Translations under genes and position numbers: made by a program
Notes under the pieces: model-generated
What the model saw: only the letters and a program-made list of their open reading frames with translations
What the model was told of the DNA's origin: nothing
The model's database searches: none
Shown here: in pieces, positions 1 to 64,000 of the stretch
How positions within the stretch are numbered: position 1 is the first letter of the stretch
How the letters are laid out: each line of letters opens with the position of its first letter
NCBI GenBank assembly: GCA_016201865.1
Contig: JACQCA010000066.1
Span: 14,867-78,866 of the forward strand
Source of the DNA: Nitrospirota bacterium
GTDB lineage: Bacteria > Nitrospirota > Nitrospiria > JACQBZ01
DNA: 64,000 nucleotides
Direction: 5' to 3'

Positions 1-1376
1 TGCAGGATTACGGGATCGAAGGGCGTGTGATCCAAGTCCATCCCGGGCCGGTGATCACGATGTACGAGTTCGAGCCGGCGGCCGGCGTCAAGGTGAATAG
101 GATCGTCAATTTATCGGACGATCTGGCCCTGGCAATGCGGGCCATGAGCGTCCGGATCGTGGCTCCCCTTCCGGGCAAGGCGGTCGTGGGAATCGAGATC
201 CCCAACAACCATCGTGAGGGTGTCTATCTGAAGGAGATCTTGGCGGCCGAGGCCTTTGCGGCGGCCGGGTCCAAGCTGACGCTCGCCTTAGGAAAGGATA
301 TCTTCGGCGAACCGGTCGTGGCCGACCTCGCCGCGATGCCGCATCTTTTAGTGGCCGGGACCACCGGCTCCGGCAAGAGCGTGGCGCTCAACGGGATGAT
401 CCTGAGCCTTTTGTATTCGGCTACGCCGCAGGAGATCCGGTTCATCATGATCGATCCCAAGCTGCTCGAACTCTCGGCCTACGACGGGATTCCGCATCTT
501 CTGACGCCGGTCTTGGTTCGGGCCAAGGATACCCCAAAGGTGTTTTCCCGGCTGGTCTCCGAGATGCAGCACCGGTACCGCCTCCTCGCCGAGGCCGGCG
601 CACGAAACATCGAGGGCTATAACAGGAAGATCCGGGAACAGATGGCAAAACACAACGAGAAACCCGCATCCGATTCCGAAGACGAATTTCCCAGCAGCCA
701 ACTCTCGACGCCCGATGCCCCACTCCCTTACTTGGTCGTCATCGTGGACGAGCTCGCGGATGTCATGATGGTCGCCTCGCGCGAGATCGAGGACTCGATC
801 ACGCGCCTGGCCCAGATGGCCCGCGCGGCCGGGATCCATCTCATCGTGGCGACCCAGCGTCCCTCCGTGGACGTACTGACCGGCTTGATCAAGGCCAATT
901 TCCCCGCGCGGATCTCATTTCAGGTCTCGTCCAAAACCGATTCCCGGACGATCTTAGACGCCAACGGCGCGGAGCAACTGTTAGGCAAAGGCGACATGTT
1001 GTTCCTCGCGCCGGGGACGGGCCGGATCACGCGAATCCACGGCGCGTATGTCGCCGAGAACGAGATCCGCGCCGTCGTCGACCGGGTGAAGTCGCAGGCA
1101 AAGCCGCAGTACATCGACCTCGCCCCCGCCGCGGCGGGAGGAACGGAAGCGGAGGATTCGAATGCGGTGGAGCGGGATGAACTGTACGAGAAGGCGGTGG
1201 ATCTGGTGGTCGCCTCCGGATCGGCGTCGGCCTCGCTCATCCAGCGACGGCTTCGGGTCGGTTACCCCCGCGCGGCCCGCATGATCGAGATGATGGAGGA
1301 GGACGGCATCGTGGGTCCCGCCGCCGGAGGGAAGCCGCGGGAGGTGCTGAGCCGGCGGGATGAGCAGGTCGGATGA
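1..1376 (+). CDS. ftsK: DNA translocase FtsK/SpoIIIE, 5'-truncated by window edge
   Basis: Open frame continues upstream of the ORF-track start (QDYGIEGRVIQVHPGP from nt 3); Walker A GTTGSGKS, LVVIVDELAD Walker B, ATQRPSVDV, C-terminal gamma domain SASLIQRRLRVGYPRAARMIEMME. Confidence 0.97.
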   Translation, partial: QDYGIEGRVIQVHPGPVITMYEFEPAAGVKVNRIVNLSDDLALAMRAMSVRIVAPLPGKAVVGIEIPNNHREGVYLKEILAAEAFAAAGSKLTLALGKDIFGEPVVADLAAMPHLLVAGTTGSGKSVALNGMILSLLYSATPQEIRFIMIDPKLLELSAYDGIPHLLTPVLVRAKDTPKVFSRLVSEMQHRYRLLAEAGARNIEGYNRKIREQMAKHNEKPASDSEDEFPSSQLSTPDAPLPYLVVIVDELADVMMVASREIEDSITRLAQMARAAGIHLIVATQRPSVDVLTGLIKANFPARISFQVSSKTDSRTILDANGAEQLLGKGDMLFLAPGTGRITRIHGAYVAENEIRAVVDRVKSQAKPQYIDLAPAAAGGTEAEDSNAVERDELYEKAVDLVVASGSASASLIQRRLRVGYPRAARMIEMMEEDGIVGPAAGGKPREVLSRRDEQVG

Positions 1377-2080
1377 AGGCGATGACCCTGTCCCGGACCA
1401 TGAGCTGCTTTTGGGCCTCGGCGGTCCTCGTCGGCGCATCCCTCGGGATCCCCGCTCCGCCCGCCCGTGCCGCCGAGGATCCCCTGGCCGGCATGATCCA
1501 AAAAATTCAGACGGCCTACGAAACCACGGCCGATTGGGAAGCCGACTTTGAGCAAGTCACGCGGATCGAGGGTTTCGAGACGGCGATCACATCCCGGGGA
1601 AGGCTTTACATCAAAAAACCGGGGCGGCTCCGATGGGACTACCGGGAGCCGAACCATCACCAGGTCGTGGTCAATGTGGGTAAGATCTGGGTCTATACGC
1701 CGGAGCAACAACAGGTCGTGGTGGGCCCCTTCGCGCAGGTCTCGGATTCCCAACTGCCGCTTCATCTCCTGACCGGCGTCGGCCGCTTGGACGAGGACTT
1801 TGCCGTTCGGTGGACCGACCCCGCCCGGCCCCGGCCGGACGGTCTCCCGGCCCTGACCCTCGTTCCGAAGGATCCTCGAACGGGATTAGCGCGGCTTGAG
1901 CTGGAGGTGGATCCGGCCGGATACTTCATCACGCGGCTGACACTGTTTGAGGCCAACGGCAATCAATCGCGCTTCCGGTTCTCCCGGATCCGGCGCAACA
2001 CCGGGTTGAAGGACCGGTTTTTTGTCTTCTCGCCGCCCAAAGGAGTTGTTGTCGTCGAATCGCCTCGAATCGGGCCTTAG
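1373..2080 (+). CDS. lolA: Outer-membrane lipoprotein carrier protein LolA family
   Basis: Signal peptide; ADFEQ...GRLYIKKPGRLRWDYREP motif; overlaps the ftsK stop (ATGA), the usual ftsK-lolA synteny. Confidence 0.9.
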   Translation: MKAMTLSRTMSCFWASAVLVGASLGIPAPPARAAEDPLAGMIQKIQTAYETTADWEADFEQVTRIEGFETAITSRGRLYIKKPGRLRWDYREPNHHQVVVNVGKIWVYTPEQQQVVVGPFAQVSDSQLPLHLLTGVGRLDEDFAVRWTDPARPRPDGLPALTLVPKDPRTGLARLELEVDPAGYFITRLTLFEANGNQSRFRFSRIRRNTGLKDRFFVFSPPKGVVVVESPRIGP

Positions 2081-2268
2081 GCGAATACGGAGCATTTGGA
2101 GTGAACGGTCACGAGCGGAAACAAGGCTTGCGGAAAAAACTGGTCTGGGCCACCTTGCTGGTCGGCGCTCTCAGAAGATGGATGAGATGTCTGACATCGC
2201 AGGCGAGGCCGAAGTCCTGGAGGCCGTGGCACGGGCGAACCGGGCCTATCAAGGCCGATCGGAACAGG

Positions 2269-2455
2269 ACATTGAGGGTCGCCTGAAGTGGCCAGCATCA
2301 ATCAAGCTCCCCCATTCCTCTCGGCCAAAACACCGAAGCAACTCATGGCCCGGGCCGCCGCGGCGCTGGACGAGGCGCGGTCGCGCGGCGGAAACTGCGT
2401 GGTGAAATCGAGTCGCGTGGCCGTCCCCGGCGGATCCGCGGGAGGCGCGGCATGA
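2269..2455 (+). pseudogene. Frameshifted remnant of the C-terminal part of a GGDEF domain
   Basis: TLRV (2269-2280), a frame break, then VASINQAPPFLSAKTPKQLMARAAAALDEARSRGGNCVV (2288-2455), resembling the GGDEF tail vTvSiGvA...eeLl..AD.ALY.AK..GrN.v; its stop overlaps the next ATG. Confidence 0.5.
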
Positions 2456-2853
2456 CACGATCCGAGACGTCCGGCCACGCGGGAAAGACGGTCTTGGTCG
2501 TGGACGACGAAAAATTCGTCCGTGAACTGATCAAGATCAAGCTCGGCCGTTGCGGTCTGGCGGTGATCGAGGCCGCCAACGGCCTCGAAGCGGTCGAAAT
2601 GGCCCAGGCTCTCCGTCCGGACATGATCTTGATGGACGTGATGATGCCCAAGATGAACGGATTTGAGGCCTGCGAAAAGCTGAAGTCCATTTCGTCCACG
2701 GCCCGGATCCCGATCCTGATGCTGACGGCGCGGGGCGAGCAGACCGATCAGGAAAAGGGAAAGACCGCGGGCGCGATTGATTATCTGAGCAAGCCCTTCA
2801 GCCCGCAGAAACTCGCGGAGATGGTGATCGAGATTCTTGAGCGATCTTCATAA
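2452..2853 (+). CDS. Stand-alone response regulator receiver (CheY-like)
   Basis: VLVVDDE, MDVMMP phospho-Asp, LTA, conserved Lys in KPF; no output domain. Confidence 0.93.
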   Translation: MTRSETSGHAGKTVLVVDDEKFVRELIKIKLGRCGLAVIEAANGLEAVEMAQALRPDMILMDVMMPKMNGFEACEKLKSISSTARIPILMLTARGEQTDQEKGKTAGAIDYLSKPFSPQKLAEMVIEILERSS

Positions 2854-2864
2854 AGGAGAGTGCT

Positions 2865-3356
2865 ATGGCCAATCTCAGTTCATTCGATATCGCCTCAAAG
2901 ACGGACCTTCAGGAGGTCAAGAACGCCGTGGACCAGGCCGGCAAGGAGCTGGCCCAGCGGTTCGATTTTAAAGGAAGCGAGAGCTGCATCACGCTCGAAG
3001 GCTCCGACCTGATCGTGGTGTCGGACGACGAATACAAACTCAAAAGCGTTCAGGACATTCTCCAGTCCAAGTTGGTGAAGCGCGGCGTCTCCCTCCAGGC
3101 GCTGAGCTACGGCCCATTGGAGCAAGCGTTGGGAGGCACGGTCCGCCAGAAGATCACGCTGCAGCAGGGAATCTCGTCCGAAAAAGCGAAGGATATTGCG
3201 AAAGCGATCCGGAACGCAAAATTCAAGGTCCAGACCCAGATCCAAGGCGATCAACTCCGTGTCCTCGGCAAGAACAAGGACGACCTCCAGGCCGTCATCG
3301 CCTTTTTAAAAAGCCGGGATTTCGGTTTGCCGTTGCAGTTCACAAACTACCGGTAG
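2865..3356 (+). CDS. yajQ: YajQ family nucleotide/c-di-GMP-binding protein
   Basis: SFDIAS...QEVKNAVDQA...RFDFKG; KVQTQIQGDQLRV; QFTNYR C-terminus; SD AAGGAG. Confidence 0.95.
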   Translation: MANLSSFDIASKTDLQEVKNAVDQAGKELAQRFDFKGSESCITLEGSDLIVVSDDEYKLKSVQDILQSKLVKRGVSLQALSYGPLEQALGGTVRQKITLQQGISSEKAKDIAKAIRNAKFKVQTQIQGDQLRVLGKNKDDLQAVIAFLKSRDFGLPLQFTNYR

Positions 3357-3380
3357 GGGCGGTTCGCGAACCGCCCCTAC
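3353..3380. repeat. Perfect 28-bp GTAG-type REP-like palindrome; probable bidirectional terminator
   Basis: GTAGGGGCGGTTCGCGAACCGCCCCTAC equals its own reverse complement and lies between convergent genes. Confidence 0.75.
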
Positions 3381-4798
3381 CCGGACCTCGCCAATTTTTC
3401 AAACCCGTCCTTCACCGCGATCATCGCACGGCAATCGTCCTGATTATACCGCAGGACCTTTTCCAGCCCGTCGCCGGTCCCGCCGGATGCGGCCTGCTTA
3501 TACCAGATCATGGCGCTCTTCATGGCATCCACCTCGGAGAGGTCTTGCGACCGGTCGAATCCAAAATACGGTCCCACCACCTTGATGCTGTATCCCGGCG
3601 TCGGAAGGATATAGGCGTCCTGCGCCGCCTTGCAGAGGTCTTCAAGATAAGGAAGGATCAAGGTCCGAACGTCATCCACAAGATGATGACGTTCGCCCGC
3701 CTTCGTCAATTGCGTCTTCTCGTAATGGCCCCAGTGATAAAGACGGTACGGACGGGTTTCCTTCCGAAGCGCATTTAGAAACTCGGTCAGGATCGTCTTT
3801 TCATCCTCCGGTTTCTTGGCGAGGTACGAGACATACCCTTCTTCTTTTCCATAAGCGCGAGGGATGAGGCCGATCAGATAGACGCAGTTCCAGGCCGGAT
3901 CGTCCTGGAACAGTTCGCCGGTGCCCTCCAGATCCAGAAAGAACTCCAAGTCCGGACGACCTTCAAGCGGTTTGTAGACTCCAACCCGGATCGCCCGTTT
4001 TGAAGCCTGGGCCTTTGCGGAATTCACGACCTGTGCAATCCGCTTGGGTCCGAGGCCTTTGATCGTTCCCAAACGATTCGGATCAACCTTCGCAAGATCC
4101 TCAAGGGCATGGATCGACATCCGGTGAAACTGCTCGGCATGAACCGCCCCGACATTCCAGGCCAGTGTGACATCCCGAAGATCATGGGCCGTCTTGTTCT
4201 GAAGCCTTCTCCAACGCGAGCGGCAATTGTAGACGGGGTAGGGAGGCGTCGGCCGGGCGACGATTCCGCGTGCCCGCCGGACGGCCTCCTCAATCCGCGT
4301 CTCATCGTACGGAATCGGAAACTCCTCATTGAGTCGTGACACGATCCGGCATTCATTCTCGATGCCGTACGCCTTCCTTAACAGATAGGCGTAGACCTCT
4401 GCCTGAATTTTATGCGTCTGATCCGGCACGCCGGCCAGCTTATATTCTTCAATCCTACACCGGTCCGCCTCGAGCTTCAATACATCCGGACGGGCCCGGA
4501 GGCCCAACGCATCGGACTGCAGCGCGCCCCCGTAGATCACGGCCGGACCGCTTTTCAGCAGCTCCGTCGTCTGGGCCGCGGCCGATTCGAAGGACTGGGA
4601 CTTTAAATCGGTAAAGCGCTCATGCCGCTTTAATAGAAGCTCCCTCTCAATCCGCAACCCCTGCTCCTTGAGAAAACGGTCATATTCATCTTCCGGATCC
4701 CGAAGCCGGAGGTCGCCGTGATGATCCTGCCACAAACCGAAGGGGTCGGAAAGGGCCAAGGCAATGTCGGATGCGGAGAGGACTGGAAAATCGGCCAT
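3377..4798 (-). CDS. TM0106-family RecB-like putative nuclease with HhH and RNase H-like C-terminal domain
   Basis: ARPDVL...IEEYK PD-(D/E)xK core; GLGPKR HhH; FFLDLEG, LYHWGHYEKT, YSIKVV, LRYNQDDCRA typical of the RNase_H_2 domain. Confidence 0.85.
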   Translation of the reverse strand: MADFPVLSASDIALALSDPFGLWQDHHGDLRLRDPEDEYDRFLKEQGLRIERELLLKRHERFTDLKSQSFESAAAQTTELLKSGPAVIYGGALQSDALGLRARPDVLKLEADRCRIEEYKLAGVPDQTHKIQAEVYAYLLRKAYGIENECRIVSRLNEEFPIPYDETRIEEAVRRARGIVARPTPPYPVYNCRSRWRRLQNKTAHDLRDVTLAWNVGAVHAEQFHRMSIHALEDLAKVDPNRLGTIKGLGPKRIAQVVNSAKAQASKRAIRVGVYKPLEGRPDLEFFLDLEGTGELFQDDPAWNCVYLIGLIPRAYGKEEGYVSYLAKKPEDEKTILTEFLNALRKETRPYRLYHWGHYEKTQLTKAGERHHLVDDVRTLILPYLEDLCKAAQDAYILPTPGYSIKVVGPYFGFDRSQDLSEVDAMKSAMIWYKQAASGGTGDGLEKVLRYNQDDCRAMIAVKDGFEKLARSG

Positions 4799-4969
4799 GC
4801 GATGATCTCATTTGATTCGCCTGATTCTACCGGTTTGAACGGTTCGGGTCAACCGCACCCCCGATCTCGGCTCCCATTTTCGGCAGGGATAAATCTGTTG
4901 ACTTCCAACGCGGACTTCGTTATATCTGAAGCCGACAAACTTTTCTTCAAACCAACGAAAGGAGCACCG

Positions 4970-5659
4970 ATGTTGTTACGATTCGTCGTTCTTTTAGGCC
5001 TCATCCTGGCGGCCGGCCGGGTCGAAGCGGAGGAAAATCCGGCTCTGAAATCGGAGAAGGACAAGATCAGTTACAGCATCGGGATGGATATCGGAACGAA
5101 TATGAAACGACAGGGAATCGAGATTGAACCGGAGCTGCTGGCGCGGGGCCTCAAAGACGCGGTCTCCGGCGGCAAGGCCTTGCTGACCGAAGATGAAGTC
5201 CGCGACGTCTTGATGGCGTTTCAGAAAGAGATGCGGACCAAGGCCGAAGCGCGCGCCAATCAGCAAGGTGAAAAAAACAAGACGGAAGGAGAGGCCTTCC
5301 TGGCCCAGAACAAGAAAAAAGAAGGCGTCGTCACTCTGCCGAGCGGCCTTCAGTATAAGGTAATCAAGGAGGGCGCCGGGAAGATGCCCAAGGCCACCGA
5401 CACCGTCACGACCCATTACCGAGGCACCTTGATCGACGGAACGGAATTCGACAGCTCCTACAAACGCGGACAGCCGGCCAGTTTTCCGGTGAACGGGGTG
5501 ATTGCCGGTTGGACCGAGGCCCTGCAGTTGATGAAGGTCGGCTCGAAGTGGCAGCTCTTTATCCCATCGAACCTCGCCTACGGCGCGCGAGGGGGCGGAC
5601 CGACGATCGGCCCCAATGCCGCACTGATTTTTGAAGTGGAACTGCTCTCGATTCAGTAG
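4970..5659 (+). CDS. FKBP-type peptidyl-prolyl isomerase (FkpA/Mip-like), exported
   Basis: Start reassigned to ATG 4970 (SD AAGGAG, signal peptide MLLRFVVLLGLILAAG); DKISYSIG N-domain; TLPSGLQYKV, HYRGTLIDGTEFDSS, VIAGWTEAL. Confidence 0.95.
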   Translation: MLLRFVVLLGLILAAGRVEAEENPALKSEKDKISYSIGMDIGTNMKRQGIEIEPELLARGLKDAVSGGKALLTEDEVRDVLMAFQKEMRTKAEARANQQGEKNKTEGEAFLAQNKKKEGVVTLPSGLQYKVIKEGAGKMPKATDTVTTHYRGTLIDGTEFDSSYKRGQPASFPVNGVIAGWTEALQLMKVGSKWQLFIPSNLAYGARGGGPTIGPNAALIFEVELLSIQ

Positions 5660-5675
5660 GGGGCACGACGGGGAC

Positions 5676-5822
5676 TTACTGAGACGCGTGGCCGATCAGG
5701 GAAACAGCCCAGAGAAGGGAAGCAAAAAGCAGGAAGGCCAGCACCATAAAAACAAACCGGCCGACCTCGATCGCGCGCGGAAGGACGGCCGCCTTGACTC
5801 GTGATTGAATTCGCTTCATCAT
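5676..5822 (-). CDS. Small (48 aa) single-pass membrane protein, hypothetical
   Basis: ATG overlaps the lpxC stop (ATGA); basic N-terminus then hydrophobic FVFMVLAFLLFASLLWAVSLIG. Confidence 0.5.
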   Translation of the reverse strand: MMKRIQSRVKAAVLPRAIEVGRFVFMVLAFLLFASLLWAVSLIGHASQ

Positions 5823-6733
5823 GACACCTGCGCTGCGATCGGGGAATCCGCCGGTGGCTGTATCGGCGCTGCCGATGGACGTTCCTTGATCATCGTCCAG
5901 CAATCGGTGGAGGTCAGAATCTCGGAGACCAACTTCGTGTTAAGCTGATGACCCGGGCAGTAAGCCTCCACCTCGCCCAAAATGGGCATGCCCAGCAAAG
6001 AGAGATCCCCGAGAATATCGAGGATCTTGTGGCGTACAAACTCGTCGGCGTAGCGAAGCCCTTCTTTATTGATGACACCGTTCGGGCCGACCACGACGGC
6101 ATTCTCGAGCGATCCGCCCCGGGCCAAGCCATGGTTGCGGAGCGCCTCCACTTCCTCCAGAAAACCGAACGTCCGGGCCGGCGCAATCCATTCCACAAAA
6201 TCTTCCGATATGGGTTCGAAGGAACAACTCTGATGAGCCAGAAGGGGATGGTCAAACCGGATCGTGCAGTTTACGCGAAATTTCCATGAAGGCCGGATCC
6301 GGATCCATTTATCGCCGTCATTCACCTCAACCGGCCGGGTGATCTTCAAAACCGTTCGCGGAACACCCTGCTCGGCAATCCCGGCTTTGAGGATTAGATC
6401 CACGAACGGCTTGGCGCTTCCGTCCATAATCGGCAGCTCGGCCGAGTCCAATTCGATGATCAGATTGGTAATCTGAAGTCCCGACAACGCGGCCAACAGG
6501 TGCTCGACCGTCTGGATCTTGGTTCCGTTCTCGCCGATCGTGGTGCAAAGCAGCGTCCCGACGACCTTGGTCCCGTCCACTTTGACCGGCACCGGTCCCT
6601 TGGCCGTTTTCCTTAAAAAGACGATCCCGGTATTGATCGGGGCCGGCACTAACCGCAGATTGGCTCTCTCACCGGAATGAAGCCCGATGCCGGAGCTGCG
6701 AATGATTTCCTTAATGGTCCGCTGAAGATGCAT
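5819..6733 (-). CDS. lpxC: UDP-3-O-acyl-N-acetylglucosamine deacetylase
   Basis: LQRTI, GIGLHSG, TVEHLLAAL, PIMDGSA, ARTFGF, FVRHKILDILGDL, GHQLN motifs. Confidence 0.98.
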   Translation of the reverse strand: MHLQRTIKEIIRSSGIGLHSGERANLRLVPAPINTGIVFLRKTAKGPVPVKVDGTKVVGTLLCTTIGENGTKIQTVEHLLAALSGLQITNLIIELDSAELPIMDGSAKPFVDLILKAGIAEQGVPRTVLKITRPVEVNDGDKWIRIRPSWKFRVNCTIRFDHPLLAHQSCSFEPISEDFVEWIAPARTFGFLEEVEALRNHGLARGGSLENAVVVGPNGVINKEGLRYADEFVRHKILDILGDLSLLGMPILGEVEAYCPGHQLNTKLVSEILTSTDCWTMIKERPSAAPIQPPADSPIAAQVS

Positions 6734-6778
6734 GAGGGTCTTGATTCATCCTAACAATATTGTTTGGTTTTTACTAAA

Positions 6779-6795
6779 TGCAATATGCATGCCCT
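6779..6795 (-). promoter_or_regulatory. Sigma-54 (-24/-12) promoter upstream of lpxC
   Basis: Minus strand AGGGCATGCATATTGCA has GG-N10-GC spacing with TTGCA at -12, about 45 nt upstream of the lpxC ATG. Confidence 0.7.
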
Positions 6796-6825
6796 GTCTT
6801 AATTTAAAACATGGAACTCAAATAA

Positions 6826-6845
6826 AAATACAACACATTGTATTT
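6826..6845. promoter_or_regulatory. AT-rich inverted repeat, candidate regulator or IHF site
   Basis: AAATACAA-CACA-TTGTATTT, perfect 8-bp arms, just upstream of the sigma-54 element. Confidence 0.35.
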
Positions 6846-7027
6846 GTTATATAAAAAAGACGCCCCCAAAAATGTTCTGTGTTTTAAAGAGAGAGCGATA
6901 GCTTGTTGTTACATAAAGGCAACAGATGGTTTGGTCCACTGTTGCGTTTCGCATACGGAAGGGGATTGCGTGCGAACTTCTTGGCTGCAATCGCTCTGAA
7001 TCATGGTTTAAGCGGGTGATGACAGGA

Positions 7028-8689
7028 CTACTGTGTCGGAGGAAATCGCGTGATCTTGACAGGTGCATATTCAAGATGAGGTCCCGACTCGGTGCAGTAG
7101 GCCAGCGTATGTCTCAACCACCCGGCGTCATTGCGCTGGGGAAAATCTTTGCGGTAGTGGGACCCCCGGCTTTCCTCTCGGTTGATCGCTCCGACCACAA
7201 TCGTTTCGGCTAAGTCGATCAACGACCCGAGTTCGAGCGCATTGATCAATTCGGTATTGAAGATCTTGCCTCGGTCTTCGAGATGGATGTTCTCGTAACG
7301 TTGTCGTACTTCCTGGATTTTCTGGAGGGCCTTTTCCATCCTCTCGCGGGCACGGAAAATTCCGAGATGTTCCGTCATCGCCGCGCCCAGCTCCTCGCGA
7401 AGCGGTCCGATGCGCTCGCCGTTTTTGCGCTTGAGGAGTCGCTCGACTTTTTTCTGCTCCGCAAGAAACGGTGCGGAAGCAATCTCGACTGTTTTCACCC
7501 TACGGACATGCTCGGACGCACGCACCCCGGCCCGCCGGCCGAATACGATCGTCTCCAACAGCGAATTCCCGCCCAGACGGTTGGCCCCGTGGACGCTCAC
7601 GCAGGCGCATTCCCCCGCGGCATAAAACCCGGCCAGCTCCGTCTCGCACCAGGCGTTCGTCCGGATGCCTCCCATCGAGTAATGGGCCCCGGGCCTCACC
7701 GGAACCGGCGATTCGATGGGATCCACGCCCACAAAACTGATCGCCAGTTCGCGGATCTGCGGAAGGCGCTCCAGGATCTTCTTTTTTCCTAGATGTCGGA
7801 GATCCAAAAGGACACAGCCGTCCACGCCCCGACCTTCATCCACTTCCTGTTGCTCGCAACGGCTGACAAAATCGCGCGTGGCTAACTCCATCCGCTGAGG
7901 ATCATACCGGTTCATGAACCGCTCGCCCAACGTGTTCAGGAGGTACCCCCCTTCTCCTCGGGCGCCCTCCGTGATCAGGATGCCGGTCTCCCGCAACGTG
8001 GTCGGATGGAACTGAACGAACTCCATGTCCATCAGCGGCGCGCCGGCGCGGTAGGCCATGCTCATCCCGTCCCCCGTGTTGATGACGGCATTCGTGCTGC
8101 TGGAATAGACACGGCCGTAGCCTCCGGTGGCGAAGATCACGGCCTTGGCCCCGATCGCATGCAGTTCCCCGCGCAGCACATCCATTGCGATCACGCCCTT
8201 GCAAACCTTGTCCTCGACGATCAGCGACAGGACATACCATTCTTCATACACGAAGACGCCCTTCTTCATTAGCTGCTCGTACATGACATGCAGCAGCGAA
8301 TGCCCCGTGCGGTCGGCCGCGTAGCAGGTGCGGGGATAGCCCGCACCGCCGAACGGTCGCTGTGCGATCTGGCCCTGCCCATTCCGGCTGAAGATCGCGC
8401 CCAACCGCTCCAGTTCCAGAATATCGGCCGGCCCTTCCTGACACATCACCTCGATCGCGTCCTGATCACCGAGATAGCCGCTTCCCTTCGCGGTATCGAA
8501 GGCGTGGGCCTCCCAGGAATCGTTCGGATGGATCGCCGCATTGATCCCGCCCTGGGCCGCGACGGAATGGCTTCGCACCGGATGGACTTTCGAAATAATC
8601 GCCACATCCAGTCCGGGTGCCGCGGCCACCGCCGCACGCATCCCGGCCAGCCCCGCGCCGACAATTAGGATGTCATGCACACGCATCAT
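7028..8689 (-). CDS. sdhA: Succinate dehydrogenase/fumarate reductase flavoprotein subunit
   Basis: GAGLAG dinucleotide fold, [10 protein letters not shown] covalent-FAD His, [32 protein letters not shown], RxESRGSH. Confidence 0.93.
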
Positions 8690-8726
8690 TCATGCTCTCT
8701 TTTGAGCTGCTTTAGACAGCATCAAT

Positions 8727-9446
8727 TTACCTGCTCTGCAGAAACGACAATCTCTTTATTTCCTTCTTGATTTCTTCTATAACTTCTCGATTGTGGATGA
8801 TTTTCTTTTGACCCTCTTTTATTGAGATGATATAGAATACTTTACCCCCGTATTTGGTTGTAAACTTTTCATGTGTCTTTTTCTGAAATTCCAGTTCATT
8901 AACTATTTGTGTAATGTAAGCGTATCCCGCTGGTTTAATCTGGAGTCCAATATACTTATCTTTCACCCTGATGAAGAAATCCACATTGTATCCTCTATCC
9001 CATTCATCTGGTGCAGGCTCTATTTTAACCATCAATGCCTGCTGTAATTGTCCGTAGATGGTCTGTATTTCAGACCGATAACCTTCAAATGTTCGATTTA
9101 AGACAAGATTGAAAACATAATCTACGCATTCCTCTTCCGTAATAGATTCCAGTTCACTTTGAATAACCTCAGACAGTTTAATATAGAGCTTTTTACCTAA
9201 TTCTGTGAGGTGTTCTTTCGTAACCTTGGCCCCGTTTCTTTTCTTTTGTTTCGCATTCTCGAAATAATAATTTTCCCATTCTTCAAACGATCGGGGAGAA
9301 CACCGTCGAATCAGATCAGAAGTCGGGCCAACACTATGCGCTTTAGTCAGACCCCATCGGTTCAATGCGTCGTTTAATAATCTTTCTCTTTTGAACTGGA
9401 GATTTTGACCTTCTATCCCCTTTATCCACTCCTTCTGACTGGTCAT
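8727..9446 (-). CDS. Type II restriction endonuclease, MjaI family
   Basis: LNRWGLTKAHSVGPTSDLIRRCSPRSFEEWENYY N-terminus, DEWDRGYNVDFFI...GLQIKP PD-(D/E)xK-like core; low GC; coupled to the methyltransferase. Confidence 0.8.
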   Translation of the reverse strand: MTSQKEWIKGIEGQNLQFKRERLLNDALNRWGLTKAHSVGPTSDLIRRCSPRSFEEWENYYFENAKQKKRNGAKVTKEHLTELGKKLYIKLSEVIQSELESITEEECVDYVFNLVLNRTFEGYRSEIQTIYGQLQQALMVKIEPAPDEWDRGYNVDFFIRVKDKYIGLQIKPAGYAYITQIVNELEFQKKTHEKFTTKYGGKVFYIISIKEGQKKIIHNREVIEEIKKEIKRLSFLQSR

Positions 9447-10750
9447 TTCAATCCCGCATAGTTTGAGAACGCTGATTTGTATTTATAATTTAAACTTGTA
9501 TCCACTTCCGCCAAGCCGTTTTTAATCAAGTGCATATTGACAAAAGTTTTATTTTTGAGAAAAAGGTATCCGAGAACGTTGTTATGCTCATCATGCTTCA
9601 CGTCGTCAAACTTCAAGAAAACTTTCTGTCCTTTTATGAGATTTTGTAAAAAGGCAATCGCCTCTTTCTTTTTCATCTCAATCGGCTTCACGCCAAGGAG
9701 ACGGATCTTGAGGCCTGTATCCAGCTCTATCCGGTCTGGCGACTCCACAGATTTAACAGTATAGAGATTGGCATCCGCTTTTTCTTTTCCATCAATCTTT
9801 GATCCGAATCTGAGTTTTCTTGGATCTACCTTCTTGTCGAACTTCACGGGGTCTCTAAAAATATAGGGCAGCTTTGTAATTTCTTCCTTAAAATCGGGAT
9901 TGGGGTTGGCCTGCTTTACTACTTCGAAATGCGTTGCCTTGGGGAATAGCGTGGATTCGTGTATTTTTAGTTTATTCTCGATAACAGGAAAATATTCGTG
10001 GTTAATTTCATAACCAACAGAATTCCGTCCAAGATTTTTCGCGGCCAGCGATGTTGTTCCGCTACCAAGAAAAGGATCCAAGACAGTATCGCCGACAAAA
10101 GAAAACATCTTTATAAGCCGTCTCGGCAGTTCTTCGGGGAAAACAGCAAGGTGATGATCCTGTTTTTCGCCCGAAAAATTCCAGTGGCCGTAAAAATATT
10201 CGTTCCACTCTTCGGTAGTAAGCTTGGACTGTTCTCTAATTTCCGGCGAAACCTTGGGAGCGTCGCCTAATTTTTTAAACAAGAGAATAAACTCATAGTC
10301 CAATTTTACGATTCCGTTTCTCGGATATGGAAACGAGCCCATCACCGTTGCGCCACCGGTGGTGTTCATCGTAGTCACTTTTTGCCAGATGATCGCGCCC
10401 ATGTAATCGAACCCGATCGTCTCACAAAATTTAGTGATCTCTGTCCTGATAGGGATAACCTTGTACCGTCCATAATAGACAGAGCGAGCGAACTGATCGC
10501 CGATATTGACGCAGAGCCGGCAGCCCGACTGTAAAACCCGGTAGCATTCTTTCCAAGCGAGGTTCAAATTGTTTATGTATTCTTCATATGTGTCGTTGAA
10601 GCCGATTTGATCGCCATGTCCATAATCTTTAAGCTGCCAATAGGGTGGGGATGTCACCACCAGATGCACCGATTCATCCTTGACCTCTCTCATGCTCCGA
10701 GAGTCGCCGATGATGATCTTATGGTTTGTGATCATGTCATGCGGGCGCAT
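9443..10750 (-). CDS. Beta-class amino (probably N4-C) DNA methyltransferase fused to a C-terminal SNase-like domain
   Basis: VVTSPPY motif IV, DPFLGSGTT motif I, HLAVFPEEL; C-terminal KIRLLGVKP...VLGYLF...VNMHLIKNGLA resembles thermonuclease. Start at ATG 10750 (SD GAGG) or 10735. Confidence 0.88.
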   Translation of the reverse strand: MRPHDMITNHKIIIGDSRSMREVKDESVHLVVTSPPYWQLKDYGHGDQIGFNDTYEEYINNLNLAWKECYRVLQSGCRLCVNIGDQFARSVYYGRYKVIPIRTEITKFCETIGFDYMGAIIWQKVTTMNTTGGATVMGSFPYPRNGIVKLDYEFILLFKKLGDAPKVSPEIREQSKLTTEEWNEYFYGHWNFSGEKQDHHLAVFPEELPRRLIKMFSFVGDTVLDPFLGSGTTSLAAKNLGRNSVGYEINHEYFPVIENKLKIHESTLFPKATHFEVVKQANPNPDFKEEITKLPYIFRDPVKFDKKVDPRKLRFGSKIDGKEKADANLYTVKSVESPDRIELDTGLKIRLLGVKPIEMKKKEAIAFLQNLIKGQKVFLKFDDVKHDEHNNVLGYLFLKNKTFVNMHLIKNGLAEVDTSLNYKYKSAFSNYAGLK

Positions 10751-10802
10751 AGGCACCTCATTTCATCGCGGGCCGGACAAATTCTCTAAACGAACAGACG
10801 GA

Positions 10803-11063
10803 TCATTTAAAAAGCTCATCCAGTGTACATCGTCTAACTTTCTTAGTTTTCAGTAACTGTACCCCTTTGCGAATCTCGGACAAAAATGCTCTATCAGATT
10901 GAATGGCGAAAGTTTCTTTCCAACTCTCGAACTCGTCCAGGCCAACCAACACCGCAACAGCACGACCATTTTTCGTGATTGTGATCTTCTCGTTATTGGA
11001 AACCACGCGATCTACCAATTCGCTCAGTTTTGCTTTGACCTCGGAGAGTGGCAGGGTTTTCAT
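10803..11063 (-). CDS. Phd/YefM family antitoxin with no adjacent toxin
   Basis: MKTLPLSEVKAKLSELVDRV...ITITKNGRAVAVLVGLDEFESWKET is a typical Phd/YefM pattern. Confidence 0.9.
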   Translation of the reverse strand: MKTLPLSEVKAKLSELVDRVVSNNEKITITKNGRAVAVLVGLDEFESWKETFAIQSDRAFLSEIRKGVQLLKTKKVRRCTLDELFK

Positions 11064-11086
11064 TAAACGCCCTAGAAATTTGTCCG

Positions 11087-11115
11087 ATTTTACACCATTA
11101 GATGATTTAGATCAA
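11087..11115 (-). promoter_or_regulatory. Sigma-70 promoter of the phd gene
   Basis: TTGATC-N17-TAAAAT on the minus strand, with TG directly 5' of the -10. Confidence 0.55.
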
Positions 11116-11212
11116 AATCACAATGTCGATCAACTTAAATTCTGAACCTTAAACAATTTTCCGTCATGACCACTTTCAAAGTCTGCGATCAGGATAATAT
11201 GCTTCTAATCTC

Positions 11213-11608
11213 TTATCCCTCCATCACCTTGACCATGACGCTCCGCGTCCGTGGCCCGTCGAATTCGCAGAGGAAGACCGACTGCCAGGTTCCGAGAACC
11301 AAGCGGCCGTCGCGGACGATGAAATGTTTTTCGGATCCGATCAGGCCGGCCTTGATGTGGGCGTGGGCGTTTCCGTCGGGATGGCGGTAGGAGCCTTTTT
11401 GCGGAACGAGCCGGTCCAGAACGCCGATCAGGTCGGAATGAAACCCCGGCTCGTTTTCGTTAATCAGGAGACCCACCGTCGTGTGCGGCACGTAGACGAC
11501 GCAGATTCCGTTTTTGACCCCGCTTTTTTCAGCGATGGCCTGGACCTCGGCCGTCACGTCGATCAACTCGGCGCCTTCGCGGGTTTTGACAGCCAACTCT
11601 TCGATCAT
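11213..11608 (-). CDS. yjbQ: YjbQ family (secondary thiamine-phosphate synthase) protein
   Basis: [48 protein letters not shown]; ATG 11608 overlaps the gcvPB stop. Confidence 0.92.
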
Positions 11609-13053
11609 GCCGGTCTCCAACGGAGGTCCATCTGCTTGACGGCCCGAACCTCGTCGAGGCGGGCCACAGACTTGGTATGCGGAGCGTTTCGGACCCGCGC
11701 GGGATCCTCCTCAATTTCCTTTGCAATCGACAGCATCGCCTCGCAGAAACGATCGAGGTTTTCTTTCGGTTCGGTCTCGGTCGGCTCGATCATCAGGGCC
11801 TCCTCGACGATCATCGGAAAATTCACAGTCGGCGGGTAGATGCCGTAGTCGATCAACCGCTTGGCGATATCCCAGGCGTGAACATCTTTGTCGCGGAACT
11901 TTTTGGCCGAGGCCACAAACTCATGCATGCAGAATCGATTGTACGGAACCGGATAGACAAGCTCCAGACGCTTGCGGATGTAATTGGCGTTGAGAATCGC
12001 GTTCGTGCTGACCTTTCGAAATCCGATTGCCCCCATGCGCCGGATATAGGTGTACGCCCGGACCAGATTCCCGAAATTGCCATAGTAGGCCTGAACTTTC
12101 CCGATGGACTGAGGCCGACGGATGTCCAGCACATAACCCTTTTCGGTCTTTTCCACGACCGGCACGGGAAGAAACGGAGCCAGGAAGGATTTGACACCCA
12201 GCGCGCCGGCCCCGGGCCCTCCTCCACCGTGGGGCGTGGTGAAGGTTTTGTGAAGATTGGAATGGACGACATCAAACCCCATGTCGCCGGGTCGGCAGAG
12301 ACCGAGCAGTGCATTCAGATTGGCACCGTCCAGGTACAATAGCGCCCCGGCGCTGTGCAGAAGCTCGGCGATTTTTAGAATATCCCTCTCAAACAGTCCG
12401 AGCGTGTTGGGATTGGTCAGCATCAGCGCGGCGGTATCCGGATCCACCAGATGTTTTAGATCTTCCAGATCCACCAGGCCGTCCGCGTTGGAATGAACCA
12501 CCTGCACCTGATAGCCCGCCAGGGTCGCGGTGGCCGGATTCGTTCCGTGAGCCGAATCCGGCACAATGACTTTTCGACAGGGATTGCCGTTCGACCGATG
12601 GTAGGCCCGGATCATCAGCATCCCGACCAGCTCGCCCTGCGCCCCGGCCGCGGGTTGCAGCGTCACACGGTCCATCCCGGTGATCTCACGCAAGGCCGCC
12701 TCCAATTGATACAGTAACTGCAGCGCGCCCTGGGTCTGTTCGGCCGGCTGTAGCGGATGGAGCGCGGCAAAACCGGCATACCGGGCCACGTCTTCATTCA
12801 CCTTCGGATTGTATTTCATCGTGCAGGATCCCAGCGGATAGAATCCCTGGTCAATACCGTAATTGTCGCGTGATAGATTGGTGAAGTGTCGCACCACATC
12901 CACTTCGCTCAACTCCGGCAGGAGCGGCGGGTCTTTTCGAAGATAATCCGCCGGCATCAGTTCGGCGACCGGCACCTCCGGCACATCCAGGTCCGGGAGC
13001 GAGTATCCTTTGCGTCCCGGCACGCTTTTATCGAAAATCAACGACTCACTCAT
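11605..13053 (-). CDS. gcvPB: Glycine dehydrogenase (decarboxylating) subunit 2
   Basis: [38 protein letters not shown] lysine, [15 protein letters not shown]. Confidence 0.97.
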
Positions 13054-14393
13054 GTAGTGATCTCCTTCACCGCCGTGACCAGTTGATCCATTTCCTCCTT
13101 GGTCCGTTTCTCTGTCACGCAGACCAGCCAGTGATTCTTGAGGCGGCGGTCCATCGTGCCCAGATCCAGCCCGCCGATGATCTTCTGTTTGAACAACTTT
13201 TTGTTGATCCGTGACGGCGAGACCGGCGATTTGACGACGAACTCCTTAAAGAACGGCCGCTGATACGCCATCTCAAATCCCTTGATTTCACACAGGCGGT
13301 GCTTCAAGTAATGGGCCTTCTGAAGACAGAGCCGTCCGATCTCGCGCAGTCCTTGTCTCCCCATGATGGAGAGATAGATTGTTGCGGACAATGCGGCCAG
13401 GGCCTCGTTCGTGCAGATGTTGGAGGTCGCCCGCTCCCGTTTGATATGCTGCTCGCGGGTCTGAAGGGTTAAACAGTACCCCCGGCGGCCTTTGGTATCA
13501 ACGGTTGCGCCCACAACCCGCCCCGGCATCTGGCGGACGTATTCTTTCCTCGTCGCAAAGAAGCCCAGGTAAGGCCCGCCGAAATTGAGGCCGCACCCCA
13601 GCCCCTGGCCTTCTCCCACAACGATATCAGCACCGGCCTCGCCGGGTGATCTCAATAAACCCAGGCTGATCGGATCGGCCGCCACACCCAAAAGTGCAGC
13701 ATACCGATGGACTTCCTGCGCCAGACCTTCCACCGGTTCAAGGCACCCTAGAAAGTTCGGTGTCTGGATCAGGACGCAGGCGACATCCTCCGAAAGCCGT
13801 TTCCCGACCGCAACCAGGTCAGTTGCCCCGTTCTCGGACGGGAGCTCGATGATCCTGGCGTTGGCTCCAGAAAGGTAAGTCTTCAGCACGGCCCGATACG
13901 ACGGGTGGATGGTGGAAGAAATCAGGATTGTGTTTCGTTTGGTGACCTTCACCGCCATCATCGCGGCCTCGGCAAGAGCCGAGCCGCCGTCGTAGAGCGA
14001 GGCGTTCGCCACCTCCATCCCGGTCAGCTCAGCGATCATCGTCTGAAATTCGTAGATCGTCTGGAGTAGCCCCTGGCTCATCTCGGCCTGGTACGGCGTG
14101 TAAGACGTATAGAACTCGGACCGGGAGGCCAGATGGCCTACCACCGACGGAATGTGGTGATCATAGGCCCCTGCGCCTAGAAACGAGGCGTGATGGAGAA
14201 GGTCGGCGTTCCGCTCGCTCAGCCGAAGCATCTCGGTCTTCAGTTCCGGTTCGGACAGCGGCGGGGGAAGCTGCAGCCCGCGCGTAAGCCGGATCTCGGA
14301 CGGGATGTCGCCCAAAAGATCCTCGATCGTCTCGGCCCCGATCACCTTGAGCATCTGTTGTTGCTCTTCTTTTGTATTCGGAATGTATTCCAT
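13050..14393 (-). CDS. gcvPA: Glycine dehydrogenase (decarboxylating) subunit 1
   Basis: [50 protein letters not shown]. Confidence 0.97.
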
Positions 14394-14400
14394 GACGCTC

Positions 14401-15492
14401 CTATTTTCCTTTTTTATAAAACGGCCGCTCTACAACCACGGCCGGCACGGCATTGCCGCGAATATCGATCAGGATCTCGCCGCCGACCTCGGCGAAGATC
14501 GTCTGGACATACCCCATGCCGATCCCCTTGTTCATTGAGGGCGAATGGTTCCCGCTGGTCACGATGCCGATCTCCTTGCCGTCCGAGAAGATTTTGTGGC
14601 CGTGCCTCGGCACGCCGCGCCGCAATAGCTCGAAACCGACCAACTCCCGGGATGCCCCGTTTTCCTTTTGCCGGATTATCACCTCTCGGCCGATAAAATC
14701 GTCTTTTTTGAAGTCCACCGCAAATTCCAGGGAGGCCTCGATCGGCGTGGTCGTCTCGTCCATATCGTTTCCGTATAACGGATAGCCCATCTCAAGCCGG
14801 AGCGTGTCGCGGCAGCCCAGGCCGCATGGCTTCAGGCCGACGGCCGCTCCGTTTTTAATCAGGATTTCCCACACGTCGCGTGCACGATCGGACGGAAGGT
14901 ACAACTCATATCCCAGCTCGCCGGTATAGCCGCTCCGCGACAGCAGCATCGGGACGCCGGCCACCTTCGTCTCGATGCAATGACGCAACTTGAGCCGGTC
15001 GAGGTCGGCCAATGTCAACGGTTTCATCAGGTCCCGCGACCGCGGCCCCTGCACCGCCAGTTGGGCCAGATCCATGCTCCGGTCCGTCACCTCCACGCCT
15101 GAAAAACCGGCGGCCTGCTTGGTGAGCCACTGGAGAATTTTTTCGGCATTCGAGGCGTTGGCGCAGACAAAGTAGCGCCGCTCGCCGAAACGGCAGATCA
15201 TGATGTCGTCCAGAATTCCGCCCTGCTCGTTGCAGACCAGCGCATACTGCATCCCGCCGACGGCCAGCTTTTTGACGGGACTGGTCGCCACGCGGTCCAG
15301 GAGGTCCGATGCGGCATGGCCCGTCAGATCGATCCGGCCCATGTGGCTCACATCGAACAGGCCAACGGCCGACCGCGTCGCGCGGTGTTCCTCCAGAACA
15401 CCAGTATACGACAGCGGCATCTCCCAGCCGGCAAACGGCACGATCTTCGCCCCGAGTTTCTTATGCTCATCGTATAACGGTGTGCGCTTCAT
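14401..15492 (-). CDS. gcvT: Glycine cleavage system aminomethyltransferase T
   Basis: KRTPLY...FAGWEMP, GLFDVSHMG, SRSGYTGELGYE, GLGCRDTLRLEMG. Confidence 0.97.
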   Translation of the reverse strand: MKRTPLYDEHKKLGAKIVPFAGWEMPLSYTGVLEEHRATRSAVGLFDVSHMGRIDLTGHAASDLLDRVATSPVKKLAVGGMQYALVCNEQGGILDDIMICRFGERRYFVCANASNAEKILQWLTKQAAGFSGVEVTDRSMDLAQLAVQGPRSRDLMKPLTLADLDRLKLRHCIETKVAGVPMLLSRSGYTGELGYELYLPSDRARDVWEILIKNGAAVGLKPCGLGCRDTLRLEMGYPLYGNDMDETTTPIEASLEFAVDFKKDDFIGREVIIRQKENGASRELVGFELLRRGVPRHGHKIFSDGKEIGIVTSGNHSPSMNKGIGMGYVQTIFAEVGGEILIDIRGNAVPAVVVERPFYKKGK

Positions 15493-15503
15493 CGTTCGTT
15501 GAT

Positions 15504-15725
15504 TTATTTTTCCACAAGTTTTGTTAGATGAATGAGTTTATCCATTGTCAATCCTTTAAGAAGTTTTTTGCGCTCCCGCGTATAGTCGCCCCGTCCTCGA
15601 TCGAAAAGCGCGATAAAACGCAGGGCATTAGCAATCCCCAGCTCATCGCAGAGAACTCCAAACCCTTTGCGATACAACTCCATCGGCGGAATCGGCTTTG
15701 AACTCTTTTTTACTTTGGTCTTCAC
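15504..15725 (-). CDS. Small protein, probable antitoxin partner of the PIN protein
   Basis: ELYRKGFGVLCDELGIANALRFIALFDRGRGDYTRER resembles small proteins commonly paired with this PIN family; start overlaps the PIN stop. Confidence 0.65.
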   Translation of the reverse strand: MKTKVKKSSKPIPPMELYRKGFGVLCDELGIANALRFIALFDRGRGDYTRERKKLLKGLTMDKLIHLTKLVEK

Positions 15726-16174
15726 TTAAGACCTCCTTCCAGGAATTCTGTAGGCCTGACGATCTTAACCCCGATAGCAAGTGATTGTCGTCGAGCAAAC
15801 CTTAGAATGCCTTCATCACAAGTAACAAAAGCATCCGCGCCAGCGGATTCTGCTAATGCAAGGTGCAGGGCGTCAACTCCCGTAAGACCGTGTTGATGTA
15901 TTTGACGGGCTCTGGCTTCAACCGCTTGCGTAAGTGAAGAAATTTCATGATGCATTTCCAGGATGCGTTGGGTTGCCTCGCGACGGTCCTTCCGAGGGTT
16001 ACGGTTATTTTCCGCTATCAGCGCTCCCGAGACAATCAGGTGCACTTTGCCCTTCTCGACGAACTCGATCAATGTCGTTGACGCCTCTGCTTCCAGAGCG
16101 ATCCGTTCATCCGAACGCGCGTCAAATGGACGTTTCAAACAGCACAAATCGATGTAAACCTTCGGGACCGGCAC
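15722..16174 (-). CDS. PIN-domain (VapC-like) ribonuclease
   Basis: VYIDLCCLKRPFD, LEAEA, DALHLALAE, FVTCDE give the PIN acidic tetrad; lower GC than the flanks. Confidence 0.85.
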   Translation of the reverse strand: MPVPKVYIDLCCLKRPFDARSDERIALEAEASTTLIEFVEKGKVHLIVSGALIAENNRNPRKDRREATQRILEMHHEISSLTQAVEARARQIHQHGLTGVDALHLALAESAGADAFVTCDEGILRFARRQSLAIGVKIVRPTEFLEGGLK

Positions 16175-16278
16175 TCCATCATCCCCGCAATGTCGAAAGG
16201 ACGATTATCCGTGGATTAACCTTGGATCTCACCCCTCCCACAGACATGCCACACGCACGCGGGGGGCGGCGAGCAACA

Positions 16279-16365
16279 TGCGATCTTTAGTCGCCGCTGC
16301 TCGCCGTACGACAGATTCCGCACCCAAGCCTCCGCCCGTTCGGCCAGGCCCACGAATTCTAACAG
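16279..16365 (-). pseudogene. Fragment of a LivG-like ABC transporter ATPase
   Basis: Translates as LLEFVGLAERAEAWVRNLSYGEQRRLKIA, the LivG-type signature region, with no start codon, a stop upstream and a frame break downstream. Confidence 0.75.
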
Positions 16366-16466
16366 CCTTAAGGCCCAGGATGCAAGCCGCCGGTCTACGG
16401 CCGGTCCGCTTTGTTTATAATAAGACGGTTCTCATCGATCGCGGCGGGTTAATCGGCTTATGGCGA

Positions 16467-17414
16467 TTACTTTGAAATGGGGTTTCGGGCAAGAAAAGCG
16501 CGGATTAACTCGACCACCTTTTCCGGCTGATCCAGAAAGGCGAAGTGGCCCGATTTGGAGATCACTTGATATTCGACCGGCACTTGTCGAATCTGGCCTC
16601 GGGTCCGCTGGACGAGTTTCTCGCCCTCCTGAAGGACATGATCGTCTTCGGCTCGCAGCAGCAGGAGGTGACGATTGAAATTGGGAAGCATCGCAAGGAC
16701 GTATCCTTCCCGAACATCATTCGCATAGGCCTTGAATCGGTCGCGGACGGCATTTCTCTGGTCCTCTTCCTGAAGCGGCAGCATCAATCGTTCCATCTCC
16801 TCACGAGACGGCTGCTTTTCGCGGTATTTCAGGGAGCCGCTCGAGAGCAGCATCGGGAGTCCTCCGTCCGCGGATTGTTTGAAATAGTTCAGCGTTCCCT
16901 CAAATCCCGGCGTCCAGTTAACGGACTCAAAGCCATTAATACTGACGACGGCCGTGGTAATTTCAGGAAAGTGATGCCCGAACGCCACGGCCAGGCCGCC
17001 GGCTTCCCCGACGCCCAGGAGATAGACGTTGGTCAAACCCAATCCCTTGACAAAATCACGGTAAAGATAGAGAAGATGCAAAGATGAATAATCGCCCTTC
17101 ATTGAAGCCGGGGCTCGGATGCCCGGAGGCTCGACTACGATGACGCGCGCGGAAGCGCTGAGGCGGCTGCTTAATTCCGTCCAGAGCCGGGCGCTGAACG
17201 GGTAGGGAGTCAAAACAATCAACGGATCGCCGCTGCCCTGATCGCTGTAAACGATCGGGACGTTCTGGACGGATATCGAGCGCAGATCCGGCGGAAGGCT
17301 TTTGGGGTCAAAGACGGTCGGCAGCGGAGCGCCGACCGTCGGTCCGGGGCCGCCAACGGTCAATAGACCGGCAACCGTAATCGTCGCGAGACCTCGTGCG
17401 AGAATCTTCCCCAT
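16467..17414 (-). CDS. Exported alpha/beta-hydrolase-fold protein lacking the nucleophile
   Basis: Signal peptide from ATG 17414; VYSDQGSGDPLIVL, LLGVGEAGG in place of GxSxG, SGHFAFLDQPEKV catalytic-His region. The ORF-track TTG start coincides with a -35 box. Confidence 0.8.
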   Translation of the reverse strand: MGKILARGLATITVAGLLTVGGPGPTVGAPLPTVFDPKSLPPDLRSISVQNVPIVYSDQGSGDPLIVLTPYPFSARLWTELSSRLSASARVIVVEPPGIRAPASMKGDYSSLHLLYLYRDFVKGLGLTNVYLLGVGEAGGLAVAFGHHFPEITTAVVSINGFESVNWTPGFEGTLNYFKQSADGGLPMLLSSGSLKYREKQPSREEMERLMLPLQEEDQRNAVRDRFKAYANDVREGYVLAMLPNFNRHLLLLRAEDDHVLQEGEKLVQRTRGQIRQVPVEYQVISKSGHFAFLDQPEKVVELIRAFLARNPISK

Positions 17415-17477
17415 AGCGGTCGTTAAAATACAGCAGAATTCACGGTGTGTCAAGAAAAAAGATGTCCGTATTTCCGC

Positions 17478-17507
17478 TTGACATCCCCTGCCCTCTCCTT
17501 GTAGGAT
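17478..17507 (+). promoter_or_regulatory. Sigma-70 promoter for the 17588 ORF
   Basis: TTGACA-N18-TAGGAT. Confidence 0.5.
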
Positions 17508-17587
17508 GCCGCCTTGTCTGTGATTTCCATGGACTCAAAGTCCGCCCTTCTTTATTGGACTGATTCTATTTCGGTAGGAGGATCCTG

Positions 17588-18187
17588 ATGCAAAAATCGT
17601 TGACGACGCTCCTTGTGGCGCTCTTCCTGGTCGGTCTCTGTGACATCCGATCCGATTCAAACGCAATGATGCAACATCTGTCCCCGGAGCAGCGAGACGA
17701 CGCGATTAAGTACGGAAAACGGGGTGTTCGAAAAGAGGTGGAAGAGTTTATCAAGGAATGGTCGGTGGATAAGGGGAGCATGGGGTCTGCCTTTATCACG
17801 ACCGAATTTCTGGCGTTAGCTTATGCCGCTCGCCAGGCCGCGCTTCAATCGGCCGACTTAAACAGCTTTGATATTGAAGACACGCTTGCAAAAAGCAGCG
17901 GCAAACTCGTGTTCCGGGTCACCTTGTACGGTAATACCGATAACTTCGCCAAGGATTACACAGCCGTTCTCCAGGTCGGCGGGAATATCCTCCCTTCGAC
18001 GTTCTGGAGCAACCCGCCCGGCGAGCCCTATGGGGATGGGAAAACCAAACCGGCCTTCGTAACCGACAGCGATTATTTTTTCCCGGCCGAGGGGATCGAT
18101 CCGAACGCCTCGGTCACACTCGTGGTGCAGAACAAAGACGGCAAAGAGGTCATGAAATTTCCATTTAATTTTGCCGCGTTGCGTTGA
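17588..18187 (+). CDS. Exported hypothetical protein
   Basis: SD AGGAGG, signal peptide, beta-rich C-terminal half; no recognisable family. Confidence 0.75.
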   Translation: MQKSLTTLLVALFLVGLCDIRSDSNAMMQHLSPEQRDDAIKYGKRGVRKEVEEFIKEWSVDKGSMGSAFITTEFLALAYAARQAALQSADLNSFDIEDTLAKSSGKLVFRVTLYGNTDNFAKDYTAVLQVGGNILPSTFWSNPPGEPYGDGKTKPAFVTDSDYFFPAEGIDPNASVTLVVQNKDGKEVMKFPFNFAALR

Positions 18188-18254
18188 TCCGACTGATTTG
18201 AAGCGTTCGCTCTGCCGATTTCCTGCTCCCGGCCGATGAGCTGCAGCTTAAGTA

Positions 18255-18283
18255 TTGACAAATAAAAAAAATTATGTAAAGAT
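18255..18283 (+). promoter_or_regulatory. Sigma-70 promoter for the first cytochrome genes
   Basis: TTGACA-N17-AAAGAT with extended-10 TG and an A-rich spacer. Confidence 0.5.
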
Positions 18284-18371
18284 CAAGACCCAATCTTAAC
18301 GACGATCATATAGGCATGCTGTCCTGCCTGCTGCGGTTTGCAGCAGCGATGACCTTGAAGAAGGAGTGGAC

Positions 18372-18755
18372 ATGATGAAAATGCGGTGGTTGGTCGGGGG
18401 TTTCCTTTCATCGATCCTCGTTGTCGGTCTTCTCCTCGCGTTCGACGTTTCAACGACTTCGAAAGCCGAGTACGGCGACATCACCCTGAATCACTACGCC
18501 GAAAAAGCCGGAATGCCTCCCGTTGTTTTCCCACATTGGTTTCATCGGATCCGATTCAAGTGCAAAGTTTGCCACCCGGCCATCTTTGAAATGAAGCAAG
18601 GATCGAATGACATCAATATGATCAAAATCATCAAGGGCGATTTCTGCGGCAAGTGTCATAATGGCCGCATCGCCTGGCCTCCCATTTACTGTGATCGGTG
18701 CCATGCCGGAAAGAGCGACATTACGATTCCGAAGGCCAGGGGGTTTGTGAAATAG
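18372..18755 (+). CDS. c7-type triheme cytochrome c (minimal form)
   Basis: Signal peptide; FPHWFH distal His pair; CKVCH, CGKCH, CDRCH; conserved Met in NDINM. Confidence 0.92.
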   Translation: MMKMRWLVGGFLSSILVVGLLLAFDVSTTSKAEYGDITLNHYAEKAGMPPVVFPHWFHRIRFKCKVCHPAIFEMKQGSNDINMIKIIKGDFCGKCHNGRIAWPPIYCDRCHAGKSDITIPKARGFVK

Positions 18756-18807
18756 ACGGACGTCACCCCGCCGGCCTCATCATCCAGAAGAAGAGGGATC
18801 ATAGACC

Positions 18808-19503
18808 ATGAAGCGCCAACATCTCGCGAGCTCTGTCGCCGTCCTCTTCTTTATCGCTGCGGCGGTGGTGTATGTTTTGACCGCCTCTTTCAGAGGGGAA
18901 ATAAGCCGTTCCAGCGCGGCGGAACCCGCTGCCAAAACGCAGGCACAAAAAAACCTTCCCTGCGATCCCTTGATGATCAGCGGCATTACAGGTGAGTGCG
19001 CTGGCACCGGCGACCCCACCGGCTTCGCGGGAGAGGCGGAAAGGGCGGGATTGGCCGACCATCCGCTGGCCTTGGAACTGTCGGACCTTCCGAAAGACCG
19101 TTATGGATTGATCGATTGGGCCATCTCGATCAAGGAGGGAAAGGTCAAGCCGCGAGAATCGCTGAATCCCGATGAGAAGCCGATGCCCCCGTTCGATCTG
19201 GATATCGCGATCTTTACCAAAAGCCAGTTTCAGCCCGACGTCATCTTTCCGCACTTTGTCCATACACTCTGGCTGACCTGCATCAACTGTCATCCGGCCA
19301 TCTTTCCTATGAACGCAAAAGAGGCCAACAAGATGATGACGATGCCCAGAATCGCATCGGGGGAGTTCTGCGGCCGATGCCATAACCGGATTGCTTTTCC
19401 TTTGAGCGACTGCCTGCGTTGCCATGTGAAACCCAAAGATACGCCCCCCATTGATCCCGATTACCAAGGAGTAGCTCAACAGCAACCCAAGGCCCCGCAA
19501 TGA
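18808..19503 (+). CDS. c7-type triheme cytochrome c with N-terminal cap
   Basis: N-terminal hydrophobic segment; FPHFVH; CINCH, CGRCH, CLRCH; extra Cys pair CDPLMISGITGEC. Confidence 0.92.
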   Translation: MKRQHLASSVAVLFFIAAAVVYVLTASFRGEISRSSAAEPAAKTQAQKNLPCDPLMISGITGECAGTGDPTGFAGEAERAGLADHPLALELSDLPKDRYGLIDWAISIKEGKVKPRESLNPDEKPMPPFDLDIAIFTKSQFQPDVIFPHFVHTLWLTCINCHPAIFPMNAKEANKMMTMPRIASGEFCGRCHNRIAFPLSDCLRCHVKPKDTPPIDPDYQGVAQQQPKAPQ

Positions 19504-19586
19504 AACTCGTTTCGTTTGACGCTATTGAGTCTTTCGCTTGAAAGACCGGGGCCTGTCATCTCAGAAGAGTCAGGAGGTTCAACGCC

Positions 19587-20948
19587 ATGAAGCGACGTGG
19601 ACTCTTTACCCGGAACCTCTTCCAAACGTTTACCGCCTTCCTCTTTGTCTGTCTGTGCGCCTTCTTGACCGCCATCGATATAAAAACTGAACCGCCCCAA
19701 TCACAAGCAGCCCTCTCGCCGTCATTTTCAGTGGATAAGAGCGGCATCGTGACGACCAGGGCATCGGGTACCGCAACGGTTACGGCGATGATGAAAGACA
19801 AAACGGTCTCGGTTCAGGTCGTGGCTCCCAAGCCCGGCCCGGCCAAGATCGAGGTGCGGCCCGAAACGGCCTCAGGCCTGGTCGGCGATGATATTCGACT
19901 GAATGCCGTGGCGGTGGATGCCAAGGGAAAAGAAAGGACCGATCTGACCGTGGATTGGAAATCGGGTAATCCGGCCGTCGCCGCCGTTAATGCCGATGGG
20001 ATCGTCTCCCTCAAGGCCGCCGGAACCGTCACGATCGTCGCGTCCGCCGAAGGCAAAACCGCCTCGGCCGTTTTGACCGTCGCGAATCCGCCGACGGCGA
20101 AGGTCGACGTTCGCCCTGCGGTCGCCGCGCTTTTCGTAGGTGAAACCAAACAATTGGAAGCCGTCGCGGTGGATGCCAAGAACGGCGAACAAAAGGACCC
20201 GGCGGCGACTTGGCAAACGGGCAGTCCCTCGATTGCCAGCGTGAGCAATAACGGTCTTGTGACGGCCAATGCCGTCGGATCGGCCGTGATCACGGCTGCC
20301 GTCGGAAGCATCACCAGCAGCCCGGTCACGGTCACGGTGAAGGCCAAGGAATCGTCGTCCCTAAAATTATTACAAGACGAACTGAGGACCAGACTTAGAG
20401 GGAAGGATCCGTCCGAGCTCATCTATCTAAGCGGCATCACGGGTGAGATTGCCGGAACCGGCGATCCGACAAAGTTCGCCGGCGACGCCGAACAGGCCGG
20501 CCTGTCGCAACATCCCCTCGCCTTGGAGCTTGCGGAACTTCCAAAGGACCGATACGGACTGATCGACTGGGCCACCGCTATTAAGACCGAAAAGGTTAAG
20601 CCGCGGTACAGTATTGACCCCAAGGCCGGAGCGGACGAAGTCCCGTTTCAGTTGGACGTCGTCGTTTTTACCAAAAGCCAATTTATGCCCGACGTCATCT
20701 TCCCGCACTTTGTCCATACGCTCTGGCTGACCTGCACCAACTGTCACCCGGCCATTTTCCCCATGAACGCAAAAGAGGCCAACCGGACAATGACGATGCC
20801 CAGAATCGCATCGGGAGAGTTTTGTGGCCGGTGTCATAACCGGGTTGCTTTTCCATTGAGTGACTGCCTGCGTTGCCATGTGAAACCTAAAGAGATGCCC
20901 CCTGTTGACCCGGATTATCAGGCCCAAAACAAGGCGAGGATGCCTTGA
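19587..20948 (+). CDS. Big_2 Ig-like repeat protein fused to a c7-type triheme cytochrome c
   Basis: One partial and two full Big_2-like repeats (WKSGNPAVAAVNADGIV, WQTGSPSIASVSNNGLVTA) followed by CTNCH, CGRCH, CLRCH. Confidence 0.9.
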   Translation: MKRRGLFTRNLFQTFTAFLFVCLCAFLTAIDIKTEPPQSQAALSPSFSVDKSGIVTTRASGTATVTAMMKDKTVSVQVVAPKPGPAKIEVRPETASGLVGDDIRLNAVAVDAKGKERTDLTVDWKSGNPAVAAVNADGIVSLKAAGTVTIVASAEGKTASAVLTVANPPTAKVDVRPAVAALFVGETKQLEAVAVDAKNGEQKDPAATWQTGSPSIASVSNNGLVTANAVGSAVITAAVGSITSSPVTVTVKAKESSSLKLLQDELRTRLRGKDPSELIYLSGITGEIAGTGDPTKFAGDAEQAGLSQHPLALELAELPKDRYGLIDWATAIKTEKVKPRYSIDPKAGADEVPFQLDVVVFTKSQFMPDVIFPHFVHTLWLTCTNCHPAIFPMNAKEANRTMTMPRIASGEFCGRCHNRVAFPLSDCLRCHVKPKEMPPVDPDYQAQNKARMP

Positions 20949-21036
20949 CGAATCCGCATGATCATCGGACGATACAACGGTTCTTGCTCATGCCGAAACC
21001 GGTCTGCTTGCTTACAAAACACCGACGAGAAGCGGA

Positions 21037-21065
21037 TTGACAAGACCATGGCCGTCCGATATAAT
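21037..21065 (+). promoter_or_regulatory. Consensus sigma-70 promoter for the cupredoxin gene and downstream genes
   Basis: TTGACA (21037-42)-N17-TATAAT (21060-65), a perfect match. Confidence 0.85.
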
Positions 21066-21101
21066 TTGTTTAAATATGTTTAGCCGCAGGAGGAGTTGGG
21101 A

Positions 21102-21461
21102 ATGAGAAAAATTGTATCGCTGTTGTTTGGAGTAACAGCCGCCTTTATCTTTCTGCCGTTGTTTTCCGTTCAGGGTGAGGAAGGAACGGCACACGAAATC
21201 ACGATCATCCGAAACGCCTTTAAACTTAACCCTCCGGAGATCACGATCAAGATCGGCGACACGATCAAGTGGACCAATACCGATGAACGCAAACACAATT
21301 TGGCCAGCATTCCGGGATCCGGTCCCACCGATGAACTAGAGATCTTCTCCGTCATGGAACCCGGCGCCGTCTATTCTCACACGTTCCAAACTCCCGGCGA
21401 GTATCCCTATTTCTGCTTCATCCACAACCAGATGACCGGAAAGATCACGGTGGCCAAATAG
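21102..21461 (+). CDS. Plastocyanin/amicyanin-like type-1 copper protein (cupredoxin)
   Basis: Signal peptide; ITIKIGDTIKWTN, KHNL (His), YPYFCFIHNQM (Cys-His-Met ligand loop); SD GGAGGAG. Confidence 0.92.
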   Translation: MRKIVSLLFGVTAAFIFLPLFSVQGEEGTAHEITIIRNAFKLNPPEITIKIGDTIKWTNTDERKHNLASIPGSGPTDELEIFSVMEPGAVYSHTFQTPGEYPYFCFIHNQMTGKITVAK

Positions 21462-21473
21462 CTTCGGCTTCCT

Positions 21474-22046
21474 ATGATGCGGCGCAAAAAGACGGGCGAA
21501 AAGGTCTGGGCTCTCGGTCTGATTTTCCTGATCGGCGGCCTTTATTTCTACGCCCAAAACGGTCTCGAAGCCCAGACCACCGAAAACCCGGCCGCGCCGG
21601 CCCAACCCTCTAAAGAAACAAAGACCGCCGGGGTCCCGCCAGCGGCTACTCCGTCGCAAGAAGAAGAGGAAGAAGAACATCCGCTGGCTTTCGACTACCT
21701 GCCCAAGACAAAACTGGGTTATGTGGACTGGGTCGCCGCCATTAAACAGGGGACCATCAAACCCCGCGACTCGCTGGAGCCCAGCAATCCGCCGGGAATG
21801 CCCCCGCTGAATTTTGACGTGATTTTTAAAGTGCCGGGCGATCTTCCCGACGTCGTTTATCCCCATTATCCTCATACCTTGTGGCTGGACTGCAGAAACT
21901 GCCATCCCAGCATCTTTTTGATGCGGGCGGGTTCAAACCCCGTCACGATGGCCAAGATTTTCAAGGGCGAGTATTGCGGCCGGTGCCACGGCGTGGTGGC
22001 CTTTCCGATCTCGGACTGCTCCCGTTGCCATTCAAGGCCAAAATAA
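21474..22046 (+). CDS. c7-type triheme cytochrome c with acidic linker
   Basis: N-terminal TM/signal; QEEEEEEHPLAF; YPHYPH; CRNCH, CGRCH, CSRCH. Confidence 0.92.
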   Translation: MMRRKKTGEKVWALGLIFLIGGLYFYAQNGLEAQTTENPAAPAQPSKETKTAGVPPAATPSQEEEEEEHPLAFDYLPKTKLGYVDWVAAIKQGTIKPRDSLEPSNPPGMPPLNFDVIFKVPGDLPDVVYPHYPHTLWLDCRNCHPSIFLMRAGSNPVTMAKIFKGEYCGRCHGVVAFPISDCSRCHSRPK

Positions 22047-22110
22047 ACGCATTGACTAATTATTTTCAATCATGATCCTAAAGCATCGTCGTGAAATACA
22101 GGGTGTTGCG

Positions 22111-23364
22111 ATGGCCAAATGGATGAGGGTTGATGGACACACTGCCCCTCGATGGGTTGCGGCCGTTGCGTTTTTTGCCCTCGTTTATGGCGGGATCATG
22201 GCCGACCGTTCTTTCTATTCTGAGATCGCCTCGGCCGCCGGCTCCGATTGGGCTGCCTTGGGGCAACCCGTGAAGGCCTTCTCGTCCGTTTGGGTGGATG
22301 TCGATGCTTCACGGCATGCCCTAAACCCATCCTTGGTATTCGTCGACACCACCCCGTTCTTGGGCTGGATCGAACTCAATACGCACGGCGTCTCGCGTGT
22401 TCATGTCCGACACTGGGACCGTTCCGAATGGGTCAAGGACGGCGGGGCCCTGAACATGGACGCGACCCATCGGGCCTCTGATCTTACCATGAGCTCAAAC
22501 GGTAAAACCCCGTATTTGGCCTGGACGGAACTGACTGCGAGAGACATCCCGCATCTCTATGTCAAACATTTGGTCGGAGATCAATGGGTCATTGACGGCG
22601 CTCGGTTGAATGTGGACCCGACGCATCGGGCCGTCAACCCGGCCCTGGCCGTGGCCGGAACGGTTCCCTATTTGGCCTGGAGCGAGCCGAGTGCGAGGGT
22701 CTTTCAACTTTATGTCAAGCATCTCTCCGATGACGGCTGGCATCTGGACGGGGTGGAGGGGTTGAATCGGTCGCCGACGCGCGACGCGATCGAGCCCGCC
22801 ATCGCGCTTCAGGGGTCGGTGCCTTTCGTTGCCTGGATCGAATTATCCGACCAGAATGTTTATCAGGCCTATGTCAAGCGCCGGGCGGGTTCCACCTGGG
22901 AAGGGTTGGGCGAAAGCCTTAATCTCGATCCGAAGAATCACGCATCGAGTCCTGCGATCACTTTTGTCGGTGAGACTCCGTACGTGGCCTGGACCGAAAT
23001 CAATGCGGAAGGCATATCCCAGATCCATGTGAAACACTGGGACAACGGCTCATGGATATCCGATGGGGGGAGCGTAAACATCGACCCCGCCCGCCACGCC
23101 TTAAGTCCTGCCCTGATAGGAGTCGGCTCGGCCGCGTACATCGCCTGGACGGAGTACGACGCCAAAGGCATTACCCAGATCCACGTCAAACATTGGTCAG
23201 AAACTCGGTGGGAATCGGACGATCCGCAGCTCAACACGATCCCGGCTACGGCCTCGTCGGCCCCTTTTCTGGCGAGTTCAGCGTCTTCTCTGTATGTGGC
23301 CTGGAGAGAGGTCTATCAGAATGGGATATCTCACATCGTTGTCAAGCGCTTGCCGGCTGAATAA
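22111..23364 (+). CDS. Exported or membrane-anchored 7-repeat beta-propeller protein
   Basis: Seven ~52-aa repeats of the form A.sP.l...g..PYvAW.E....g..qi.VKhw....W..dG..lN.dP; hydrophobic N-terminus; alternative start 22072. Confidence 0.8.
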   Translation: MAKWMRVDGHTAPRWVAAVAFFALVYGGIMADRSFYSEIASAAGSDWAALGQPVKAFSSVWVDVDASRHALNPSLVFVDTTPFLGWIELNTHGVSRVHVRHWDRSEWVKDGGALNMDATHRASDLTMSSNGKTPYLAWTELTARDIPHLYVKHLVGDQWVIDGARLNVDPTHRAVNPALAVAGTVPYLAWSEPSARVFQLYVKHLSDDGWHLDGVEGLNRSPTRDAIEPAIALQGSVPFVAWIELSDQNVYQAYVKRRAGSTWEGLGESLNLDPKNHASSPAITFVGETPYVAWTEINAEGISQIHVKHWDNGSWISDGGSVNIDPARHALSPALIGVGSAAYIAWTEYDAKGITQIHVKHWSETRWESDDPQLNTIPATASSAPFLASSASSLYVAWREVYQNGISHIVVKRLPAE

Positions 23365-23851
23365 CCTTTTCTCCGGGGGTGCCATCTTATTGATCTGTCT
23401 TACGATCAACGGCTGCGCACAACCGAAGGCGGTCAAATCCCAAATCGTTAAAAAGTCGGGGTTGGACGCGGAAGGCCGGCCGATCGCCTTGAGCGTTCTC
23501 CCCAAAACCATCGTGGGCGATATCGACTGGGTCGCCGCCCTTAAAGAAGGAATTCTCCAACCCAAGTATTCCCTGGAGGCTAACCCGTCCCCGGAAAGTC
23601 CGATTCTGAACATGGACATCGTCTTTAATATCGGTGAGGCATATCCTGTGCCCAATGTCGTCTTCCCCCATGCCCCGCACACCATGTGGCTTAGCTGCAA
23701 CGCCTGTCATCCGGCCATCTTCATCATGAGACAAGGCGCCAACCCGATCAGCATGGACCGCATCATCAAGGGGGAATACTGCGGCCGGTGCCACGGCGTA
23801 GTGGCCTTTCCGTTCACCGACTGTTTCCGTTGTCACTCCAGACCGAAATAA
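23321..23851 (+). CDS. c7-type triheme cytochrome c lipoprotein
   Basis: LLICLTINGC lipobox; FPHAPH; CNACH, CGRCH, CFRCH; exact start uncertain. Confidence 0.88.
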   Translation: MGYLTSLSSACRLNNLFSGGAILLICLTINGCAQPKAVKSQIVKKSGLDAEGRPIALSVLPKTIVGDIDWVAALKEGILQPKYSLEANPSPESPILNMDIVFNIGEAYPVPNVVFPHAPHTMWLSCNACHPAIFIMRQGANPISMDRIIKGEYCGRCHGVVAFPFTDCFRCHSRPK

Positions 23852-23858
23852 GGAGGGT

Positions 23859-24932
23859 TCATCCCGCGACGGAAAACACGATCGGATAGACGATCGTCAC
23901 ATCGCCGCCGGCGGGAGGGAACTTCCATTGCAGGACTCGCTTGACGAGCGCCTCTTCAAACGGGGTGTTCTTCATCGAACTGGAAACGACACGGCAATCG
24001 ATCACATCGCCGTTTGCGGAGATCATGAACTCGACCGTAACCGTCCCCCGGAGGGCGGGATTCTCGCGAAGGGCCTTATTGTACAGGAAACTGATCCCTC
24101 CTTTGTACGAATCGACGACTTGGGAGATGGACTCGTAACTCCTCAGGTTCTTCCCGTCCTCCGAGCCCTTGATCTGAAACGGGCTTTCCACCGCCGTGGT
24201 TTTGCGTTCCGTCAAAGACGATCCGCCCACATCCGTGTTTAGCTTCCCGATCATTTGATTGATCCCGCCGCTTCCGGTCACGGCCGACTCCCCCGCGGCT
24301 GGTTTCGACTGCTTGATTGACTTCTCCAGCTTGGCCACGATGTCGTCGATTCCCGCGGTTCCGGTCGGCGGCGCTTGGACGGCCGGTCCGGCCGACGTTC
24401 TGGGTGCCTGGCTGAGCCCTTTGATTTCTGAAAAGACCTTTTTCAGTTTTGCGTCCGGAACGCTTTCGGGCTCATTTCGTGTATCGGACTGCTTTAAAAG
24501 CCTGAGAAGACCGCTGTTCATCGCCACCTCAACGTTCTTTCTCCGTTGGGTCTCTTGTTGGGCCTGTATTTCTTCCGGAGTCGGGCCCTGCTGCTTGGCC
24601 ACCTCCTGGGGCGGTGCTGCCGACTCTTTCGCCTGTTCCGGTTTGGGTTCCTCCTTTTTAGTTTCCTTGGGTTTCTCTTCGGCCTTGGGTTTCTCTTCGG
24701 CCTTCGTCTCCTCTTTCTTCTTGACCTGCGGGGGCGGCGGGAGAGGTTTCGCCGCTTCGATGATCATCTTGGCGATACGCGGTGGGAGCCGGGTATAGTC
24801 CTGACGCTCCGGGTTTTTGACCGTGATCAGGTTCATAACAAGCGCCACGGCACCGTACAGAAGCACACAGCCCCAGGCGATTTGCCTAAAGCGTTGGTCA
24901 ATCTCATAGAATTCGACGGTAGTCGTTTTCAT
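23859..24932 (-). CDS. TonB-like energy transducer with AgmX/PglI (GltG-like) C-terminal domain
   Basis: N-terminal TM helix, Pro/Lys/Glu linker, C-terminal LYNKALRENPALRGTVTVEFMISANGDV...VLQWKFPP...TIVYPIVF; no FHA domain. Confidence 0.85.
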   Translation of the reverse strand: MKTTTVEFYEIDQRFRQIAWGCVLLYGAVALVMNLITVKNPERQDYTRLPPRIAKMIIEAAKPLPPPPQVKKKEETKAEEKPKAEEKPKETKKEEPKPEQAKESAAPPQEVAKQQGPTPEEIQAQQETQRRKNVEVAMNSGLLRLLKQSDTRNEPESVPDAKLKKVFSEIKGLSQAPRTSAGPAVQAPPTGTAGIDDIVAKLEKSIKQSKPAAGESAVTGSGGINQMIGKLNTDVGGSSLTERKTTAVESPFQIKGSEDGKNLRSYESISQVVDSYKGGISFLYNKALRENPALRGTVTVEFMISANGDVIDCRVVSSSMKNTPFEEALVKRVLQWKFPPAGGDVTIVYPIVFSVAG

Positions 24933-25432
24933 GTGGACTCTTTCTGGATCACGGCGAGATCGATCTGGCCGAACTCGGACTGGCTGCAGGTGTACATCAC
25001 TTTTTCCAGCAGCCGGAATGGAATCTGTTTATCCCCGAGGATGGTCACGCGGCCCTCAAACGGTTTCCCCGCGCTGGCGTTCGCAAAATACTTTCCCCGC
25101 TCGGCCGCGTAGTCCATCTCTTTTTTGAGGGCCGGGATCAAGAGATCCTCTTCCTTCAGGAGCGGACTGACATCGGCCACCTTTCGGCCGTCTACGATGA
25201 TGTCGGTTTGTGTGATCATCACGGTCAAGGTCGTATGCGGCGTCAACTGGGCTAACGATTCCGGAAGCTTGATTCGTTCCGCCGCAGGGATGGCCGAGGC
25301 CTCCCCCGAGAAATTGTAGAGCAGGAAGAGCACCAGGTTGGTGAACAGATCCACGAGCGACGTCAAGGTCAAAACCATGGAAGCCGCGGAGGCGTTTTTC
25401 CTTCGCTCGGAGAATCGCGATTGAACCCTCAT
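24929..25432 (-). CDS. ExbD/TolR (AglQ/S-like) protein with TM Asp
   Basis: LTLTSLVDLFTNLVLFLL TM; ILGDKQIPFRLLEKVMYTC. Confidence 0.9.
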   Translation of the reverse strand: MRVQSRFSERRKNASAASMVLTLTSLVDLFTNLVLFLLYNFSGEASAIPAAERIKLPESLAQLTPHTTLTVMITQTDIIVDGRKVADVSPLLKEEDLLIPALKKEMDYAAERGKYFANASAGKPFEGRVTILGDKQIPFRLLEKVMYTCSQSEFGQIDLAVIQKEST

Positions 25433-25929
25433 TGAACTTCTCCTAGTGAAACGTTCGGGAACAGGGAATAACTGGTTTTTTTGCCGTCCACCGTTACAAA
25501 GGTGACCCGCGTGGCGTCCATCACCTGGACTAATTGCTCATACGGAATATCCGGCTTGCTTAAGACGATCGCATTGTCGACCTTGGGAAATCGGGCCTTC
25601 AGTTGTTGAAGGAGCGACGAGAGGGCTTGCAGGTCATGCCCTTTGGGAGTTGGCTGGATGAGATCGATCACCTTATTCCCGTTGGCCACAACCAGCCCCT
25701 TCTCGGTAATCGAAATCGTCAGGATCAATTGTTCCCCCGCCGACGGCAATTTGCTCATCAAGTCGGCCGATGCCGGCGGGGGCAGATAGATTTCTAGAAC
25801 CGCCAGTCGCGTGAAGACGGCTGTGATGAGCAGGAACGGGGCCAGCACCACTAACAGGTTCATCATCGGCGTCAGATCGATATCGGTCGATTCAAGACGC
25901 CGGGTTCGTCTTCGGGACCGAAGCAACAT
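25429..25929 (-). CDS. ExbD/TolR (AglQ/S-like) protein with Asn at the TM Asp position
   Basis: DIDLTPMMNLLVVLAPFLLITAVF; PDIPYEQLVQVMDATR; SD AAAGGA before ATG 25929. Confidence 0.9.
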   Translation of the reverse strand: MLLRSRRRTRRLESTDIDLTPMMNLLVVLAPFLLITAVFTRLAVLEIYLPPPASADLMSKLPSAGEQLILTISITEKGLVVANGNKVIDLIQPTPKGHDLQALSSLLQQLKARFPKVDNAIVLSKPDIPYEQLVQVMDATRVTFVTVDGKKTSYSLFPNVSLGEVQ

Positions 25930-26590
25930 TTCCGGGTTTCCTTTCCGGGGCCGCCACCGTTTCACGGTTGGCGTAAAAATTAGTCAGCTTCGTCGAGTAC
26001 TGATCAATCGCATCAATGATCTTGGTGGTTCGGGCCTGAAGAAACGCATAGAACAGAATCAGCGGAACCGCCACGATCAAGCCGAAGGCCGTCATGTTCA
26101 GCGCGACCGATATGCCTCGGGCCAGCAGCACCGCCTTTTGAGACGGATCGGCCGCGGAGACGGCCGCAAAGGCCCCGATCACACCGACGATCGTTCCCAA
26201 CAGACCCAACAAGGTGGCGACGTTCGCCAGAATCGGCAGATAGGCTGTCCGTCGCTCCAAGGGGGGGAGAACCTCCAACATTGCCTCTTCCATTGAACGC
26301 TGGATCGGTTCACGCGAGGCCGTGGGTTTCGCCGCTTTCAGTCCTGCCAGCAGGACATGATAGATCGGCCGCGTGCTGGACTGACAAAGCTTAATGGCGT
26401 CCTCGGTCTTCTGATCCGCCAAAAAATTCTTGACCTGTTTCCAAATGGACTCCCCGTTGGCGGAAGCGCGAGTGATGTAGAGCGTCCGTTCGATCACGAT
26501 GGCCGTTCCAAGGGCCGCCACCAAGAGAACGGGGTACATGAAAAACCCGCCCTCCATAAAAAAATTCCCGATCACGTTGAATATATTCAT
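25892..26590 (-). CDS. MotA/TolQ/ExbB (AglR-like) proton channel
   Basis: GGFFMYPVLL, ANVATLLGLLGTIVGVIGAF, GISVALNMTAFGLIVAVP; SD AAGGAG before ATG 26590. Confidence 0.93.
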   Translation of the reverse strand: MNIFNVIGNFFMEGGFFMYPVLLVAALGTAIVIERTLYITRASANGESIWKQVKNFLADQKTEDAIKLCQSSTRPIYHVLLAGLKAAKPTASREPIQRSMEEAMLEVLPPLERRTAYLPILANVATLLGLLGTIVGVIGAFAAVSAADPSQKAVLLARGISVALNMTAFGLIVAVPLILFYAFLQARTTKIIDAIDQYSTKLTNFYANRETVAAPERKPGNVASVPKTNPAS

Positions 26591-26606
26591 TCCATCTCCT
26601 TTCCGC

Positions 26607-27044
26607 TCAGGGACCCGAACGCGACTCAACAGCTCGTATCTCTCGACTGTATCTCTCCTTATCGAGGGGAGTATAGATCTCTTCCAGGTACCCCCCCTGG
26701 ACTTCCTTCTCCTCCGATAACAACGGGTCCGGTTCCGTTCCCGGGAGAAGACACCCGTTCTTGAATTCACAGACGACCGTAGATAGGACCGGGTCCTTCC
26801 AGGGCAGCGAATCGTTCATCTGGGGTCGTTCGACCGTCCCGACGATCTCGGTCTCCAAAAGCTTCAGCGACCCTAGAACATCTCTGAACTTTCCGGTGAT
26901 CTCGGTTTCCTTGAGCTGGAGCGGTCCGCGGTTCCGCTCGGGCACCTTGGAATCCTGGGCCTGCGTCGAGCCGAGACCGTTCAGCGATCCGGTCACGGCG
27001 ATGACGATGACGATCCGCTTGATGTTAGGGTTGTCCAACCACAT
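26607..27044 (-). CDS. Small exported protein, GltF-like by position and motif
   Basis: Signal peptide; ETEIVGTVERPQMNDSLPWKDP resembles the small conserved protein found between the TPR genes and exbB in such clusters. Confidence 0.6.
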   Translation of the reverse strand: MWLDNPNIKRIVIVIAVTGSLNGLGSTQAQDSKVPERNRGPLQLKETEITGKFRDVLGSLKLLETEIVGTVERPQMNDSLPWKDPVLSTVVCEFKNGCLLPGTEPDPLLSEEKEVQGGYLEEIYTPLDKERYSREIRAVESRSGP

Positions 27045-27732
27045 TCGCCGCTCCATGCGCCGTTCTCTGCTCGAGATCGGCGATCCAGATATCCACAGTC
27101 TGATTTTTGCCGGCCAAGGCTTCATAGTTCTGATAGTAACGCACCGCTTCTTTTGGCTGATTCAGGTAGAGATCGTACAGCACGCCCAAGTTGTAGTAAA
27201 CCGGCGCGAACTTCGGATTCAACGCCATCGCCTTCCGATAAATCTTCTCGGCCTTTTGAAAATCCCCCTGCTCTCGATACGCGATGGCGAGATTGTTATA
27301 CAGTTCGGGGAAGACGGGCCGCGCCGGAGACGCCTCCGGGGCCCGTTCCGAAAGAGCGATCGCCTTTTGATACTCGTCGATGGCTTTGTCCAACATTCCT
27401 CTCCGCCGGTAAAGGATCCCCAGTGTGTTGTGCAGATCGATCCGATCGGGATGGGAAGCCACCAACGGCTCCAGCGCCGACTGGGCGTTTTCGAGCTGCC
27501 CTTGATCGAGATAAGAGAGCGCCTGCCGATAGCCGGCTTGAAGTCCTCCGTCCATTGCTGTTGAACCGGTCGTCTTCGTGGGGGATCCCGCGACCGCCTG
27601 CCCCTTCGTCGCGGACCCTTCCGGGCGAGGGACGGATGCGCAACCGAAGATCAAACCCGTCAGCAGCCACCACAACGCCGCCCGACGGGCGATGGCCGTT
27701 CCCATGCGTGTCCATCGATCCGCGCGGTTCAT
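27025..27732 (-). CDS. TPR lipoprotein (GltE/AglT-like)
   Basis: LIFGC lipobox; three TPRs (HNTLGILYR, YNNLAIAYR, YYNLGVLYDLYL); ends VDIWIADLEQR. Confidence 0.8.
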   Translation of the reverse strand: MNRADRWTRMGTAIARRAALWWLLTGLIFGCASVPRPEGSATKGQAVAGSPTKTTGSTAMDGGLQAGYRQALSYLDQGQLENAQSALEPLVASHPDRIDLHNTLGILYRRRGMLDKAIDEYQKAIALSERAPEASPARPVFPELYNNLAIAYREQGDFQKAEKIYRKAMALNPKFAPVYYNLGVLYDLYLNQPKEAVRYYQNYEALAGKNQTVDIWIADLEQRTAHGAANVVGQP

Positions 27733-30700
27733 GGGGTTAAAACCAGCTCCCGAGGGATGACCTCGTCCAGTTCCCGCTTCCGGTACCGAGCCGGCATGAG
27801 CCTCGCCAGATCGTCGTAGCTCTGCTTGATCCAGGGATCATACAACCCCAGTTGTTGGGCCCGATGGACATTGCTTTCATAAGCTGCGATGGCTTTTTCC
27901 TCGAAGGGAAAGGCCTGCTCCTCAATCAAGAAATTATACTGTTCCAGCTGCTGCGGAGTCAAATCCGCCGGACGTTCCGATTCCAGCAACGCGTTTCGAA
28001 ATTTTTCAAACACCACCCCGATCTTTTGAGTCGCGGCCGTTGTGACCTCGGCCACGCTGAACTCGGTCGCTTGGGCGTACCCTTCCAGAACCTCCTTTAA
28101 CAATTTTTTCTTTTTGGCCAGGTTTTTTTCCAGCGGCGATACCAGCTTCACCTCGTCGAACTGGATCAGGAGTTCATCGGCCATTAGAAGATGGGCCTTG
28201 GCCACATAGTAGCCCGCCGGCGATGCAGCCGCATCGCCTCGCCCGTACCGGTCAATGAGCGTTTGGAGAATCGGCTGGGCTTCCTGCCGACGGCCTTCTT
28301 GGAGCTTGGCCCATGCCAGCTTGAACGTGGTTTCCACAACCTGCTCATACTCGCCCGGGTATTGATCCAGATAGGTCTGGTACACCGCCCCGGCCTTCAT
28401 CCAGTCGCCCAGTTGTTCGTAAAGCCGACTGGCGGCTAACAAAGCCTCTCCGGTCGTCTTGCGATCAACGCCTAATTTTACCACAGATTCGTATCCTTTG
28501 GCTGCCTCTCTCAGGCGGCCGCTCCGCTCATGGATCTTGGCCACCTGGATCGCCGCATGGGGACCGTAGGTTGACGATGGATACTCCTGCAACAAGATCG
28601 TAAACGCCTTGAACGCTCCTTCCGAGTCATCGCGAAGCTGTGCGGTATTACCGGCGTCGAACAACGCCACCGGCGCGATCTCGCTTTCCGGCACTTCGGC
28701 CTGGACCTTCAGGAACCCGGCCTGCGCCTCGGTCTGCTTTCCGGCCGTCTTCAGACCTTCGGCCTGTTTGTATAACGAGGATGCCCACAACCGCTTCAGT
28801 TCTTCGCGCTCCTGATTCTTTGCCGAAATCTCATCCTGCGCCAATTTTCGGTAGACGGCCGCCGCCTGCTCGTACGCACGCTCTTCGAAATAATGATCCG
28901 CAATGAGCCGTTCCGAACGATAGGACAGATCCACTTTGGAAGCCGTCTGGAGCCCCTTGACCTTCTCGGCCAAGTCCTGGGCTTCCGTCACCTTTCCGGA
29001 CGCGAGGAGGGTTCGTCCCACCTGCAACAACACCTCCGGAACCTTTTCGCTCAAGGGATGGTTCGGGTACCGTTGCAGTTGCATCTGAAACAGTTGCAGC
29101 GCTTCATCCAACTGGTTTCGGAGCAGGGCCGCGCTTCCACCGTCGAACAATGCGACCGGGGCGATTTCACTCCCCGGCACTTCCAAATAGACCTTCATGA
29201 ATTCCATCTGCGCTTCCCGCAGATTCCCCTCGGCCTTGAACTCTTCGCCCCGTTTGTACAACGATGTGGCCCACAACCGCCGGAGATCCTCGTCGTCCCC
29301 GACCACTCCGCCCGTTTGCGTCAATTGTTCATAGGCCGCCGCCGCCTGCTCGTACGCATGCTCTTCGAAGTAAGCGTTCCCAATCATTCGCTGGGCCTTG
29401 AGCGAGGGGCTATCCGTCGGAAGAGAGGCCTTGACGATCGCCTCCGCCATCGAACGGGCCGCCGGGAAGTTTCCCGCATGGTAGTAGGTCTCGGCCCCCT
29501 TCCAAAGGACATCCATCACGCGGGAATCGTTCGGAAAGGCCTCCGCAAATCGTTTGCAATTCCGCGCAAGCTTCAGCACCGTCGGACTGATCGTGGGATC
29601 CTGACGTCCCTGACCGATGATCTTATCCAGCGTCACGATGGCGGCGTACCCCGATTCGGCGCTGTCTTGATGAAGGGGATATTCGTAAGCGGTGCGTTCG
29701 TATTCAGCCACGGCCTCGGGGTAGCGTCGAAGCTCAAACAGGCCCTCGGCCGAGAGAAAATTGATTCGCGCAGCTTCCGGCTCTTTTGGAAAGGACTTCA
29801 GGTACCGCCGATACCAGGTGAGCGCTCTCTCGTAATCCGGCGCTCGTCGAGTCTGCTGGGCCTCGGAGTGGTAGAACAGGGCCATCTGGCTGATTAATTG
29901 CCGCGTCATGGGTCGCGCCCGGTTCCGACTCGGGGGTGTCGCCTTCTGGTACCAGACGCTCTCATCGCCGAAACGCTCCACAAAGCTGATGCGTGCGCGA
30001 TTGGCCAGATCCACCAATTTCAACCGTTGATAGGCCTCAATGATGTCCATCTGGACCATCGGCGCCTCCTCATGGAACGGATAAGTTTTGATAAACGTTT
30101 CGTAGGCCCCCACCGCGTCCTGCACCCGTTTCTGGGCCATATACAAATCGCCCTGTTTCCGATAAATGAGATCCTCATAGTCCCGATGTCCCGCTTTTTC
30201 GAAATAATCCTGAATCTTGGTCGGCGGACCGAGGTACGAAAATGCAAAGGCCAGGCCGCGGATGATCTCCATGATCTGGTCCCATTCAGTGGCCGACATC
30301 GACCTCGGATCCAGTCGCGGCGGGTTGCTTCCCCTCGCGACGCGTTTTCGATCCACCAGACGGGTGAATATTCCTGCCGCTCTCTCATATTCTTGAAGCG
30401 AAAAATAAGACCACCCCAGTTTGTACAAAGCGCGCTCAATCAGATCGGGGTCTTTGGAATTGATCACCTTTTGATACGCCTCCGCCGCCTGCCGGTACTG
30501 GTTCGAGTCGTAATATGTTTCGGCCAAACGGAAGACCGCTTCCAGGCTCAACGGACTCGGCGGATAATGGTCCGCCATTCGTCGCAGCACGGCCATCTCC
30601 TGTTCCGTGTCGCCCTCGTCTTCATAAACATGGGCCAATTGGTACAGCACCAAGTCATTTTCAGGTCGGTTGGGGTAGAGGGTCAACAATTTTTCGTAAA

Positions 30701-31130
30701 TCTTTCTGGAACGCGCATGGTCGATTCTGGGAGGAGCCGGCTTCTGGACCGAACGACCCTGCTGGATGAGGTTGAGTTGCTGGTTATATCGGAACAGCTC
30801 CTGACGATACATCTGCTCCTCGAACTTTCGGTACAGATCGGCGAGTTGATGCATCGTCTTCGCCTTCAGTTCGCTCTTTTCTCCGGAATCGTCGAACAGG
30901 CTGCCCTGTTGTGTCCCCATGGTGTTTAAGACGGACTCCTTCGCAATCGGAGCCGATTGGTCTTCCATCACCTCGGTGACGACGGCGTTGATCTTCTTTT
31001 CGTCCAGGACATCCGGTTGCCGGTACAGGTCACACCCGCCCAGGCCGATCCAAACGGCCGCGGCGGCGAGAATCATGCCCTTCTTGACCACCGGGGCGGC
31101 GTCCGGATTTCTTTTAGGGTGCCGTACCAT
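27729..31130 (-). CDS. Large TPR lipoprotein (GltD/AgmU-like)
   Basis: LGGC lipobox; many TPRs; C-terminal LEEQAFPFEEKAIAAYE-like motif (IEEQAFPFEEKAIAAYESN...PWIKQSYDDL); start at ATG 31130 (SD CAGGA) or 31076. Confidence 0.8.
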   Translation of the reverse strand: MVRHPKRNPDAAPVVKKGMILAAAAVWIGLGGCDLYRQPDVLDEKKINAVVTEVMEDQSAPIAKESVLNTMGTQQGSLFDDSGEKSELKAKTMHQLADLYRKFEEQMYRQELFRYNQQLNLIQQGRSVQKPAPPRIDHARSRKIYEKLLTLYPNRPENDLVLYQLAHVYEDEGDTEQEMAVLRRMADHYPPSPLSLEAVFRLAETYYDSNQYRQAAEAYQKVINSKDPDLIERALYKLGWSYFSLQEYERAAGIFTRLVDRKRVARGSNPPRLDPRSMSATEWDQIMEIIRGLAFAFSYLGPPTKIQDYFEKAGHRDYEDLIYRKQGDLYMAQKRVQDAVGAYETFIKTYPFHEEAPMVQMDIIEAYQRLKLVDLANRARISFVERFGDESVWYQKATPPSRNRARPMTRQLISQMALFYHSEAQQTRRAPDYERALTWYRRYLKSFPKEPEAARINFLSAEGLFELRRYPEAVAEYERTAYEYPLHQDSAESGYAAIVTLDKIIGQGRQDPTISPTVLKLARNCKRFAEAFPNDSRVMDVLWKGAETYYHAGNFPAARSMAEAIVKASLPTDSPSLKAQRMIGNAYFEEHAYEQAAAAYEQLTQTGGVVGDDEDLRRLWATSLYKRGEEFKAEGNLREAQMEFMKVYLEVPGSEIAPVALFDGGSAALLRNQLDEALQLFQMQLQRYPNHPLSEKVPEVLLQVGRTLLASGKVTEAQDLAEKVKGLQTASKVDLSYRSERLIADHYFEERAYEQAAAVYRKLAQDEISAKNQEREELKRLWASSLYKQAEGLKTAGKQTEAQAGFLKVQAEVPESEIAPVALFDAGNTAQLRDDSEGAFKAFTILLQEYPSSTYGPHAAIQVAKIHERSGRLREAAKGYESVVKLGVDRKTTGEALLAASRLYEQLGDWMKAGAVYQTYLDQYPGEYEQVVETTFKLAWAKLQEGRRQEAQPILQTLIDRYGRGDAAASPAGYYVAKAHLLMADELLIQFDEVKLVSPLEKNLAKKKKLLKEVLEGYAQATEFSVAEVTTAATQKIGVVFEKFRNALLESERPADLTPQQLEQYNFLIEEQAFPFEEKAIAAYESNVHRAQQLGLYDPWIKQSYDDLARLMPARYRKRELDEVIPRELVLTP

Positions 31131-32664
31131 AATCCTGCATGAGTATCGTGTTCTTCGCAATTCCGACATTGGCCCGTACCACCAGATCATCAATCTGTTT
31201 TATCCTGATCGAGAGATGATCGGTCGCCGCGGTTTTCAGCAACTCATTGATGTTCCGTCGAATGTCCTTCAACCGGGCTTGGATCGGCTCCCACACCGTC
31301 CCATCGACCGGATCGCCGGTCGGGTTATTTGGGTCATTCGTTTGTAGAAATTTTTGAGCGATCTGCTCTTCCAGCCGCGCCCCGTCGGCGTAGAGATCTA
31401 TCAGCTCCGGAAAGTCCCGTTCCAGGACCAGATCCGGCCGTGAAGAAAACGCGGGCGATGGTTTTTCCATCGAGGCCGACCCCGGTTTTAGGAGCAGATT
31501 CTCCGCGCCTTCGGCTTGAATCTTCTGGATCCGCTTCTTCAGGTTCTCTCTCTCGGCCGCATACGTCTGCAGCGCGCTTTGGTAACTGTCCACCGATCGG
31601 CGATAGGCATTCATTTTGGCATAACAGCTCCCGACATAAAGACGCGCCTCAAGGCCGTACGGATGGGTCGGAGCCTGCTCGATCAGATCCCGAAAAATGA
31701 CGATGGCCTTGACGCACTTCTCCATCCCCAAATAGGCCCTGCCGATCCCGGATCGTGCCTCGGGCCAGTATTGACTCTGGGAAGGTATGGCTTCAAAGAG
31801 GACGGCTGCCTCCTTATATCTTTTCCGTTCAAGAAAGGCGAATCCCAAGGTGACGCGCGTCTTGTTGACCAGTTCCCGTAGAACCGGATCCTCTCTCGTG
31901 TTTAAGGCCATCAGCTTCTCAAACGGCACGGGGGTTGAAGATCCGGTCTCCACTATTTTAAGATCGGCAAGTCCCATCGAATAGAGGGCATAAGGGTAGT
32001 CGTCGCTCCCTCTCCCAATCTTATTGAGGAGCTCGGTCGCTTTCCGGTATTCTTTCAAATACAGATAACTGTTCCCGGCCAGGTAAACCGCCTCGTTCCA
32101 AGATGGCCATTGGCTTGATTCCGGGGTTTTAATTTTAAAGAAGGCGCCCAAGGCCTGTGGATAATCGCCTCGGCGATAATACAGTTTTTCCAATTGAAAC
32201 CAGGCCTCGGTTGCGATCGACTCGCGACGCGTCCGGACCGCAAGATCTTTTAAGGTGCGTTCCACTTGGACAACCAATCGCGAGCGAACAAGCTGTTCCG
32301 CAAGCCGCAGCTGCATCTCGTCCGATGAAAGACGACCGGGTTCCGCCGGGGTCTTCCCCTGATCCGCCGCCTGTTCCAGGTCCTTCATCAACACCGCAAT
32401 CGTTTGAAGGTCCGTCTCTGCCCGGGGCCGATTCGACGCCTTCCGGACCGCTTCAGCGGACTGATCCATGTGAATGATGTCCATCTTCACCAAGGAGAGC
32501 TTCTCCTCAACCCGGCGGAGCTGTCCCTGAAAAGGAGTCGCGGTCGGCTCCGCTTGAGCCGAAGCGGCGATCGAGACAATGAACAGAAAACCGCAGACGG
32601 CACGGCCTGCTCGGCGATGTCCGACCCCTGGAGGGGTTCTGCGCGACTGATTTTGACGGTTCAT
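31114..32664 (-). CDS. Exported TPR/coiled-coil protein (GltC-like)
   Basis: Signal peptide ending ASAQA, TPR block in the middle, coiled-coil ends; start reassigned to ATG 32664. Confidence 0.7.
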   Translation of the reverse strand: MNRQNQSRRTPPGVGHRRAGRAVCGFLFIVSIAASAQAEPTATPFQGQLRRVEEKLSLVKMDIIHMDQSAEAVRKASNRPRAETDLQTIAVLMKDLEQAADQGKTPAEPGRLSSDEMQLRLAEQLVRSRLVVQVERTLKDLAVRTRRESIATEAWFQLEKLYYRRGDYPQALGAFFKIKTPESSQWPSWNEAVYLAGNSYLYLKEYRKATELLNKIGRGSDDYPYALYSMGLADLKIVETGSSTPVPFEKLMALNTREDPVLRELVNKTRVTLGFAFLERKRYKEAAVLFEAIPSQSQYWPEARSGIGRAYLGMEKCVKAIVIFRDLIEQAPTHPYGLEARLYVGSCYAKMNAYRRSVDSYQSALQTYAAERENLKKRIQKIQAEGAENLLLKPGSASMEKPSPAFSSRPDLVLERDFPELIDLYADGARLEEQIAQKFLQTNDPNNPTGDPVDGTVWEPIQARLKDIRRNINELLKTAATDHLSIRIKQIDDLVVRANVGIAKNTILMQDYGTAP

Positions 32665-32785
32665 AGATCCATGCAAAGTATGAATTTCATGACCACGAAA
32701 CGGGAATCGGCATCCATCGACCGCGCACGGCCGAGAGGACCCCGCAACCTGTCGCGATTCACTCGGAATGGCCGGCGAGGCGCCA

Positions 32786-34099
32786 TCAAACCGTTTTCGT
32801 TCCCCTTCCCACACCGACGTACCGAAAACCGGCCTGGCGCATGTGCGGTTCATCATAGACATTTCGAAGGTCGATAAAGACGGGGTTGCGAAGCGCTCGG
32901 CGCAGCCGGTCCAGATCGAGGTTGCGGAATTGATTCCATTCAGTCAACAGGACCACGGCATCGGCGCCGCGCGCCGCCTCATAGGCGTCGTCGCAACAGA
33001 CGATTTCCTTCAATACCTTCCGGGCCTCGGACATCGCCGCCGGATCATGGACCCGAATCTTTGCGCCCGCTCCCAACAGGGCCTGAACGATTTCGATCGC
33101 CGGCGATTCCCGGATGTCGTCCGTATTGGGCTTAAAGGCCAATCCGAGAACGGCCAGCGTCTTCTTCTCCAGCCCGCCCAGAGCCTGCCGGATTTTTTCG
33201 ACCATCACGACCCGCTGCTTTGTATTCACCCGAACGACGGCGTTGAGCAGCTCCAGATCGCGGCCATGTTCCTTGGCCATCTGAATCAGGGCCATCGTGT
33301 CTTTCGGCAGGCAGGAGCCGCCGTAACCGGGTCCGGGATGGAGAAACTTCGGGCCGATCCGGCCGTCCAAGCCCATCCCCTTGGCCACTTGATGCACATC
33401 CGCTCCGACCTTTTCACAGAGGTTGGCCATCTCGTTGATAAACGAGATCTTCGTCGCCAGAAAGGCATTGGAGGCATACTTGATCATCTCGGCCGTGGCG
33501 ACGTCCGTTACAATGAACGGCGTCTCGATCAAGTAAAGCGGCCGGTAGAGATCTTTCATGATCGCAACCGCTTGTTGGCTGCCGGTCCCGATCACGACGC
33601 GATTGGGCCTTAAGAAATCCTCAATCGCCGAGCCTTCGCGCAGAAATTCCGGATTCGAGACGATATCAAAATCCACCTGTTCCTTGAGGCTCCGCCCGAT
33701 GATCTTCCGGAGCCGCTCGCCTGTCCCGACCGGAACGGTGCTCTTTGTGACGATCACTTTGTATCCGTCGAGGTGCTGCGCGATCGTCTCGGCAACATCT
33801 TCGACGTACGCCAGATTGGCCGATCCGTCTCCCCGCGGGGGCGTCCCGACGGCGATAAAAACGGCCAACGCTCCTCGAATGGCCGCCGCAATATCCGTGG
33901 TAAACTGGAGCCGGCCCGCCGTCGAATTTTTCCCGACCAGCTCCCTTAAACCTGGTTCATAAATCGGGATCAGGCCTTTTTGGAGAGCCGTAATCTTCTC
34001 CTGATCTTTGTCTGCACAGGTGACGTGGACTCCAAGCTCGGCAAAACACGCGCCGGTAACCAAGCCCACATACCCTGTACCAATGACCGCAACATTCAT
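32786..34099 (-). CDS. ugd: UDP-glucose 6-dehydrogenase
   Basis: MNVAVIGTGYVGL, KSTVPVGT, SNPEFLREG, KYASNAFLATKISF, GYGGSCLPKD, LAFKPNTDDIRES. Confidence 0.95.
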   Translation of the reverse strand: MNVAVIGTGYVGLVTGACFAELGVHVTCADKDQEKITALQKGLIPIYEPGLRELVGKNSTAGRLQFTTDIAAAIRGALAVFIAVGTPPRGDGSANLAYVEDVAETIAQHLDGYKVIVTKSTVPVGTGERLRKIIGRSLKEQVDFDIVSNPEFLREGSAIEDFLRPNRVVIGTGSQQAVAIMKDLYRPLYLIETPFIVTDVATAEMIKYASNAFLATKISFINEMANLCEKVGADVHQVAKGMGLDGRIGPKFLHPGPGYGGSCLPKDTMALIQMAKEHGRDLELLNAVVRVNTKQRVVMVEKIRQALGGLEKKTLAVLGLAFKPNTDDIRESPAIEIVQALLGAGAKIRVHDPAAMSEARKVLKEIVCCDDAYEAARGADAVVLLTEWNQFRNLDLDRLRRALRNPVFIDLRNVYDEPHMRQAGFRYVGVGRGTKTV

Positions 34100-34244
34100 C
34101 AGACGCTCCGCCTTTGTTTCGTTACAAAACGTAGGATACCATATCAGAAATCCCTGCGGCCTGGCAAGGAACGCTTGCACCGGCCGGCCGGAAGACCTAT
34201 ACTTGTATTAATTCCTTTTCCCCTATCGATGAAGGTGTTCCGTC

Positions 34245-34946
34245 ATGGATCCTAAACCCGGTTTTCTGTACATCGTCAGTACCCCGATCGGCCATCTTGA
34301 AGACATCACGTTGCGCGCCCTCCGGGTGCTGAAAGAGGTCTCCGTCGTGGCCGCCGAAGATACGCGCCATACCCAAAAGCTGTTTGCCCATTTTCAGATC
34401 CGGACGCCCTTGACCAGCTATCACGACCACAACAAGGAAGAGAAAACCCCCATCCTTCTCCAGCGCCTTAAAGACGGTCAGTCCGTCGCTCTCGTGGCCG
34501 ATGCCGGTACACCTACCATCTCGGATCCGGGCTATTATCTCATCAATCGTTGCATCCAAGCCGGAATCCCGCTTTCGCCGATTCCGGGTCCTTCGGCCTT
34601 TCTCGCCGCGTTAACGGTATCCGGTCTTCCCACAGATGCCTTCCTGTTCGAGGGCTTTCTGCCCAAAAAGCGGACCGGACGGCTCAAACACCTCGAAGCA
34701 TTAAGGGAAGAACCCCGAACGATCATTCTGTATGAATCTCCCCACCGCCTCACCCGTTGCCTCAACGATCTTCTCGCGGTTTTAGGCGATCGGCGGATCG
34801 TCATCGCCCGAGAACTGACCAAGATGTTTGAGGAGATCGTCCGCGGAAGGCTCTCTCAACTCATCCCTCGGATGGAAGGCCGGTCCCCCCGCGGAGAGAT
34901 CGCTCTGGTGATCGAGGGCTGCCGATCCATCACGCCGATGTGGTGA
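34245..34946 (+). CDS. rsmI: 16S rRNA C1402 2'-O-methyltransferase
   Basis: LYIVSTPIGHLEDITLRA, AEDTR, DAGTPTISDPG, FEGFLP, YESPHR, ARELTKMFEE. Confidence 0.95.
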   Translation: MDPKPGFLYIVSTPIGHLEDITLRALRVLKEVSVVAAEDTRHTQKLFAHFQIRTPLTSYHDHNKEEKTPILLQRLKDGQSVALVADAGTPTISDPGYYLINRCIQAGIPLSPIPGPSAFLAALTVSGLPTDAFLFEGFLPKKRTGRLKHLEALREEPRTIILYESPHRLTRCLNDLLAVLGDRRIVIARELTKMFEEIVRGRLSQLIPRMEGRSPRGEIALVIEGCRSITPMW

Positions 34947-34947
34947 T

Positions 34948-35454
34948 TCATTTCAGTTCACGCCTTTTCTTCTCGGCCTGCATATCCAGATCCAGCAGCC
35001 GCTGCAGATCGCTCCGGAGTTTTTCTTTCTCCGTCTTTAACGATTCCATCTGGGCCAAAAAATTCAACCAATTCTGGGCCCGGCTCTTCCAGGGGCTTTC
35101 GGGATATTTCTGGACGACCTGCTGAAAATCTCGAACCGCCGCCTCATAATCGGCCGACGCATTTTTGAAATAGATTTCGGTATAGGCGATGTTGTACTGC
35201 GCGTGATCCGCAAGATCGCCGTCCGGAAACCGGTTTACCACATACCGATATTCCTTGATGGCTTCGGCATACTTTCCGCCCTCGAAGAAGGCCTCGGCCT
35301 TCTTGAAATGCTCGGCCGGGGCCGTCGCCTCCTCCAGCGACGCCCAACCGGCACAGCCCGAGAAAAAAAGAAGGAGGCAGAGCCGCCCCATTCCCCAGAG
35401 CGGGAACCTCGGCCCAACCGCATCGAACAGAAAGCGCCCTTCCTTGATCCTCAA
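34948..35454 (-). CDS. TPR/BamD-like lipoprotein with C-terminal coiled coil
   Basis: LFFSGC lipobox; two helical repeats (AIKEYRYVVNRFP, FQQVVQKYPESPW); coiled tail LRSDLQRLLDLD; start overlaps the cyclase stop. Confidence 0.75.
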   Translation of the reverse strand: MRIKEGRFLFDAVGPRFPLWGMGRLCLLLFFSGCAGWASLEEATAPAEHFKKAEAFFEGGKYAEAIKEYRYVVNRFPDGDLADHAQYNIAYTEIYFKNASADYEAAVRDFQQVVQKYPESPWKSRAQNWLNFLAQMESLKTEKEKLRSDLQRLLDLDMQAEKKRRELK

Positions 35455-36776
35455 ACCGTCCTCCGCTGATCCACGACGTAGACGCTTCGAGGAAAGGTCT
35501 TCGCGTAGTGCTTGAGCTGCGCCGCGACTTCGGCCACCTGCATGGGACTGGTGATTACGCGCTTCTGGTTCGTGACGACCGCGATCGAAACCGTCATGAA
35601 CGGGAACTGCTGCTCGACATCCTTGCGATCGCGCGAAATAATATAACCCCGCCGGCGATCCTCGTCGTCGTAAAAGTCGGGAACGGTCTGATCAAAGTTC
35701 ACAATGAGGTCTTGGCACAATTTGTCCATGCGCGAGGGGTCGGTGATGACGACGAAGTCGTCCCCGCCGATGTGGCCGACAAAATCCTGCTCCGCCCCAA
35801 CCATCTTGACCGTGCCCGTCAGAAGAGTCGCGACCTTTCTTAAGACCTCGCTCCCCCGGACATAACCGTATCGGTCGCCAAAGGCCTTAAAGTTGTCCAG
35901 GTCGATCAGGCAAAAAGCAAACGGCGCCTTTTTCTGAAGACGGGTCAACAGCGCCTTTTCGATGGCCAGGTTTCCCGGAAGACGCGTCAGCGGACTCGCG
36001 TCCAGATTCATCTCGCCCAGCTCCTTCAGCCGCTTGGACATCCAACGGAACGAATCGGCCAACTCGCCCACCTCGTCCGTCGCCTTGATGTTCAAGGCTT
36101 GGTCGAACAGTCCCTGTCCGATGTAGTGAGCCGCCTCTTGAAGCTGCCGGATTGAAAAACTGATGTTCGCATTGATGAAAATGGTAAACCCAACGCCGAA
36201 AAGAACGCTGATCACCACCAAGACCGCCGTCACATTAAACGCCTGTTGGCTCAATCGACTGGCGAGGAGCGTTTTCCCATTCTGGTCTTCACGCGCGTGC
36301 CGTTCCAGTTCCCGGAGCTGCTTGATCATTTCGTCAAGGCGGCTCTTCATCGGCCCTTCCGAAAGGGTCTTGGCCTTATACTCTTCTTTACGATCGAGAT
36401 CAGCCTGTTCTTCTTTGAAAAATTGCGTGTACTCCTCATGGAGGCGACGGATCTCCTCCCTCAGCTTTTGGTCCTCCGGCGACAGGGAGTTCAGTTGATC
36501 TAACTTTGACCGAAACTCCTCGCTTCGGCTCAAAAAAAGGGTCTGAACCGCCGGGTCGCGTAAGATGACGGATCGTTTCTCATATAGATCCTGGGCCAAC
36601 AGGCTTTCGGTCGTCTGGCGGCTGGCCTCGATGATGGGGAGGTCTCGTTGCACAATACTGTCGCTCATCCGTCGAAGATCTCGAAGGCCTAAAACCGCAT
36701 ATAAACCGGTCAGCAGGGTTAAGAGGACCATGATCGAAAAGCCGAGCAGCATCTTTTTAATCAGGGTCAGTTTCAT
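35451..36776 (-). CDS. Membrane diguanylate cyclase (periplasmic four-helix sensor, HAMP, GGDEF with GGDDF motif)
   Basis: Two TM helices, DEVGELADSF HAMP, PLTRLPGN, DLDNFKAFGDRYG, GHIGGDDF; no RxxD I-site. Confidence 0.92.
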   Translation of the reverse strand: MKLTLIKKMLLGFSIMVLLTLLTGLYAVLGLRDLRRMSDSIVQRDLPIIEASRQTTESLLAQDLYEKRSVILRDPAVQTLFLSRSEEFRSKLDQLNSLSPEDQKLREEIRRLHEEYTQFFKEEQADLDRKEEYKAKTLSEGPMKSRLDEMIKQLRELERHAREDQNGKTLLASRLSQQAFNVTAVLVVISVLFGVGFTIFINANISFSIRQLQEAAHYIGQGLFDQALNIKATDEVGELADSFRWMSKRLKELGEMNLDASPLTRLPGNLAIEKALLTRLQKKAPFAFCLIDLDNFKAFGDRYGYVRGSEVLRKVATLLTGTVKMVGAEQDFVGHIGGDDFVVITDPSRMDKLCQDLIVNFDQTVPDFYDDEDRRRGYIISRDRKDVEQQFPFMTVSIAVVTNQKRVITSPMQVAEVAAQLKHYAKTFPRSVYVVDQRRTV

Positions 36777-36964
36777 TTACCTCCGGCGGGTTCATCAGGC
36801 TTTTTCCAAACAACGGGAACGGTCAAGTACCGCCTTGGACTGAGAGAGTGGACGTGTTCTCGATTCAGATGGAGTGAAATCGGTATGAACCTAACCGAGG
36901 CTTGCTGTGGACCGACCGGTTCAACGCGTAAGAACGGTTCGCTTATTTTAACGGACTTCCCTGA

Positions 36965-37213
36965 TCAGTTCTGCTTTTTGATCAATATGCGGAAACCGTT
37001 TCCCATTTTTTCCTGCTTTAGAACGGCATGTCCGTCTTCTGAGATACTGCGCGGCACATTGCGGATGGGTTCACCCTCGTCCACAATCACCGAGAGAACC
37101 TGGCCCATCTCCATCGTTTCCAGTTTTAATTTTGTTTTCACATAGTTATATGGGCACATCACTCCCCGCAGATCTAATTCCGCGTGCGTTATGGTTTCTG
37201 TGGTATCTGGCAT
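36965..37213 (-). CDS. TusA/SirA family sulfur carrier
   Basis: LDLRGVMCPYNYVKTKLKL, VIVDEGEPIRNVPRSI; start uncertain among nearby ATGs. Confidence 0.88.
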   Translation of the reverse strand: MPDTTETITHAELDLRGVMCPYNYVKTKLKLETMEMGQVLSVIVDEGEPIRNVPRSISEDGHAVLKQEKMGNGFRILIKKQN

Positions 37214-37309
37214 TAGGATCACCTATTTCACCCATTATAACGTTTTCCCCTTGGAAGTCAAGGCGTCTTATAAACAATGCCGCCTTTAAAAAAGACCGGC
37301 ATCCGGACT

Positions 37310-38083
37310 TCAGGATCGGCTCGCAAGATCATTCATCGCTTTTTTGACTTCTTCGACGATCTTGTCGGCCGCCAAGACGGGATCCTTGGCCTTTTTTATG
37401 GGACGCCCGACGACAAGGTAGTCCGCGCCATTGAGTATGGCCTGGCGTGGTGTCACGATCCGCTTTTGATCATCGTTGGGCACCGATGCCCAGTCCGGGC
37501 GAACGCCGGGCACGACCACGATCATTTCTCGGCCGATCTGCTCTTTGATGCCACGCGCTTCCGACCCCGAACAGACGACGCCTGCGCAGCCGACCGCTTT
37601 CGCCAGCCTCGCTCGCTGAAGGACAATATCTGAAATATTCAGCCGTTCATCCATTCCGACATCCCGCAGATCCTCTCGACTCAAGCTGGTCAGGACCGTG
37701 ACGGCCAGAACTTGGGCGGCATTCCGGATCCCATCAACGACCGCCTTCAGCAGCCCCTTCCCTTCGGAAGCATGAACCGTAACAAACCGGACCTTATAGG
37801 CCGCGGCGGCCTTAACGGCCGATAGAACTGTCTCCGGAATATCATGAAATTTTAAGTCAAGGAAGATATCGCGGTCACTGTTTTTTGCAATGGTCCTGAA
37901 GATGCCGGGGCCTGCGCTCACGAAAAGCTCCAAGCCCACCTTAAACAGTCCGACGTGGTCTTTTAGCACCGACACCGCTTTTTCAGCTTCTTTCATCGTT
38001 GGATAATCGAGAGCAAAAATCAATCTGTCTTTTGGGGTCAGGGAAGGATCGCTTTGCAGAAATGTGCTCAATGGGGATACCAA
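37310..38083 (-). CDS. pyrF: Orotidine-5'-phosphate decarboxylase
   Basis: RLIFALD, FKVGLELF, FLDLKFHDIPETV, VTVHAS, VVPGVRP, YLVVGRPI. Confidence 0.97.
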   Translation of the reverse strand: MVSPLSTFLQSDPSLTPKDRLIFALDYPTMKEAEKAVSVLKDHVGLFKVGLELFVSAGPGIFRTIAKNSDRDIFLDLKFHDIPETVLSAVKAAAAYKVRFVTVHASEGKGLLKAVVDGIRNAAQVLAVTVLTSLSREDLRDVGMDERLNISDIVLQRARLAKAVGCAGVVCSGSEARGIKEQIGREMIVVVPGVRPDWASVPNDDQKRIVTPRQAILNGADYLVVGRPIKKAKDPVLAADKIVEEVKKAMNDLASRS

Positions 38084-38316
38084 ATTATATCCGGTGGGGG
38101 GAGGTTCATGGTGATCTCTCCACGCTCGACAGTTTTAACACATTTCTGGCACAGAGTCCAGCATCGCTTTGGGCCTAAAGGCCCTCAAAACCGAGACACA
38201 CTAAACAAACCCCTTTGAAGGAATCAACCCGGAAGGTCGATGGTTTGACATCCCGCCGGGATTTCCGTATCATCGGGCCGATCACCACGCGGGATAACAA
38301 CCAAGGAGGGCTGACT

Positions 38317-38586
38317 CTGAGCCTCAAGAAGAAGATCGAAAAACCCAAGGCGCTTTCTCCGGAACTGATCCGGAAGATTCGGAGCCGAGACAAAAATATT
38401 TCCGTTGATGACCTGATCCGATTTCATCTTTATGTCGGCAAGACACACCGGGAAATTGCAGAGCTTCTGGTGAGAGGCGTCAGCTTTAAAACCCTAAAGG
38501 AAGAATATGAGAAGGTCGGTTTACTGTTGAGGCTGACCTTTGAAGAGTACCGTGCGATATGGCAAGGATATTCAAGGAGCGATTAA
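38317..38586 (+). CDS. Hypothetical small protein, possible CTG start
   Basis: Strong SD AAGGAGG 7 nt before an in-frame CTG (38317); HTH-like THREIAELL; the ORF track starts it at 38215. Confidence 0.5.
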   Translation: MSLKKKIEKPKALSPELIRKIRSRDKNISVDDLIRFHLYVGKTHREIAELLVRGVSFKTLKEEYEKVGLLLRLTFEEYRAIWQGYSRSD

Positions 38587-38726
38587 GCGGCGCGAGCGAC
38601 CTTTTTAAGGGTCTTCTTCCCTTTGTCCTTCATAAGCCGCTCGGCTTTGGCAAGGTCCTTTGCCGAGACGGCATCCAGAAGGACTTTCTTGATTCGATCG
38701 GTCTCCTTGGGTTCCATAGGTCTCAT
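38583..38726 (-). CDS. Hypothetical 47-aa basic protein
   Basis: MRPMEPKETDRIKKVLLDAVSAKDLAKAERLMKDKGKKTLKKVARAA; protein-like composition; lies downstream of the tRNA. Confidence 0.45.
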   Translation of the reverse strand: MRPMEPKETDRIKKVLLDAVSAKDLAKAERLMKDKGKKTLKKVARAA

Positions 38727-38779
38727 TTTATCAAAGACACCATAAAGTGTCAAACAAGGAGTAGCCATAAAAAAGAATG

Positions 38780-38862
38780 TGCCGGAGGAGAGGGTTGAAC
38801 TCTCATGAGGTTGCCCTCGGCGGATTTTGAGTCCGCTGCGTCTGCCATTCCGCCACTCCGGC
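38780..38862 (-). tRNA. tRNA-Leu(CAA)
   Basis: Acceptor GCCGGAG/CTCCGGC, D-arm TGGCGGAATGGCAGACGC, anticodon arm GCGGA-CTCAAAA-TCCGC, long variable arm, T-arm GAGAG-TTCAACC-CTCTC; CCA not encoded (discriminator A followed by CAT). Confidence 0.96.
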
Positions 38863-38872
38863 CCAATGTCGG

Positions 38873-39337
38873 CTAAGGCTTCGGCGTGTGTTGAAGTTTT
38901 TCGATCGCGTACTTTGCGATCTGCTGGATCGCCGGATCCGGATGTTTTTGCTGAATCTCTTTTAAGGGATCGATCGCCTTGGGATCTCCGACCTCCTCTA
39001 AAACCCGGATCGCGTTCCATAAAAAAACGGAGTCGTTGTCATGTTTGACGGCCTCGATGAGGGGATCGACCACCGTCCTACCGATATCGATCAAGGCGCC
39101 GGATACATCCAGCCTCACCATCGGCTCTTCGTCCTTGAGCGCCGCAATCAGCGGCGAAACGGCGCGCGGCTCCTTCATCTTTCCTAATTCGCGCGCCGCC
39201 TCCCGACGGTCCATCGTCGTCTTGAATTGAAGCTTTTTGACCAGATCCTCGACCCGGTCCGCCAATGCGGAGCTTCCAAAAGCGGCTATGACCAAACCGA
39301 TCGCCAGCATCTGAACCGCAGCCAACCTCATCCGCAT
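38873..39337 (-). CDS. Exported HEAT-repeat protein
   Basis: Signal peptide; RREAARELGKMKEPRAVSPLIAALKD and similar PBS-lyase HEAT repeats. Confidence 0.85.
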   Translation of the reverse strand: MRMRLAAVQMLAIGLVIAAFGSSALADRVEDLVKKLQFKTTMDRREAARELGKMKEPRAVSPLIAALKDEEPMVRLDVSGALIDIGRTVVDPLIEAVKHDNDSVFLWNAIRVLEEVGDPKAIDPLKEIQQKHPDPAIQQIAKYAIEKLQHTPKP

Positions 39338-39394
39338 GATGAAACCCTCCCTTATACCGTAATGGTCCGAGACCGCGCTTTGAAGATCATTTTT

Positions 39395-40351
39395 TCACAA
39401 CCGCCCGTTCTTCCTTCCCGCGACGGCCCCTGCCAGAACGGCCACGACCGCTTTTGCGACCTTCATCATGAAGGCCAGGTTCAGCCTTTCCAATGTGTCG
39501 CCGGGCTGATGATACCAGGGATTTCGAAAGTTCGCGGTATCCGTCAACATCAGCGCCGGATAACCGGCATCCCAGAACGGTGAATGATCGCTCCGGCGCG
39601 TATCCGGAAAGCCGTGTCCGGCATCCGGAACCAAAAGCCCGATCAGCGGAAGATCCGGAACATACCGGCCGGCGTCGTTCTCAAACCGCTTGACCCACTC
39701 CGCCGCCTCCGGATTACCGACCAAGCCCAAGAAATTTCCCACATCCGGAATCGCGACCGGAAGCTCCTTCGGACCCCGTTGGGACCCGGACCGCTCGCTG
39801 GCGTAGCCGACGCATTCCAAGGCGATCATTCCCTCGATGCGGAGACCGGCCCGTTGCGCCTTGATGGCGTAGAGCGTGCTTCCGAGGCAGTGCTGCTCTT
39901 CCTGCGCAAAACCAATGAAGGCCAGCGGGGCAGAAACACCGATGCTTCCCAGCACGCGCGCCGCCTCAAGCATCACGGCCACGCCGCTGGCATTATCGTC
40001 CGCCCCCGGGCTGTTGCACACGGTATCATAATGAGCCGCCAGAATCAAGAGCGACTCTCGCTTGAAACCCCGGCGAGCGCGGCCTCGGACCGAGGCCACG
40101 ACATTCCGGTTCTGGTGGCCGAAGGCCTCGAACCAATGGTTACGGATCGCAAGACCGGCCGCACGGAACTGCGCCGTGATGTAATCGGCCGAGGCATCCA
40201 GCCTCTCGGGCGCCGACGCGTGATGACGGACGCCGATGAGCCGCTTGAGATGGTCCGTCAGCCGGGATTCGGTGACTTGAGCAATCAATTGCGGGATAAC
40301 GGTTTCCGGGTCATTTCCCGGTCGAGGGCGTTTTCGCCGAATGGTAGGCAT
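39395..40351 (-). CDS. M28 family metallopeptidase
   Basis: AAHYDTV, PGADDNASG, FAQEE, LECVG, RRSDHSPFW, PWYHQPGD. Confidence 0.9.
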   Translation of the reverse strand: MPTIRRKRPRPGNDPETVIPQLIAQVTESRLTDHLKRLIGVRHHASAPERLDASADYITAQFRAAGLAIRNHWFEAFGHQNRNVVASVRGRARRGFKRESLLILAAHYDTVCNSPGADDNASGVAVMLEAARVLGSIGVSAPLAFIGFAQEEQHCLGSTLYAIKAQRAGLRIEGMIALECVGYASERSGSQRGPKELPVAIPDVGNFLGLVGNPEAAEWVKRFENDAGRYVPDLPLIGLLVPDAGHGFPDTRRSDHSPFWDAGYPALMLTDTANFRNPWYHQPGDTLERLNLAFMMKVAKAVVAVLAGAVAGRKNGRL

Positions 40352-40586
40352 CCACCATGCTCCAGATCAGAAGGGCCGATATCGCCAACAGGAGACCGAG
40401 AACCTTGCCGACCCCCGACGTGTCTCCGGCCATAAGCGCCTCGACCGAAAACTGTTCGCCCGCCAGCCAGAACAGAACCCCCGTGCCCGCGATGAAACCG
40501 CCGCCTTTCAACCAGTGACGATTGTAGAACTGGCCCAGGCCCGGAACGACCGCGGAGAGAAGGACGGCGATGCCGGGCCGTCTCAT
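40311..40586 (-). CDS. Small membrane protein
   Basis: AVLLSAVVPGLGQFYNRHWLKG plus further hydrophobic segments ending IWSMVDAY. Confidence 0.75.
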   Translation of the reverse strand: MRRPGIAVLLSAVVPGLGQFYNRHWLKGGGFIAGTGVLFWLAGEQFSVEALMAGDTSGVGKVLGLLLAISALLIWSMVDAYHSAKTPSTGK

Positions 40587-40966
40587 AGGGCGATCTCCGA
40601 TTGGCCCATCAGTGCCCGCATGACGAACTGCACGACTTTTTCACGGTCGGCGTCGTTGATCGTCTTGAACTGAATTCCCATTCCGGGAGAAAAACCCTTA
40701 GGGTCAAAGTCCGGACGGACCCAGGCGACCTGGCCGTCTACTTTGACTGAATCGCCCTGGCCCGGCAGACTGAACTCCAGACTCACGGCCGTCCCCACCG
40801 GCAAGGGCGACAGGGTGTCTACAAAAAGCCCGCCGCCGCCCATAACGGCCGTAAAACCTTCCTTCACCCCTTTGAGGGGATCCCGGTATTGGATTCGAAT
40901 CGCGAGCGGAACCCGCGGGTAGTTCCGTTTTTTAGGAGACGGGATGGGAGGCTGTGTCGCCGCCAT
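40583..40966 (-). CDS. PilZ-domain protein
   Basis: RNYPR (RxxxR), GLFV...LPVGTAVSLEFSLPG, GQVAWVR, GMGIQF; start approximate. Confidence 0.85.
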   Translation of the reverse strand: MAATQPPIPSPKKRNYPRVPLAIRIQYRDPLKGVKEGFTAVMGGGGLFVDTLSPLPVGTAVSLEFSLPGQGDSVKVDGQVAWVRPDFDPKGFSPGMGIQFKTINDADREKVVQFVMRALMGQSEIAL

Positions 40967-41000
40967 TTCTGCTTCTCCTTCCTTCGGGGTGACCCCGTTC

Positions 41001-41462
41001 TTACTTCGTAAACTGCGCCCGCCGCACAACCAGGTAAATCAAAAACGGCGTCAGGAAAACCAGGAAGAGGGTGCGGATCCGACCGAAACCGTCCTGGACG
41101 TATCCCAGGACGGCGCTGGTCAGGACGTCCGCGGTGTAGAACACGGCCAGGTAGAAGGCCCATCGGCGGAGCATAAGAAACCCGTATCCGATCGCGAGAT
41201 GGAGCAGCGGCTGGGCCGCCAGTATGCTGATGGCCAGGATCCCGGTTGTGGTGATCCCGAAAAACTTCGGGCGGTACTGCCAGTTCGTCGAGAGAATATT
41301 GGCCAGTTCCCCGAAGGCGCTTAGACCAAACGCCACGCCGAAAAAAGTCAGATCAAACGTCCGCAGCGGACGTTTGAATTGATAGAAATGGAGCGGCGCC
41401 GCGATAATCCCGACGACCGCTAAAAACGCCGCTGTGATGAAGGCATATTTCATGCCCGACAT
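41001..41462 (-). CDS. Hypothetical multi-pass membrane protein
   Basis: About five hydrophobic segments; in the same gene run as argB. Confidence 0.75.
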   Translation of the reverse strand: MSGMKYAFITAAFLAVVGIIAAPLHFYQFKRPLRTFDLTFFGVAFGLSAFGELANILSTNWQYRPKFFGITTTGILAISILAAQPLLHLAIGYGFLMLRRWAFYLAVFYTADVLTSAVLGYVQDGFGRIRTLFLVFLTPFLIYLVVRRAQFTK

Positions 41463-41474
41463 CGTCGCCCTCCG

Positions 41475-42350
41475 CTATGCCGTGATCTCGGTGCCGATGC
41501 CTTTGTCCGTGAAGATTTCGAGCAGCAGCGCATGGGCCACGCGGCCGTCAATAATATGGGCCTTGGTCACACCTTCCTCCACGGCCGAGAGCGCCGCTTG
41601 GACTTTCGGGAGCATGCCTTCGGAAATAACGCCCTGCTTCATCAAACGCGCCGCCTCTTTTTTCGGAAGCGTCGGAACGAGCCTTCCCTGCTCATCCAAG
41701 ATGCCCTTCACGTCCGTCAACAACAGGAGCTTCTCGGCCTTCAGTGACGACGCAACGGCCCCCGCCACCCAATCGGCATTGATGTTGTACGTCCTCCCTT
41801 CCGGATCAGCGCCGATCGGCGCGATGACCGGGATAAAGCGGTCCTGTTCCAGGTTCATGATCACCTGCGGATCTACCTTTTCCACTTCTCCAACCAATCC
41901 CATGTCGGCCGATCCGCCCTGTTCGGATGCGCCCTCGGCGTCTTTCATCTTCTTGGCCCGAATCAGTCCGCCGTCCTTCCCGGTCAGACCGACCGCCCTC
42001 CCGCCGTGCCGGTTGATCAAGGCCACGATCTCTTTGTTGATCAGCCCGCCCAGGACCATCTCGACGATCTCCATCGTCTGCGAATCCGTCACACGGACGC
42101 CCTTCACAAACTTCGGTTCCAGCCCCAGCCGTTTCATCATGAGATTGATCTGCGGCCCGCCGCCGTGGACCACGACCGGGTTGAGACCGATATACTTCAG
42201 CAGGACGATATCTTGGGCAAACGAGTTTTTAAGCCCCTCTTCCGCCATGGCCTTCCCGCCGTACTTGATCACGACCGTCTTTCCGGAAAAGGCCTGGATA
42301 TACGGCAAGGCCTCGATCAGAACCTTGGCCTTCTCGATCAGTTTTTCCAT
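41475..42350 (-). CDS. argB: Acetylglutamate kinase
   Basis: EALPYIQ...[56 protein letters not shown]. Confidence 0.97.
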
Positions 42351-43219
42351 CGTCCCTCCCCTTTAAGTCTCTCGATAAACGCCTGAATCCATCTGACGAC
42401 CCCTTCGCGGTTATCGGTCAAGACGAAATGGCTCGCCTCGATCTGGACGTTTTGGATGCCGGGCCGATCCAGAGGGTGTTCTCCGGCCTCGTGAGACAAA
42501 ACACCTCCCTGACGCGCGATCAAGGCCAGCGCCGGCGCATCGATCTTCCTCCATGGCGGCCGATAACGAAACAGGAATCGATACGAGGCGAGATAGCTGG
42601 CCGCCGGCATGCATTGAAGATCCAACCAGGGGCCCATCCAGCGGATGACGTTGAAAAGGTTTGTCAGCCGCGGCCTCACCCAATCATCATAAACGGAATA
42701 ATCCACCCGGCGGAACCGACTCCGCCTCAGTCCCAGCCGGTTGAGCGCACCGACCAGCAGCCCCACCGACCAGACAACCGGTCCCAAGATCCCATGCAGC
42801 GTCTTCCATGCGCCATGAAGATCCTCCGTGATGAACGGTTCGATCAGGACCAGCGCTTGAACGGTCCGCGGATTCCGCTCCCAAACCCTCACCGCGATAT
42901 TCGCGCCCAGGCAGTGTCCTACCACGACCGGACGTTCGACGTCTTCCTTTTTTAAAACGGCCTCCAGATCCGCCGCAAACCCGTCCGCGTCGATTCCCTG
43001 CCGTGTGATCGAGTCGCCGTGGCCCCGCAGATCCGGAAGGATCAATCGGAAGCGTTGAAAAAAGGGTTCCATCGCAAGCCGCTTCCATCGGGTCCAGTTG
43101 CTTCCCAGGCCGTGAATGAAGAGAAAGGTCGCCGCTCGGCCTTCCGTCGGCTCGTAGACACGATAGTGAATCCGGGTCCCGTCCTGCGCATCGAGGGTCC
43201 TGTCGTAACCGGAATTCAC
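42338..43219 (-). CDS. Alpha/beta hydrolase with Cys nucleophile elbow (GHCLG)
   Basis: FIHGLGSN oxyanion motif, [21 protein letters not shown]; overlaps the hslU stop. Confidence 0.85.
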
Positions 43220-44604
43220 AAGATATACCGGCTGAGATCCTCGCTTTTGATGATCTCGTTCAGCCGGGCTCGGACATGTTCGGCATCGACGATGATCTTT
43301 TTCTCGGTCCGGTCCGGGGCGTCAAAGGCCACGTCGTCAAGCAGCTTTTCCATGATCGTGAACAGTCGTCTTGCGCCGATGTTCTCGGTCCGCTCGTTCA
43401 CCAGCACCGCAATCGAGGCGATCTCATCGATCGCATCCGGTTTGAACTCCAGCGCGATGCCTTCCGTCTCCATCAGGGCGGTGTACTGCTTGATCAACGC
43501 GTTCCGCGGCTCGGTCAGGATGCGGACGAAGTCCTCCTTCGTTAAGGGATCCAGCTCCACGCGGATGGGAAAGCGGCCCTGGAGTTCGGGGATCAGGTCC
43601 GACGGCTTGGCGACATGAAACGCCCCGGCCGCGATGAAGAGGATATGGTCGGTCCGGACCATGCCGTATTTGGTGTTCACGGTCGAGCCTTCGACGATCG
43701 GCAGGAGATCCCGTTGAACTCCTTCTCGGGATACATCCGGCCCGAACCCTTTCTCGCGCCCCGCGATCTTGTCCAGCTCGTCAACGAAAATGATCCCGGA
43801 TTGTTCCGCCTTCTGGATCGCCTCGCGCACGACCTCGTCCATGTCGATCAGTTTTTGAGCTTCCTCCTGGGTCAACAGTTTCATCGCCTCCGGCACCTTC
43901 ACCCGTCGTTTCTTCTTTTTCCCGGGGAACAGACCGCCGAACATCTCCCGGAGATTGATCTCGAGGTCCTCCATGCCCGCATTGGAGATCACCCCGATCG
44001 GCATGGCCCGCTCCTTCACTTCCATCTCGACCGTCCGCGGATCCAGTTTGCCTTCATGGAGCTGGCGGCGCAGCTTCTCCCGCGTTTGTTCATATGACTC
44101 CGGCAATTCGGTTCGGACCATTTCCTGTCGGCCTTCATCAAAGATCCCCGGCGGGGTTTTCGGGGCCGGCGGAGGTAAAAGGAGGTCGAGCAGTCGTTCT
44201 TCGGCCTGTTTGTCTGCCCGCTCCTGTACTTTTTCGGTATGCTCCGTCTTGACCAGGCTCACCGCCAACTCCGTCAGGTCGCGGATCATCGACTCCACAT
44301 CCCGCCCGACATAGCCGACCTCGGTGAACTTGGAGGCCTCCACTTTTAAAAACGGCGCTTTCACCAGTTTCGCCAACCGTCGGGAGATCTCGGTTTTTCC
44401 AACGCCGGTCGGACCGATCATGATGATGTTCTTGGGCAGCACCTCCTCCCGCAGGTCCGGGGGCAGTTGTTGGCGTCGCCACCGGTTCCGCAGGGCGATC
44501 GCCACCATTCGCTTCGCCGGGTTCTGGCCGATGATGTACCGGTCCAGCCTCTTCACGATCTCGCGGGGGGTCAGGGCCTCCATTCGATCTTGCGCATCCG
44601 TCAT
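43216..44604 (-). CDS. hslU: ATP-dependent protease ATPase subunit HslU
   Basis: [54 protein letters not shown]. Confidence 0.98.
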
Positions 44605-44605
44605 T

Positions 44606-45142
44606 TCACCCTTTCAATTCATCCACAACAATCTCTTGGTTGGTATAGATGTCGATCCCGCCGGCGATCCGCATCGCCCGTTCGACGATATCTTTCGCCT
44701 CCAAATCCGGCCGATCCAGCATCGCCCGGGCCGCCGCCAGGGCGTACGGGCCTCCGGAACCGATGGCCAGGATGCCGTCCTCCGGTTCAATGACATCGCC
44801 CGTCCCGGAGATCAGCAGGGAATGCCCTGCATCGGCCACGATCATGAGGGCCTCGAGCCGTCTTAAGACGCGGTCCGTCCGCCAATCCTTGGCCAATTCC
44901 ACGGCGGACCGCGTGAGATTGCCGCGGTATTCGGCCAGTTTGGCCTCGAACTTTTCGAACAGCGTCAGGGCATCGGCCGTCGCTCCGGCAAATCCGGAAA
45001 GGATCTGGTCGTTATACATTTTCCGGATTTTCTTGGCGTTGTGCTTCATGACGGTCGTGCCCATCGTCACCTGGCCGTCGGCCGCAATGGCCACGCGGCT
45101 TCGGTGGCGGATGCAGAGAATCGTCGTGCTGCGGATCGTCAT
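44606..45142 (-). CDS. hslV: ATP-dependent protease subunit HslV
   Basis: STTIL N-terminal Thr, [37 protein letters not shown]. Confidence 0.98.
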
Positions 45143-46071
45143 CGATTCTTCACCCGGCTCCGGGGATGCGCCTTGTCGTACACCTCGATCAGTTTGTCCA
45201 CGGTCAGATGTGTATACCGCTGCGTGGTAGAGAGGCGTGCATGTCCCAGTAATTCCTGGATCGCCCGGAGGTCCGCCCCGCCGTCTAAAAGATGCGTCGC
45301 GAAGGTATGGCGGAGGACATGCGGCGTCACGCGCTGGCTCTTGGCAAGCCGCAACGCCGCCCTGGCCACGATTCGGGCCACGGTCCGCGTCGCGAGACGC
45401 TCGCCGGAACGGTTCAGAAAAAGCGGCCGCCGGTCCTCGTGGTACTGCCGGAACGGAACCGCGGCCAGATAGGCCTCGACTGCTTCCAGCGCCTTGGACC
45501 CGATCGGAACGATCCGCTCTTTGCGGCCTTTGCCTTGGACGCGAACCAGTCCCTCGTTCGGCCTAAGGTCATTGACATCCAGCGTCACCAGCTCGCTCAG
45601 CCGAATCCCGGTCGAATAAAACATCTCGAGAATCGCCCGATTTCGAAGGCTCGTCGCATCCTTCCCGGATGATGCCTCCATCAAGGCCGAGGCATCATCC
45701 ACCGTCAGAAACGCCGGAAGAGGCCGCTCTTGCTTCGGCGTCGCCACAAGCCGAGCCGGGTTGATCGCCAACCGTCCTTCCCGTTGAAGATGCCGGAAAA
45801 AAGTCCGGAGGACGGCCAGCTTGCGCGCCACGGAGGATTTTCGAACATCCCGTTGGTGGAGGTGCGCCATATACGCCCGGACCGTCTGGGGACTTACTTC
45901 GGACCATTCAGGCTCCGGGGCCGGACCGTTCATCTTCGCATCCGTCCGTGAGGCCAAAGTTAAAAAGCGTTCAAACTGCTCCAGGTCCGAGCGATAGTTT
46001 CGAACGGTATGGGCCGAGCTGCCGCGTTCGACCTGCAGATACTCTATAAAAGCTTGTTTTGCAGACACCAC
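45139..46071 (-). CDS. xerC: Tyrosine recombinase XerC
   Basis: [61 protein letters not shown]; trmFO-xerC-hslVU synteny. Confidence 0.9.
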
Positions 46072-47363
46072 CGGTTCAAATCCTCGATTGCCCGACGCCC
46101 GATTTCTCTCCGTCTCACCTGCTTATCTCGGATCGTCTCCGGGATCGGCGGAAAGAGACCGAAATTGATGTTCATCGGCTGGAAATGGCGTGGGTTGCTT
46201 CGCGTAAGGTACGCGAGCAGGCTTCCATGCGCCGTAGTATCGGGCGGCGAAACCGGCTCAAGTCCTTTGAGCAAGCGCGCTCCATTGATCCCCGCGATTA
46301 AACCCATCGCGGCCGATTCGACATAGCCTTCCACGCCGACCAATTGACCGGCCAACAACACCGCGGGCTTTCTTCGTGCCTGCAATGTGTCCTTCAAAAC
46401 AAACGGGGCGTTGATGAAAGTATTCCGGTGAAGGCTTCCATAACGAAGAAACTCGGCATGGGCCAATCCCGGGATCATCCGAAACACACGGCGCTGCTCG
46501 GGCCAGGTCAGCTTGGTCTGGAAGCCCACGATGTTATAACAAGATCCAAACCGATTCTCCTGACGGAGTTGCACCACGGCATACGGCCTTTTTCCGGTGC
46601 GGGGATCCATCAGGCCAACCGGTTTCATCGGCCCGAAGACCAGGGTTTCGCGTCCCCGTTCGGCCATCACCTCGATCGGAACGCAGCCTTCAAAATAGGG
46701 GGTCTTCTCAAACGGTTTAGACGGCACTTTCTCGCCCGCAAGAAGGGCTCCATAGAATCGATCGTACTCCTCCCGCGTCATGGGACAATTGACATAATCG
46801 GCGCCGCCCTTGTCGTACCGCGACGCCCGAAATACCTTGTCCATCTCGATGCTCTCGCCGTCGATAATTGGGGCGATTGAGTCGAAGAAGTAAAGATGGT
46901 CGGCGCGGGTCAGGTACCGGAGCGACTCGGCCAGTTTGTCGGAGGTCAACGGTCCGGTCGCGATTAAGGCCAGGTCGTCCGAGGGAATGTCCGGAACCTC
47001 TTGTCGCACCACGTCAATATTCGGATGATTCTCGATCTCTTTAGTGATTCGTTTCGAGAATTCTTCCCGTTCTACGGCCAGGGCTGATCCGGCGGGAACA
47101 GTTGTTCCATCGGCTGCGCAGATGATGAGCGAGCCCATCCGTCGCATCTCCTCCTTAAGTATCCCGGAAGCATTTAACGGATCGTTCGATCCAAGCGAAT
47201 TGCTGCAGACCAGCTCGGCCAAGCCGTCCGTCTTATGGGCCGGCGTGTGTATCTGGGGCCGCATCTCATACAGCCGCACCTTGACGCCACGCTCGGCCGC
47301 CTGCCAGGCCGCCTCGGACCCGGCCAATCCGCCTCCGACGATCGTGAATTCCTGCTGCGACAT
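46044..47363 (-). CDS. trmFO: tRNA (uracil-54)-methyltransferase, FAD-dependent
   Basis: [52 protein letters not shown]. Confidence 0.97.
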
Positions 47364-47468
47364 ACCATCTTCTCCGAGACTGATATTGTAGAAGAATCAA
47401 GTCCAAAATACAAGGGCACCAATTATTCCATCTGGAACACAGACCCGGCTAATTGAAGGGTTCTGCCT

Positions 47469-48143
47469 TTAGGATACGCATCTGAAAATCTCGAGCCGTC
47501 GTTCAATCTTCGAAAAGGGGAGCATGTATCGGATTGTCTCTTCCCATCCCTTCATCTCTCGAATGGGCATAGTGGTTTGTAGCCGACTTTGATAAAGAAT
47601 CAGTCTTCCATCCGGTGACAACAACGGCAGGGCCCTGGTCAATACCACATCCGTTTTTGCGAATGCTCTAACCACAATCCAACCATACCGGTCGGTTCCA
47701 TCCAGCAGTGTTTCAGCGCGCCGGTTTAAAACGGTCGTTTCCGAAAGCTTCAGTTTTCCGACAAGATGATGGAGAAAGGCCGCCTTTTTCTGTGAAGACT
47801 CCACCAGGGTCAGCCGGATTTCCGGGAAGCTGATCTTTAAAGGAAGACCAGGGAATCCGGCGCCGGCTCCGATATCCAGCATCGTCCGTCCTGTATGTTT
47901 TTTAATCGCCTGGAGGCCGGCAAGCGAATCGAGAAAATGTTTTTCTACGATCTCCTCGTTCGTTGTAATTGATGTCAGATTAATCCGTCGATTCCATTCT
48001 TTTAGGTCGGCAAGATAGTTCAGAAATTGATTGATCTGATGATCTGTAAGCAAACAGTCAAGCGATCGGGCACCGGCTTCAAGGAGGTTCTTCGCACCTA
48101 AAAGATCCGGGGCGGATCTCATCCCTATTCCTTTTTCGTCCAC
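47469..48143 (-). CDS. rsmG: 16S rRNA m7G527 methyltransferase (GidB)
   Basis: WNRRINLTSI, KHFLDSL, LDIGAGAGFPG, LVESSQKK, RAE. Confidence 0.95.
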   Translation of the reverse strand: MDEKGIGMRSAPDLLGAKNLLEAGARSLDCLLTDHQINQFLNYLADLKEWNRRINLTSITTNEEIVEKHFLDSLAGLQAIKKHTGRTMLDIGAGAGFPGLPLKISFPEIRLTLVESSQKKAAFLHHLVGKLKLSETTVLNRRAETLLDGTDRYGWIVVRAFAKTDVVLTRALPLLSPDGRLILYQSRLQTTMPIREMKGWEETIRYMLPFSKIERRLEIFRCVS

Positions 48144-50023
48144 TATAGCTGTGGCCGTGACCGGTCTCGTTCAAGGGAAACCAAAAGCAACGAAAGGGCC
48201 GCCGGTGTGATTCCGGAGATCCGTGACGCTTGGCCGATCGAAACCGGACGAATCGTCTTGAGTTTTTCACAAACCTCTTTGGAAAGTCCGCCGACATTAT
48301 CATAGTTAAACTCGGGAGGAATCGTTCGGCGTTCCATCCGCTTAAATCGTTCCACTTCAGCAAGCTGCCTTTGGATGTACCCTTCGTATTTGACCTCGAT
48401 CTCAACCCGTTTCTTTACTTCTCCTGAAAGAACTTGCGTGCTTTTTGAAAGCGTTTCGATTGTCTCATACTCCATATCGGGACGCTTTAACAGTTGCTCA
48501 AGCGTCTGACAAGTCATCTCGCATGAATTCATAACTTCATGTTCTTTAAAGACTTCTGAATTAATCCGTGTTTTTCTTAACCGTTGAATCTCCTCTTCGA
48601 TCTGCTTCCGTTTCCTCAGAAACACTTTGTAACGGACTTCCGGTATCAGTCCGATTCGATGTCCTGTTTCCATCAATCGGGCATCAGCATTGTCATGCCG
48701 AAGCAGGAGACGGTATTCTGCCCTTGAGGTGAACATCCGGTATGGTTCCAGTGTGCCCTTAGTAACTAAATCGTCAATTAGAACAGCAATATACGCTTCA
48801 TGGCGATCAAGGATAAGTGGGGGTCTTAACGAAATCTTTAAAGCCGCATTGATTCCGGCCATCAATCCTTGGGCCGCCGCCTCTTCGTAACCGGATGTCC
48901 CGTTGATTTGGCCGGCATGGTACAAGCCTTCGAGTACCTTTGTTTCAAGTGTCGGCTTTAATTGGATGGGCGGAAAAAAATCATATTCCACGGCATAGCC
49001 TGGTTTCAACATGACCGCGCGTTCAAGACCAGGAATCGTTTTTAACAGCGCTTCCTGGACATCCACAGGTAGGCTGGTCGAAATCCCGTTCGGATAAAAC
49101 TCAACCATATCAAGCCCTTCTGGTTCGATAAACAACTGGTGGCGATCCCGGCCAGAAAACCGGACCACCTTATCCTCGATCGATGGGCAATATCGCGGAC
49201 CGGTTCCCTCTATGACGCCGCTATACATCGGTGAACGGTCCAGATTATCAAGAATAATTCGATGCGTCTGTTGATTGGTATAGGTGATGTGACACGGCAC
49301 CTGTTTTGTCTCTATCCGTTCCGTCGAGTAAGAGAACGGTGGTGGTGGTTCATCTCCGTATTGAGGAATCATCACCGAAAAATCAATTGTTCGGCCGTCT
49401 AGACGCGGCGGCGTTCCTGTCTTAAGACGGCCCATCTCAAGACCTAACGCCGCCAGATCTTCCGATAAACCTTCGGCTGCGGATTCCCCCGCCCTTCCGG
49501 CAGGAAACCGAGTTAATCCAACGTGGATCAATCCTCTTAAAAACGTCCCGGTCGTAAGTATAACGGCATCGGCCTTGATCCGCTGCCCATCGTCCGTCAC
49601 GACTCCCGCTACCTTCAAGCCTTCTGTGATTAATCGGGCGACGGTCCCGCGACGAATTACAAGCCCATTGGTTTCGTCCATGCTTGCCTTCATCACCTGT
49701 CGGTACGCCGCCTTATCGGCCTGCGCCCGAACGGCTTGAACGGCTGGTCCTTTACTGGTATTTAGCATGCGGAATTGGATCCCGGTTCGATCCGTGTTTT
49801 TAGCCATCTCACCGCCAAGGGCATCAATTTCTCGAACAATGTGTCCTTTCGCAATTCCTCCGATGGCCGGATTACATGACATCTGTGCGATCTTTCCCGG
49901 TTCCATCGTCAACAGCAGAGTGGCGTGGCCCATGCGAGCAGCAGCAAGCGCCGCCTCGCATCCAGCATGTCCACCCCCAACTACGATAACGTCGTAATTA
50001 TGGTCAAATGCCTGGATCAGCAT
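48143..50023 (-). CDS. mnmG: tRNA uridine-5-carboxymethylaminomethyl modification enzyme (GidA)
   Basis: [71 protein letters not shown]; start reassigned to ATG 50023. Confidence 0.98.
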
Positions 50024-50029
50024 TGATTC

Positions 50030-50045
50030 TGTTCCACGTGGAACA
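50030..50045. other. parS centromere site
   Basis: TGTTCCACGTGGAACA, a perfect 16-bp palindrome matching the chromosomal parS consensus, directly upstream of mnmG and about 4 kb from oriC. Confidence 0.9.
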
Positions 50046-50088
50046 ATGGGATCCTCTAAGGTTGCGCAAGGGGATCCTTTTGACCGGA

Positions 50089-51507
50089 TTATTTGCCGAT
50101 GCAAAACCCTTTAAAGATTTTGTCGAGGAGGTCCTCGGTGGTCGTTGCTCCTGTGATTTCGCCGAGCCGATCAATCGCCGTCCGAAGATCCACAGTGATC
50201 AGTTCGGATGAAGCCTTTTCATCCAATGATGTTTTCGCGTTATGCAGCGCCGCTTTGACTTGTAACAATAATGCCTTATGTCTATTATTCACCATGGCTT
50301 CCCGGTCGCCGCAGGTCACAATTCCGCTTCGAACCCGCAGCGAAATGGCTTCGCGAAGCTTGTCTAAGCCTTTCCCCGTCAACGCAGATATATACATTCC
50401 TTCTCTATTCCGGTCCTGGGGTTCATCCTGAAGGAGATCCGCTTTGTTAAAGATCGTCAGCGTCTGTTTCTTGGCTGTTTCATCGACCAATCGCTGTTCT
50501 TCGGGGTCGAGGCCGTGACTTGCATCCAGAACCAAAAGAACAAGATCCGCCTGTTCAATAGCCCACCGTGTTCTTAAAATCCCTTCCCGTTCCACCAGAT
50601 CATCCGTCTCTCGAAGACCAGCCGTGTCCATGATTCGAAGCAGGATGCCGTCCAGGTTCAGATACTCCTCGATCACGTCTCGGGTCGTTCCCGGAATGGG
50701 AGTAACGATTGCTCGGTTTTGCATGAGCAAGGCATTCAGGAGGCTGGACTTCCCGGCGTTCGGTGGACCGATGATCGCAGTGGCAATCCCTTCTCTCAGG
50801 GCTTTGCCGCTTTCGGCCGTTTTGAGAACCGCTTCCACGCGCTCGGCTAATCCCGTGAGTTGAATCCGTATCTGTTCCTCGGTTAAGAATCCGAGATCCT
50901 CTTCTGTAAAATCGATTCCGGCCTCGACTTCGGCCAGAAGCTGAAGGAGTTCATCCCGAAACGAGTTGATTCGACGATGCAGACCCCCGCCCAGTTGCGC
51001 TAAGGCGGCACGTTGGGCGGCCTCCGTCTTCGAGCGGATCAGTTCTAACACGGCCTCGGCCTGCGTTAAATCAATCCGACCGTTCAGAAAGGCCCATTTC
51101 GTGAACTCCCCGGGTTCGGCGATCCGTGCCCCCTGGCGAATTAAAAGGTCCAACACCCGGTGAAGGAGAAGCGCGCCACCGTGGCAGTAAACCTCTACGG
51201 TATCTAATCGTGTGTAGGTCCGGGGCGCCTGCATCACGGCCAGCATCACCTCATCGAGCCGCTCGCCTGTTGACGGATCCATGACGGCACCGAGATGAAG
51301 GGTGTGGCTGGCGAAATCTCGGACGGTTCGTCCCTTTTTCGTGACGAAGACGCGTGATGCGATTTCGATCGCACGGTCGCCGCTGAGTCGGACGATCCCG
51401 ACCCCTCCTTCCCCGACAGGCGTCGCAATGGCGCAGATCGTCCCGTCGGAAACGGGGTCACGCTTTTTCTCGACCTGCGGCGGACGCTTTTCCAGACCCC
51501 GCTTCAT
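50089..51507 (-). CDS. mnmE: tRNA modification GTPase
   Basis: [71 protein letters not shown]; start uncertain. Confidence 0.97.
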
Positions 51508-53116
51508 GAGGCCTCTCGAAGTACTTCATTGTGAAATATTGCTGGCCGATGGTCAAGCCGTTATTGGTAATCATGTAAAGGACCAGCCCTGAAGGGAAGC
51601 TCAAAAATAAGAACGTCATCAGGACCGGCATCATCAGCATGATCTTGGCTTGGGTAGGATCCATCGTTGTGGGTTGCATCTTCTGTTGGATTACCATGGT
51701 GAGTCCCATGATGATGGGGAGAACGAAATAGGGATCCTTATCCGACAGATCACGTATCCAGAGGATAAAAGGGGCCTGTCGAATCTCGATCGTCGTGTAG
51801 AGCACATTGAAGAGGGCTACAAAGACGGGGATCTGGAGGAGCATGGGAAGGCATCCGCCGACGGGGTTGACCTTATTTTTTTGGTATAGCTCCATCATTT
51901 CCCGCTGAAGACGCTGCTTGTCGTCCTTATGCTTCTTTTGAAGCGCCTGAAGCTGCGGCTGAAGGCGTTGCATGTCTTTCATTGATCGGTAGCTCTTGTG
52001 CGTCAGAGGAACGAATAGGAGCTTGACGCCTACGGTTAAGAGAATGATCGCCATTCCATAATTACCGGTGAACCCGTGTAAGAATTGAAGGATATGGAAC
52101 AAGGGCTTTGCAATAAACCTTACGATCGCCCAACTCCCATAGATGAACCAACCAAAATCAACCGTCTCCTCCAGTTTGACCCCAAGGGCTTTTAGCCGCT
52201 GATGCTCTTTGGGTCCGGTGTAAATGAGTAGGTGGTTGACGGTCGGTCCCGGATCGCTGGATTTGAATTCCAAGGCGGAGTTTATATTCATCGGGGAGGA
52301 ACGGCTTACTGTAACGGCTCGAGCCTCCGTTGAGATCACGGCCGCGATAAAGTACTTGTCTTGGAGGGCCGTCCAAGCGATCTTGCCCTCGTGTCGGACC
52401 TCCTGGTCCAGTTTGGCGGCGTTGTCCTTTATCAGTTCGTCGTTGATATAGGTCATTGGGCCGATGAAGCCGACGAAGCCCCTCGCGGTTCCCCAATCCG
52501 TAATGCCAAAGTCATTTCCGATGGACAGGGAATACCATTCCGGGAAGGCATGGGTTTCGATATCAAGCCCCGTGCGGTAATCGTCGTTGGTAAATGTGAA
52601 TTCCTTGGACAGGGTTCTGCCCGTGTCCGGGTCGTGGTAGAGGAAAGTGATCTTGCCCGTCTTATTCTGTTCGTCGAGCGCGAGGTTTTGTCCTTCCACC
52701 GCATATAGTTCCTCGTCGAGCTGTTTGTTTAGGTCTGCGTCGGGCGTCTGGATAGAAAACGCGGGGGTGGCTCCGGGGCGCCGCTCGTAAAGCGTGATCC
52801 GTGTTTTTCGGTCGGCTGTTGTGTAGTTTTTTAACTCCCAACGAAGAAGTTTTGCGCCACGAGAAGTGAATACGGCATGGTAGAGGGCTGTATTCACCTG
52901 GATGGTTTTCTCTCCCATTGATTCCGGCGGTGTTTTAGGGTTCCGCTGTGAGGTGCCCATCGATTCCGGCCTTACCTCTCGTTTTTCTATCGTCTGTTTT
53001 TCTATTGTTTCTTGGCGATTGATAGGCTTAAGAACTCCTGTTTTTTCAATGAAGTACGGATAGGAGATTATCAGCGCGAAGGACAGGATGAGAAACAGGA
53101 TGAACCGTTTTTCCAT
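51458..53116 (-). CDS. yidC: Membrane protein insertase YidC
   Basis: N-terminal TM, DKYFIAA, VDFGWF, GNYGMAIILLT, NPVGGCLPMLLQIPVF, WIRDLS. Confidence 0.97.
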   Translation of the reverse strand: MEKRFILFLILSFALIISYPYFIEKTGVLKPINRQETIEKQTIEKREVRPESMGTSQRNPKTPPESMGEKTIQVNTALYHAVFTSRGAKLLRWELKNYTTADRKTRITLYERRPGATPAFSIQTPDADLNKQLDEELYAVEGQNLALDEQNKTGKITFLYHDPDTGRTLSKEFTFTNDDYRTGLDIETHAFPEWYSLSIGNDFGITDWGTARGFVGFIGPMTYINDELIKDNAAKLDQEVRHEGKIAWTALQDKYFIAAVISTEARAVTVSRSSPMNINSALEFKSSDPGPTVNHLLIYTGPKEHQRLKALGVKLEETVDFGWFIYGSWAIVRFIAKPLFHILQFLHGFTGNYGMAIILLTVGVKLLFVPLTHKSYRSMKDMQRLQPQLQALQKKHKDDKQRLQREMMELYQKNKVNPVGGCLPMLLQIPVFVALFNVLYTTIEIRQAPFILWIRDLSDKDPYFVLPIIMGLTMVIQQKMQPTTMDPTQAKIMLMMPVLMTFLFLSFPSGLVLYMITNNGLTIGQQYFTMKYFERPHEAGSGKASAAGREKA

Positions 53117-53341
53117 TTATTTAACGGGGTCGTATCCGCCCGAATGGAGCGGCTGGCATTTCAATAATCGGCTGATTGCGAGAAGCAGGCCCTTTGCAGG
53201 ACCATGCCTCTGAATCGCTTCCACCGCGTAGCAAGAACAGGTTGGCATGAATCGGCAGGCTTGGGGCAGGAACGGCGAGATCGCCTGCTTATAGAACCTG
53301 ATCAGCCCTATCAGGATCCGGGTGATGAACGCTTCTAACAT
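53117..53341 (-). CDS. yidD: Membrane protein insertion efficiency factor
   Basis: [32 protein letters not shown]. Confidence 0.95.
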
Positions 53342-53667
53342 AAATGGGCTTGTTCCAGTGTTCGTCTAAAATGGTCGATTAATAGAGCCTGTTTTTGGGA
53401 GAGCATCCCTTTTTTCGGAAACAACAGAATGTCACATGCGGGAGATATTTTTTTATGACATAGATCAAAGAGGATTCGCGCCTTTCTTTTGGCTTTATTC
53501 CTCGTCACGGCCGATCCGAACCGTTTGTTGACGACCACCGCGAATCGAGACCTGCGAAGCTGATTCGCTCGGTATAGAACCATAAACAATTCGGTGTCCA
53601 TTCTGCTCCCGCCCCGATAGACGTCCGAGAACTGTTCCCTTTGATATAATCGCTGACGGTGTCTCAC
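53335..53667 (-). CDS. rnpA: Ribonuclease P protein component
   Basis: [21 protein letters not shown] (RNR-like motif); rpmH-rnpA-yidD synteny. Confidence 0.9.
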
Positions 53668-53676
53668 GGATCGACC

Positions 53677-53814
53677 TCACACGCTCAATCGTTTTCTCCC
53701 CTTGGCCCGTCGCCGAGAGATGATGCGACGTCCGTCTTTTGTTTCCATTCGCTTTAAGAATCCGTGCGTTTTTTTCCTTCTTCGATTGCTGGGCTGGCGG
53801 TAGGTAATGGACAT
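53677..53814 (-). CDS. rpmH: 50S ribosomal protein L34
   Basis: [45 protein letters not shown]; SD GGAGG. Confidence 0.96.
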
Positions 53815-53857
53815 CTGTTCTCGTCCTCCTGCGGTGTTGTAAAACCTAAAAGAGAAC

Positions 53858-53886
53858 ATTATAAACAGGTCCTGTTTTAGTGTCAA
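53858..53886 (-). promoter_or_regulatory. Consensus sigma-70 promoter of the rpmH operon
   Basis: TTGACA-N17-TATAAT on the minus strand; the spacer holds the palindrome AAACAGG-T-CCTGTTT. Confidence 0.85.
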
Positions 53887-53889
53887 CCC

Positions 53890-54212
53890 GAAATAATAAC
53901 CAAAAGAAGATTCTGACTCCTAATTTAAAGTTAAAAGAACAGACGTAGTAGTAGGTGATGTTAAATGTAGGTGTTAAAATGTAACGCGATGTGACAAAAG
54001 GATGTTTGTTGGGGGTAAAACGTTCAATAAAACTTGCATTGTTTCATGAATTTTGTTATCTTGGTCCTAAAAATTAAGTTAACCAGGTTATTCATGAAAG
54101 AGGTGTTAAAGCGCACATGTAAACAGGACGAATATAATAATAACACATTGAAATCATTAATAAAAATAAATTATCAACAACTGTTGATAAAGCTGTTGAA
54201 AGACATGATCGT
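53890..54212. other. Replication origin (oriC) region
   Basis: Very AT-rich rpmH-dnaA intergenic region; inverted TTATCAACA (54171-79) and TGTTGATAA (54182-90) DnaA-box variants; TAGTAGTAG trio-like repeat; nearby parS. Confidence 0.8.
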
Positions 54213-55535
54213 ATGAAGTTGGAAGAAATCTGGCAACAGACAAGCGTGAGAATCGAGGCGCGCGTCAACAAACAAACACACGACACCTGGTTTAGACCGC
54301 TTTACATCGAGTCCGCCGAGGGCAAAGAGATCACCTTGGTAGCACCCAACCGTTTTTTTTGTGAATGGATTCGGGAGCATTATTACGAGGTGCTCTTGGA
54401 CGAGCTAACGACAGTCACGAAAATTGAAGGGTTAAGAGTCAACGTCATTGTCAGAAACAGCCAGCGGGTGCAAGGCGAAAACCCGTTGCCCGAAAAGACG
54501 CCAAAACCCCGAAAAGGGATACAACTCAATGCGAAATATACCTTCGACAGCTTCGTCGTCGGGTCATGCAACCAGTTTGCCCATGCCGCATCCCTCGCGG
54601 TTGCAGAGTCGCCAGCCCGGGCCTATAACCCGCTGTTCCTATACGGGGGCGTCGGCCTGGGCAAGACACACCTCCTGAATGCCATCGGGAACTTTATCTT
54701 CGAAAAAAGGCCCGGAACTAAAATCGCGTATCTCTCATCCGAACAGTTCACGAACGAAGTGATCAACTCCATCCGATATGACCGGATGCTAGAGTTCAGA
54801 AACAAGTACCGCGGGGTGGACGCGCTCTTGATGGACGACATCCAGTTCATCGCCGGAAAAGAACGGACCCAAGAGGAATTTTTTCATACGTTCAATGCCC
54901 TCTATGAAGCGCACAAACAAATCGTTCTTTCCAGCGACCGTTTCCCGAAGGAGATCCCTACGATCGAGGAGCGGCTACGGTCCCGGTTCGAATGGGGGTT
55001 AATCGCGGATCTCCAGGTTCCCGATCTGGAGACCCGCATCGCCATCCTCCGAAAGAAAGCCGAGACGGAAGGGATCGCCTTGCCCGACGAAGTTGCGCAC
55101 CTCGTGGCGGAGAACATCCGGGGAAACATCCGTGAATTGGAGGGCGCCTTGATCCGGGTGGGTGCCTTTTCCTCGCTGACGGGACAACCCTTTACGCTCG
55201 AGTTGGCAAAAAAAATTCTTCGGGACGCCGTGCAGGTCAAGAAGATCGTTACAGTGGAAGAAGTCCAAAGAGTGGTTGCGGAACGATTCCGCCTCAAGCA
55301 GGCCGAAATGAAATCGAAAAAGAGAACGAAAGCCGTCGTCCAACCCCGACAGATCACGATGTACCTCTCCCGGGAACTGACGTCGCTCTCTTTCCCTGAA
55401 ATCGGGCGACAGTTCGGAGGGAAAGACCACACCACGGTCATCCACGCGTGTCGGCAGATCGAAAAGCGGATGGAGGAGGATGCCGGCCTTAAACAGTTGA
55501 TCGAATCCATCACGCGGCAGTTGAAAGAAGCATAG
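54213..55535 (+). CDS. dnaA: Chromosomal replication initiator DnaA
   Basis: KYTFDSFVVG, YNPLFLYGGVGLGKTHL, DDIQFIAGK, QEEFFHTFN, RLRSRFEWG, GGKDHTTVIHA. Confidence 0.99.
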   Translation: MKLEEIWQQTSVRIEARVNKQTHDTWFRPLYIESAEGKEITLVAPNRFFCEWIREHYYEVLLDELTTVTKIEGLRVNVIVRNSQRVQGENPLPEKTPKPRKGIQLNAKYTFDSFVVGSCNQFAHAASLAVAESPARAYNPLFLYGGVGLGKTHLLNAIGNFIFEKRPGTKIAYLSSEQFTNEVINSIRYDRMLEFRNKYRGVDALLMDDIQFIAGKERTQEEFFHTFNALYEAHKQIVLSSDRFPKEIPTIEERLRSRFEWGLIADLQVPDLETRIAILRKKAETEGIALPDEVAHLVAENIRGNIRELEGALIRVGAFSSLTGQPFTLELAKKILRDAVQVKKIVTVEEVQRVVAERFRLKQAEMKSKKRTKAVVQPRQITMYLSRELTSLSFPEIGRQFGGKDHTTVIHACRQIEKRMEEDAGLKQLIESITRQLKEA

Positions 55536-55581
55536 AGTTTACCTTAGGGGGATATATCCCAACGGGCACCAGGAGGTTTCC

Positions 55582-56715
55582 ATGAAGGTTAAGATATTGC
55601 GCGGCGAATTGTTAACCGGCTTCCAACGGATCCAGGGCGTGGTGGACAAACGGAACACCATGCCGATCCTATCCAACATTCTCCTTGAGGCAAAAGCGGA
55701 TCAGGTCGTCCTTTTCGCAACCGATCTCGAAATCGGAATCCGGGGAACCTACACGGCCGAGGTATTAAAGCCCGGCGGGGCGACCGTTTCGGCCCGTAAG
55801 CTGTACGAGATCATTCGTGAACTTCCGGAGGGCCCCGTGACGATCACATCGGAAGACAACCATCACGTTCGAATCGAGGCGGGCCAAAGCGAATTTAAGG
55901 TGCTGGGCCTTCCGCCCCAGGAGTTCCCGGCGATGCCGACGGTCGAATCCGAACCGCTCATGTCCATCGACCGGAAGATTCTCTCGGAACTGATCCGCAA
56001 GACGGTCTTTGCGGCGGGAGACAACAACGCCAGGTATATCCTTAACGGGATACTGATCACGCTCTTCATGAAGGACAGGAAACGGGCCCTCCGGTTCGTT
56101 GGAACGGATGGGCACCGTCTGGCGGTCATCGAACGGCCGCTCGAGGACGGGAAGAAGGGCGGTTCGCTCCAGGCCCAAACCGACCAGACGGCGATCGTGC
56201 CGAAAAAAGCCGCACTGGAAATCAAACGGCTGCTGGAGGAAAACGACCAGGAACCGGAGATCGGGATAAGCAAAAACCAACTGATCTTTCGGCGGGGGAG
56301 CCTCTTGCTGCTGGCGCGACTCATGGAGGGGGGCTATCCCAACTATCAGCAGGTGATCCCCAAAGAAAACGACAAACGGGCCGTCGTTAAAAAGACGGAT
56401 CTGGAAGGCGCGCTGCGACGGGTGTCTATTCTTTCCCGCGAGAAGACCAGTGCGATCAAGCTGGTCTTGGAGCAGGGCGCCATCACGCTGTCCGCCAGCA
56501 ATCCGGACCTGGGTGAGGCGAGAGAGACGATCGCGGTCGAGTACGATCAGGAAGCGATCACGACGGGATTTAACGCACGTTATCTGTTGGACATTCTGGC
56601 CGCCGTAGACGGGGAGACGGCCGTTTTGGAGTTCAAAGACGCGCTGAGCCCCTGCCTAATCCGTCAGCCGGGAGACCCCGATTATCTATGCGTGATCATG
56701 CCCATGCGGGTGTGA
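55582..56715 (+). CDS. dnaN: DNA polymerase III beta clamp
   Basis: PILSNIL, ATDLEIG, YILNGIL, GTDGHRLA, YPNYQQVIP, GFNARYLLD, VIMPMRV. Confidence 0.98.
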   Translation: MKVKILRGELLTGFQRIQGVVDKRNTMPILSNILLEAKADQVVLFATDLEIGIRGTYTAEVLKPGGATVSARKLYEIIRELPEGPVTITSEDNHHVRIEAGQSEFKVLGLPPQEFPAMPTVESEPLMSIDRKILSELIRKTVFAAGDNNARYILNGILITLFMKDRKRALRFVGTDGHRLAVIERPLEDGKKGGSLQAQTDQTAIVPKKAALEIKRLLEENDQEPEIGISKNQLIFRRGSLLLLARLMEGGYPNYQQVIPKENDKRAVVKKTDLEGALRRVSILSREKTSAIKLVLEQGAITLSASNPDLGEARETIAVEYDQEAITTGFNARYLLDILAAVDGETAVLEFKDALSPCLIRQPGDPDYLCVIMPMRV

Positions 56716-56748
56716 CGATCGGCGGGTCTTATGGAATTTCAAAATTGA

Positions 56749-59226
<2,478 letters not shown>

Positions 59227-59237
59227 CGTGGACGGCT

Positions 59238-61722
<2,485 letters not shown>

Positions 61723-61739
<17 letters not shown>

Positions 61740-62583
61740 AAACGGCCGGCGGTCTCGGGTTTCCCTCGGGATCGTTCTCGGCGCGGTCCTGCTGTTCCTT
61801 GCCTCGGGATGCGAACAGATTCCGAAGACCATGATCGCAACGGCCGAGGCCCGATGGCAACGGGGCGATTACTTGGGGGCGGTCCAAGAATATGAGCGGC
61901 TCATCGATGACTACCCGAAGAGCGTCCTTGCAGATGACGCGTATTATGCGATCGGGACGATCAACTATCTTTACCTCGACAACTATCCCAAGGCGGTCGA
62001 GGCCTTTCGGAAAGTCGTCGCCGATCATCCCGCCAGCCTGCTGGCCTTAGAGGCCCGACGGACTCTGGCCGAGATCTACGAAAAAAAATATCAGGATCAC
62101 CGGAAGGCCGTTGCGGAATACCAACAGTTGCTGGAGCGGACCCCGGATCGCGCCGTTGCCGAAGAGGTGCAGTATCGGATCGGCGAGGTCTATTTTGACC
62201 AGGGCGATTTCGATCAGGCCCGCATCGAGTGGGACCAGCTTTTAAAGCAAGCACCGCAAAGCCGATGGGCCGACAATGCCCTTTATCGGACAGGAACAAC
62301 CTATTTTCTTCAAGGACAGTACCGAGAGGCGCTTACCGTCTATCAGGATGCGCTCAAACGGTATCCCGACAGCGATGTCCAGGTCGAATTGCGGTTCTGG
62401 GTGGCCAACTGCCTGGAGGAGCTCGATCGTTTGGACGAGGCCCTGGAACAGTACCGGTCGCTGCAGGCGATCTATCCCAATCCGAGCGTGATCGCGGTCA
62501 AGATCCGGAACGCGGAGGAGCGGTTAAGGACGGCGGCGTTGCGGCAAACCGTCCCACTGGCCTCGCCGGCCGGGAGGGAATAG
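61723..62583 (+). CDS. TPR lipoprotein (CpoB/BamD-like repeats)
   Basis: LASGC lipobox after ATG 61723; about six TPRs (ADDAYY, ADNALY). Confidence 0.85.
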
Positions 62584-62603
62584 GACCAGGGGGGTGACGC
62601 GGC

Positions 62604-62969
62604 TTAGGGTTCGGGGCGATTTCTCGGCGCGCTCGACGAAGACACCGGCGGGATCGTCGGACCCAGCCGAAGCAGAATCTCCTCGACGCGGAAGTCGGCC
62701 TGGAAACGGCACAGAGCGGCATTCACTTTTTCCAGAAGCATCGGTTTTAAGAAGACCAGTTCCTGCATCCAGGCCGGGCTGTCCACGGATAGATAGAGCT
62801 TGCGAAAATGAATCCGGTCCGGTTGGGCATGCGCCGCCAGCTGCTCTCCGACGACTTCGGCCCAGCGCTCTCGCAGGCGATGCTCCGCCATCGGGCCCTC
62901 AAATCCGTACTGGGCGATGAGACGTTGAAGGATCTGATTGACGGGCGTGAAGAGCGGCGCTTTCGGCAT
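62604..62969 (-). CDS. dciA: DUF721/DciA family helicase-loading protein
   Basis: RERWAEVVGEQLAAHAQP...LYLSVDSPAWMQELVFLKPMLLEKVN. Confidence 0.85.
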   Translation of the reverse strand: MPKAPLFTPVNQILQRLIAQYGFEGPMAEHRLRERWAEVVGEQLAAHAQPDRIHFRKLYLSVDSPAWMQELVFLKPMLLEKVNAALCRFQADFRVEEILLRLGPTIPPVSSSSAPRNRPEP

Positions 62970-63018
62970 CGGGTCAACTCCAGGAAGCCAAAATCATAAG
63001 ACCGTTTACGGTGAGGCC

Positions 63019-63047
63019 ACTATAACGTGAAGGACCCCGGTTGTCAA
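63019..63047 (-). promoter_or_regulatory. Sigma-70 promoter of dciA
   Basis: TTGACA-N17-TATAGT on the minus strand. Confidence 0.7.
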
Positions 63048-63133
63048 GAACGACGGATCCATCATCGGGCATTGCTCATCCGCAATGCGATCGGGTATGA
63101 TTTCCTCAGCGGCGGGTCGGCGGGTGAATACAC

Positions 63134-64000
<867 letters not shown>

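Follow-up and report, generated by a model that had tools for sequence, protein, structure and literature searches.

The closest described counterpart of the locus reported here is the uet cluster (uetABCDEFGHIJ), found in Ca. Tenderia electrophaga and the Tenderiales and also reported from Gallionella and Leptothrix (bioRxiv 10.1101/2022.05.06.490989; PMC10734462; PMC13386937); the proteobacterial clusters were described by Eddie et al. 2022. Uet is a named extracellular electron-uptake system whose predicted role is backed by transcriptomics, though it is not characterised; in Ca. Tenderia electrophaga on a cathode, the genes for the Uet trihemes rank with the most strongly expressed (PMC5371394). 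Electron uptake has also been proposed for the porin-cytochrome c (PCC) clusters of Ca. Manganitrophaceae, in this case for Mn(II) oxidation, in a paper that makes no mention of triheme cytochromes or cupredoxins (PMC9040806).

A third point of comparison is the GSU1996 family of Geobacter sulfurreducens (structure 3OV0; TIGR04257), which shares with the cytochromes described below a triheme domain of ~70 residues and an aligned Met in a 'TM' pair. GSU1996 is a dodecaheme 'wire' with four domains per polypeptide, whereas the proteins described here have one domain each and carry distinct N-terminal extensions, with separate export and anchoring. In the methylamine dehydrogenase - amicyanin - cytochrome c551i chain, a seven-bladed propeller subunit, a cupredoxin and a c-type cytochrome occur together.

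The locus lies in a 64-kb stretch of DNA from a Nitrospirota bacterium (the window, meaning the whole stretch analysed) and comprises eight co-oriented genes at 17588-23851 on the plus strand, the products of which are all exported: five single-domain c7-type triheme cytochromes, an amicyanin-like type-1 cupredoxin, a seven-bladed propeller and a 199-aa protein, here U199. Our best reading is that this cluster is a Nitrospirota elaboration of the triheme pair of Uet-type porin/multiheme systems. A preliminary description of the locus had called it undescribed, which is too strong, since UetD/E/G of the published uet cluster represent both of its triheme types. The cytochrome types are thus already known through Uet; sequence comparison detects no Uet counterpart of the cupredoxin, the non-NHL propeller, U199 or the lipoprotein cytochrome, and our literature search found no description of the combination of cupredoxin, non-NHL propeller and 199-aa protein in Nitrospirota.

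Components of the cluster

Gene starts were revised from the genes called in identical contigs, placing the cupredoxin start at 21102, that of the propeller at 22111 (417 aa) and that of the last cytochrome, c7E, at 23321 (176 aa). The first cytochrome, c7A, probably starts at 18375, giving 126 aa, the length of its orthologues; an alternative ORF start lies at 18366. The features of the cluster and its flanks are the following.

16467-17453, minus strand: exported alpha/beta hydrolase (Pfam Abhydrolase_6 and Abhydrolase_1)
17478-17507, plus strand: promoter-like site 5' of the first gene (10/12 consensus positions, from a consensus scan only)
17588-18187, plus strand: U199, exported 199-aa protein with no assigned family (AF2 model and homologue search)
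18375-18755, plus strand: c7A, 'bare' A-type triheme cytochrome (TIGR04257, 67 bits)
18808-19503, plus strand: c7B, IDW-type triheme cytochrome (TIGR04257, 56 bits; IDW-type alignment)
19587-20948, plus strand: BigC7, Big_2 Ig-like domains fused to a c7B copy, 453 aa (Pfam Big_2 and Cytochrome_C7)
21037-21065, plus strand: perfect sigma-70 consensus TTGACA-17-TATAAT (12/12 match in the consensus scan)
21102-21461, plus strand: predicted type-1 cupredoxin, 119 aa, exported, with an amicyanin-like C-x2-H-x2-M loop (Pfam Copper-bind)
21474-22046, plus strand: c7D, IDW-type triheme cytochrome (TIGR04257, 64 bits)
22111-23364, plus strand: seven-bladed beta-propeller, 417 aa, exported (AF2 model and repeat register)
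23321-23851, plus strand: c7E, IDW-type triheme lipoprotein, 176 aa (TIGR04257, 64 bits; lipobox)
23859-34180, minus strand: TonB, ExbD, ExbD, ExbB, a small protein, three TPR proteins (one of 1154 aa) and UDP-glucose dehydrogenase (Pfam)

All five cytochromes exceed the cutoffs of TIGR04257, the c(7)-type triheme domain (56-67 bits versus 40), and of Pfam Cytochrome_C7 (PF14522; 38-52 bits versus 24.8), each with one domain; there is one matched stretch per cytochrome, and tandem c7 domains in one polypeptide are absent. The PHxxH motif, the three CxxCH motifs and M35 are invariant in their alignment, and this Met is in register with the 'TM' of the four GSU1996 domains. With six axial positions and five available His in each, the c7 cytochromes are predicted to have two bis-His hemes and one His/Met heme apiece. 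A six-frame scan of the whole 64-kb window finds 15 CxxCH motifs, all within the five cytochrome ORFs and none outside them, so their clustering is not due to chance. Family models, alignment and scan thus confirm the five co-oriented PHxxH plus three CxxCH genes (15 hemes) and the conserved Met that had been read from the sequence, and the proposed HMMER comparison with TIGR04257 and cupredoxin models places all five cytochromes and the cupredoxin above cutoff.

The different N-terminal fittings noted for the c7 domains (bare, Cys pair, Big_2, acidic linker, lipobox) are each kept in orthologues, as are the export signals. The two cytochrome types of the window, A-type and IDW-type, both occur in proteobacterial uet clusters, with identities of 52% and 42%, respectively, to the proteins of one such locus (L085). 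In c7A a signal peptide is followed by EYGDITLN...FPHWFHRIRFKCKVCH; the protein matches the GSU1996 structure 3OV0 with E=3e-39, and the identity to the A-type c7 of this bona fide uet locus extends over 104 aa. c7B has an N-terminal hydrophobic segment and the Cys pair PCDP..SGITGEC, the latter being the fitting its orthologues keep. In c7D the signal peptide is accompanied by an acidic Pro/Ala/Glu linker, and the match of this protein to the UetE-position c7 covers 160 aa and takes in the LPK..YVDWV extension. The lipoprotein c7E, whose lipobox is conserved across orthologues, has no detectable Uet counterpart. The C-terminal 190 aa of BigC7 are 71% identical to c7B, and the corresponding position holds a Big_2 lipoprotein without a cytochrome in L004, L007, L008 and L016 and no gene in L006; by this comparison BigC7 is a recent, lineage-specific c7B duplication and not a core part. 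The five-cytochrome set described earlier is present in full, with the Big_2 fusion falling outside the core.

The cupredoxin scores 47.2 bits against Pfam Copper-bind (PF00127; cutoff 21.2), and its best match among solved structures is amicyanin 1ID2 (E=4e-10). Its His, Cys, His and Met ligands are in register with those of 1ID2, with the same short C-x2-H-x2-M ligand loop, as predicted for a type-1 copper protein and consistent with the Cys-His-Met type assigned at first sight. Its 72 homologues form a tight clade, nearly all 53-82% identical (42-47% for the four weakest), and wherever a source is named it is a Nitrospirota MAG. The protein falls below the cutoff of the TIGR02657 equivalog model for amicyanin proper (51.7 bits versus 110.2). 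Scans of the cluster proteins and of further window ORFs brought up no mau-type families: neither MauG nor a TTQ-type small subunit was seen, and the propeller did not match the methylamine dehydrogenase heavy chain; the likeness to the amicyanin chain is one of carrier type only. The cupredoxin family also appears unrelated to UetF, with an hhalign probability of <1% against the UetF-position proteins of 15 proteobacterial loci (Tenderia's own UetF not included), which are helical paralogues.

The propeller, described as having seven repeats, consists of seven exact 52-residue repeats, and its AF2 model (pLDDT 85.7) has seven blades of four strands, 28 strands in all. It matches no Pfam family and no NHL model, and a fold search returns generic propeller matches only (TM about 0.56). 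The propeller appears to partner c7E, because it is fused with a c7E-type cytochrome as a single protein in P0044 and P0045 and because the two genes overlap by 44 nt in the window. U199, the unknown exported protein of the preliminary description, has no Pfam or NCBIfam family match; the few of its 48 homologues that have a source name are Nitrospiria/Nitrospirae MAG proteins. Its AF2 model (pLDDT 86.7) is helical in the N-terminal subdomain and folds into an Ig-like sandwich at the C-terminus; a fold search with the model gives generic Ig-like matches only. The U199 gene lies 5' of c7A in full-cluster loci.

Conservation and relation to Uet-type modules

The cluster is real and conserved: many MAGs of uncultivated Nitrospirota share its gene order, down to relatives whose propeller is 41% identical, and about 14 further loci have a minimal version, c7A-c7B-cupredoxin-c7D. 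The gene-neighbourhood survey suggested earlier thus finds the genes co-occurring widely and in fixed order across Nitrospirota MAGs. Because these genes all encode exported redox carriers or accessory proteins, the modular periplasmic relay of the preliminary description is a fair reading, and its link to extracellular electron transfer is now backed by Uet homology and genomic context, beyond analogy.

The likeness to Uet lies in single-domain c7-type trihemes of the same A-type and IDW-type and in the succession of several triheme genes in a row, then a propeller gene. The Uet propellers UetH and UetI, however, are NHL propellers, whereas that of the window is not, and its profile finds no match in uet loci; the gene at the UetF position encodes, in readable loci, a helical YfdX/TPR-like protein unrelated to the cupredoxin of the window; U199 and the Big_2 fusion are without a Uet counterpart; and ccsAB-nrfG-batABD lies downstream in Uet, but TonB/ExbBD/TPR genes in the window. 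Neither the proteobacterial uet loci nor the Manganitrophus locus used for comparison contains a counterpart of the cupredoxin, the non-NHL propeller or U199. Homologues of the tetraheme UetA, the PPIase UetB, the porin UetC, UetI and the undecaheme UetJ are absent from the 64-kb window, which likewise has no outer-membrane conduit, no respiratory complex and no further multiheme cytochrome.

In Nitrospirota relatives, the cytochromes adjoin Uet-like outer-membrane genes (porin-sized protein, PPIase, NHL propellers, multiheme cytochromes). The c7 pair of Ca. Manganitrophus GAC4 (L068) and many other Nitrospirota is divergent from homologues of UetA, UetB, UetH and UetJ, in a module that includes a porin-sized protein ending in Phe. 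In GAC4 the pair is again A-type plus IDW-type, and the porin-sized/SurA/NHL/multiheme cluster facing it is homologous to the module in the window's relatives; the large cytochrome of this cluster carries 10 CxxCH motifs rather than 12 (cf. PCC_1). The Manganitrophaceae loci differ from the window in having no cupredoxin, 52-residue-repeat propeller, U199 or lipoprotein c7E.

A full cupredoxin-type cluster directly adjoins the outer-membrane module (UetA, UetB and NHL homologues, multiheme cytochromes and a porin-sized gene) in L098, the cluster is also adjacent to a conduit in L025/L181, and in the closest full-cluster relatives (JACQHO, JACQBZ, CAYJTJ) the module is on other contigs. The earlier statement that no porin, catalytic or quinone-interacting protein is present therefore holds for the 64-kb window but not for every relative, and the lack of porin and multiheme genes is a feature of the locus, not of the system. 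A UetA-like gene is present in 16 of the 21 species-representative genomes with a cupredoxin-type cluster, an uncontrolled count among the matches listed (at most 80 loci), and the Uet-like module is common in Nitrospirota generally.

A proposed electron relay and its alternatives

We give a probability of about 0.5 to the reading that the cluster encodes an electron relay in the periplasm, tethered in part to the membrane, which serves a Uet-like conduit with inward flow. The core of such a relay would be four single-domain triheme c7 proteins, one of them a lipoprotein, joined by a fifth, lineage-specific cytochrome carried on an Ig-like stalk; the other members would be the type-1 copper protein, a non-catalytic propeller partnering the lipoprotein cytochrome, and the accessory protein U199. 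Electrons would hop along the c7 proteins between inner-membrane respiratory complexes and a Uet-like conduit in the outer membrane whose genes would lie elsewhere in the genome, with the cupredoxin as the high-potential end of the relay; the favoured direction would be from an extracellular donor to an oxidase. The physical contacts, the potentials, the direction of flow, the substrate and the presence of the outer-membrane module in this organism are parts that we infer. The relay may, as proposed before, be of relatively high potential, reach the surface and oxidise a metal.

A more specific proposal, which we consider doubtful, is that the cluster forms a distinct high-potential branch on the Uet-like conduit, in which the propeller would tether or dock c7E at the outer membrane, the cupredoxin would pass electrons to an oxidase, and a high-potential extracellular donor would be used. 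If this is true, uncultivated groundwater/soil Nitrospirota could live on Mn(II) or mineral Fe(II), and the cluster would represent a lithotrophy module so far unrecognised in Nitrospirota and a genetic marker for such lithotrophy.

Geobacter c7-type cytochromes serve outward electron transfer, so the direction of flow is not fixed by homology. The same relay and Uet-like conduit could run outward, with Fe(III) or Mn(IV) minerals, humics or a partner cell as the respired acceptor; among proteins of known structure the nearest relatives are the GSU1996 domains, and their source, Geobacter, reduces Fe(III). Type-1 copper proteins usually have potentials of +200 mV or higher, which fits poorly in a chain exporting low-potential electrons, and the homologous named systems, Uet and the Manganitrophaceae PCC, were both proposed for uptake. 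We thus regard outward flow as unlikely, although it would agree with the reversibility attributed to multiheme conduits (PMC10734462) and with the dysoxic groundwater lineages to which several host MAGs belong (PMC11033732).

It is also rather improbable that the cluster is a purely periplasmic carrier set without a conduit, for example between a bc-type/ACIII complex and an oxidase or nitrogen-oxide reductase, with its Uet likeness reflecting shared cytochrome ancestry only. The conduit-free window would fit such a set, and where cupredoxin-type loci have 9-10 kb of sequence upstream, most of them likewise stand alone, with no outer-membrane module in cis. In many of those genomes a second, plain c7 pair adjoins the module, so another role is possible for the cupredoxin-type cluster, and in L258 a propeller-c7 fusion stands alone amid housekeeping genes. 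No conserved partner enzyme adjoins the cluster in any locus examined, however, and both the conduit adjacency in L098 and L025/L181 and the genome-level co-occurrence with the conduit module argue for a relay that serves a conduit.

Flanking genes

The TonB-ExbB-ExbD block is syntenic in all full-cluster loci and also adjacent in three minimal loci (L041, L047, L048); it is convergent with the cytochrome cluster, and the two are thus separately transcribed. L023 and L026 lack the block, the cluster there abutting a TP_methylase gene (34245-34946 in the window); it is also absent from L033 and others, and the plain c7 pair of Manganitrophaceae adjoins the Ugd gene without TonB genes. The cluster and the block therefore seem to be neighbours by chromosomal inheritance, and the block is probably a separate unit. 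That the cluster works with the TonB-ExbB-ExbD-TPR block, for instance by reducing a metal chelate brought in by a TonB-energised transporter, is most improbable despite the conserved convergent adjacency, given that the blocks are convergent and separable and that no TonB-dependent receptor is present.

The perfect sigma-70 consensus, a possible internal promoter 37 nt ahead of the cupredoxin start, has no equivalent at the corresponding position in relatives. On the opposite flank, the orthologue of the hydrolase gene that is divergent to the cluster keeps its position in L004-L007, L016 and L020.

Gene content and protein features

The cluster comprises eight genes, all on the + strand and spanning 17588-23851 (window ORFs). 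The preliminary description, of five c7 (single-domain triheme) cytochromes, a cupredoxin, a seven-repeat propeller and an unknown exported protein, all with export signals, is borne out; all eight of its gene calls are present but three starts needed small corrections, among them that of the propeller gene, whose true start is 22111, replacing a 430-aa ORF reading. The genes, in order, are:

U199: first gene, + strand; exported protein of 199 aa, family-less
c7A: second gene, + strand; small 'bare' triheme cytochrome
c7B: third gene, + strand; triheme cytochrome bearing a Cys pair, N-terminus hydrophobic
BigC7: fourth gene, + strand; 453 aa, Big_2 Ig-like domains plus a triheme domain
cupredoxin: fifth gene, + strand; 119 aa
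c7D: sixth gene, + strand; triheme cytochrome with an acidic linker
propeller: seventh gene, + strand, start 22111; 417 aa
c7E: eighth gene, + strand; triheme lipoprotein, its start overlapping the propeller gene by 44 nt

Each of the five cytochromes exceeds the curated cutoffs of TIGR04257, the model against which a check had been proposed, and of Pfam Cytochrome_C7, with one domain apiece, and they match the four domains of the Geobacter multidomain c7 cytochrome GSU1996 (3OV0) with E values of about 1e-36 to 1e-39. PHxxH, three CxxCH motifs and two Met residues are invariant in the five-domain alignment; one of these Met residues, already singled out as conserved, is in register with the 'TM' of every GSU1996 domain. 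Each domain has six axial positions to fill but only five His, so that one of its hemes needs a non-His ligand, which is presumably this Met. A six-frame scan places all CxxCH motifs of the 64-kb window (n = 15) in the five cytochrome ORFs.

The cupredoxin assignment likewise holds: the protein exceeds the Pfam Copper-bind cutoff, and alignment with amicyanin matches all four copper ligands, with a short C-x2-H-x2-M loop. Its score is far below the amicyanin equivalog cutoff, and the analogy with methylamine dehydrogenase/amicyanin was rejected on this ground together with the lack of the small quinone-cofactor subunit and of MauG. The model of U199 consists of a helical subdomain and an Ig-like sandwich, for which a fold search returned generic Ig-like matches only and no informative structural neighbour. 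Export signals, the Cys pair of c7B, the acidic linker of c7D and the lipobox of c7E are all kept in orthologues. As a whole, the cluster encodes exported one-electron carriers, a conserved set that includes no catalytic subunit.

The propeller is made of seven near-identical repeats of exactly 52 residues, and its model (pLDDT 85.7) has seven blades of four strands each. The conserved residues (W-x-E, LN.D, HA..P) appear once per blade, which looks like a structural or binding repeat and not a single active site; a fold search found only generic propellers (lyase, sialidases, kelch) at TM about 0.5, and comparison with NHL, Reg_prop and uet proteins revealed no relation. In two database proteins (P0044 and P0045) the propeller is fused to a cytochrome of the 'IDW' type described below, with a c7E-like end, and these fusions, together with the 44-nt gene overlap, argue that the propeller and c7E work as one unit. 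The P0045 fusion gene (L258 4021-5724) stands alone among pentose-phosphate and housekeeping genes. More distant relatives are parts of large multidomain proteins, which we take to carry Ig-like, cadherin-like, dockerin, fibronectin and glycoside-hydrolase domains; such company suits a binding or docking role, which we infer for the propeller.

Relation to the proposed Uet electron-uptake pathway

The uet cluster of Ca. Tenderia electrophaga, a proposed extracellular electron-uptake pathway, encodes the tetraheme UetA, the PPIase UetB, the porin UetC, the triheme UetD, UetE and UetG, UetF, the NHL propellers UetH and UetI, and the undecaheme UetJ (bioRxiv 10.1101/2022.05.06.490989), and has since been reported in Gallionella and Leptothrix (PMC10734462; PMC13386937). 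Exact uet content is present in a Thioalkalispiraceae MAG (L085, 6024-17326), in the order 4-heme, PPIase, 591-aa family-less protein, c7, c7, two helical proteins, c7, c7, NHL and 11-CxxCH cytochrome.

Alignment across all groups distinguishes two ancient cytochrome types, each found both in the window and in uet loci. The A-type has a signal peptide, EYGD(I/V)..N and FPHWFHRIRF(K/R)CKVCH; the 'IDW' type carries an LPK...(Y/L)(V/I)DW...G.I.P extension N-terminal to the heme domain. Identity to a uet A-type cytochrome is 52% for the window c7A, and identity to a UetE-position cytochrome, over both extension and domain, is 42% for the window c7D. The two shared types and these identities indicate that the window cytochromes are homologous to the Uet triheme cytochromes, and the two sets appear to be of common stock.

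The window cupredoxin, propeller and U199 have no homologue among the uet loci compared. Neither the cupredoxin-clade profile nor the propeller profile matched the uet loci, a search of these loci for a cupredoxin homologue by family HMM and hhalign found none, and U199 is unrelated to Uet294, UetF311 and a Manganitrophus 280-aa protein. The two genes at the UetF position (L085 10980-12870; same place in L082-L096) encode helical paralogues with weak YfdX and TPR matches, unlike the window cupredoxin (hhalign probability <1%), and the 2017 Tenderia paper termed the UetF-position gene a TPR protein (PMC5371394). In these genomes at least, the label 'UetF cupredoxin' used in the literature may not apply.

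Distribution across Nitrospirota and the outer-membrane module

Full-length relatives of the propeller number about 45, at 40-66% identity, and those with a named source are Nitrospirae or Nitrospiria bacterium MAGs; a single propeller sequence retrieved no relatives from genome contigs, for which an alignment query was required. The cupredoxin and U199 form tight clades whose source-named members are Nitrospirota MAG proteins. In the gene-neighbourhood survey that had been proposed as a check, the cluster genes recur in the same order (hydrolase/U199/c7A/c7B/(Big_2 protein)/cupredoxin/c7D/propeller/c7E/TonB block/Ugd) in all long Nitrospirota contigs examined, even at a propeller identity of just 41%.

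A cytochrome-domain alignment was also run against one genome per species, giving at least 80 loci onto which all window proteins were mapped. The loci listed form a graded series: the full cluster; c7A-c7B-cupredoxin-c7D-propeller-c7; a minimal c7A-c7B-cupredoxin-c7D arrangement, in at least about 14 loci, the nzgw272 MAG included; c7A-c7B alone; c7A with one IDW-type cytochrome (Ca. Manganitrophaceae and many others); and four consecutive c7 genes (Gammaproteobacteria and a Burkholderiaceae MAG). The C-terminal 190 residues of BigC7 are 71% identical to c7B, and the position of BigC7 is taken by a heme-less Big_2 lipoprotein in several relatives and by no gene in one; the Big_2-cytochrome fusion appears to be recent. 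Two variable accessory genes seen inside or before the cluster of relatives (L016 6100-7824, L018 251-1957 and L004 2582-3529) are missing from the window; one, placed between U199 and c7A, encodes a protein of 568-574 aa, and the other, before U199, one of 308-315 aa.

Genomically, the c7 stock of Nitrospirota is linked to a Uet-like porin/multiheme module. In Ca. Manganitrophus sp. GAC4 (CP114561; locus L068, 176-13054), the c7 pair and a larger cluster are divergently oriented. The latter contains a 5-heme protein, an NHL propeller, another cytochrome, a SurA-like protein, a protein of 613 aa with a signal peptide and a terminal Phe, a second NHL propeller and a 10-CxxCH cytochrome. Its cytochromes and NHL propellers are homologous to UetA, UetJ and UetH (90-200 bits), a SurA/PPIase occupies the UetB position with a weak cross-match, and the porin-sized proteins of L068 and of proteobacterial uet have no detectable similarity. 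Protein by protein, the porin/multiheme/NHL cluster of Manganitrophaceae appears to be homologous to proteobacterial uet, the porin-sized proteins excepted, a link that we found made in no paper. Clusters of such kind are the porin-cytochrome c clusters (PCC) that Yu et al. proposed for Mn(II) oxidation (PMC9040806), and the L068 cluster is of the PCC kind.

Among the loci listed, most with c7A-c7B or c7A-c7D have the same module next to their c7 genes. The whole 64-kb window encodes no porin, no multiheme cytochrome and no respiratory complex, so that the earlier statement that a porin is lacking stands across the window, but in the 178-kb contig L098 the full cluster directly abuts the module, there made up of a porin-sized gene and genes for a PPIase, two multiheme cytochromes, an NHL protein and a 5-heme protein, and L025/L181 is similar. 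Where 9-10 kb of sequence upstream is available, most of the listed cupredoxin-type loci lack module genes in cis; in JACQHO, JACQBZ and CAYJTJ, the closest relatives with the full cluster, a scan with the 5-heme protein placed the module on other contigs, and several cupredoxin-type genomes have a second, plain c7 pair beside it. A 5-heme gene is present somewhere in at least 16 of 21 species-representative genomes with a cupredoxin-type cluster, an uncontrolled count from the matches listed that is therefore suggestive, not decisive, of the cluster going with the module at genome level.

Upstream of the full cluster in two relatives (L007 1-3009 and L016 1-2380) are class-I c-type cytochromes, one of them a 560-aa protein in which two cytochrome c domains are combined with an EB_dh (ethylbenzene-dehydrogenase-like heme) domain; these could be another relay partner.

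Proposed role and chromosomal setting

The products of the cluster are most likely a periplasmic relay, which would connect a Uet-like porin/multiheme conduit with the inner membrane, would be tethered in part by the lipid anchor and the docking propeller, and would have the copper protein as its high-potential end. Inward electron flow is favoured, given the copper protein and the roles proposed for Uet and for the Manganitrophaceae PCC.

The system had been put forward as a candidate undescribed one, and the literature searched indeed describes no system that combines the cupredoxin, the 52-residue-repeat propeller, U199 and the lipoprotein cytochrome, but the cytochromes are not new in this sense, given their homology to the triheme cytochromes of the known, though itself uncharacterised, Uet system. 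Aquifers and soils harbour many Nitrospirota other than the nitrifiers, and what these live on is mostly guesswork. The cluster offers a marker, conserved and readily recognised, that ties many uncultivated Nitrospirota to Uet-type extracellular electron-transfer machinery, discussed to date mainly for Tenderiales, Gallionella and Leptothrix, and it links Uet with the porin-cytochrome clusters to which Mn(II) lithotrophy has been ascribed, as a proposal, in Ca. Manganitrophaceae. Its cytochromes of 126-230 aa and 119-aa cupredoxin are a small, tractable, soluble set whose potentials and pairwise electron transfer are measurable. Taken alone, the cluster reveals no biochemistry of a new kind.

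Upstream of the cluster and divergent from it are an exported alpha/beta hydrolase gene, a PIN-domain toxin gene and glycine-cleavage genes; downstream and convergent are genes for TonB, two ExbD, ExbB, a small protein, three TPR proteins and UDP-glucose dehydrogenase (Ugd), with a tetrapyrrole-methylase-family gene beyond. The convergent TonB adjacency is kept in full-cluster loci and in three minimal loci. In L023 and L026 the block is missing and the cytochrome cluster abuts the methylase gene that in the window comes after it, and the Manganitrophaceae c7 pair adjoins Ugd with TonB genes absent. On these grounds coupling to TonB was judged unlikely, and the adjacency is read as inherited chromosomal context.

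A perfect sigma-70 consensus (TTGACA-17-TATAAT, 12/12) lies at 21037-21065, with 37 nt between it and the start of the cupredoxin gene, and a weaker promoter match precedes U199; in the window strain, transcription of the cluster may be split into two units. The perfect promoter is present in an identical Logan contig and is not conserved in relatives. No Rfam family was found between 15 and 35 kb in the window.

At 8727-10756 (- strand) are genes for a restriction endonuclease of the MjaI family and for an N4/N6 DNA methylase whose C-terminal part is a staphylococcal-nuclease domain; they lie in the stretch of lowest GC content in the window (0.47-0.50 vs about 0.57) and are probably an acquired restriction-modification island. 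The PIN-domain (VapC-like) gene and a small upstream ORF, which may be its antitoxin, lie at 15504-16174 (- strand) between gcvT and the hydrolase gene; since this position holds Reg_prop and cytochrome genes in L098, L007 and L016, it may be a rearrangement point. At 48143-61739 are mnmG, mnmE and yidC (- strand) and dnaA (54213-55535), dnaN, gyrB and gyrA (+ strand), and the position of the latter four beside the cumulative GC-skew minimum, at about 50-52 kb, indicates chromosomal DNA near the origin. Among the matches listed, the best identity of the window GyrB is 64%, to Nitrospira MAGs.

Follow-up and report, generated by a model that had tools for sequence, protein, structure and literature searches.

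The gene that we call cyt3, found in a 64,000-nucleotide stretch of DNA from a Nitrospirota bacterium (the window), encodes a rare, undescribed variant of the Nitrospirota tethered-cytochrome family: a triheme cytochrome carried on immunoglobulin-like (Ig) repeats. A hydrophobic segment at its N-terminus is followed by two and a half Big_2 repeats, of which the half comes first, and by a c7-type triheme domain at the C-terminus. Taking all the evidence together, we hold with moderate confidence that it acts as an electron relay of the periplasm, tethered or positioned on its Ig stalk. Its place in the periplasm, the membrane that bears its anchor, its partners and the direction in which electrons flow are inferred; localisation of the protein is read from its signal sequence. 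Searches of the literature on triheme cytochromes and cupredoxins of Nitrospirota and on multiheme cytochromes with Big_2 or Ig-like domains, together with the text of the Manganitrophaceae comparative paper, returned no description of this architecture or of the operon around it.

The reading frame of cyt3 (positions 19587-20948, plus strand; 453 aa) is intact, begins at the first start codon past a stop and has an AGGAGG 8 nt 5' of the ATG. In Logan contigs of four groundwater runs, all from the same study, positions 19400-20732 of the window recur with zero differences, and a single contig in run X3 covers 20423-21100. The allele is fixed at a word depth of 25-36x in two of these runs and present at ~5x in the two others. 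Because four independent assemblies match without differences, cyt3, including its shortened N-terminal part, is not a mis-assembly. Repeat collapse as the origin of the short N-terminal part was likewise ruled out, as the deletion joins non-equivalent positions of two repeats. The gene was absent from the RNA runs in which we sought evidence of expression. The features of cyt3 and its surroundings are listed in the table.

Table. Features of the Ig-stalked cytochrome gene cyt3 and its operon (positions in the window; residues are those of the cyt3 protein)
Feature	Position	Strand	Basis or remark
Conserved operon context	17588..23851	+	Synteny, Pfam
Tandem paralogue cyt2, 231 aa	18808..19503	+	Same head without Ig stalk; head DNA about 80% identical to cyt3
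N-terminal export/anchor segment, residues 1-29	19587..19673	+	MKRRGLFTR and a 19-residue apolar stretch ending LTA
Half Big_2 repeat, residues 47-80	19725..19826	+	Alignment, AF2
Complete Big_2 Ig-like domain A, residues 87-166	19845..20084	+	Pfam, AF2, Foldseek, self-alignment
Complete Big_2 Ig-like domain B, residues 170-252	20094..20342	+	Pfam, AF2, Foldseek, self-alignment
Variable linker with predicted helix, residues 253-281	20343..20429	+	43% mean pairwise identity; AF2
Conserved pre-cap (SGITGEIAGTGDP...HP) and cap (LPKDRYGLIDW..KPR), residues 282-364	20430..20678	+	Homologue alignments
c7-type triheme domain, residues 365-431	20679..20879	+	Pfam, TIGR04257, GSU1996 alignment
Pro-rich C-terminal tail, residues 432-453, and stop codon	20880..20948	+	
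Cupredoxin	21096-21461	+	
cyt4	21474-22046	+	
430-aa repeat protein	22072-23364	+	No Pfam match
cyt5	23294-23851	+	Lipobox LTINGC, followed by AQ

The first-pass annotation had placed one partial and two complete Big_2 repeats between the hydrophobic N-terminus and the c7 domain, and Pfam, self-alignment and AlphaFold2 (AF2) all bear this out. Pfam Big_2 (PF02368) matches with 49.3 bits against a gathering cut-off of 22.8, in two stretches (the best at residues 171-249), and a Big-like match covers residues 207-253; in the Pfam scan of cyt3 these two and two cytochrome families were the only ones found. Domains A and B share 42% identity (E 8e-19), and the partial repeat matches the half of a repeat that lies toward the C-terminus (E 7e-6 and 4e-5). 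In the AF2 model the two complete domains form Ig-like beta-sandwiches with a pLDDT of 93-98 per 10-residue block (residues 87-252), and the half repeat forms four strands with a pLDDT of 76-88. A Foldseek search of the PDB ranks the Big_2 tandem of Leptospira LigA first (8gyr; E 9e-18, 181/183 columns aligned). The repeats are thus true Ig folds of the Big_2 type, and the refutation that the first-pass annotation allowed for on this point does not apply. Its label 'invasin/intimin-type' applies to the fold alone: against a cut-off of 1400, the intimin model NF033627 reaches 19.4 bits and matches nothing but the Ig repeats, and with a 29-residue N-terminal signal/anchor and a C-terminal cytochrome the protein was rejected as an inverse autotransporter.

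The stalk contains no Cys or His and is less conserved than any other folded part, with a pairwise identity of about 50% versus 72-82% for the head. Rough dN/dS values are about 0.2 for the stalk and about 0.04 for the head (versus L001; dS is saturated, above 1). Together with the identities, these values indicate that the head is far more strongly constrained than the stalk. Repeat number among relatives ranges from 2 to 4 with at least four deletion patterns, some relatives having kept repeats 1-2 and others repeats 3-4. The lack of Cys and His, the low conservation and the variable repeat count are consistent with a structural spacer; the variable length argues against a precisely tuned distance. 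In two relatives (L011 and L039) this kind of stalk is topped by a different head, an orphan non-heme domain of ~110 aa, and the gene keeps its place in the operon.

The head belongs to the c7-type triheme class (TIGR04257/PF14522) by its profile scores and by having three CxxCH motifs and three distal ligands within about 70 residues. Cytochrome_C7 (PF14522) matches residues 370-431 with 40.3 bits (cut-off 24.8) and NCBIfam TIGR04257 matches residues 365-431 with 57.5 bits (cut-off 40). CxxCH occurs exactly three times, at residues 383-387 (positions 20733-20747), 413-417 (20823-20837) and 427-431 (20865-20879), and the candidate distal ligands are H374 (20706), H377 (20715) and M404 (20796). 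All six elements are invariant in alignments of 59 and of 79 homologues and align to GSU1996 of Geobacter sulfurreducens, which is also the nearest solved structure to the head (3ov0; E 1e-26); all four GSU1996 domains align to residues ~365-431. By homology to GSU1996, the head would carry two bis-His hemes and one His/Met heme. Residues L318, P319, G324, W328 and P339 of the preceding cap region are invariant across the 59 homologues, and in multi-module relatives cap and c7 domain form a repeating unit too. Two AF2 runs (59 and 79 sequences) modelled the head with a pLDDT of 40-69 and a mean pLDDT of 51.6, respectively, which makes the models unusable, and the role of the cap and the heme geometry are for that reason inferred from GSU1996 only. 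One member of the head family bears a peptidoglycan-binding SPOR domain.

The N-terminus of cyt3 has four basic residues followed by the 19-residue apolar stretch (best Kyte-Doolittle 19-residue window mean 2.14), modelled by AF2 as a helix at residues 9-27. The segment is homologous to the lipoprotein signal peptide of the orthologues, of which 10 of 14 aligned have a site of GC followed by T, V or A. Where relatives have LTFGC followed by TKPE, cyt3 reads CAFLTAIDIK; there is no Cys in register, and the lipobox pattern [LVI][ASTVI][GAS]C is not found at the end of the signal peptide. Judged from these alignments, the family consists of lipoproteins and the window copy is not one. The hydrophobic anchor claimed by the first-pass annotation needs correcting: in relatives the anchor is a lipid on the Cys, with the signal peptide cleaved off. 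The window protein may keep its N-terminal helix uncleaved and so be anchored in the inner membrane, or cleavage after LTA may set it free. The latter would yield a freely soluble periplasmic species, an outcome that the first-pass annotation had itself named as incompatible with its reading, and with the anchor uncertain the term 'tethered' might not hold for this copy. The window copy is a derived allele, with about 134 codons deleted and the lipobox Cys lost; the half repeat is the leftover of repeat 2 of four-repeat orthologues after this deletion and not a designed element. Three clusters (P0005, P0008 and P0009), which form a separate group with a similar short form, also have no lipobox, and their heads are intact.

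The same fusion of Ig repeats and cytochrome was found in about 22 related clusters of proteins, every one of which comes from uncultured Nitrospirota or from metagenomes. Most have a lipobox Cys, a Pro-rich linker, 2-4 Big_2 repeats and the conserved head of ~170-190 aa. In other Nitrospirota the equivalent gene encodes a lipoprotein in which a disordered Pro/Ala/Glu spacer of 60-100 residues replaces the Ig repeats. These non-Ig homologues, of which P0148 and P0150 are further examples, have a lipobox and a segment of 105-155 residues from the Cys to LPKD, consisting to 62-73% of P/A/E/K/Q/T/S. The proposal of a heme head on a spacer is borne out across the family, where either 2-4 Big_2 repeats or a disordered segment lies behind the lipobox Cys. 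A spacer between anchor and triheme head is the conserved design of the family, and the Ig stalk is its structured version.

Further support for a role in electron transfer within the envelope may come from the operon. In order, its members are a 199-aa protein, cyt1 (129 aa), cyt2, cyt3, cupredoxin, cyt4, the 430-aa repeat protein and cyt5, and every product has an N-terminal export signal. None of the cluster proteins matched an outer-membrane barrel family, and the 199-aa protein, like the 430-aa protein, has no Pfam match at all. Synteny of the operon extends to L001-L005, L009-L011, L043 and L044. A core of cyt1, spacer-cyt2, cupredoxin and cyt4, with or without a ~400-aa protein and cyt5, occurs in unrelated neighbourhoods of many other Nitrospirota. 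We define this Nitrospirota c7/cupredoxin operon here by synteny; its gene order is found in the window and in L001-L011, L013-L022, L031-L038, L043 and L044. A functional tie to the adjacent TonB-ExbB-ExbD-TPR genes was rejected, as these are syntenic only in the Ig subclade and absent beside the core operon elsewhere. In a Gallionellaceae genome, related c7 genes adjoin genes for a SurA-like protein, an NHL-repeat protein and an MtrC-like multiheme cytochrome, consistent with a periplasmic link to an outer-membrane conduit. In trees of the heads, the short cyt2 of the subclade forms a well-supported clade (98/99) nested among Ig-type heads, and the Ig-type heads of L004, P0008 and P0004 group with cyt2, indicating exchange between cyt2 and the Ig-type gene. 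The trees are poorly supported at their deep nodes, and both genes are already present in the divergent P0019 lineage.

Overall these results suggest the following role. The protein would be exported by Sec as a c-type cytochrome whose working part is the C-terminal head (pre-cap, cap and c7 triheme domain), and the Big_2 domains would keep this head away from the N-terminal attachment point. In the subclade the Pro-rich linker and the Ig domains would form the tether, a part played elsewhere by the disordered segment. An Ig domain is roughly 3.5-4 nm long, and the stalk would set the distance between heme and membrane at about 7-8 nm in the window copy and 14-16 nm in relatives with four repeats. 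Alongside the other four c7-type cytochromes and the cupredoxin of the operon, the stalked head would most likely serve as a positioned electron relay in the periplasm, passing electrons between donors or acceptors of the envelope and respiratory complexes of the inner membrane.

A different destination, which we consider unlikely, is the cell surface: as a lipoprotein flipped onto the outer face of the outer membrane, the protein would project its head to minerals, cells or extracellular cytochrome filaments, as do MtrC and OmcA of Shewanella or PgcA of Geobacter. Big_2 arrays are typical of surface proteins, and in the fold search LigA and S-layer proteins matched best. The orthologues are lipoproteins without Asp at +2, although Nitrospirota might not follow the +2 sorting rule of E. 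coli. PgcA is itself a lipoprotein cytochrome exported past the periplasm (PMC10570954). Against this, the conserved operon has no recognised barrel, secretion or surface-export component, and for want of a recognisable barrel the first-pass suggestion of positioning toward the surface found no support in the cluster. Its neighbours in the operon are small c7 cytochromes and a cupredoxin whose signal peptides are ordinary, the nearest characterised relative of the head resides in the periplasm and the SPOR domain of one family member binds peptidoglycan. Moreover, the head remains intact in the window copy and in the three clusters that have no lipobox.

The stalk could have a purpose other than spacing. 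Ig-like domains often serve protein-protein or glycan binding, and the repeats may be docking modules for a specific partner (the 430-aa repeat protein, peptidoglycan or a polysaccharide) that place the head in a fixed complex. The purifying selection on the Ig region, the constant presence of the repeat protein in the operon and the non-heme heads of L011 and L039, which suggest that the stalk may have a function of its own, speak for docking. We nevertheless think docking improbable: repeat number and identity vary freely, so that no single repeat is indispensable, non-Ig homologues in the same operon rely on a disordered tether and no other folded part of the protein is as poorly conserved. 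Finally, the window copy could be a redundant duplicate of cyt2 that is heading to a pseudogene after its deletion and lipobox loss. That deletion and lipobox loss relative to the closest relatives, a half Ig domain unable to fold alone and a full copy of the head in the adjoining cyt2 would fit such decay. Decay is very unlikely, as the frame is intact with a good ribosome-binding site, all invariant head residues are retained and the rough head dN/dS versus L001 is low. In addition, the same allele is fixed in two of the runs and present in the two others at the depths given above, and the similarly short, lipobox-free group of P0005, P0008 and P0009 has persisted. We retain the periplasmic relay on an Ig stalk as the best explanation.

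A bolder extension of this relay, which we offer tentatively, is a modular chassis in which a lipid anchor, a Pro-rich linker and a variable number of Big_2 repeats hold exchangeable heads at set periplasmic heights in this lineage of Nitrospirota; the head would usually be the cap with the triheme c7 module and in L011 and L039 the orphan domain, with heads swapped by recombination with cyt2 and length re-tuned by deletions of whole repeats. If true, this would make periplasmic electron transfer a matter of fixed geometry and not of diffusion. The natural variants (2, 2.5, 3 or 4 repeats, with or without a lipid anchor) are a ready series for testing whether distance matters. The analysis also brings to light a conserved, apparently undescribed c7-cytochrome and cupredoxin operon in uncultured groundwater Nitrospirota, for which oxidation of nitrite or metals is the presumed way of life.

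Electron crossing of the periplasm is usually explained by diffusing small cytochromes (PpcA-E of Geobacter) or by disordered tethers (Laz of Neisseria, PgcA of Geobacter). The PpcA proteins, which are freely soluble, resemble cyt3 in having a c7 fold with three hemes and are likewise presumed to carry electrons in the periplasm; they are about 70 aa long and their similarity to the cyt3 head is marginal (E 0.6-0.9). The periplasmic triheme cytochromes are described as all bis-His (PMC10138318), whereas the window protein has Met as the third distal ligand. GSU1996 is periplasmic with one His/Met heme per domain (PMC10138318). It shares the heme domain pattern of F-H-x2-H, CxxCH, T-M, CGxCH and CxxCH (PDB 3OV0, TIGR04257). 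Unlike the window protein, with its single domain on an Ig stalk, GSU1996 is a dodecaheme 'periplasmic nanowire' cytochrome with four c7 domains in a row and has neither Ig repeats nor the cap (LPKDxYGLIDW..KPR). Intimin, invasin and Leptospira LigA/LigB are alike in the Big_2 fold and its tandem, rod-like arrangement. The other parts of intimin are a barrel, LysM and lectin domains, whereas no barrel, LysM or lectin family was found in the Pfam scan of cyt3, and its cargo is a cytochrome. A combination of hemes and Ig-like fold is also seen in the pentaheme selenoenzyme MccSep, which has a heme 'cap' and an Ig-like beta-sandwich 'stem' (PMC13510729). MccSep is not homologous: its single, C-terminal Ig-like domain provides the catalytic selenocysteine as part of the active site and does not serve as an N-terminal spacer of several repeats.

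Parallels to the relay also lie among tethered carriers. Laz, a lipid-modified azurin, hangs from the outer membrane into the periplasm on an Ala/Pro-rich linker; a redox carrier made as a lipoprotein, it follows the same logic as the family members with disordered tethers. It differs in being a cupredoxin from an unrelated lineage, on a disordered linker without Ig domains. Laz was shown to lack surface exposure (PMC6277709). PgcA of G. sulfurreducens was described as a 'heme-tethered redox string', a lipoprotein with three hemes whose redox domains are set apart by non-catalytic linkers; these linkers are proposed to determine how far electrons can be transferred, about 20 nm at full stretch (PMC10570954). 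By this published description, PgcA has three monoheme domains on disordered Pro-Thr repeats and is released outside the cell, whereas the window protein has one triheme head on folded Ig domains and is probably periplasmic; the resemblance is one of concept only. Fusions of redox domains to spacers are already known in principle, and a triheme head borne on a folded Ig stalk would add to diffusing cytochromes and disordered tethers a third solution, a rigid support of adjustable length.

The Ig-stalked cytochrome (cyt3, Table) is encoded by an intact ORF whose ATG is preceded 8 nt upstream by AGGAGG, giving a product of 453 aa. Independent assemblies of four groundwater metagenome runs yielded contigs identical to the window over 19400-20732, and one metagenome contig covers 20423-21100. 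Between ~20703 and 20746 the metagenome (Logan) contigs break, some running on into the copy of cyt2, the tandem paralogue without an Ig stalk. The first-pass annotation had placed one partial and two complete Big_2-like repeats between a hydrophobic N-terminus and a c7 domain, and Pfam, NCBIfam and self-alignment of the repeats confirmed this arrangement in every detail. Big_2 is matched over two stretches (49.3 bits, gathering score 22.8; Pfam also matches Big-like), Cytochrome_C7 over residues 370-431 and the NCBIfam c7-type triheme domain TIGR04257 over residues 365-431 (57.5 bits against 40). CxxCH occurs exactly three times, starting at residues 383, 413 and 427. The repeats are Ig folds: AlphaFold2, run with 59 homologues, models both Ig domains with pLDDT 93-98, and the PDB entry that matches best is Leptospira LigA, with its tandem Big_2 pair (E 9e-18). 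The stalk is a Big_2 member, and the protein as a whole is no intimin or invasin; it consists of an N-terminal export/anchor segment, a Big_2 stalk and a c7-type triheme head.

Features of the cytochrome cluster and of the Ig-stalked protein
Feature	Position	Length	Strand	Remarks
199-aa protein	17588-18187	199 aa	+	heads cluster; exported; conserved in all Ig-subclade loci
cyt1		129 aa	+	second of eight co-directional genes
cyt2	18808-19503	231 aa	+	third gene
cyt3, Ig-stalked	19587-20948	453 aa	+	fourth gene
cupredoxin		121 aa	+	fifth gene
cyt4		190 aa	+	sixth gene
repeat protein		430 aa	+	seventh gene; without Pfam match
cyt5, lipoprotein	23294-23851		+	eighth gene; lipobox LTINGC↓AQPK
half repeat of cyt3	residues 47-80			aligns to C-terminal half of a repeat only
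complete Big_2 repeats of cyt3	residues 87-166 and 170-252			42% identical to each other, E 8e-19

A search of 5.8 billion proteins returned ~22 clusters with both Big_2 and a c7 domain, five of them named (as Nitrospirae bacterium or "c(7)-type cytochrome triheme protein") and the rest unnamed metagenome proteins, together with many 250-330-aa homologues carrying the c7 domain only. In 10 of 14 aligned fused proteins a canonical lipobox (e.g. LLLTFGC↓TKPEQP) precedes a Pro-rich linker; after this linker come 2-4 Big_2 repeats, then a second, variable linker and lastly a head of ~170-190 aa. The head is highly conserved among the 14, and repeat number varies through whole-repeat deletions in at least four distinct patterns, with repeats 1-2 retained in some proteins, 3-4 in others and 1-3 in others. 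The window copy most resembles the four-repeat proteins (67-72% identity) and lacks ~134 codons that they have, window 19507-19730 corresponding to 1901-2527 of the homologous locus L001. Judging from this alignment, the half repeat is a deletion scar, since the missing stretch comprises the linker, the whole of repeat 1 and the N-terminal half of repeat 2. The predicted lipid-attachment site is gone as well, the relatives reading GC↓TKPE where the window copy reads TAIDIKTEPP. In a second group that has lost the lipobox and the first repeats (clusters P0005, P0008 and P0009, 444-445 aa), VYA↓Q is a plausible site for signal peptidase I. None of the lipobox-bearing relatives has Asp at +2, and the +2 rule is enterobacterial. 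The N-terminus of the window copy consists of four basic and then 19 apolar residues (best Kyte-Doolittle window 2.14 on average), with residues 9-27 predicted by AlphaFold2 to be helical. The apolar segment proposed as an anchor is present; for this long segment abutting LTA↓ID, an uncleaved inner-membrane anchor and a signal peptidase I site are about equally probable.

Separation of anchor and head extends beyond the fused proteins. In non-Ig homologues the mature protein is predicted to begin at the lipidated Cys, and between this Cys and LPKD lie 105-155 residues with a combined Pro, Ala, Glu, Lys, Gln, Thr and Ser content of 62-73%, including a low-complexity tether of ~60-100 residues before the pre-cap. 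The tether reaches ~190 residues in P0150; P0148 combines one Big_2 domain with long disordered stretches, and in P0139 Big_13 (Ig-like) is weakly matched between lipobox and head. As read from these sequences, a spacer, whether Ig stalk or low-complexity tether, is a trait of the whole cytochrome family.

We place the head in the c7-type triheme family, nearest GSU1996 (3OV0), the closest solved structure by sequence (E 1e-26), all four c7-type domains of which align to residues ~365-431. GSU1996 is periplasmic and has one His/Met heme in each domain, while hemes of the PpcA family are all bis-His (PMC10138318). Neither the three CxxCH motifs nor H374, H377 and M404 vary in 59 or in 79 homologues, so the head is expected to have one His/Met heme and two bis-His hemes. 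Unlike GSU1996, the stalked cytochrome has a conserved cap, LPKDxYGLIDW..KPR, in front of its heme domain. The cap-c7 unit is widespread, with at least 1000 matches at E<=0.001 and 613 at E<=1e-10 (HMMER, 1.84 billion representatives) and 2-9 copies in many of the matches listed. Among the best 150 representatives Big_2 occurs in three, and a lipobox in ~30% of those with complete N-termini (crude pattern). FGE-sulfatase, HEAT repeats, class I cytochrome c and a peptidoglycan-binding SPOR domain occur once each. Fusions of the cap-c7 unit to these domains are seen in proteins P0173, P0182 and P0199 and, for SPOR, in one member of alignment A4.

The gene order of the cluster is the same in every locus with an Ig-stalked orthologue (L001-L005, L009, L010, L043 and L044). 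The 199-aa protein has no Pfam or NCBIfam match. Upstream of its gene, L002-L005 carry a 294-315-aa gene of unknown family; in the window the hydrolase and 199-aa genes lie too close together to accommodate it. The longest cyt5 ORF, with the lipobox 41 residues in, shares 71 nt with the end of the 430-aa gene, and translation therefore probably starts at a Met further downstream. A perfect sigma-70 consensus, TTGACA-17-TATAAT (21037-21065, +), lies in the 147-nt gap between cyt3 and the cupredoxin gene, and by this sequence the stalked cytochrome may be the last gene of the first of two transcription units. Converging on the cluster from the minus strand (23859-31193) are a TonB-like gene, two ExbD, one ExbB and TPR genes. 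This downstream block is syntenic in all Ig-subclade loci (L001-L003, L005, L043, L044) and absent beside the core operon in other Nitrospirota (L006-L008). The core operon itself (cyt1, a spacer lipoprotein cyt2, cupredoxin and cyt4, with or without a ~400-aa protein and cyt5) is present in many other Nitrospirota MAGs in unrelated neighborhoods. A survey of 185,579 species, one genome each, gave 34 loci, 31 from Nitrospirota (30) or "uncultured bacterium" and three distant relatives from Novimethylophilus, Gallionellaceae and Azoarcus.

In the window, the cyt2 and cyt3 heads share ~80% DNA identity across 491 nt. Trees of the heads place the short cyt2 proteins of the Ig subclade in one supported clade (98/99) inside the Ig-type heads, and because the Ig-type heads of L004, P0008 and P0004 group with cyt2, some lineages appear to have exchanged heads between the tandem genes. 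Ig-type proteins and ancestral spacer lipoproteins have in common a lipobox and, in the pre-cap, the motif K-D-x-D-P-S-x-L-I-Y-L-S; the pre-cap reads KDxDPSxLIYLSG...GEI in both, whereas short cyt2 has LPCDP...GEC, with a Cys pair. From these shared features we infer that the Ig-stalked gene descends from an ancestral spacer lipoprotein and that short cyt2 is a derived duplicate, deep tree nodes being weak. The divergent P0019 lineage already carries both genes. In the same operon slot, two Nitrospirota genomes, L011 (2775-3992) and L039 (291-1520), encode a lipoprotein with the same lipobox, Pro-rich linker and Big_2 stalk. Its head is an orphan domain without heme (~110 aa, NINVEVLDYSWK..., three Cys) that has no Pfam match and occurs in only four clusters in 5.8 billion proteins.

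We propose that the stalked cytochrome would be an exported triheme electron carrier on a folded spacer, and that its head, the co-encoded c7 cytochromes and the cupredoxin would form a positioned electron relay in the periplasm. At ~3.5-4 nm per Big_2 domain, the approximate length in invasin and Lig structures, the hemes of the window protein would lie ~8-15 nm from the attachment point, linkers included, and those of the four-repeat relatives correspondingly further. This periplasmic relay is the best reading and a plausible one. The first-pass annotation had also considered a heme head held toward the surface; the spacer stands as a family trait, but surface display is less likely than the relay. 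The Gallionellaceae MAG (L041:3081-14389) has distant relatives of cyt1 and of cap-c7 cytochromes, flanked on one side by a SurA-like PPIase and a 705-aa protein without Pfam match and on the other by an NHL-repeat protein and an 898-aa MtrC-like multiheme cytochrome, a gene set that looks like an outer-membrane electron conduit.

Ig repeats serving as docking modules are likewise the less likely account of the stalk. In the window copy it has no Cys and no His, and it is less conserved than the head (mean pairwise identity ~50% versus 72-82%) with a higher rough dN/dS (~0.2 versus 0.04, dS being saturated), which fits a structural spacer that must fold and carries no chemistry. A decaying duplicate is also less probable than a positioned relay. 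The window genome has the fusion as a shortened allele without lipobox. The stalked cytochrome is real and is conserved within a small clade, and it is plausible biologically. Our literature search found no paper describing the Ig-stalked c7 architecture or the c7/cupredoxin operon. Alike in concept are Neisseria Laz and Geobacter PgcA, both tethered redox lipoproteins (PMC6277709, PMC10570954); their linkers are disordered, in contrast to the folded Ig domains of the stalked cytochrome.

Follow-up and report, generated by a model that had tools for sequence, protein, structure and literature searches.

What does the compact eight-gene operon in this stretch of DNA (hereafter the window, 64,000 nucleotides from an uncultured groundwater Nitrospirota bacterium) encode: an ordinary Tol or Ton system, or a member of the Agl-Glt core-complex family? 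The core complex is regarded as the origin of the Myxococcus gliding machinery and was seen in non-gliding bacteria in 2011 (PMC3169522). The operon is intact, spans positions 23859-32664, and lies on the minus strand, which corrects an earlier note on this DNA. Its translationally coupled genes encode, in order, a periplasmic TPR protein (P1), a 1133-aa TPR lipoprotein (P2), a 235-aa TPR lipoprotein (P3), a 145-aa exported protein (P4), a TolQ-like channel (P5), two different TolR-like proteins (P6 and P7), and a TonB-like protein (P8). These eight protein types, as listed in the earlier note, are borne out by the ORFs, their Pfam and NCBIfam domains, and their export signals, and the starts of all eight ORFs coincide with the gene calls for the same DNA in the public assembly. 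From P1 to P8, the junctions are overlaps of 17, 4, and 20 nt, a gap of 16 nt, and overlaps of 38, 4, and 4 nt; six of seven thus overlap, in line with the description of nearly all stops and starts as overlapping.

The order corresponds gene for gene to the published core, gltC-gltD-gltE-extra small gene-aglR-aglQ-aglS-gltG (Luciano et al. 2011, PLoS Genet, PMC3169522), as had been proposed for GltC/D/E/G and AglR/Q/S; the seven named genes belong to Group B of that paper. The two share domain content, an unnamed small gene between gltE and aglR, a short GltG lacking an FHA domain, and the absence of GltA/B/H/K/I/J. Gene sizes fit as well, with Methylibium Mpe_A1224 to Mpe_A1229 given as 634, 941, 243, (1227 not listed), 217, and 170 aa (PMC3169522, Table S3). 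The core complex was described in about 11 non-myxobacterial genomes, with Geobacter, Methylibium, several gammaproteobacteria, and Fibrobacter as hosts (Luciano et al. 2011, PMC3169522). Location outside the myxobacteria, put forward in the earlier note, is therefore true of this host but was already described in 2011; the difference is the phylum, as Nitrospirota is absent from that list.

A profile search for GltD-like proteins returned 744 protein clusters at E<=1e-10, and at least 583 species genomes encode a relative. In the loci of the 80 best relatives, which span three phyla, the gene order is kept wherever the contig allows: it is found again in Nitrospirota, Methylomirabilis, and numerous loci of gamma- and betaproteobacteria, so the arrangement is not due to chance. 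The operon is also present, within the same surroundings on the chromosome, in two related genomes. By BLASTP, seven of the eight proteins have position-by-position homologues in proteobacterial loci such as those of Piscinibacter and Thiodiazotropha, and P4 was matched to its positional homologues by profile alignment. Identity between the proteobacterial and Nitrospirota proteins is only 24-46%. The proteobacterial loci differ further in that nearly all have an exported gene of ~175-190 aa upstream of gltC, and many have upstream OMP beta-barrel, DUF3570, thioredoxin-like, and ApbE genes, all of which are missing here.

The first three proteins are TPR proteins. P1 (31114-32664, minus strand, 516 aa), the GltC-like periplasmic protein, shows weak Pfam TPR matches and is 24% identical (E=3e-16) to the first gene product of the proteobacterial clusters and 44% identical to that of Nitrospirota locus L001 (BLASTP). 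GltD-like P2 (27729-31130, minus strand) contains numerous TPR and YbgF-like repeats (Pfam, NCBIfam) and a conserved non-TPR C-terminal signature (IEEQAFPFEEKAI ... LMPARYRK), and it is 26-33% identical to proteobacterial GltD-likes across ~1000 aa (BLASTP). GltE-like P3 (27025-27732, minus strand) matches Pfam TPR_1 and TPR_2 and shares 30-35% identity with the third gene product of the proteobacterial clusters (BLASTP), while remaining below the NCBIfam GltE equivalog cutoff (53 bits vs 225). The earlier lipoprotein assignments stand for P2 (lipobox LGGC, Asp at +2) and P3 (lipobox IFGC, followed by Ala). P1 is no lipoprotein: judged from sequence, it carries an ordinary signal peptide, as does P4, and that of P1 is cleavable between ...ASA and QAEP.

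P5 (25892-26590, minus strand, 232 aa, three TM helices) is an AglR-like proton channel subunit of the TolQ/ExbB type that matches Pfam MotA_ExbB with 94.5 bits and proteobacterial AglR-likes with 34-46% identity (BLASTP). Both its NCBIfam scores and its closest solved structure place it nearer to TolQ than to ExbB, and alignment to E. coli TolQ shows that the equivalents of T145, T178, and P187 are kept. P6 (25429-25929, minus strand, 166 aa) and P7 (24929-25432, minus strand, 167 aa) are the AglQ-like and AglS-like TolR/ExbD paralogues, both matching Pfam ExbD; TolR is the closest solved structure to P6, and P7 shares 34-42% identity with its proteobacterial counterparts (BLASTP). The transmembrane Asp is retained in P7 (D28), whose consensus LVSLMDIFTILVFFLL is kept across 69 loci. 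At the position of the proton-binding D23 of E. coli TolR, P6 instead has N24 (alignment), and its consensus ITAFxNLMVILVPFLL is kept across 70 loci. In M. xanthus, both subunits have Asp (review PMC9389320). We found no previous report of Asn in place of the proton-binding Asp in an AglQ-like subunit. Because P6 lacks the Asp needed by TolR, ExbD, and MotB, the motor may not work as a canonical 5:2 unit.

These features bear on a reading of the operon as a second, divergent Tol-Pal-type system for outer-membrane constriction or stability, in which the TolQR role would fall to P5-P6-P7, that of TolA to P8, that of a giant CpoB/YbgF-like TolA partner to P2, and that of Pal to the lipoproteins. 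The TolQ-like architecture and channel residues of P5, the TolR-like P6 and P7, the long extended transducer, and the presence of a YbgF-like TPR protein and lipoproteins in the periplasm all recall Tol-Pal, and both probably share the logic of a proton-driven 5:2 motor. The best NCBIfam match of P2 is the YbgF/CpoB TPR unit (157 bits, four stretches), P2 relatives carry the JGI name "TolA-binding protein", and the M. xanthus modeling paper likens AglR5QS-GltG to TolQ5R2-TolA (PMC11761067). As a statement of family membership, however, this reading fails, since P5 scores 67.8 bits against the TolQ cutoff of 221, although TolQ is its best NCBIfam match, and the TolR equivalog cutoff is likewise missed (20.9 vs 127). 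In addition, the TolR-like pair is a predicted heterodimer, the C-terminal domain of the transducer is of the TonB type rather than TolA-III, and a scan of the larger window ORFs turned up no tolB, pal, or ybgC. We consider a Tol-Pal-type system unlikely; it overlaps with membership in the Agl-Glt family and concerns mechanism more than it offers a true rival.

P8 (23859-24932, minus strand, 357 aa) is the GltG-like TonB/TolA-type transducer, in which ~18 cytoplasmic residues are followed by one TM helix, a linker rich in Pro, Lys, and Glu, and a domain resembling the TonB CTD (Pfam TonB_C). With so short a segment before the TM helix, it lacks an FHA domain, of which the M. xanthus protein has two. 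P8 passes NF033768, the AgmX/PglI C-terminal domain model (82.6 bits, cutoff 40), and aligns to positions 375-649 of the GltG equivalog model, from the TM helix to the C-terminus (E=2.6e-16), at a score below the cutoff of that model (59 vs 650, NCBIfam). Proteobacterial GltG-likes behave in the same way toward both models. AF2 gives residues 266-353 pLDDT values above 95, and the top Foldseek matches in the PDB are the C-terminal domains of TonB, FusB, and HasB (TM-score 0.6-0.7, normalised to target). TonB C-terminal domains give E values of about 1e-3, compared with 0.03-0.4 for TolA domain III. The C-terminal domain of P8 is thus predicted with high confidence to adopt the TonB-CTD fold.

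This fold fits the TonB-box-binding C-terminal domains of TonB proteins, and P8 also passes the tonB_Cterm model (48.7 bits vs 27.1). Two-exbD gene clusters are known from other phyla. Together with the Pro-rich linker and the MotA_ExbB and ExbD matches of P5-P7, these points could suggest an ordinary ExbB-ExbD-ExbD-TonB system that powers TonB-dependent transporters encoded elsewhere, with the TPR genes as accessory or unrelated neighbors. That account is very unlikely in our view. The AgmX/PglI model outscores tonB_Cterm on P8, the channel is more TolQ- than ExbB-like, and the ExbB and TonB equivalogs are far under cutoff (42.8 vs 206 and 21 vs 265, respectively, NCBIfam), as is ExbD. The four non-motor genes, for three TPR proteins and the small exported protein, are translationally coupled to the motor genes and keep their order with them in the 80 fetched loci, and the larger window ORFs scanned yielded no TonB-dependent receptor. 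Consistent with the earlier note, the proteins fall outside canonical Tol-Pal and ExbBD-TonB systems by curated models: every TolQ, TolR, ExbB, and TonB equivalog cutoff is missed and P8 passes the AgmX/PglI model.

We therefore hold it very likely that the operon is a member of the Agl-Glt core-complex family, based on an order identical to the published core down to the unlisted small gene, a positional homologue of every component in proteobacteria (loci of Piscinibacter and of the Methylibium type among them), conservation of the order in the fetched loci, and the matches of P8 to NF033768 and the membrane-to-C-terminus part of GltG. The presumed link to M. xanthus GltC, GltD, and AglRQS rests on the phylogeny of Luciano et al. 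and on NCBIfam models with myxobacterial names. Like the Agl-Glt and Agl-Nfs machines of M. xanthus, the operon combines a TolQ-like channel and two different TolR-like subunits with a transducer bearing an AgmX/PglI-type domain, a TPR lipoprotein of ~1100 aa with smaller TPR partners, and a small disordered periplasmic protein at the GltF position. It differs in forming one operon rather than three clusters and in that the GltA/B/H barrels, GltK, CglB, cytoplasmic GltI, GltJ, and AglZ were not found in the window.

The protein at the GltF position, P4 (26607-27044, minus strand; also "X"), is the exported product of the "additional gene" of the core complex and has no family match in Pfam or NCBIfam. 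A profile search placed it in a family of 4283 clusters, of which the few named ones are labelled hypothetical, and we found no earlier report of this large family without a Pfam or NCBIfam model. In an alignment with the same-position small gene of 13 other loci, G69, P74, W82, and R134 are invariant. P4 has a strand-like motif (LLETEIVGTVERP..SLPWKD), duplicated here in a departure from the 2011 core complex, and, at the C-terminus, a helix (EEIYTPLDKERYSREI). AF2 models most of the monomer as disordered and predicts the C-terminal helix (129-142) confidently. This predicted architecture of disorder, conserved strand-like motif, and confident C-terminal helix fits the description of GltF. 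Searches with family models gave no sequence support for the link, and the published ancestral core leaves out GltF (Luciano et al. 2011, PMC3169522). The naming of the small gene as GltF in the earlier note is accordingly not established, as only position and predicted architecture resemble GltF. By analogy with the prediction for GltF in Myxococcus, P4 is probably a connector.

The surroundings of the operon raise a further possibility. A UDP-glucose dehydrogenase gene, ugd (32786-34180, minus strand), shares the strand of the operon and is separated from its upstream end by 121 nt, an adjacency kept in three of three Nitrospirota loci, and AglRQS powers Nfs-dependent spore-coat assembly in M. 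xanthus (PMC3858216). The operon might on these grounds be an Agl-Nfs-like polysaccharide-handling machine functionally tied to ugd. This is extremely unlikely, given that ugd is adjacent in 0 of 78 non-Nitrospirota or divergent loci, that rsmI and a GGDEF gene are also conserved alongside it in the lineage, and that no Wza, Wzc, or glycosyltransferase genes occur near the operon. The lack of this adjacency in the other loci indicates that the linkage is a local feature of the chromosome of this lineage. Outer-membrane barrels were also not found among the larger window ORFs scanned; for these ORFs, the absences listed in the earlier note of barrels, a TonB-dependent receptor, and tolB/pal hold, as does that of the FHA domain in P8.

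Beyond the homologies and predicted folds, we infer the following mechanism for the Agl-Glt-type complex. P5 would form a pentameric inner-membrane channel around a P6-P7 heterodimer, with P7 supplying the protonatable Asp and P6 an Asn at that position. Proton flow would drive this 5:2-type motor and, through it, the single TM helix of P8, whose long linker would cross the periplasm so that the TonB-type domain could engage a TPR scaffold of P2 (the pillar), P3, and soluble P1. P4 would supply the TonB-like domain with a beta-strand and the GltC-like protein with a C-terminal helix. These specific contacts are tentative, being extrapolated from an AlphaFold model of a distant relative: in M. 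xanthus, AglR5-AglQ-AglS and the GltG TM helix are predicted together, with the GltG linker round GltD, GltE on the GltD C-terminus, a GltF strand paired with the GltG C-terminal domain, and the GltF C-terminal helix in GltC (PMC11761067). A two-hybrid assay has shown an AglR-GltG interaction (PMC3169522).

Overall, a self-contained relative of the Tol/Ton systems, an Agl-Glt "core complex" powered by the proton motive force, is likely the best explanation, a judgement placed between those for family membership and for the specific contacts. Its output would be repeated cycles of mechanical work on envelope components anchored by lipoproteins. Core genes are insufficient for motility (Luciano et al. 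2011, PMC3169522), and the output would be neither gliding nor the powering of a nearby TonB-dependent receptor; the complex may instead serve in outer-membrane tethering or maintenance, or move some envelope cargo. The kind of system is already known; this locus extends it to a new phylum and adds a few details.

Eight ORFs follow one another on the minus strand between 23859 and 32664. They are P1 (GltC-like, 31114-32664, 516 aa), P2 (GltD-like, 27729-31130, 1133 aa), P3 (GltE-like, 27025-27732, 235 aa), P4 (a small exported protein, here also called X, 26607-27044, 145 aa), P5 (AglR-like, 25892-26590, 232 aa), P6 (AglQ-like, 25429-25929, 166 aa), P7 (AglS-like, 24929-25432, 167 aa), and P8 (GltG-like, 23859-24932, 357 aa). 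The starts of P1 to P4 agree with the gene calls of a separate public assembly that contains this DNA, and those of P5 to P8 were set after the orthologous locus L001 from a close Nitrospirota relative. From P1 to P8, the junctions comprise overlaps of 17, 4, and 20 nt, a gap of 16 nt, and overlaps of 38, 4, and 4 nt; the genes form a translationally coupled operon. A promoter and terminator scan gave counts no higher than in shuffled sequence, and the operon boundaries were not drawn from it. Pfam and NCBIfam place TPR repeats in P1, P2, and P3 (with four YbgF-like stretches in P2), MotA_ExbB in P5, ExbD in both P6 and P7, and TonB_C in P8, while P4 matches no family in either collection. Lipoboxes can be read in P2 (LGGC|DLY) and P3 (IFGC|ASV), and ordinary signal peptides on P1 and P4.

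This arrangement is that of the Agl-Glt "core complex", which Luciano et al. defined in 2011 (PMC3169522). Both the ORFs of the window and the public gene calls show the order gltC-gltD-gltE-(extra small gene)-aglR-aglQ-aglS-gltG, and order and sizes are the same as in Table S3 of that study, including a small-gene position that the table skips. For Methylibium, it lists Mpe_A1224 (634 aa) as GltC, Mpe_A1225 (941 aa) as GltD, and Mpe_A1226 (243 aa) as GltE, leaves Mpe_A1227 unlisted, and continues with Mpe_A1228 (217 aa) as AglR and Mpe_A1229 (170 aa) as AglQ. A locus tag is also skipped in Geobacter, Marinobacter, Shewanella, Thioalkalivibrio, Saccharophagus, and Teredinibacter; tags passed over in this way include Mpe_A1227, Gura_3074, Maqu_1599, Sfri_1227, and Tgr7_0540. 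The combination of one TolQ-like protein with two distinct TolR-like proteins, a further feature of the core complex, is present as well (Pfam MotA_ExbB and two ExbD). An earlier note had described the eight ORFs as we find them; the corrections to be made are that they lie on the minus strand and that P1, with its ordinary signal peptide, is not a lipoprotein. Its observation that the machine occurs outside the myxobacteria is correct as a fact but not as a novelty, having been known since 2011 (PMC3169522).

The same eight genes occur in fetched loci from Thiodiazotropha, Piscinibacter, and other proteobacteria, and in a Methylibium sp. locus (L051) both order and sizes are those of the operon. 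By BLASTP, P1, P2, P3, P5, P6, P7, and P8 match the same-position genes of proteobacterial loci, with E-values against the Piscinibacter locus L005 and others ranging from 2e-4 (GltC-like protein against L005) to ~1e-75 (other components); identities are 26-33% over ~1000 aa for the GltD-like and 34-46% for the AglR-like proteins. A GltD profile detected relatives in at least 583 species-representative genomes. Among the best 80 of these 583 loci, 77 belong to gammaproteobacteria, Burkholderiales, or unclassified Pseudomonadota, two to Nitrospirae, and one to Methylomirabilis, with none from myxobacteria or Bdellovibrio; component HMMs recover the same order in these 80 wherever the contig is long enough. 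A PDB search with P5-P8 returned no Agl or Glt relatives. The locus from a Candidatus Methylomirabilis MAG (L014, NC10) runs from the GltD-like to the AglS-like gene, at which point its contig of 5.7 kb stops. The encoded proteins clearly belong to the proteobacterial type (e.g., the X motif ADLEGTSIIGSRELPKVTYIIPWKK), and their sequences suggest horizontal transfer of this cluster. A second, very divergent Nitrospirota version lies at 846-8554 of L009 (Nitrospirae MAG JACRHF01), with 33% identity in GltD and a longer GltG-like protein of 487 aa. A GltE-like gene of its own is lacking; instead, the GltE HMM matches within the GltD-like ORF as well, suggesting a GltD-GltE fusion.

A divergent Tol-Pal system would describe the likely mechanics fairly well, but membership fails: the TolQ and TolR equivalogs score 67.8 bits (cutoff 221) and 20.9 bits (cutoff 127), neither tolB nor pal is found among the larger ORFs scanned across the 64-kb window, and the C-terminal domain of P8 is of the TonB type. 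P2 does exceed the cutoff of the Tol-Pal YbgF model (157 against 90), but only when the scores of four TPR stretches of this 1133-aa protein are added together. A plain ExbB-ExbD-TonB system could account for the generic tonB_Cterm domain (48.7 against 27.1), the only Ton-type model that is passed, and is nevertheless unlikely. The ExbB and TonB equivalogs reach 42.8 of 206 and 21 of 265 bits, no ExbD equivalog match is listed for the operon proteins, no TonB-dependent receptor or other outer-membrane barrel is present among the larger window ORFs scanned, and the motor genes are invariably linked to the TPR and X genes. The M. xanthus gliding machine includes the GltA, GltB, and GltH barrels, GltK, and CglB, whereas Pfam detects no beta-barrel or vWA protein in the larger ORFs selected for scanning across the 64-kb window. 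Its GltG bears cytoplasmic FHA domains, whereas P8 has ~18 residues before its transmembrane (TM) helix and no FHA match. The GltJ equivalog scores 16.5 against a cutoff of 450, and the platform of FHA-bearing GltG with GltJ-GltI-AglZ was not found at this locus. The core genes are insufficient for gliding (PMC3169522). A grouping with canonical Tol-Pal or ExbBD-TonB systems, which would have refuted the earlier note, is not borne out by the TolQ, TolR, ExbB, and TonB scores, all of which stay below cutoff. For the larger ORFs scanned in the window, the note is also right in reporting no GltA/B/H barrels, TonB-dependent receptor, tolB/pal, or FHA domain.

P8 displays the features of a GltG-type transducer, with a short cytoplasmic tail, one TM helix, a Pro/Lys/Glu-rich linker, and a TonB-like C-terminal domain of the AgmX/PglI type. 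It passes NF033768 (AgmX/PglI C-terminal domain) at 82.6 bits (cutoff 40); the GltG-like proteins of the proteobacterial core reach 65-76 bits on this model. On the GltG equivalog, the part from the TM helix to the C-terminus aligns with E=2.6e-16, at a score of 59 against a cutoff of 650. Both NCBIfam models are named after myxobacterial proteins, and these matches lend indirect support to a possible common descent with M. xanthus GltC/D/E/G and AglR/Q/S apart from Tol and Exb proteins. The AF2 model shows a TM helix at residues 7-35 and, after a linker of low confidence, a C-terminal domain (266-353) with pLDDT >95. In Foldseek searches against the PDB, the best matches to this domain are the C-terminal domains of FusB, HasB, and TonB (TM-score 0.6-0.7, rmsd 2-3 Å), and matches to TolA domain III are weaker. 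The domain is accordingly predicted to adopt the TonB C-terminal fold.

Among the motor subunits, P5 has counterparts of the E. coli TolQ residues T145, T178, and P187 in its alignment with that protein. P6 has Asn24 opposite TolR Asp23, and P7 retains the Asp. Throughout the sampled family (~70 loci), the first paralogue has Asn and the second Asp, with consensus sequences ITAFxNLMVIL and LVSLMDIFTIL, and the two TolR-like classes are clearly separable. Judging from these alignments, one TolR-like subunit of the family has lost the proton-binding Asp. Because a review gives a conserved Asp for both AglQ and AglS of M. xanthus (PMC9389320), the Asn of the core-complex AglQ-like subunit would be a difference from the M. 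xanthus machine, in which AglQ D28N abolishes motor function (PMC3858216).

A possible mechanism is provided by the AlphaFold model of the M. xanthus machine (Cambillau and Mignot 2025, PMC11761067). In this model, an AglR5-AglQ-AglS unit resembles TolQ5R2, and the TM helix of GltG is docked on it. GltD forms a central pillar that is wrapped by the GltG linker, with GltE on its C-terminus and GltC also bound to it. GltF is largely disordered, contributing a beta-strand to the TonB-like domain of GltG and a C-terminal helix to GltC. Since all partners in this model, or their positional equivalents, are present in the operon, we propose the same chain for it. By analogy, proton flow through P5, P6, and P7 would act on P8, which would in turn act on the scaffold of P2, P3, and P1, with P4 as a GltF-like connector.

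BLAST finds no link of P4 outside Nitrospirota. A 14-sequence alignment nonetheless unites it in one family with the small proteins encoded in the proteobacterial clusters, with G69, P74, W82, and R134 invariant and a shared motif, TxIxGNxELPKVLYIVPWK … LDExLxPxDRDxFxRxxxY. This X family comprises 4283 clusters at E<=1e-3; few are named, all as hypothetical, and the 120 best are all without a recorded Pfam domain. Proteobacterial members are mostly ~90-105 aa in length. In the Nitrospirota members (window, L001, and L008, the last from another close relative), a strand-like 'ETEIxG' motif is duplicated (LKETEITG… and LLETEIVGT…). Compared with L001 and L008, P4 of the window has a 20-residue insertion, VLSTVVCEFKNGCLLPGTEP, which contains two Cys. 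The AF2 monomer of P4 is mostly disordered (pTM 0.26), with only a C-terminal helix predicted confidently. In Anaeromyxobacter, the order is gltC-gltD-gltE-gltF-gltG, and the GltF homologues are ~89 aa long (Table S3, PMC3169522). We draw the analogy between X and GltF because position, size, and predicted architecture are alike; scanning 56 members of the X family against NCBIfam (E<=10) turned up no GltF-like model and so gives no sequence evidence for it. The GltC/D/E/F/G plus AglR/Q/S order claimed in the earlier note holds for the core complex except for GltF, which does not belong to the published ancestral core.

A ninth conserved gene, which we call Up9, immediately precedes the GltC-like gene in nearly all proteobacterial loci. 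Its product is an exported protein of ~175-190 aa (gene at 2163-2693 in L003, 1742-2266 in L005, 1627-2163 in L006, 2137-2706 in L007, and present in most of L010-L087) with no Pfam or NCBIfam family, and an HMM for it has no match in either the window or the Nitrospirota loci. Other genes upstream on the same strand encode an AhpC/TSA-type thioredoxin-like protein (33 loci) and DUF3570 (15 loci). ApbE occurs in 18 proteobacterial loci (16 upstream, 2 downstream), and small OMP beta-barrels are found upstream in many; examples of such upstream genes are L021 4257-4802, L055 2657-5200, L020 870-1679, and L086 3496-4536. These thioredoxin-like, DUF3570, OMP beta-barrel, and ApbE neighbors are candidate outer-membrane or redox partners, and none of them is present in the window. 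Because the Nitrospirota version is without the extra proteobacterial neighbors, it marks out an apparently minimal eight-gene set.

The closest relatives of P8 and P2 share 62-75% identity, and the named ones come from Nitrospirae, Nitrospirota, or Nitrospiria MAGs. The DNA of the window is present in four groundwater metagenome runs of one study, and the GC content of the operon equals that of its flanks. A search for RNA runs containing the locus found none. The upstream genes are ugd, rsmI, and those for a small TPR lipoprotein and a GGDEF protein; on the downstream side is a convergent cytochrome c7/cupredoxin cluster. L001 keeps both upstream rsmI-ugd and the downstream cytochrome cluster, and L008 keeps GGDEF-TPR-rsmI-ugd upstream before its contig stops inside the operon. 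As this context is kept in both loci as far as each reaches, we conclude that the operon has been inherited vertically in this Nitrospirota clade. A link to polysaccharide through ugd was rejected, since the adjacency is confined to the Nitrospirota lineage.

The downstream cluster (19587-23851, plus strand) encodes cytochrome c7-type proteins together with a cupredoxin, a cytochrome that has a Big_2 domain, and a protein of 430 aa without a family, and ends 7 nt from the P8 stop. The upstream GGDEF gene (35451-36776), kept in L008, encodes a membrane diguanylate cyclase (4HB_MCP, HAMP, and GGDEF) and, like a gene for a PilZ-domain protein (40583-41029), lies less than 10 kb upstream of the operon. 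The rest of the window holds mostly housekeeping genes and the chromosomal replication-origin region (47469-61739), with gidB, mnmG, mnmE, and yidC on the minus and dnaA, dnaN, gyrB, and gyrA on the plus strand. Cumulative GC skew has its minimum near 50-52 kb of the window, and the operon, ~20-30 kb from the origin region, is oriented in the direction of replication. A low-GC patch at 8727-10756 (0.47-0.50 against ~0.57 elsewhere) contains a restriction-modification pair, in which the endonuclease is of the MjaI type and the N4/N6 DNA methylase carries an SNase domain at its C-terminus, and was probably acquired horizontally.

We found no paper that assigns a function to the ancestral Agl-Glt core outside Myxococcota and Bdellovibrio or in non-gliders, a question that dates from 2011. 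In a clade of uncultured Nitrospirota from groundwater, the core is present intact and has been inherited vertically. New here are the phylum of the host, the apparently minimal form with eight genes, the family-wide Asn/Asp asymmetry, and the recognition of X as a large family without a Pfam or NCBIfam model. Because the host is uncultured, the Nitrospirota locus gives no direct test of core function, for which Marinobacter, Cellvibrio, and Shewanella frigidimarina are better hosts. The family-wide features, namely the loss of the Asp in one TolR-like subunit and a conserved small protein that looks equivalent to GltF or a TonB-box, bear on the mechanism. One tentative interpretation, which we consider rather doubtful, is that X is the ancestral GltF counterpart and a disordered, TonB-box-like adaptor, that the core represents a third Tol/Ton-type class, and that its stator is asymmetric. 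The conserved strand of X would then pair with the GltG-like protein at its TonB-like domain, and the C-terminal helix of X would dock into the GltC-like protein. Were this so, the core complex would be a third, self-contained class of Tol/Ton-type machine, in which a periplasmic TPR scaffold anchored by lipoproteins would take the place of an outer-membrane barrel as the 'receptor' and the stator would be intrinsically asymmetric, with one Asp and one Asn subunit.
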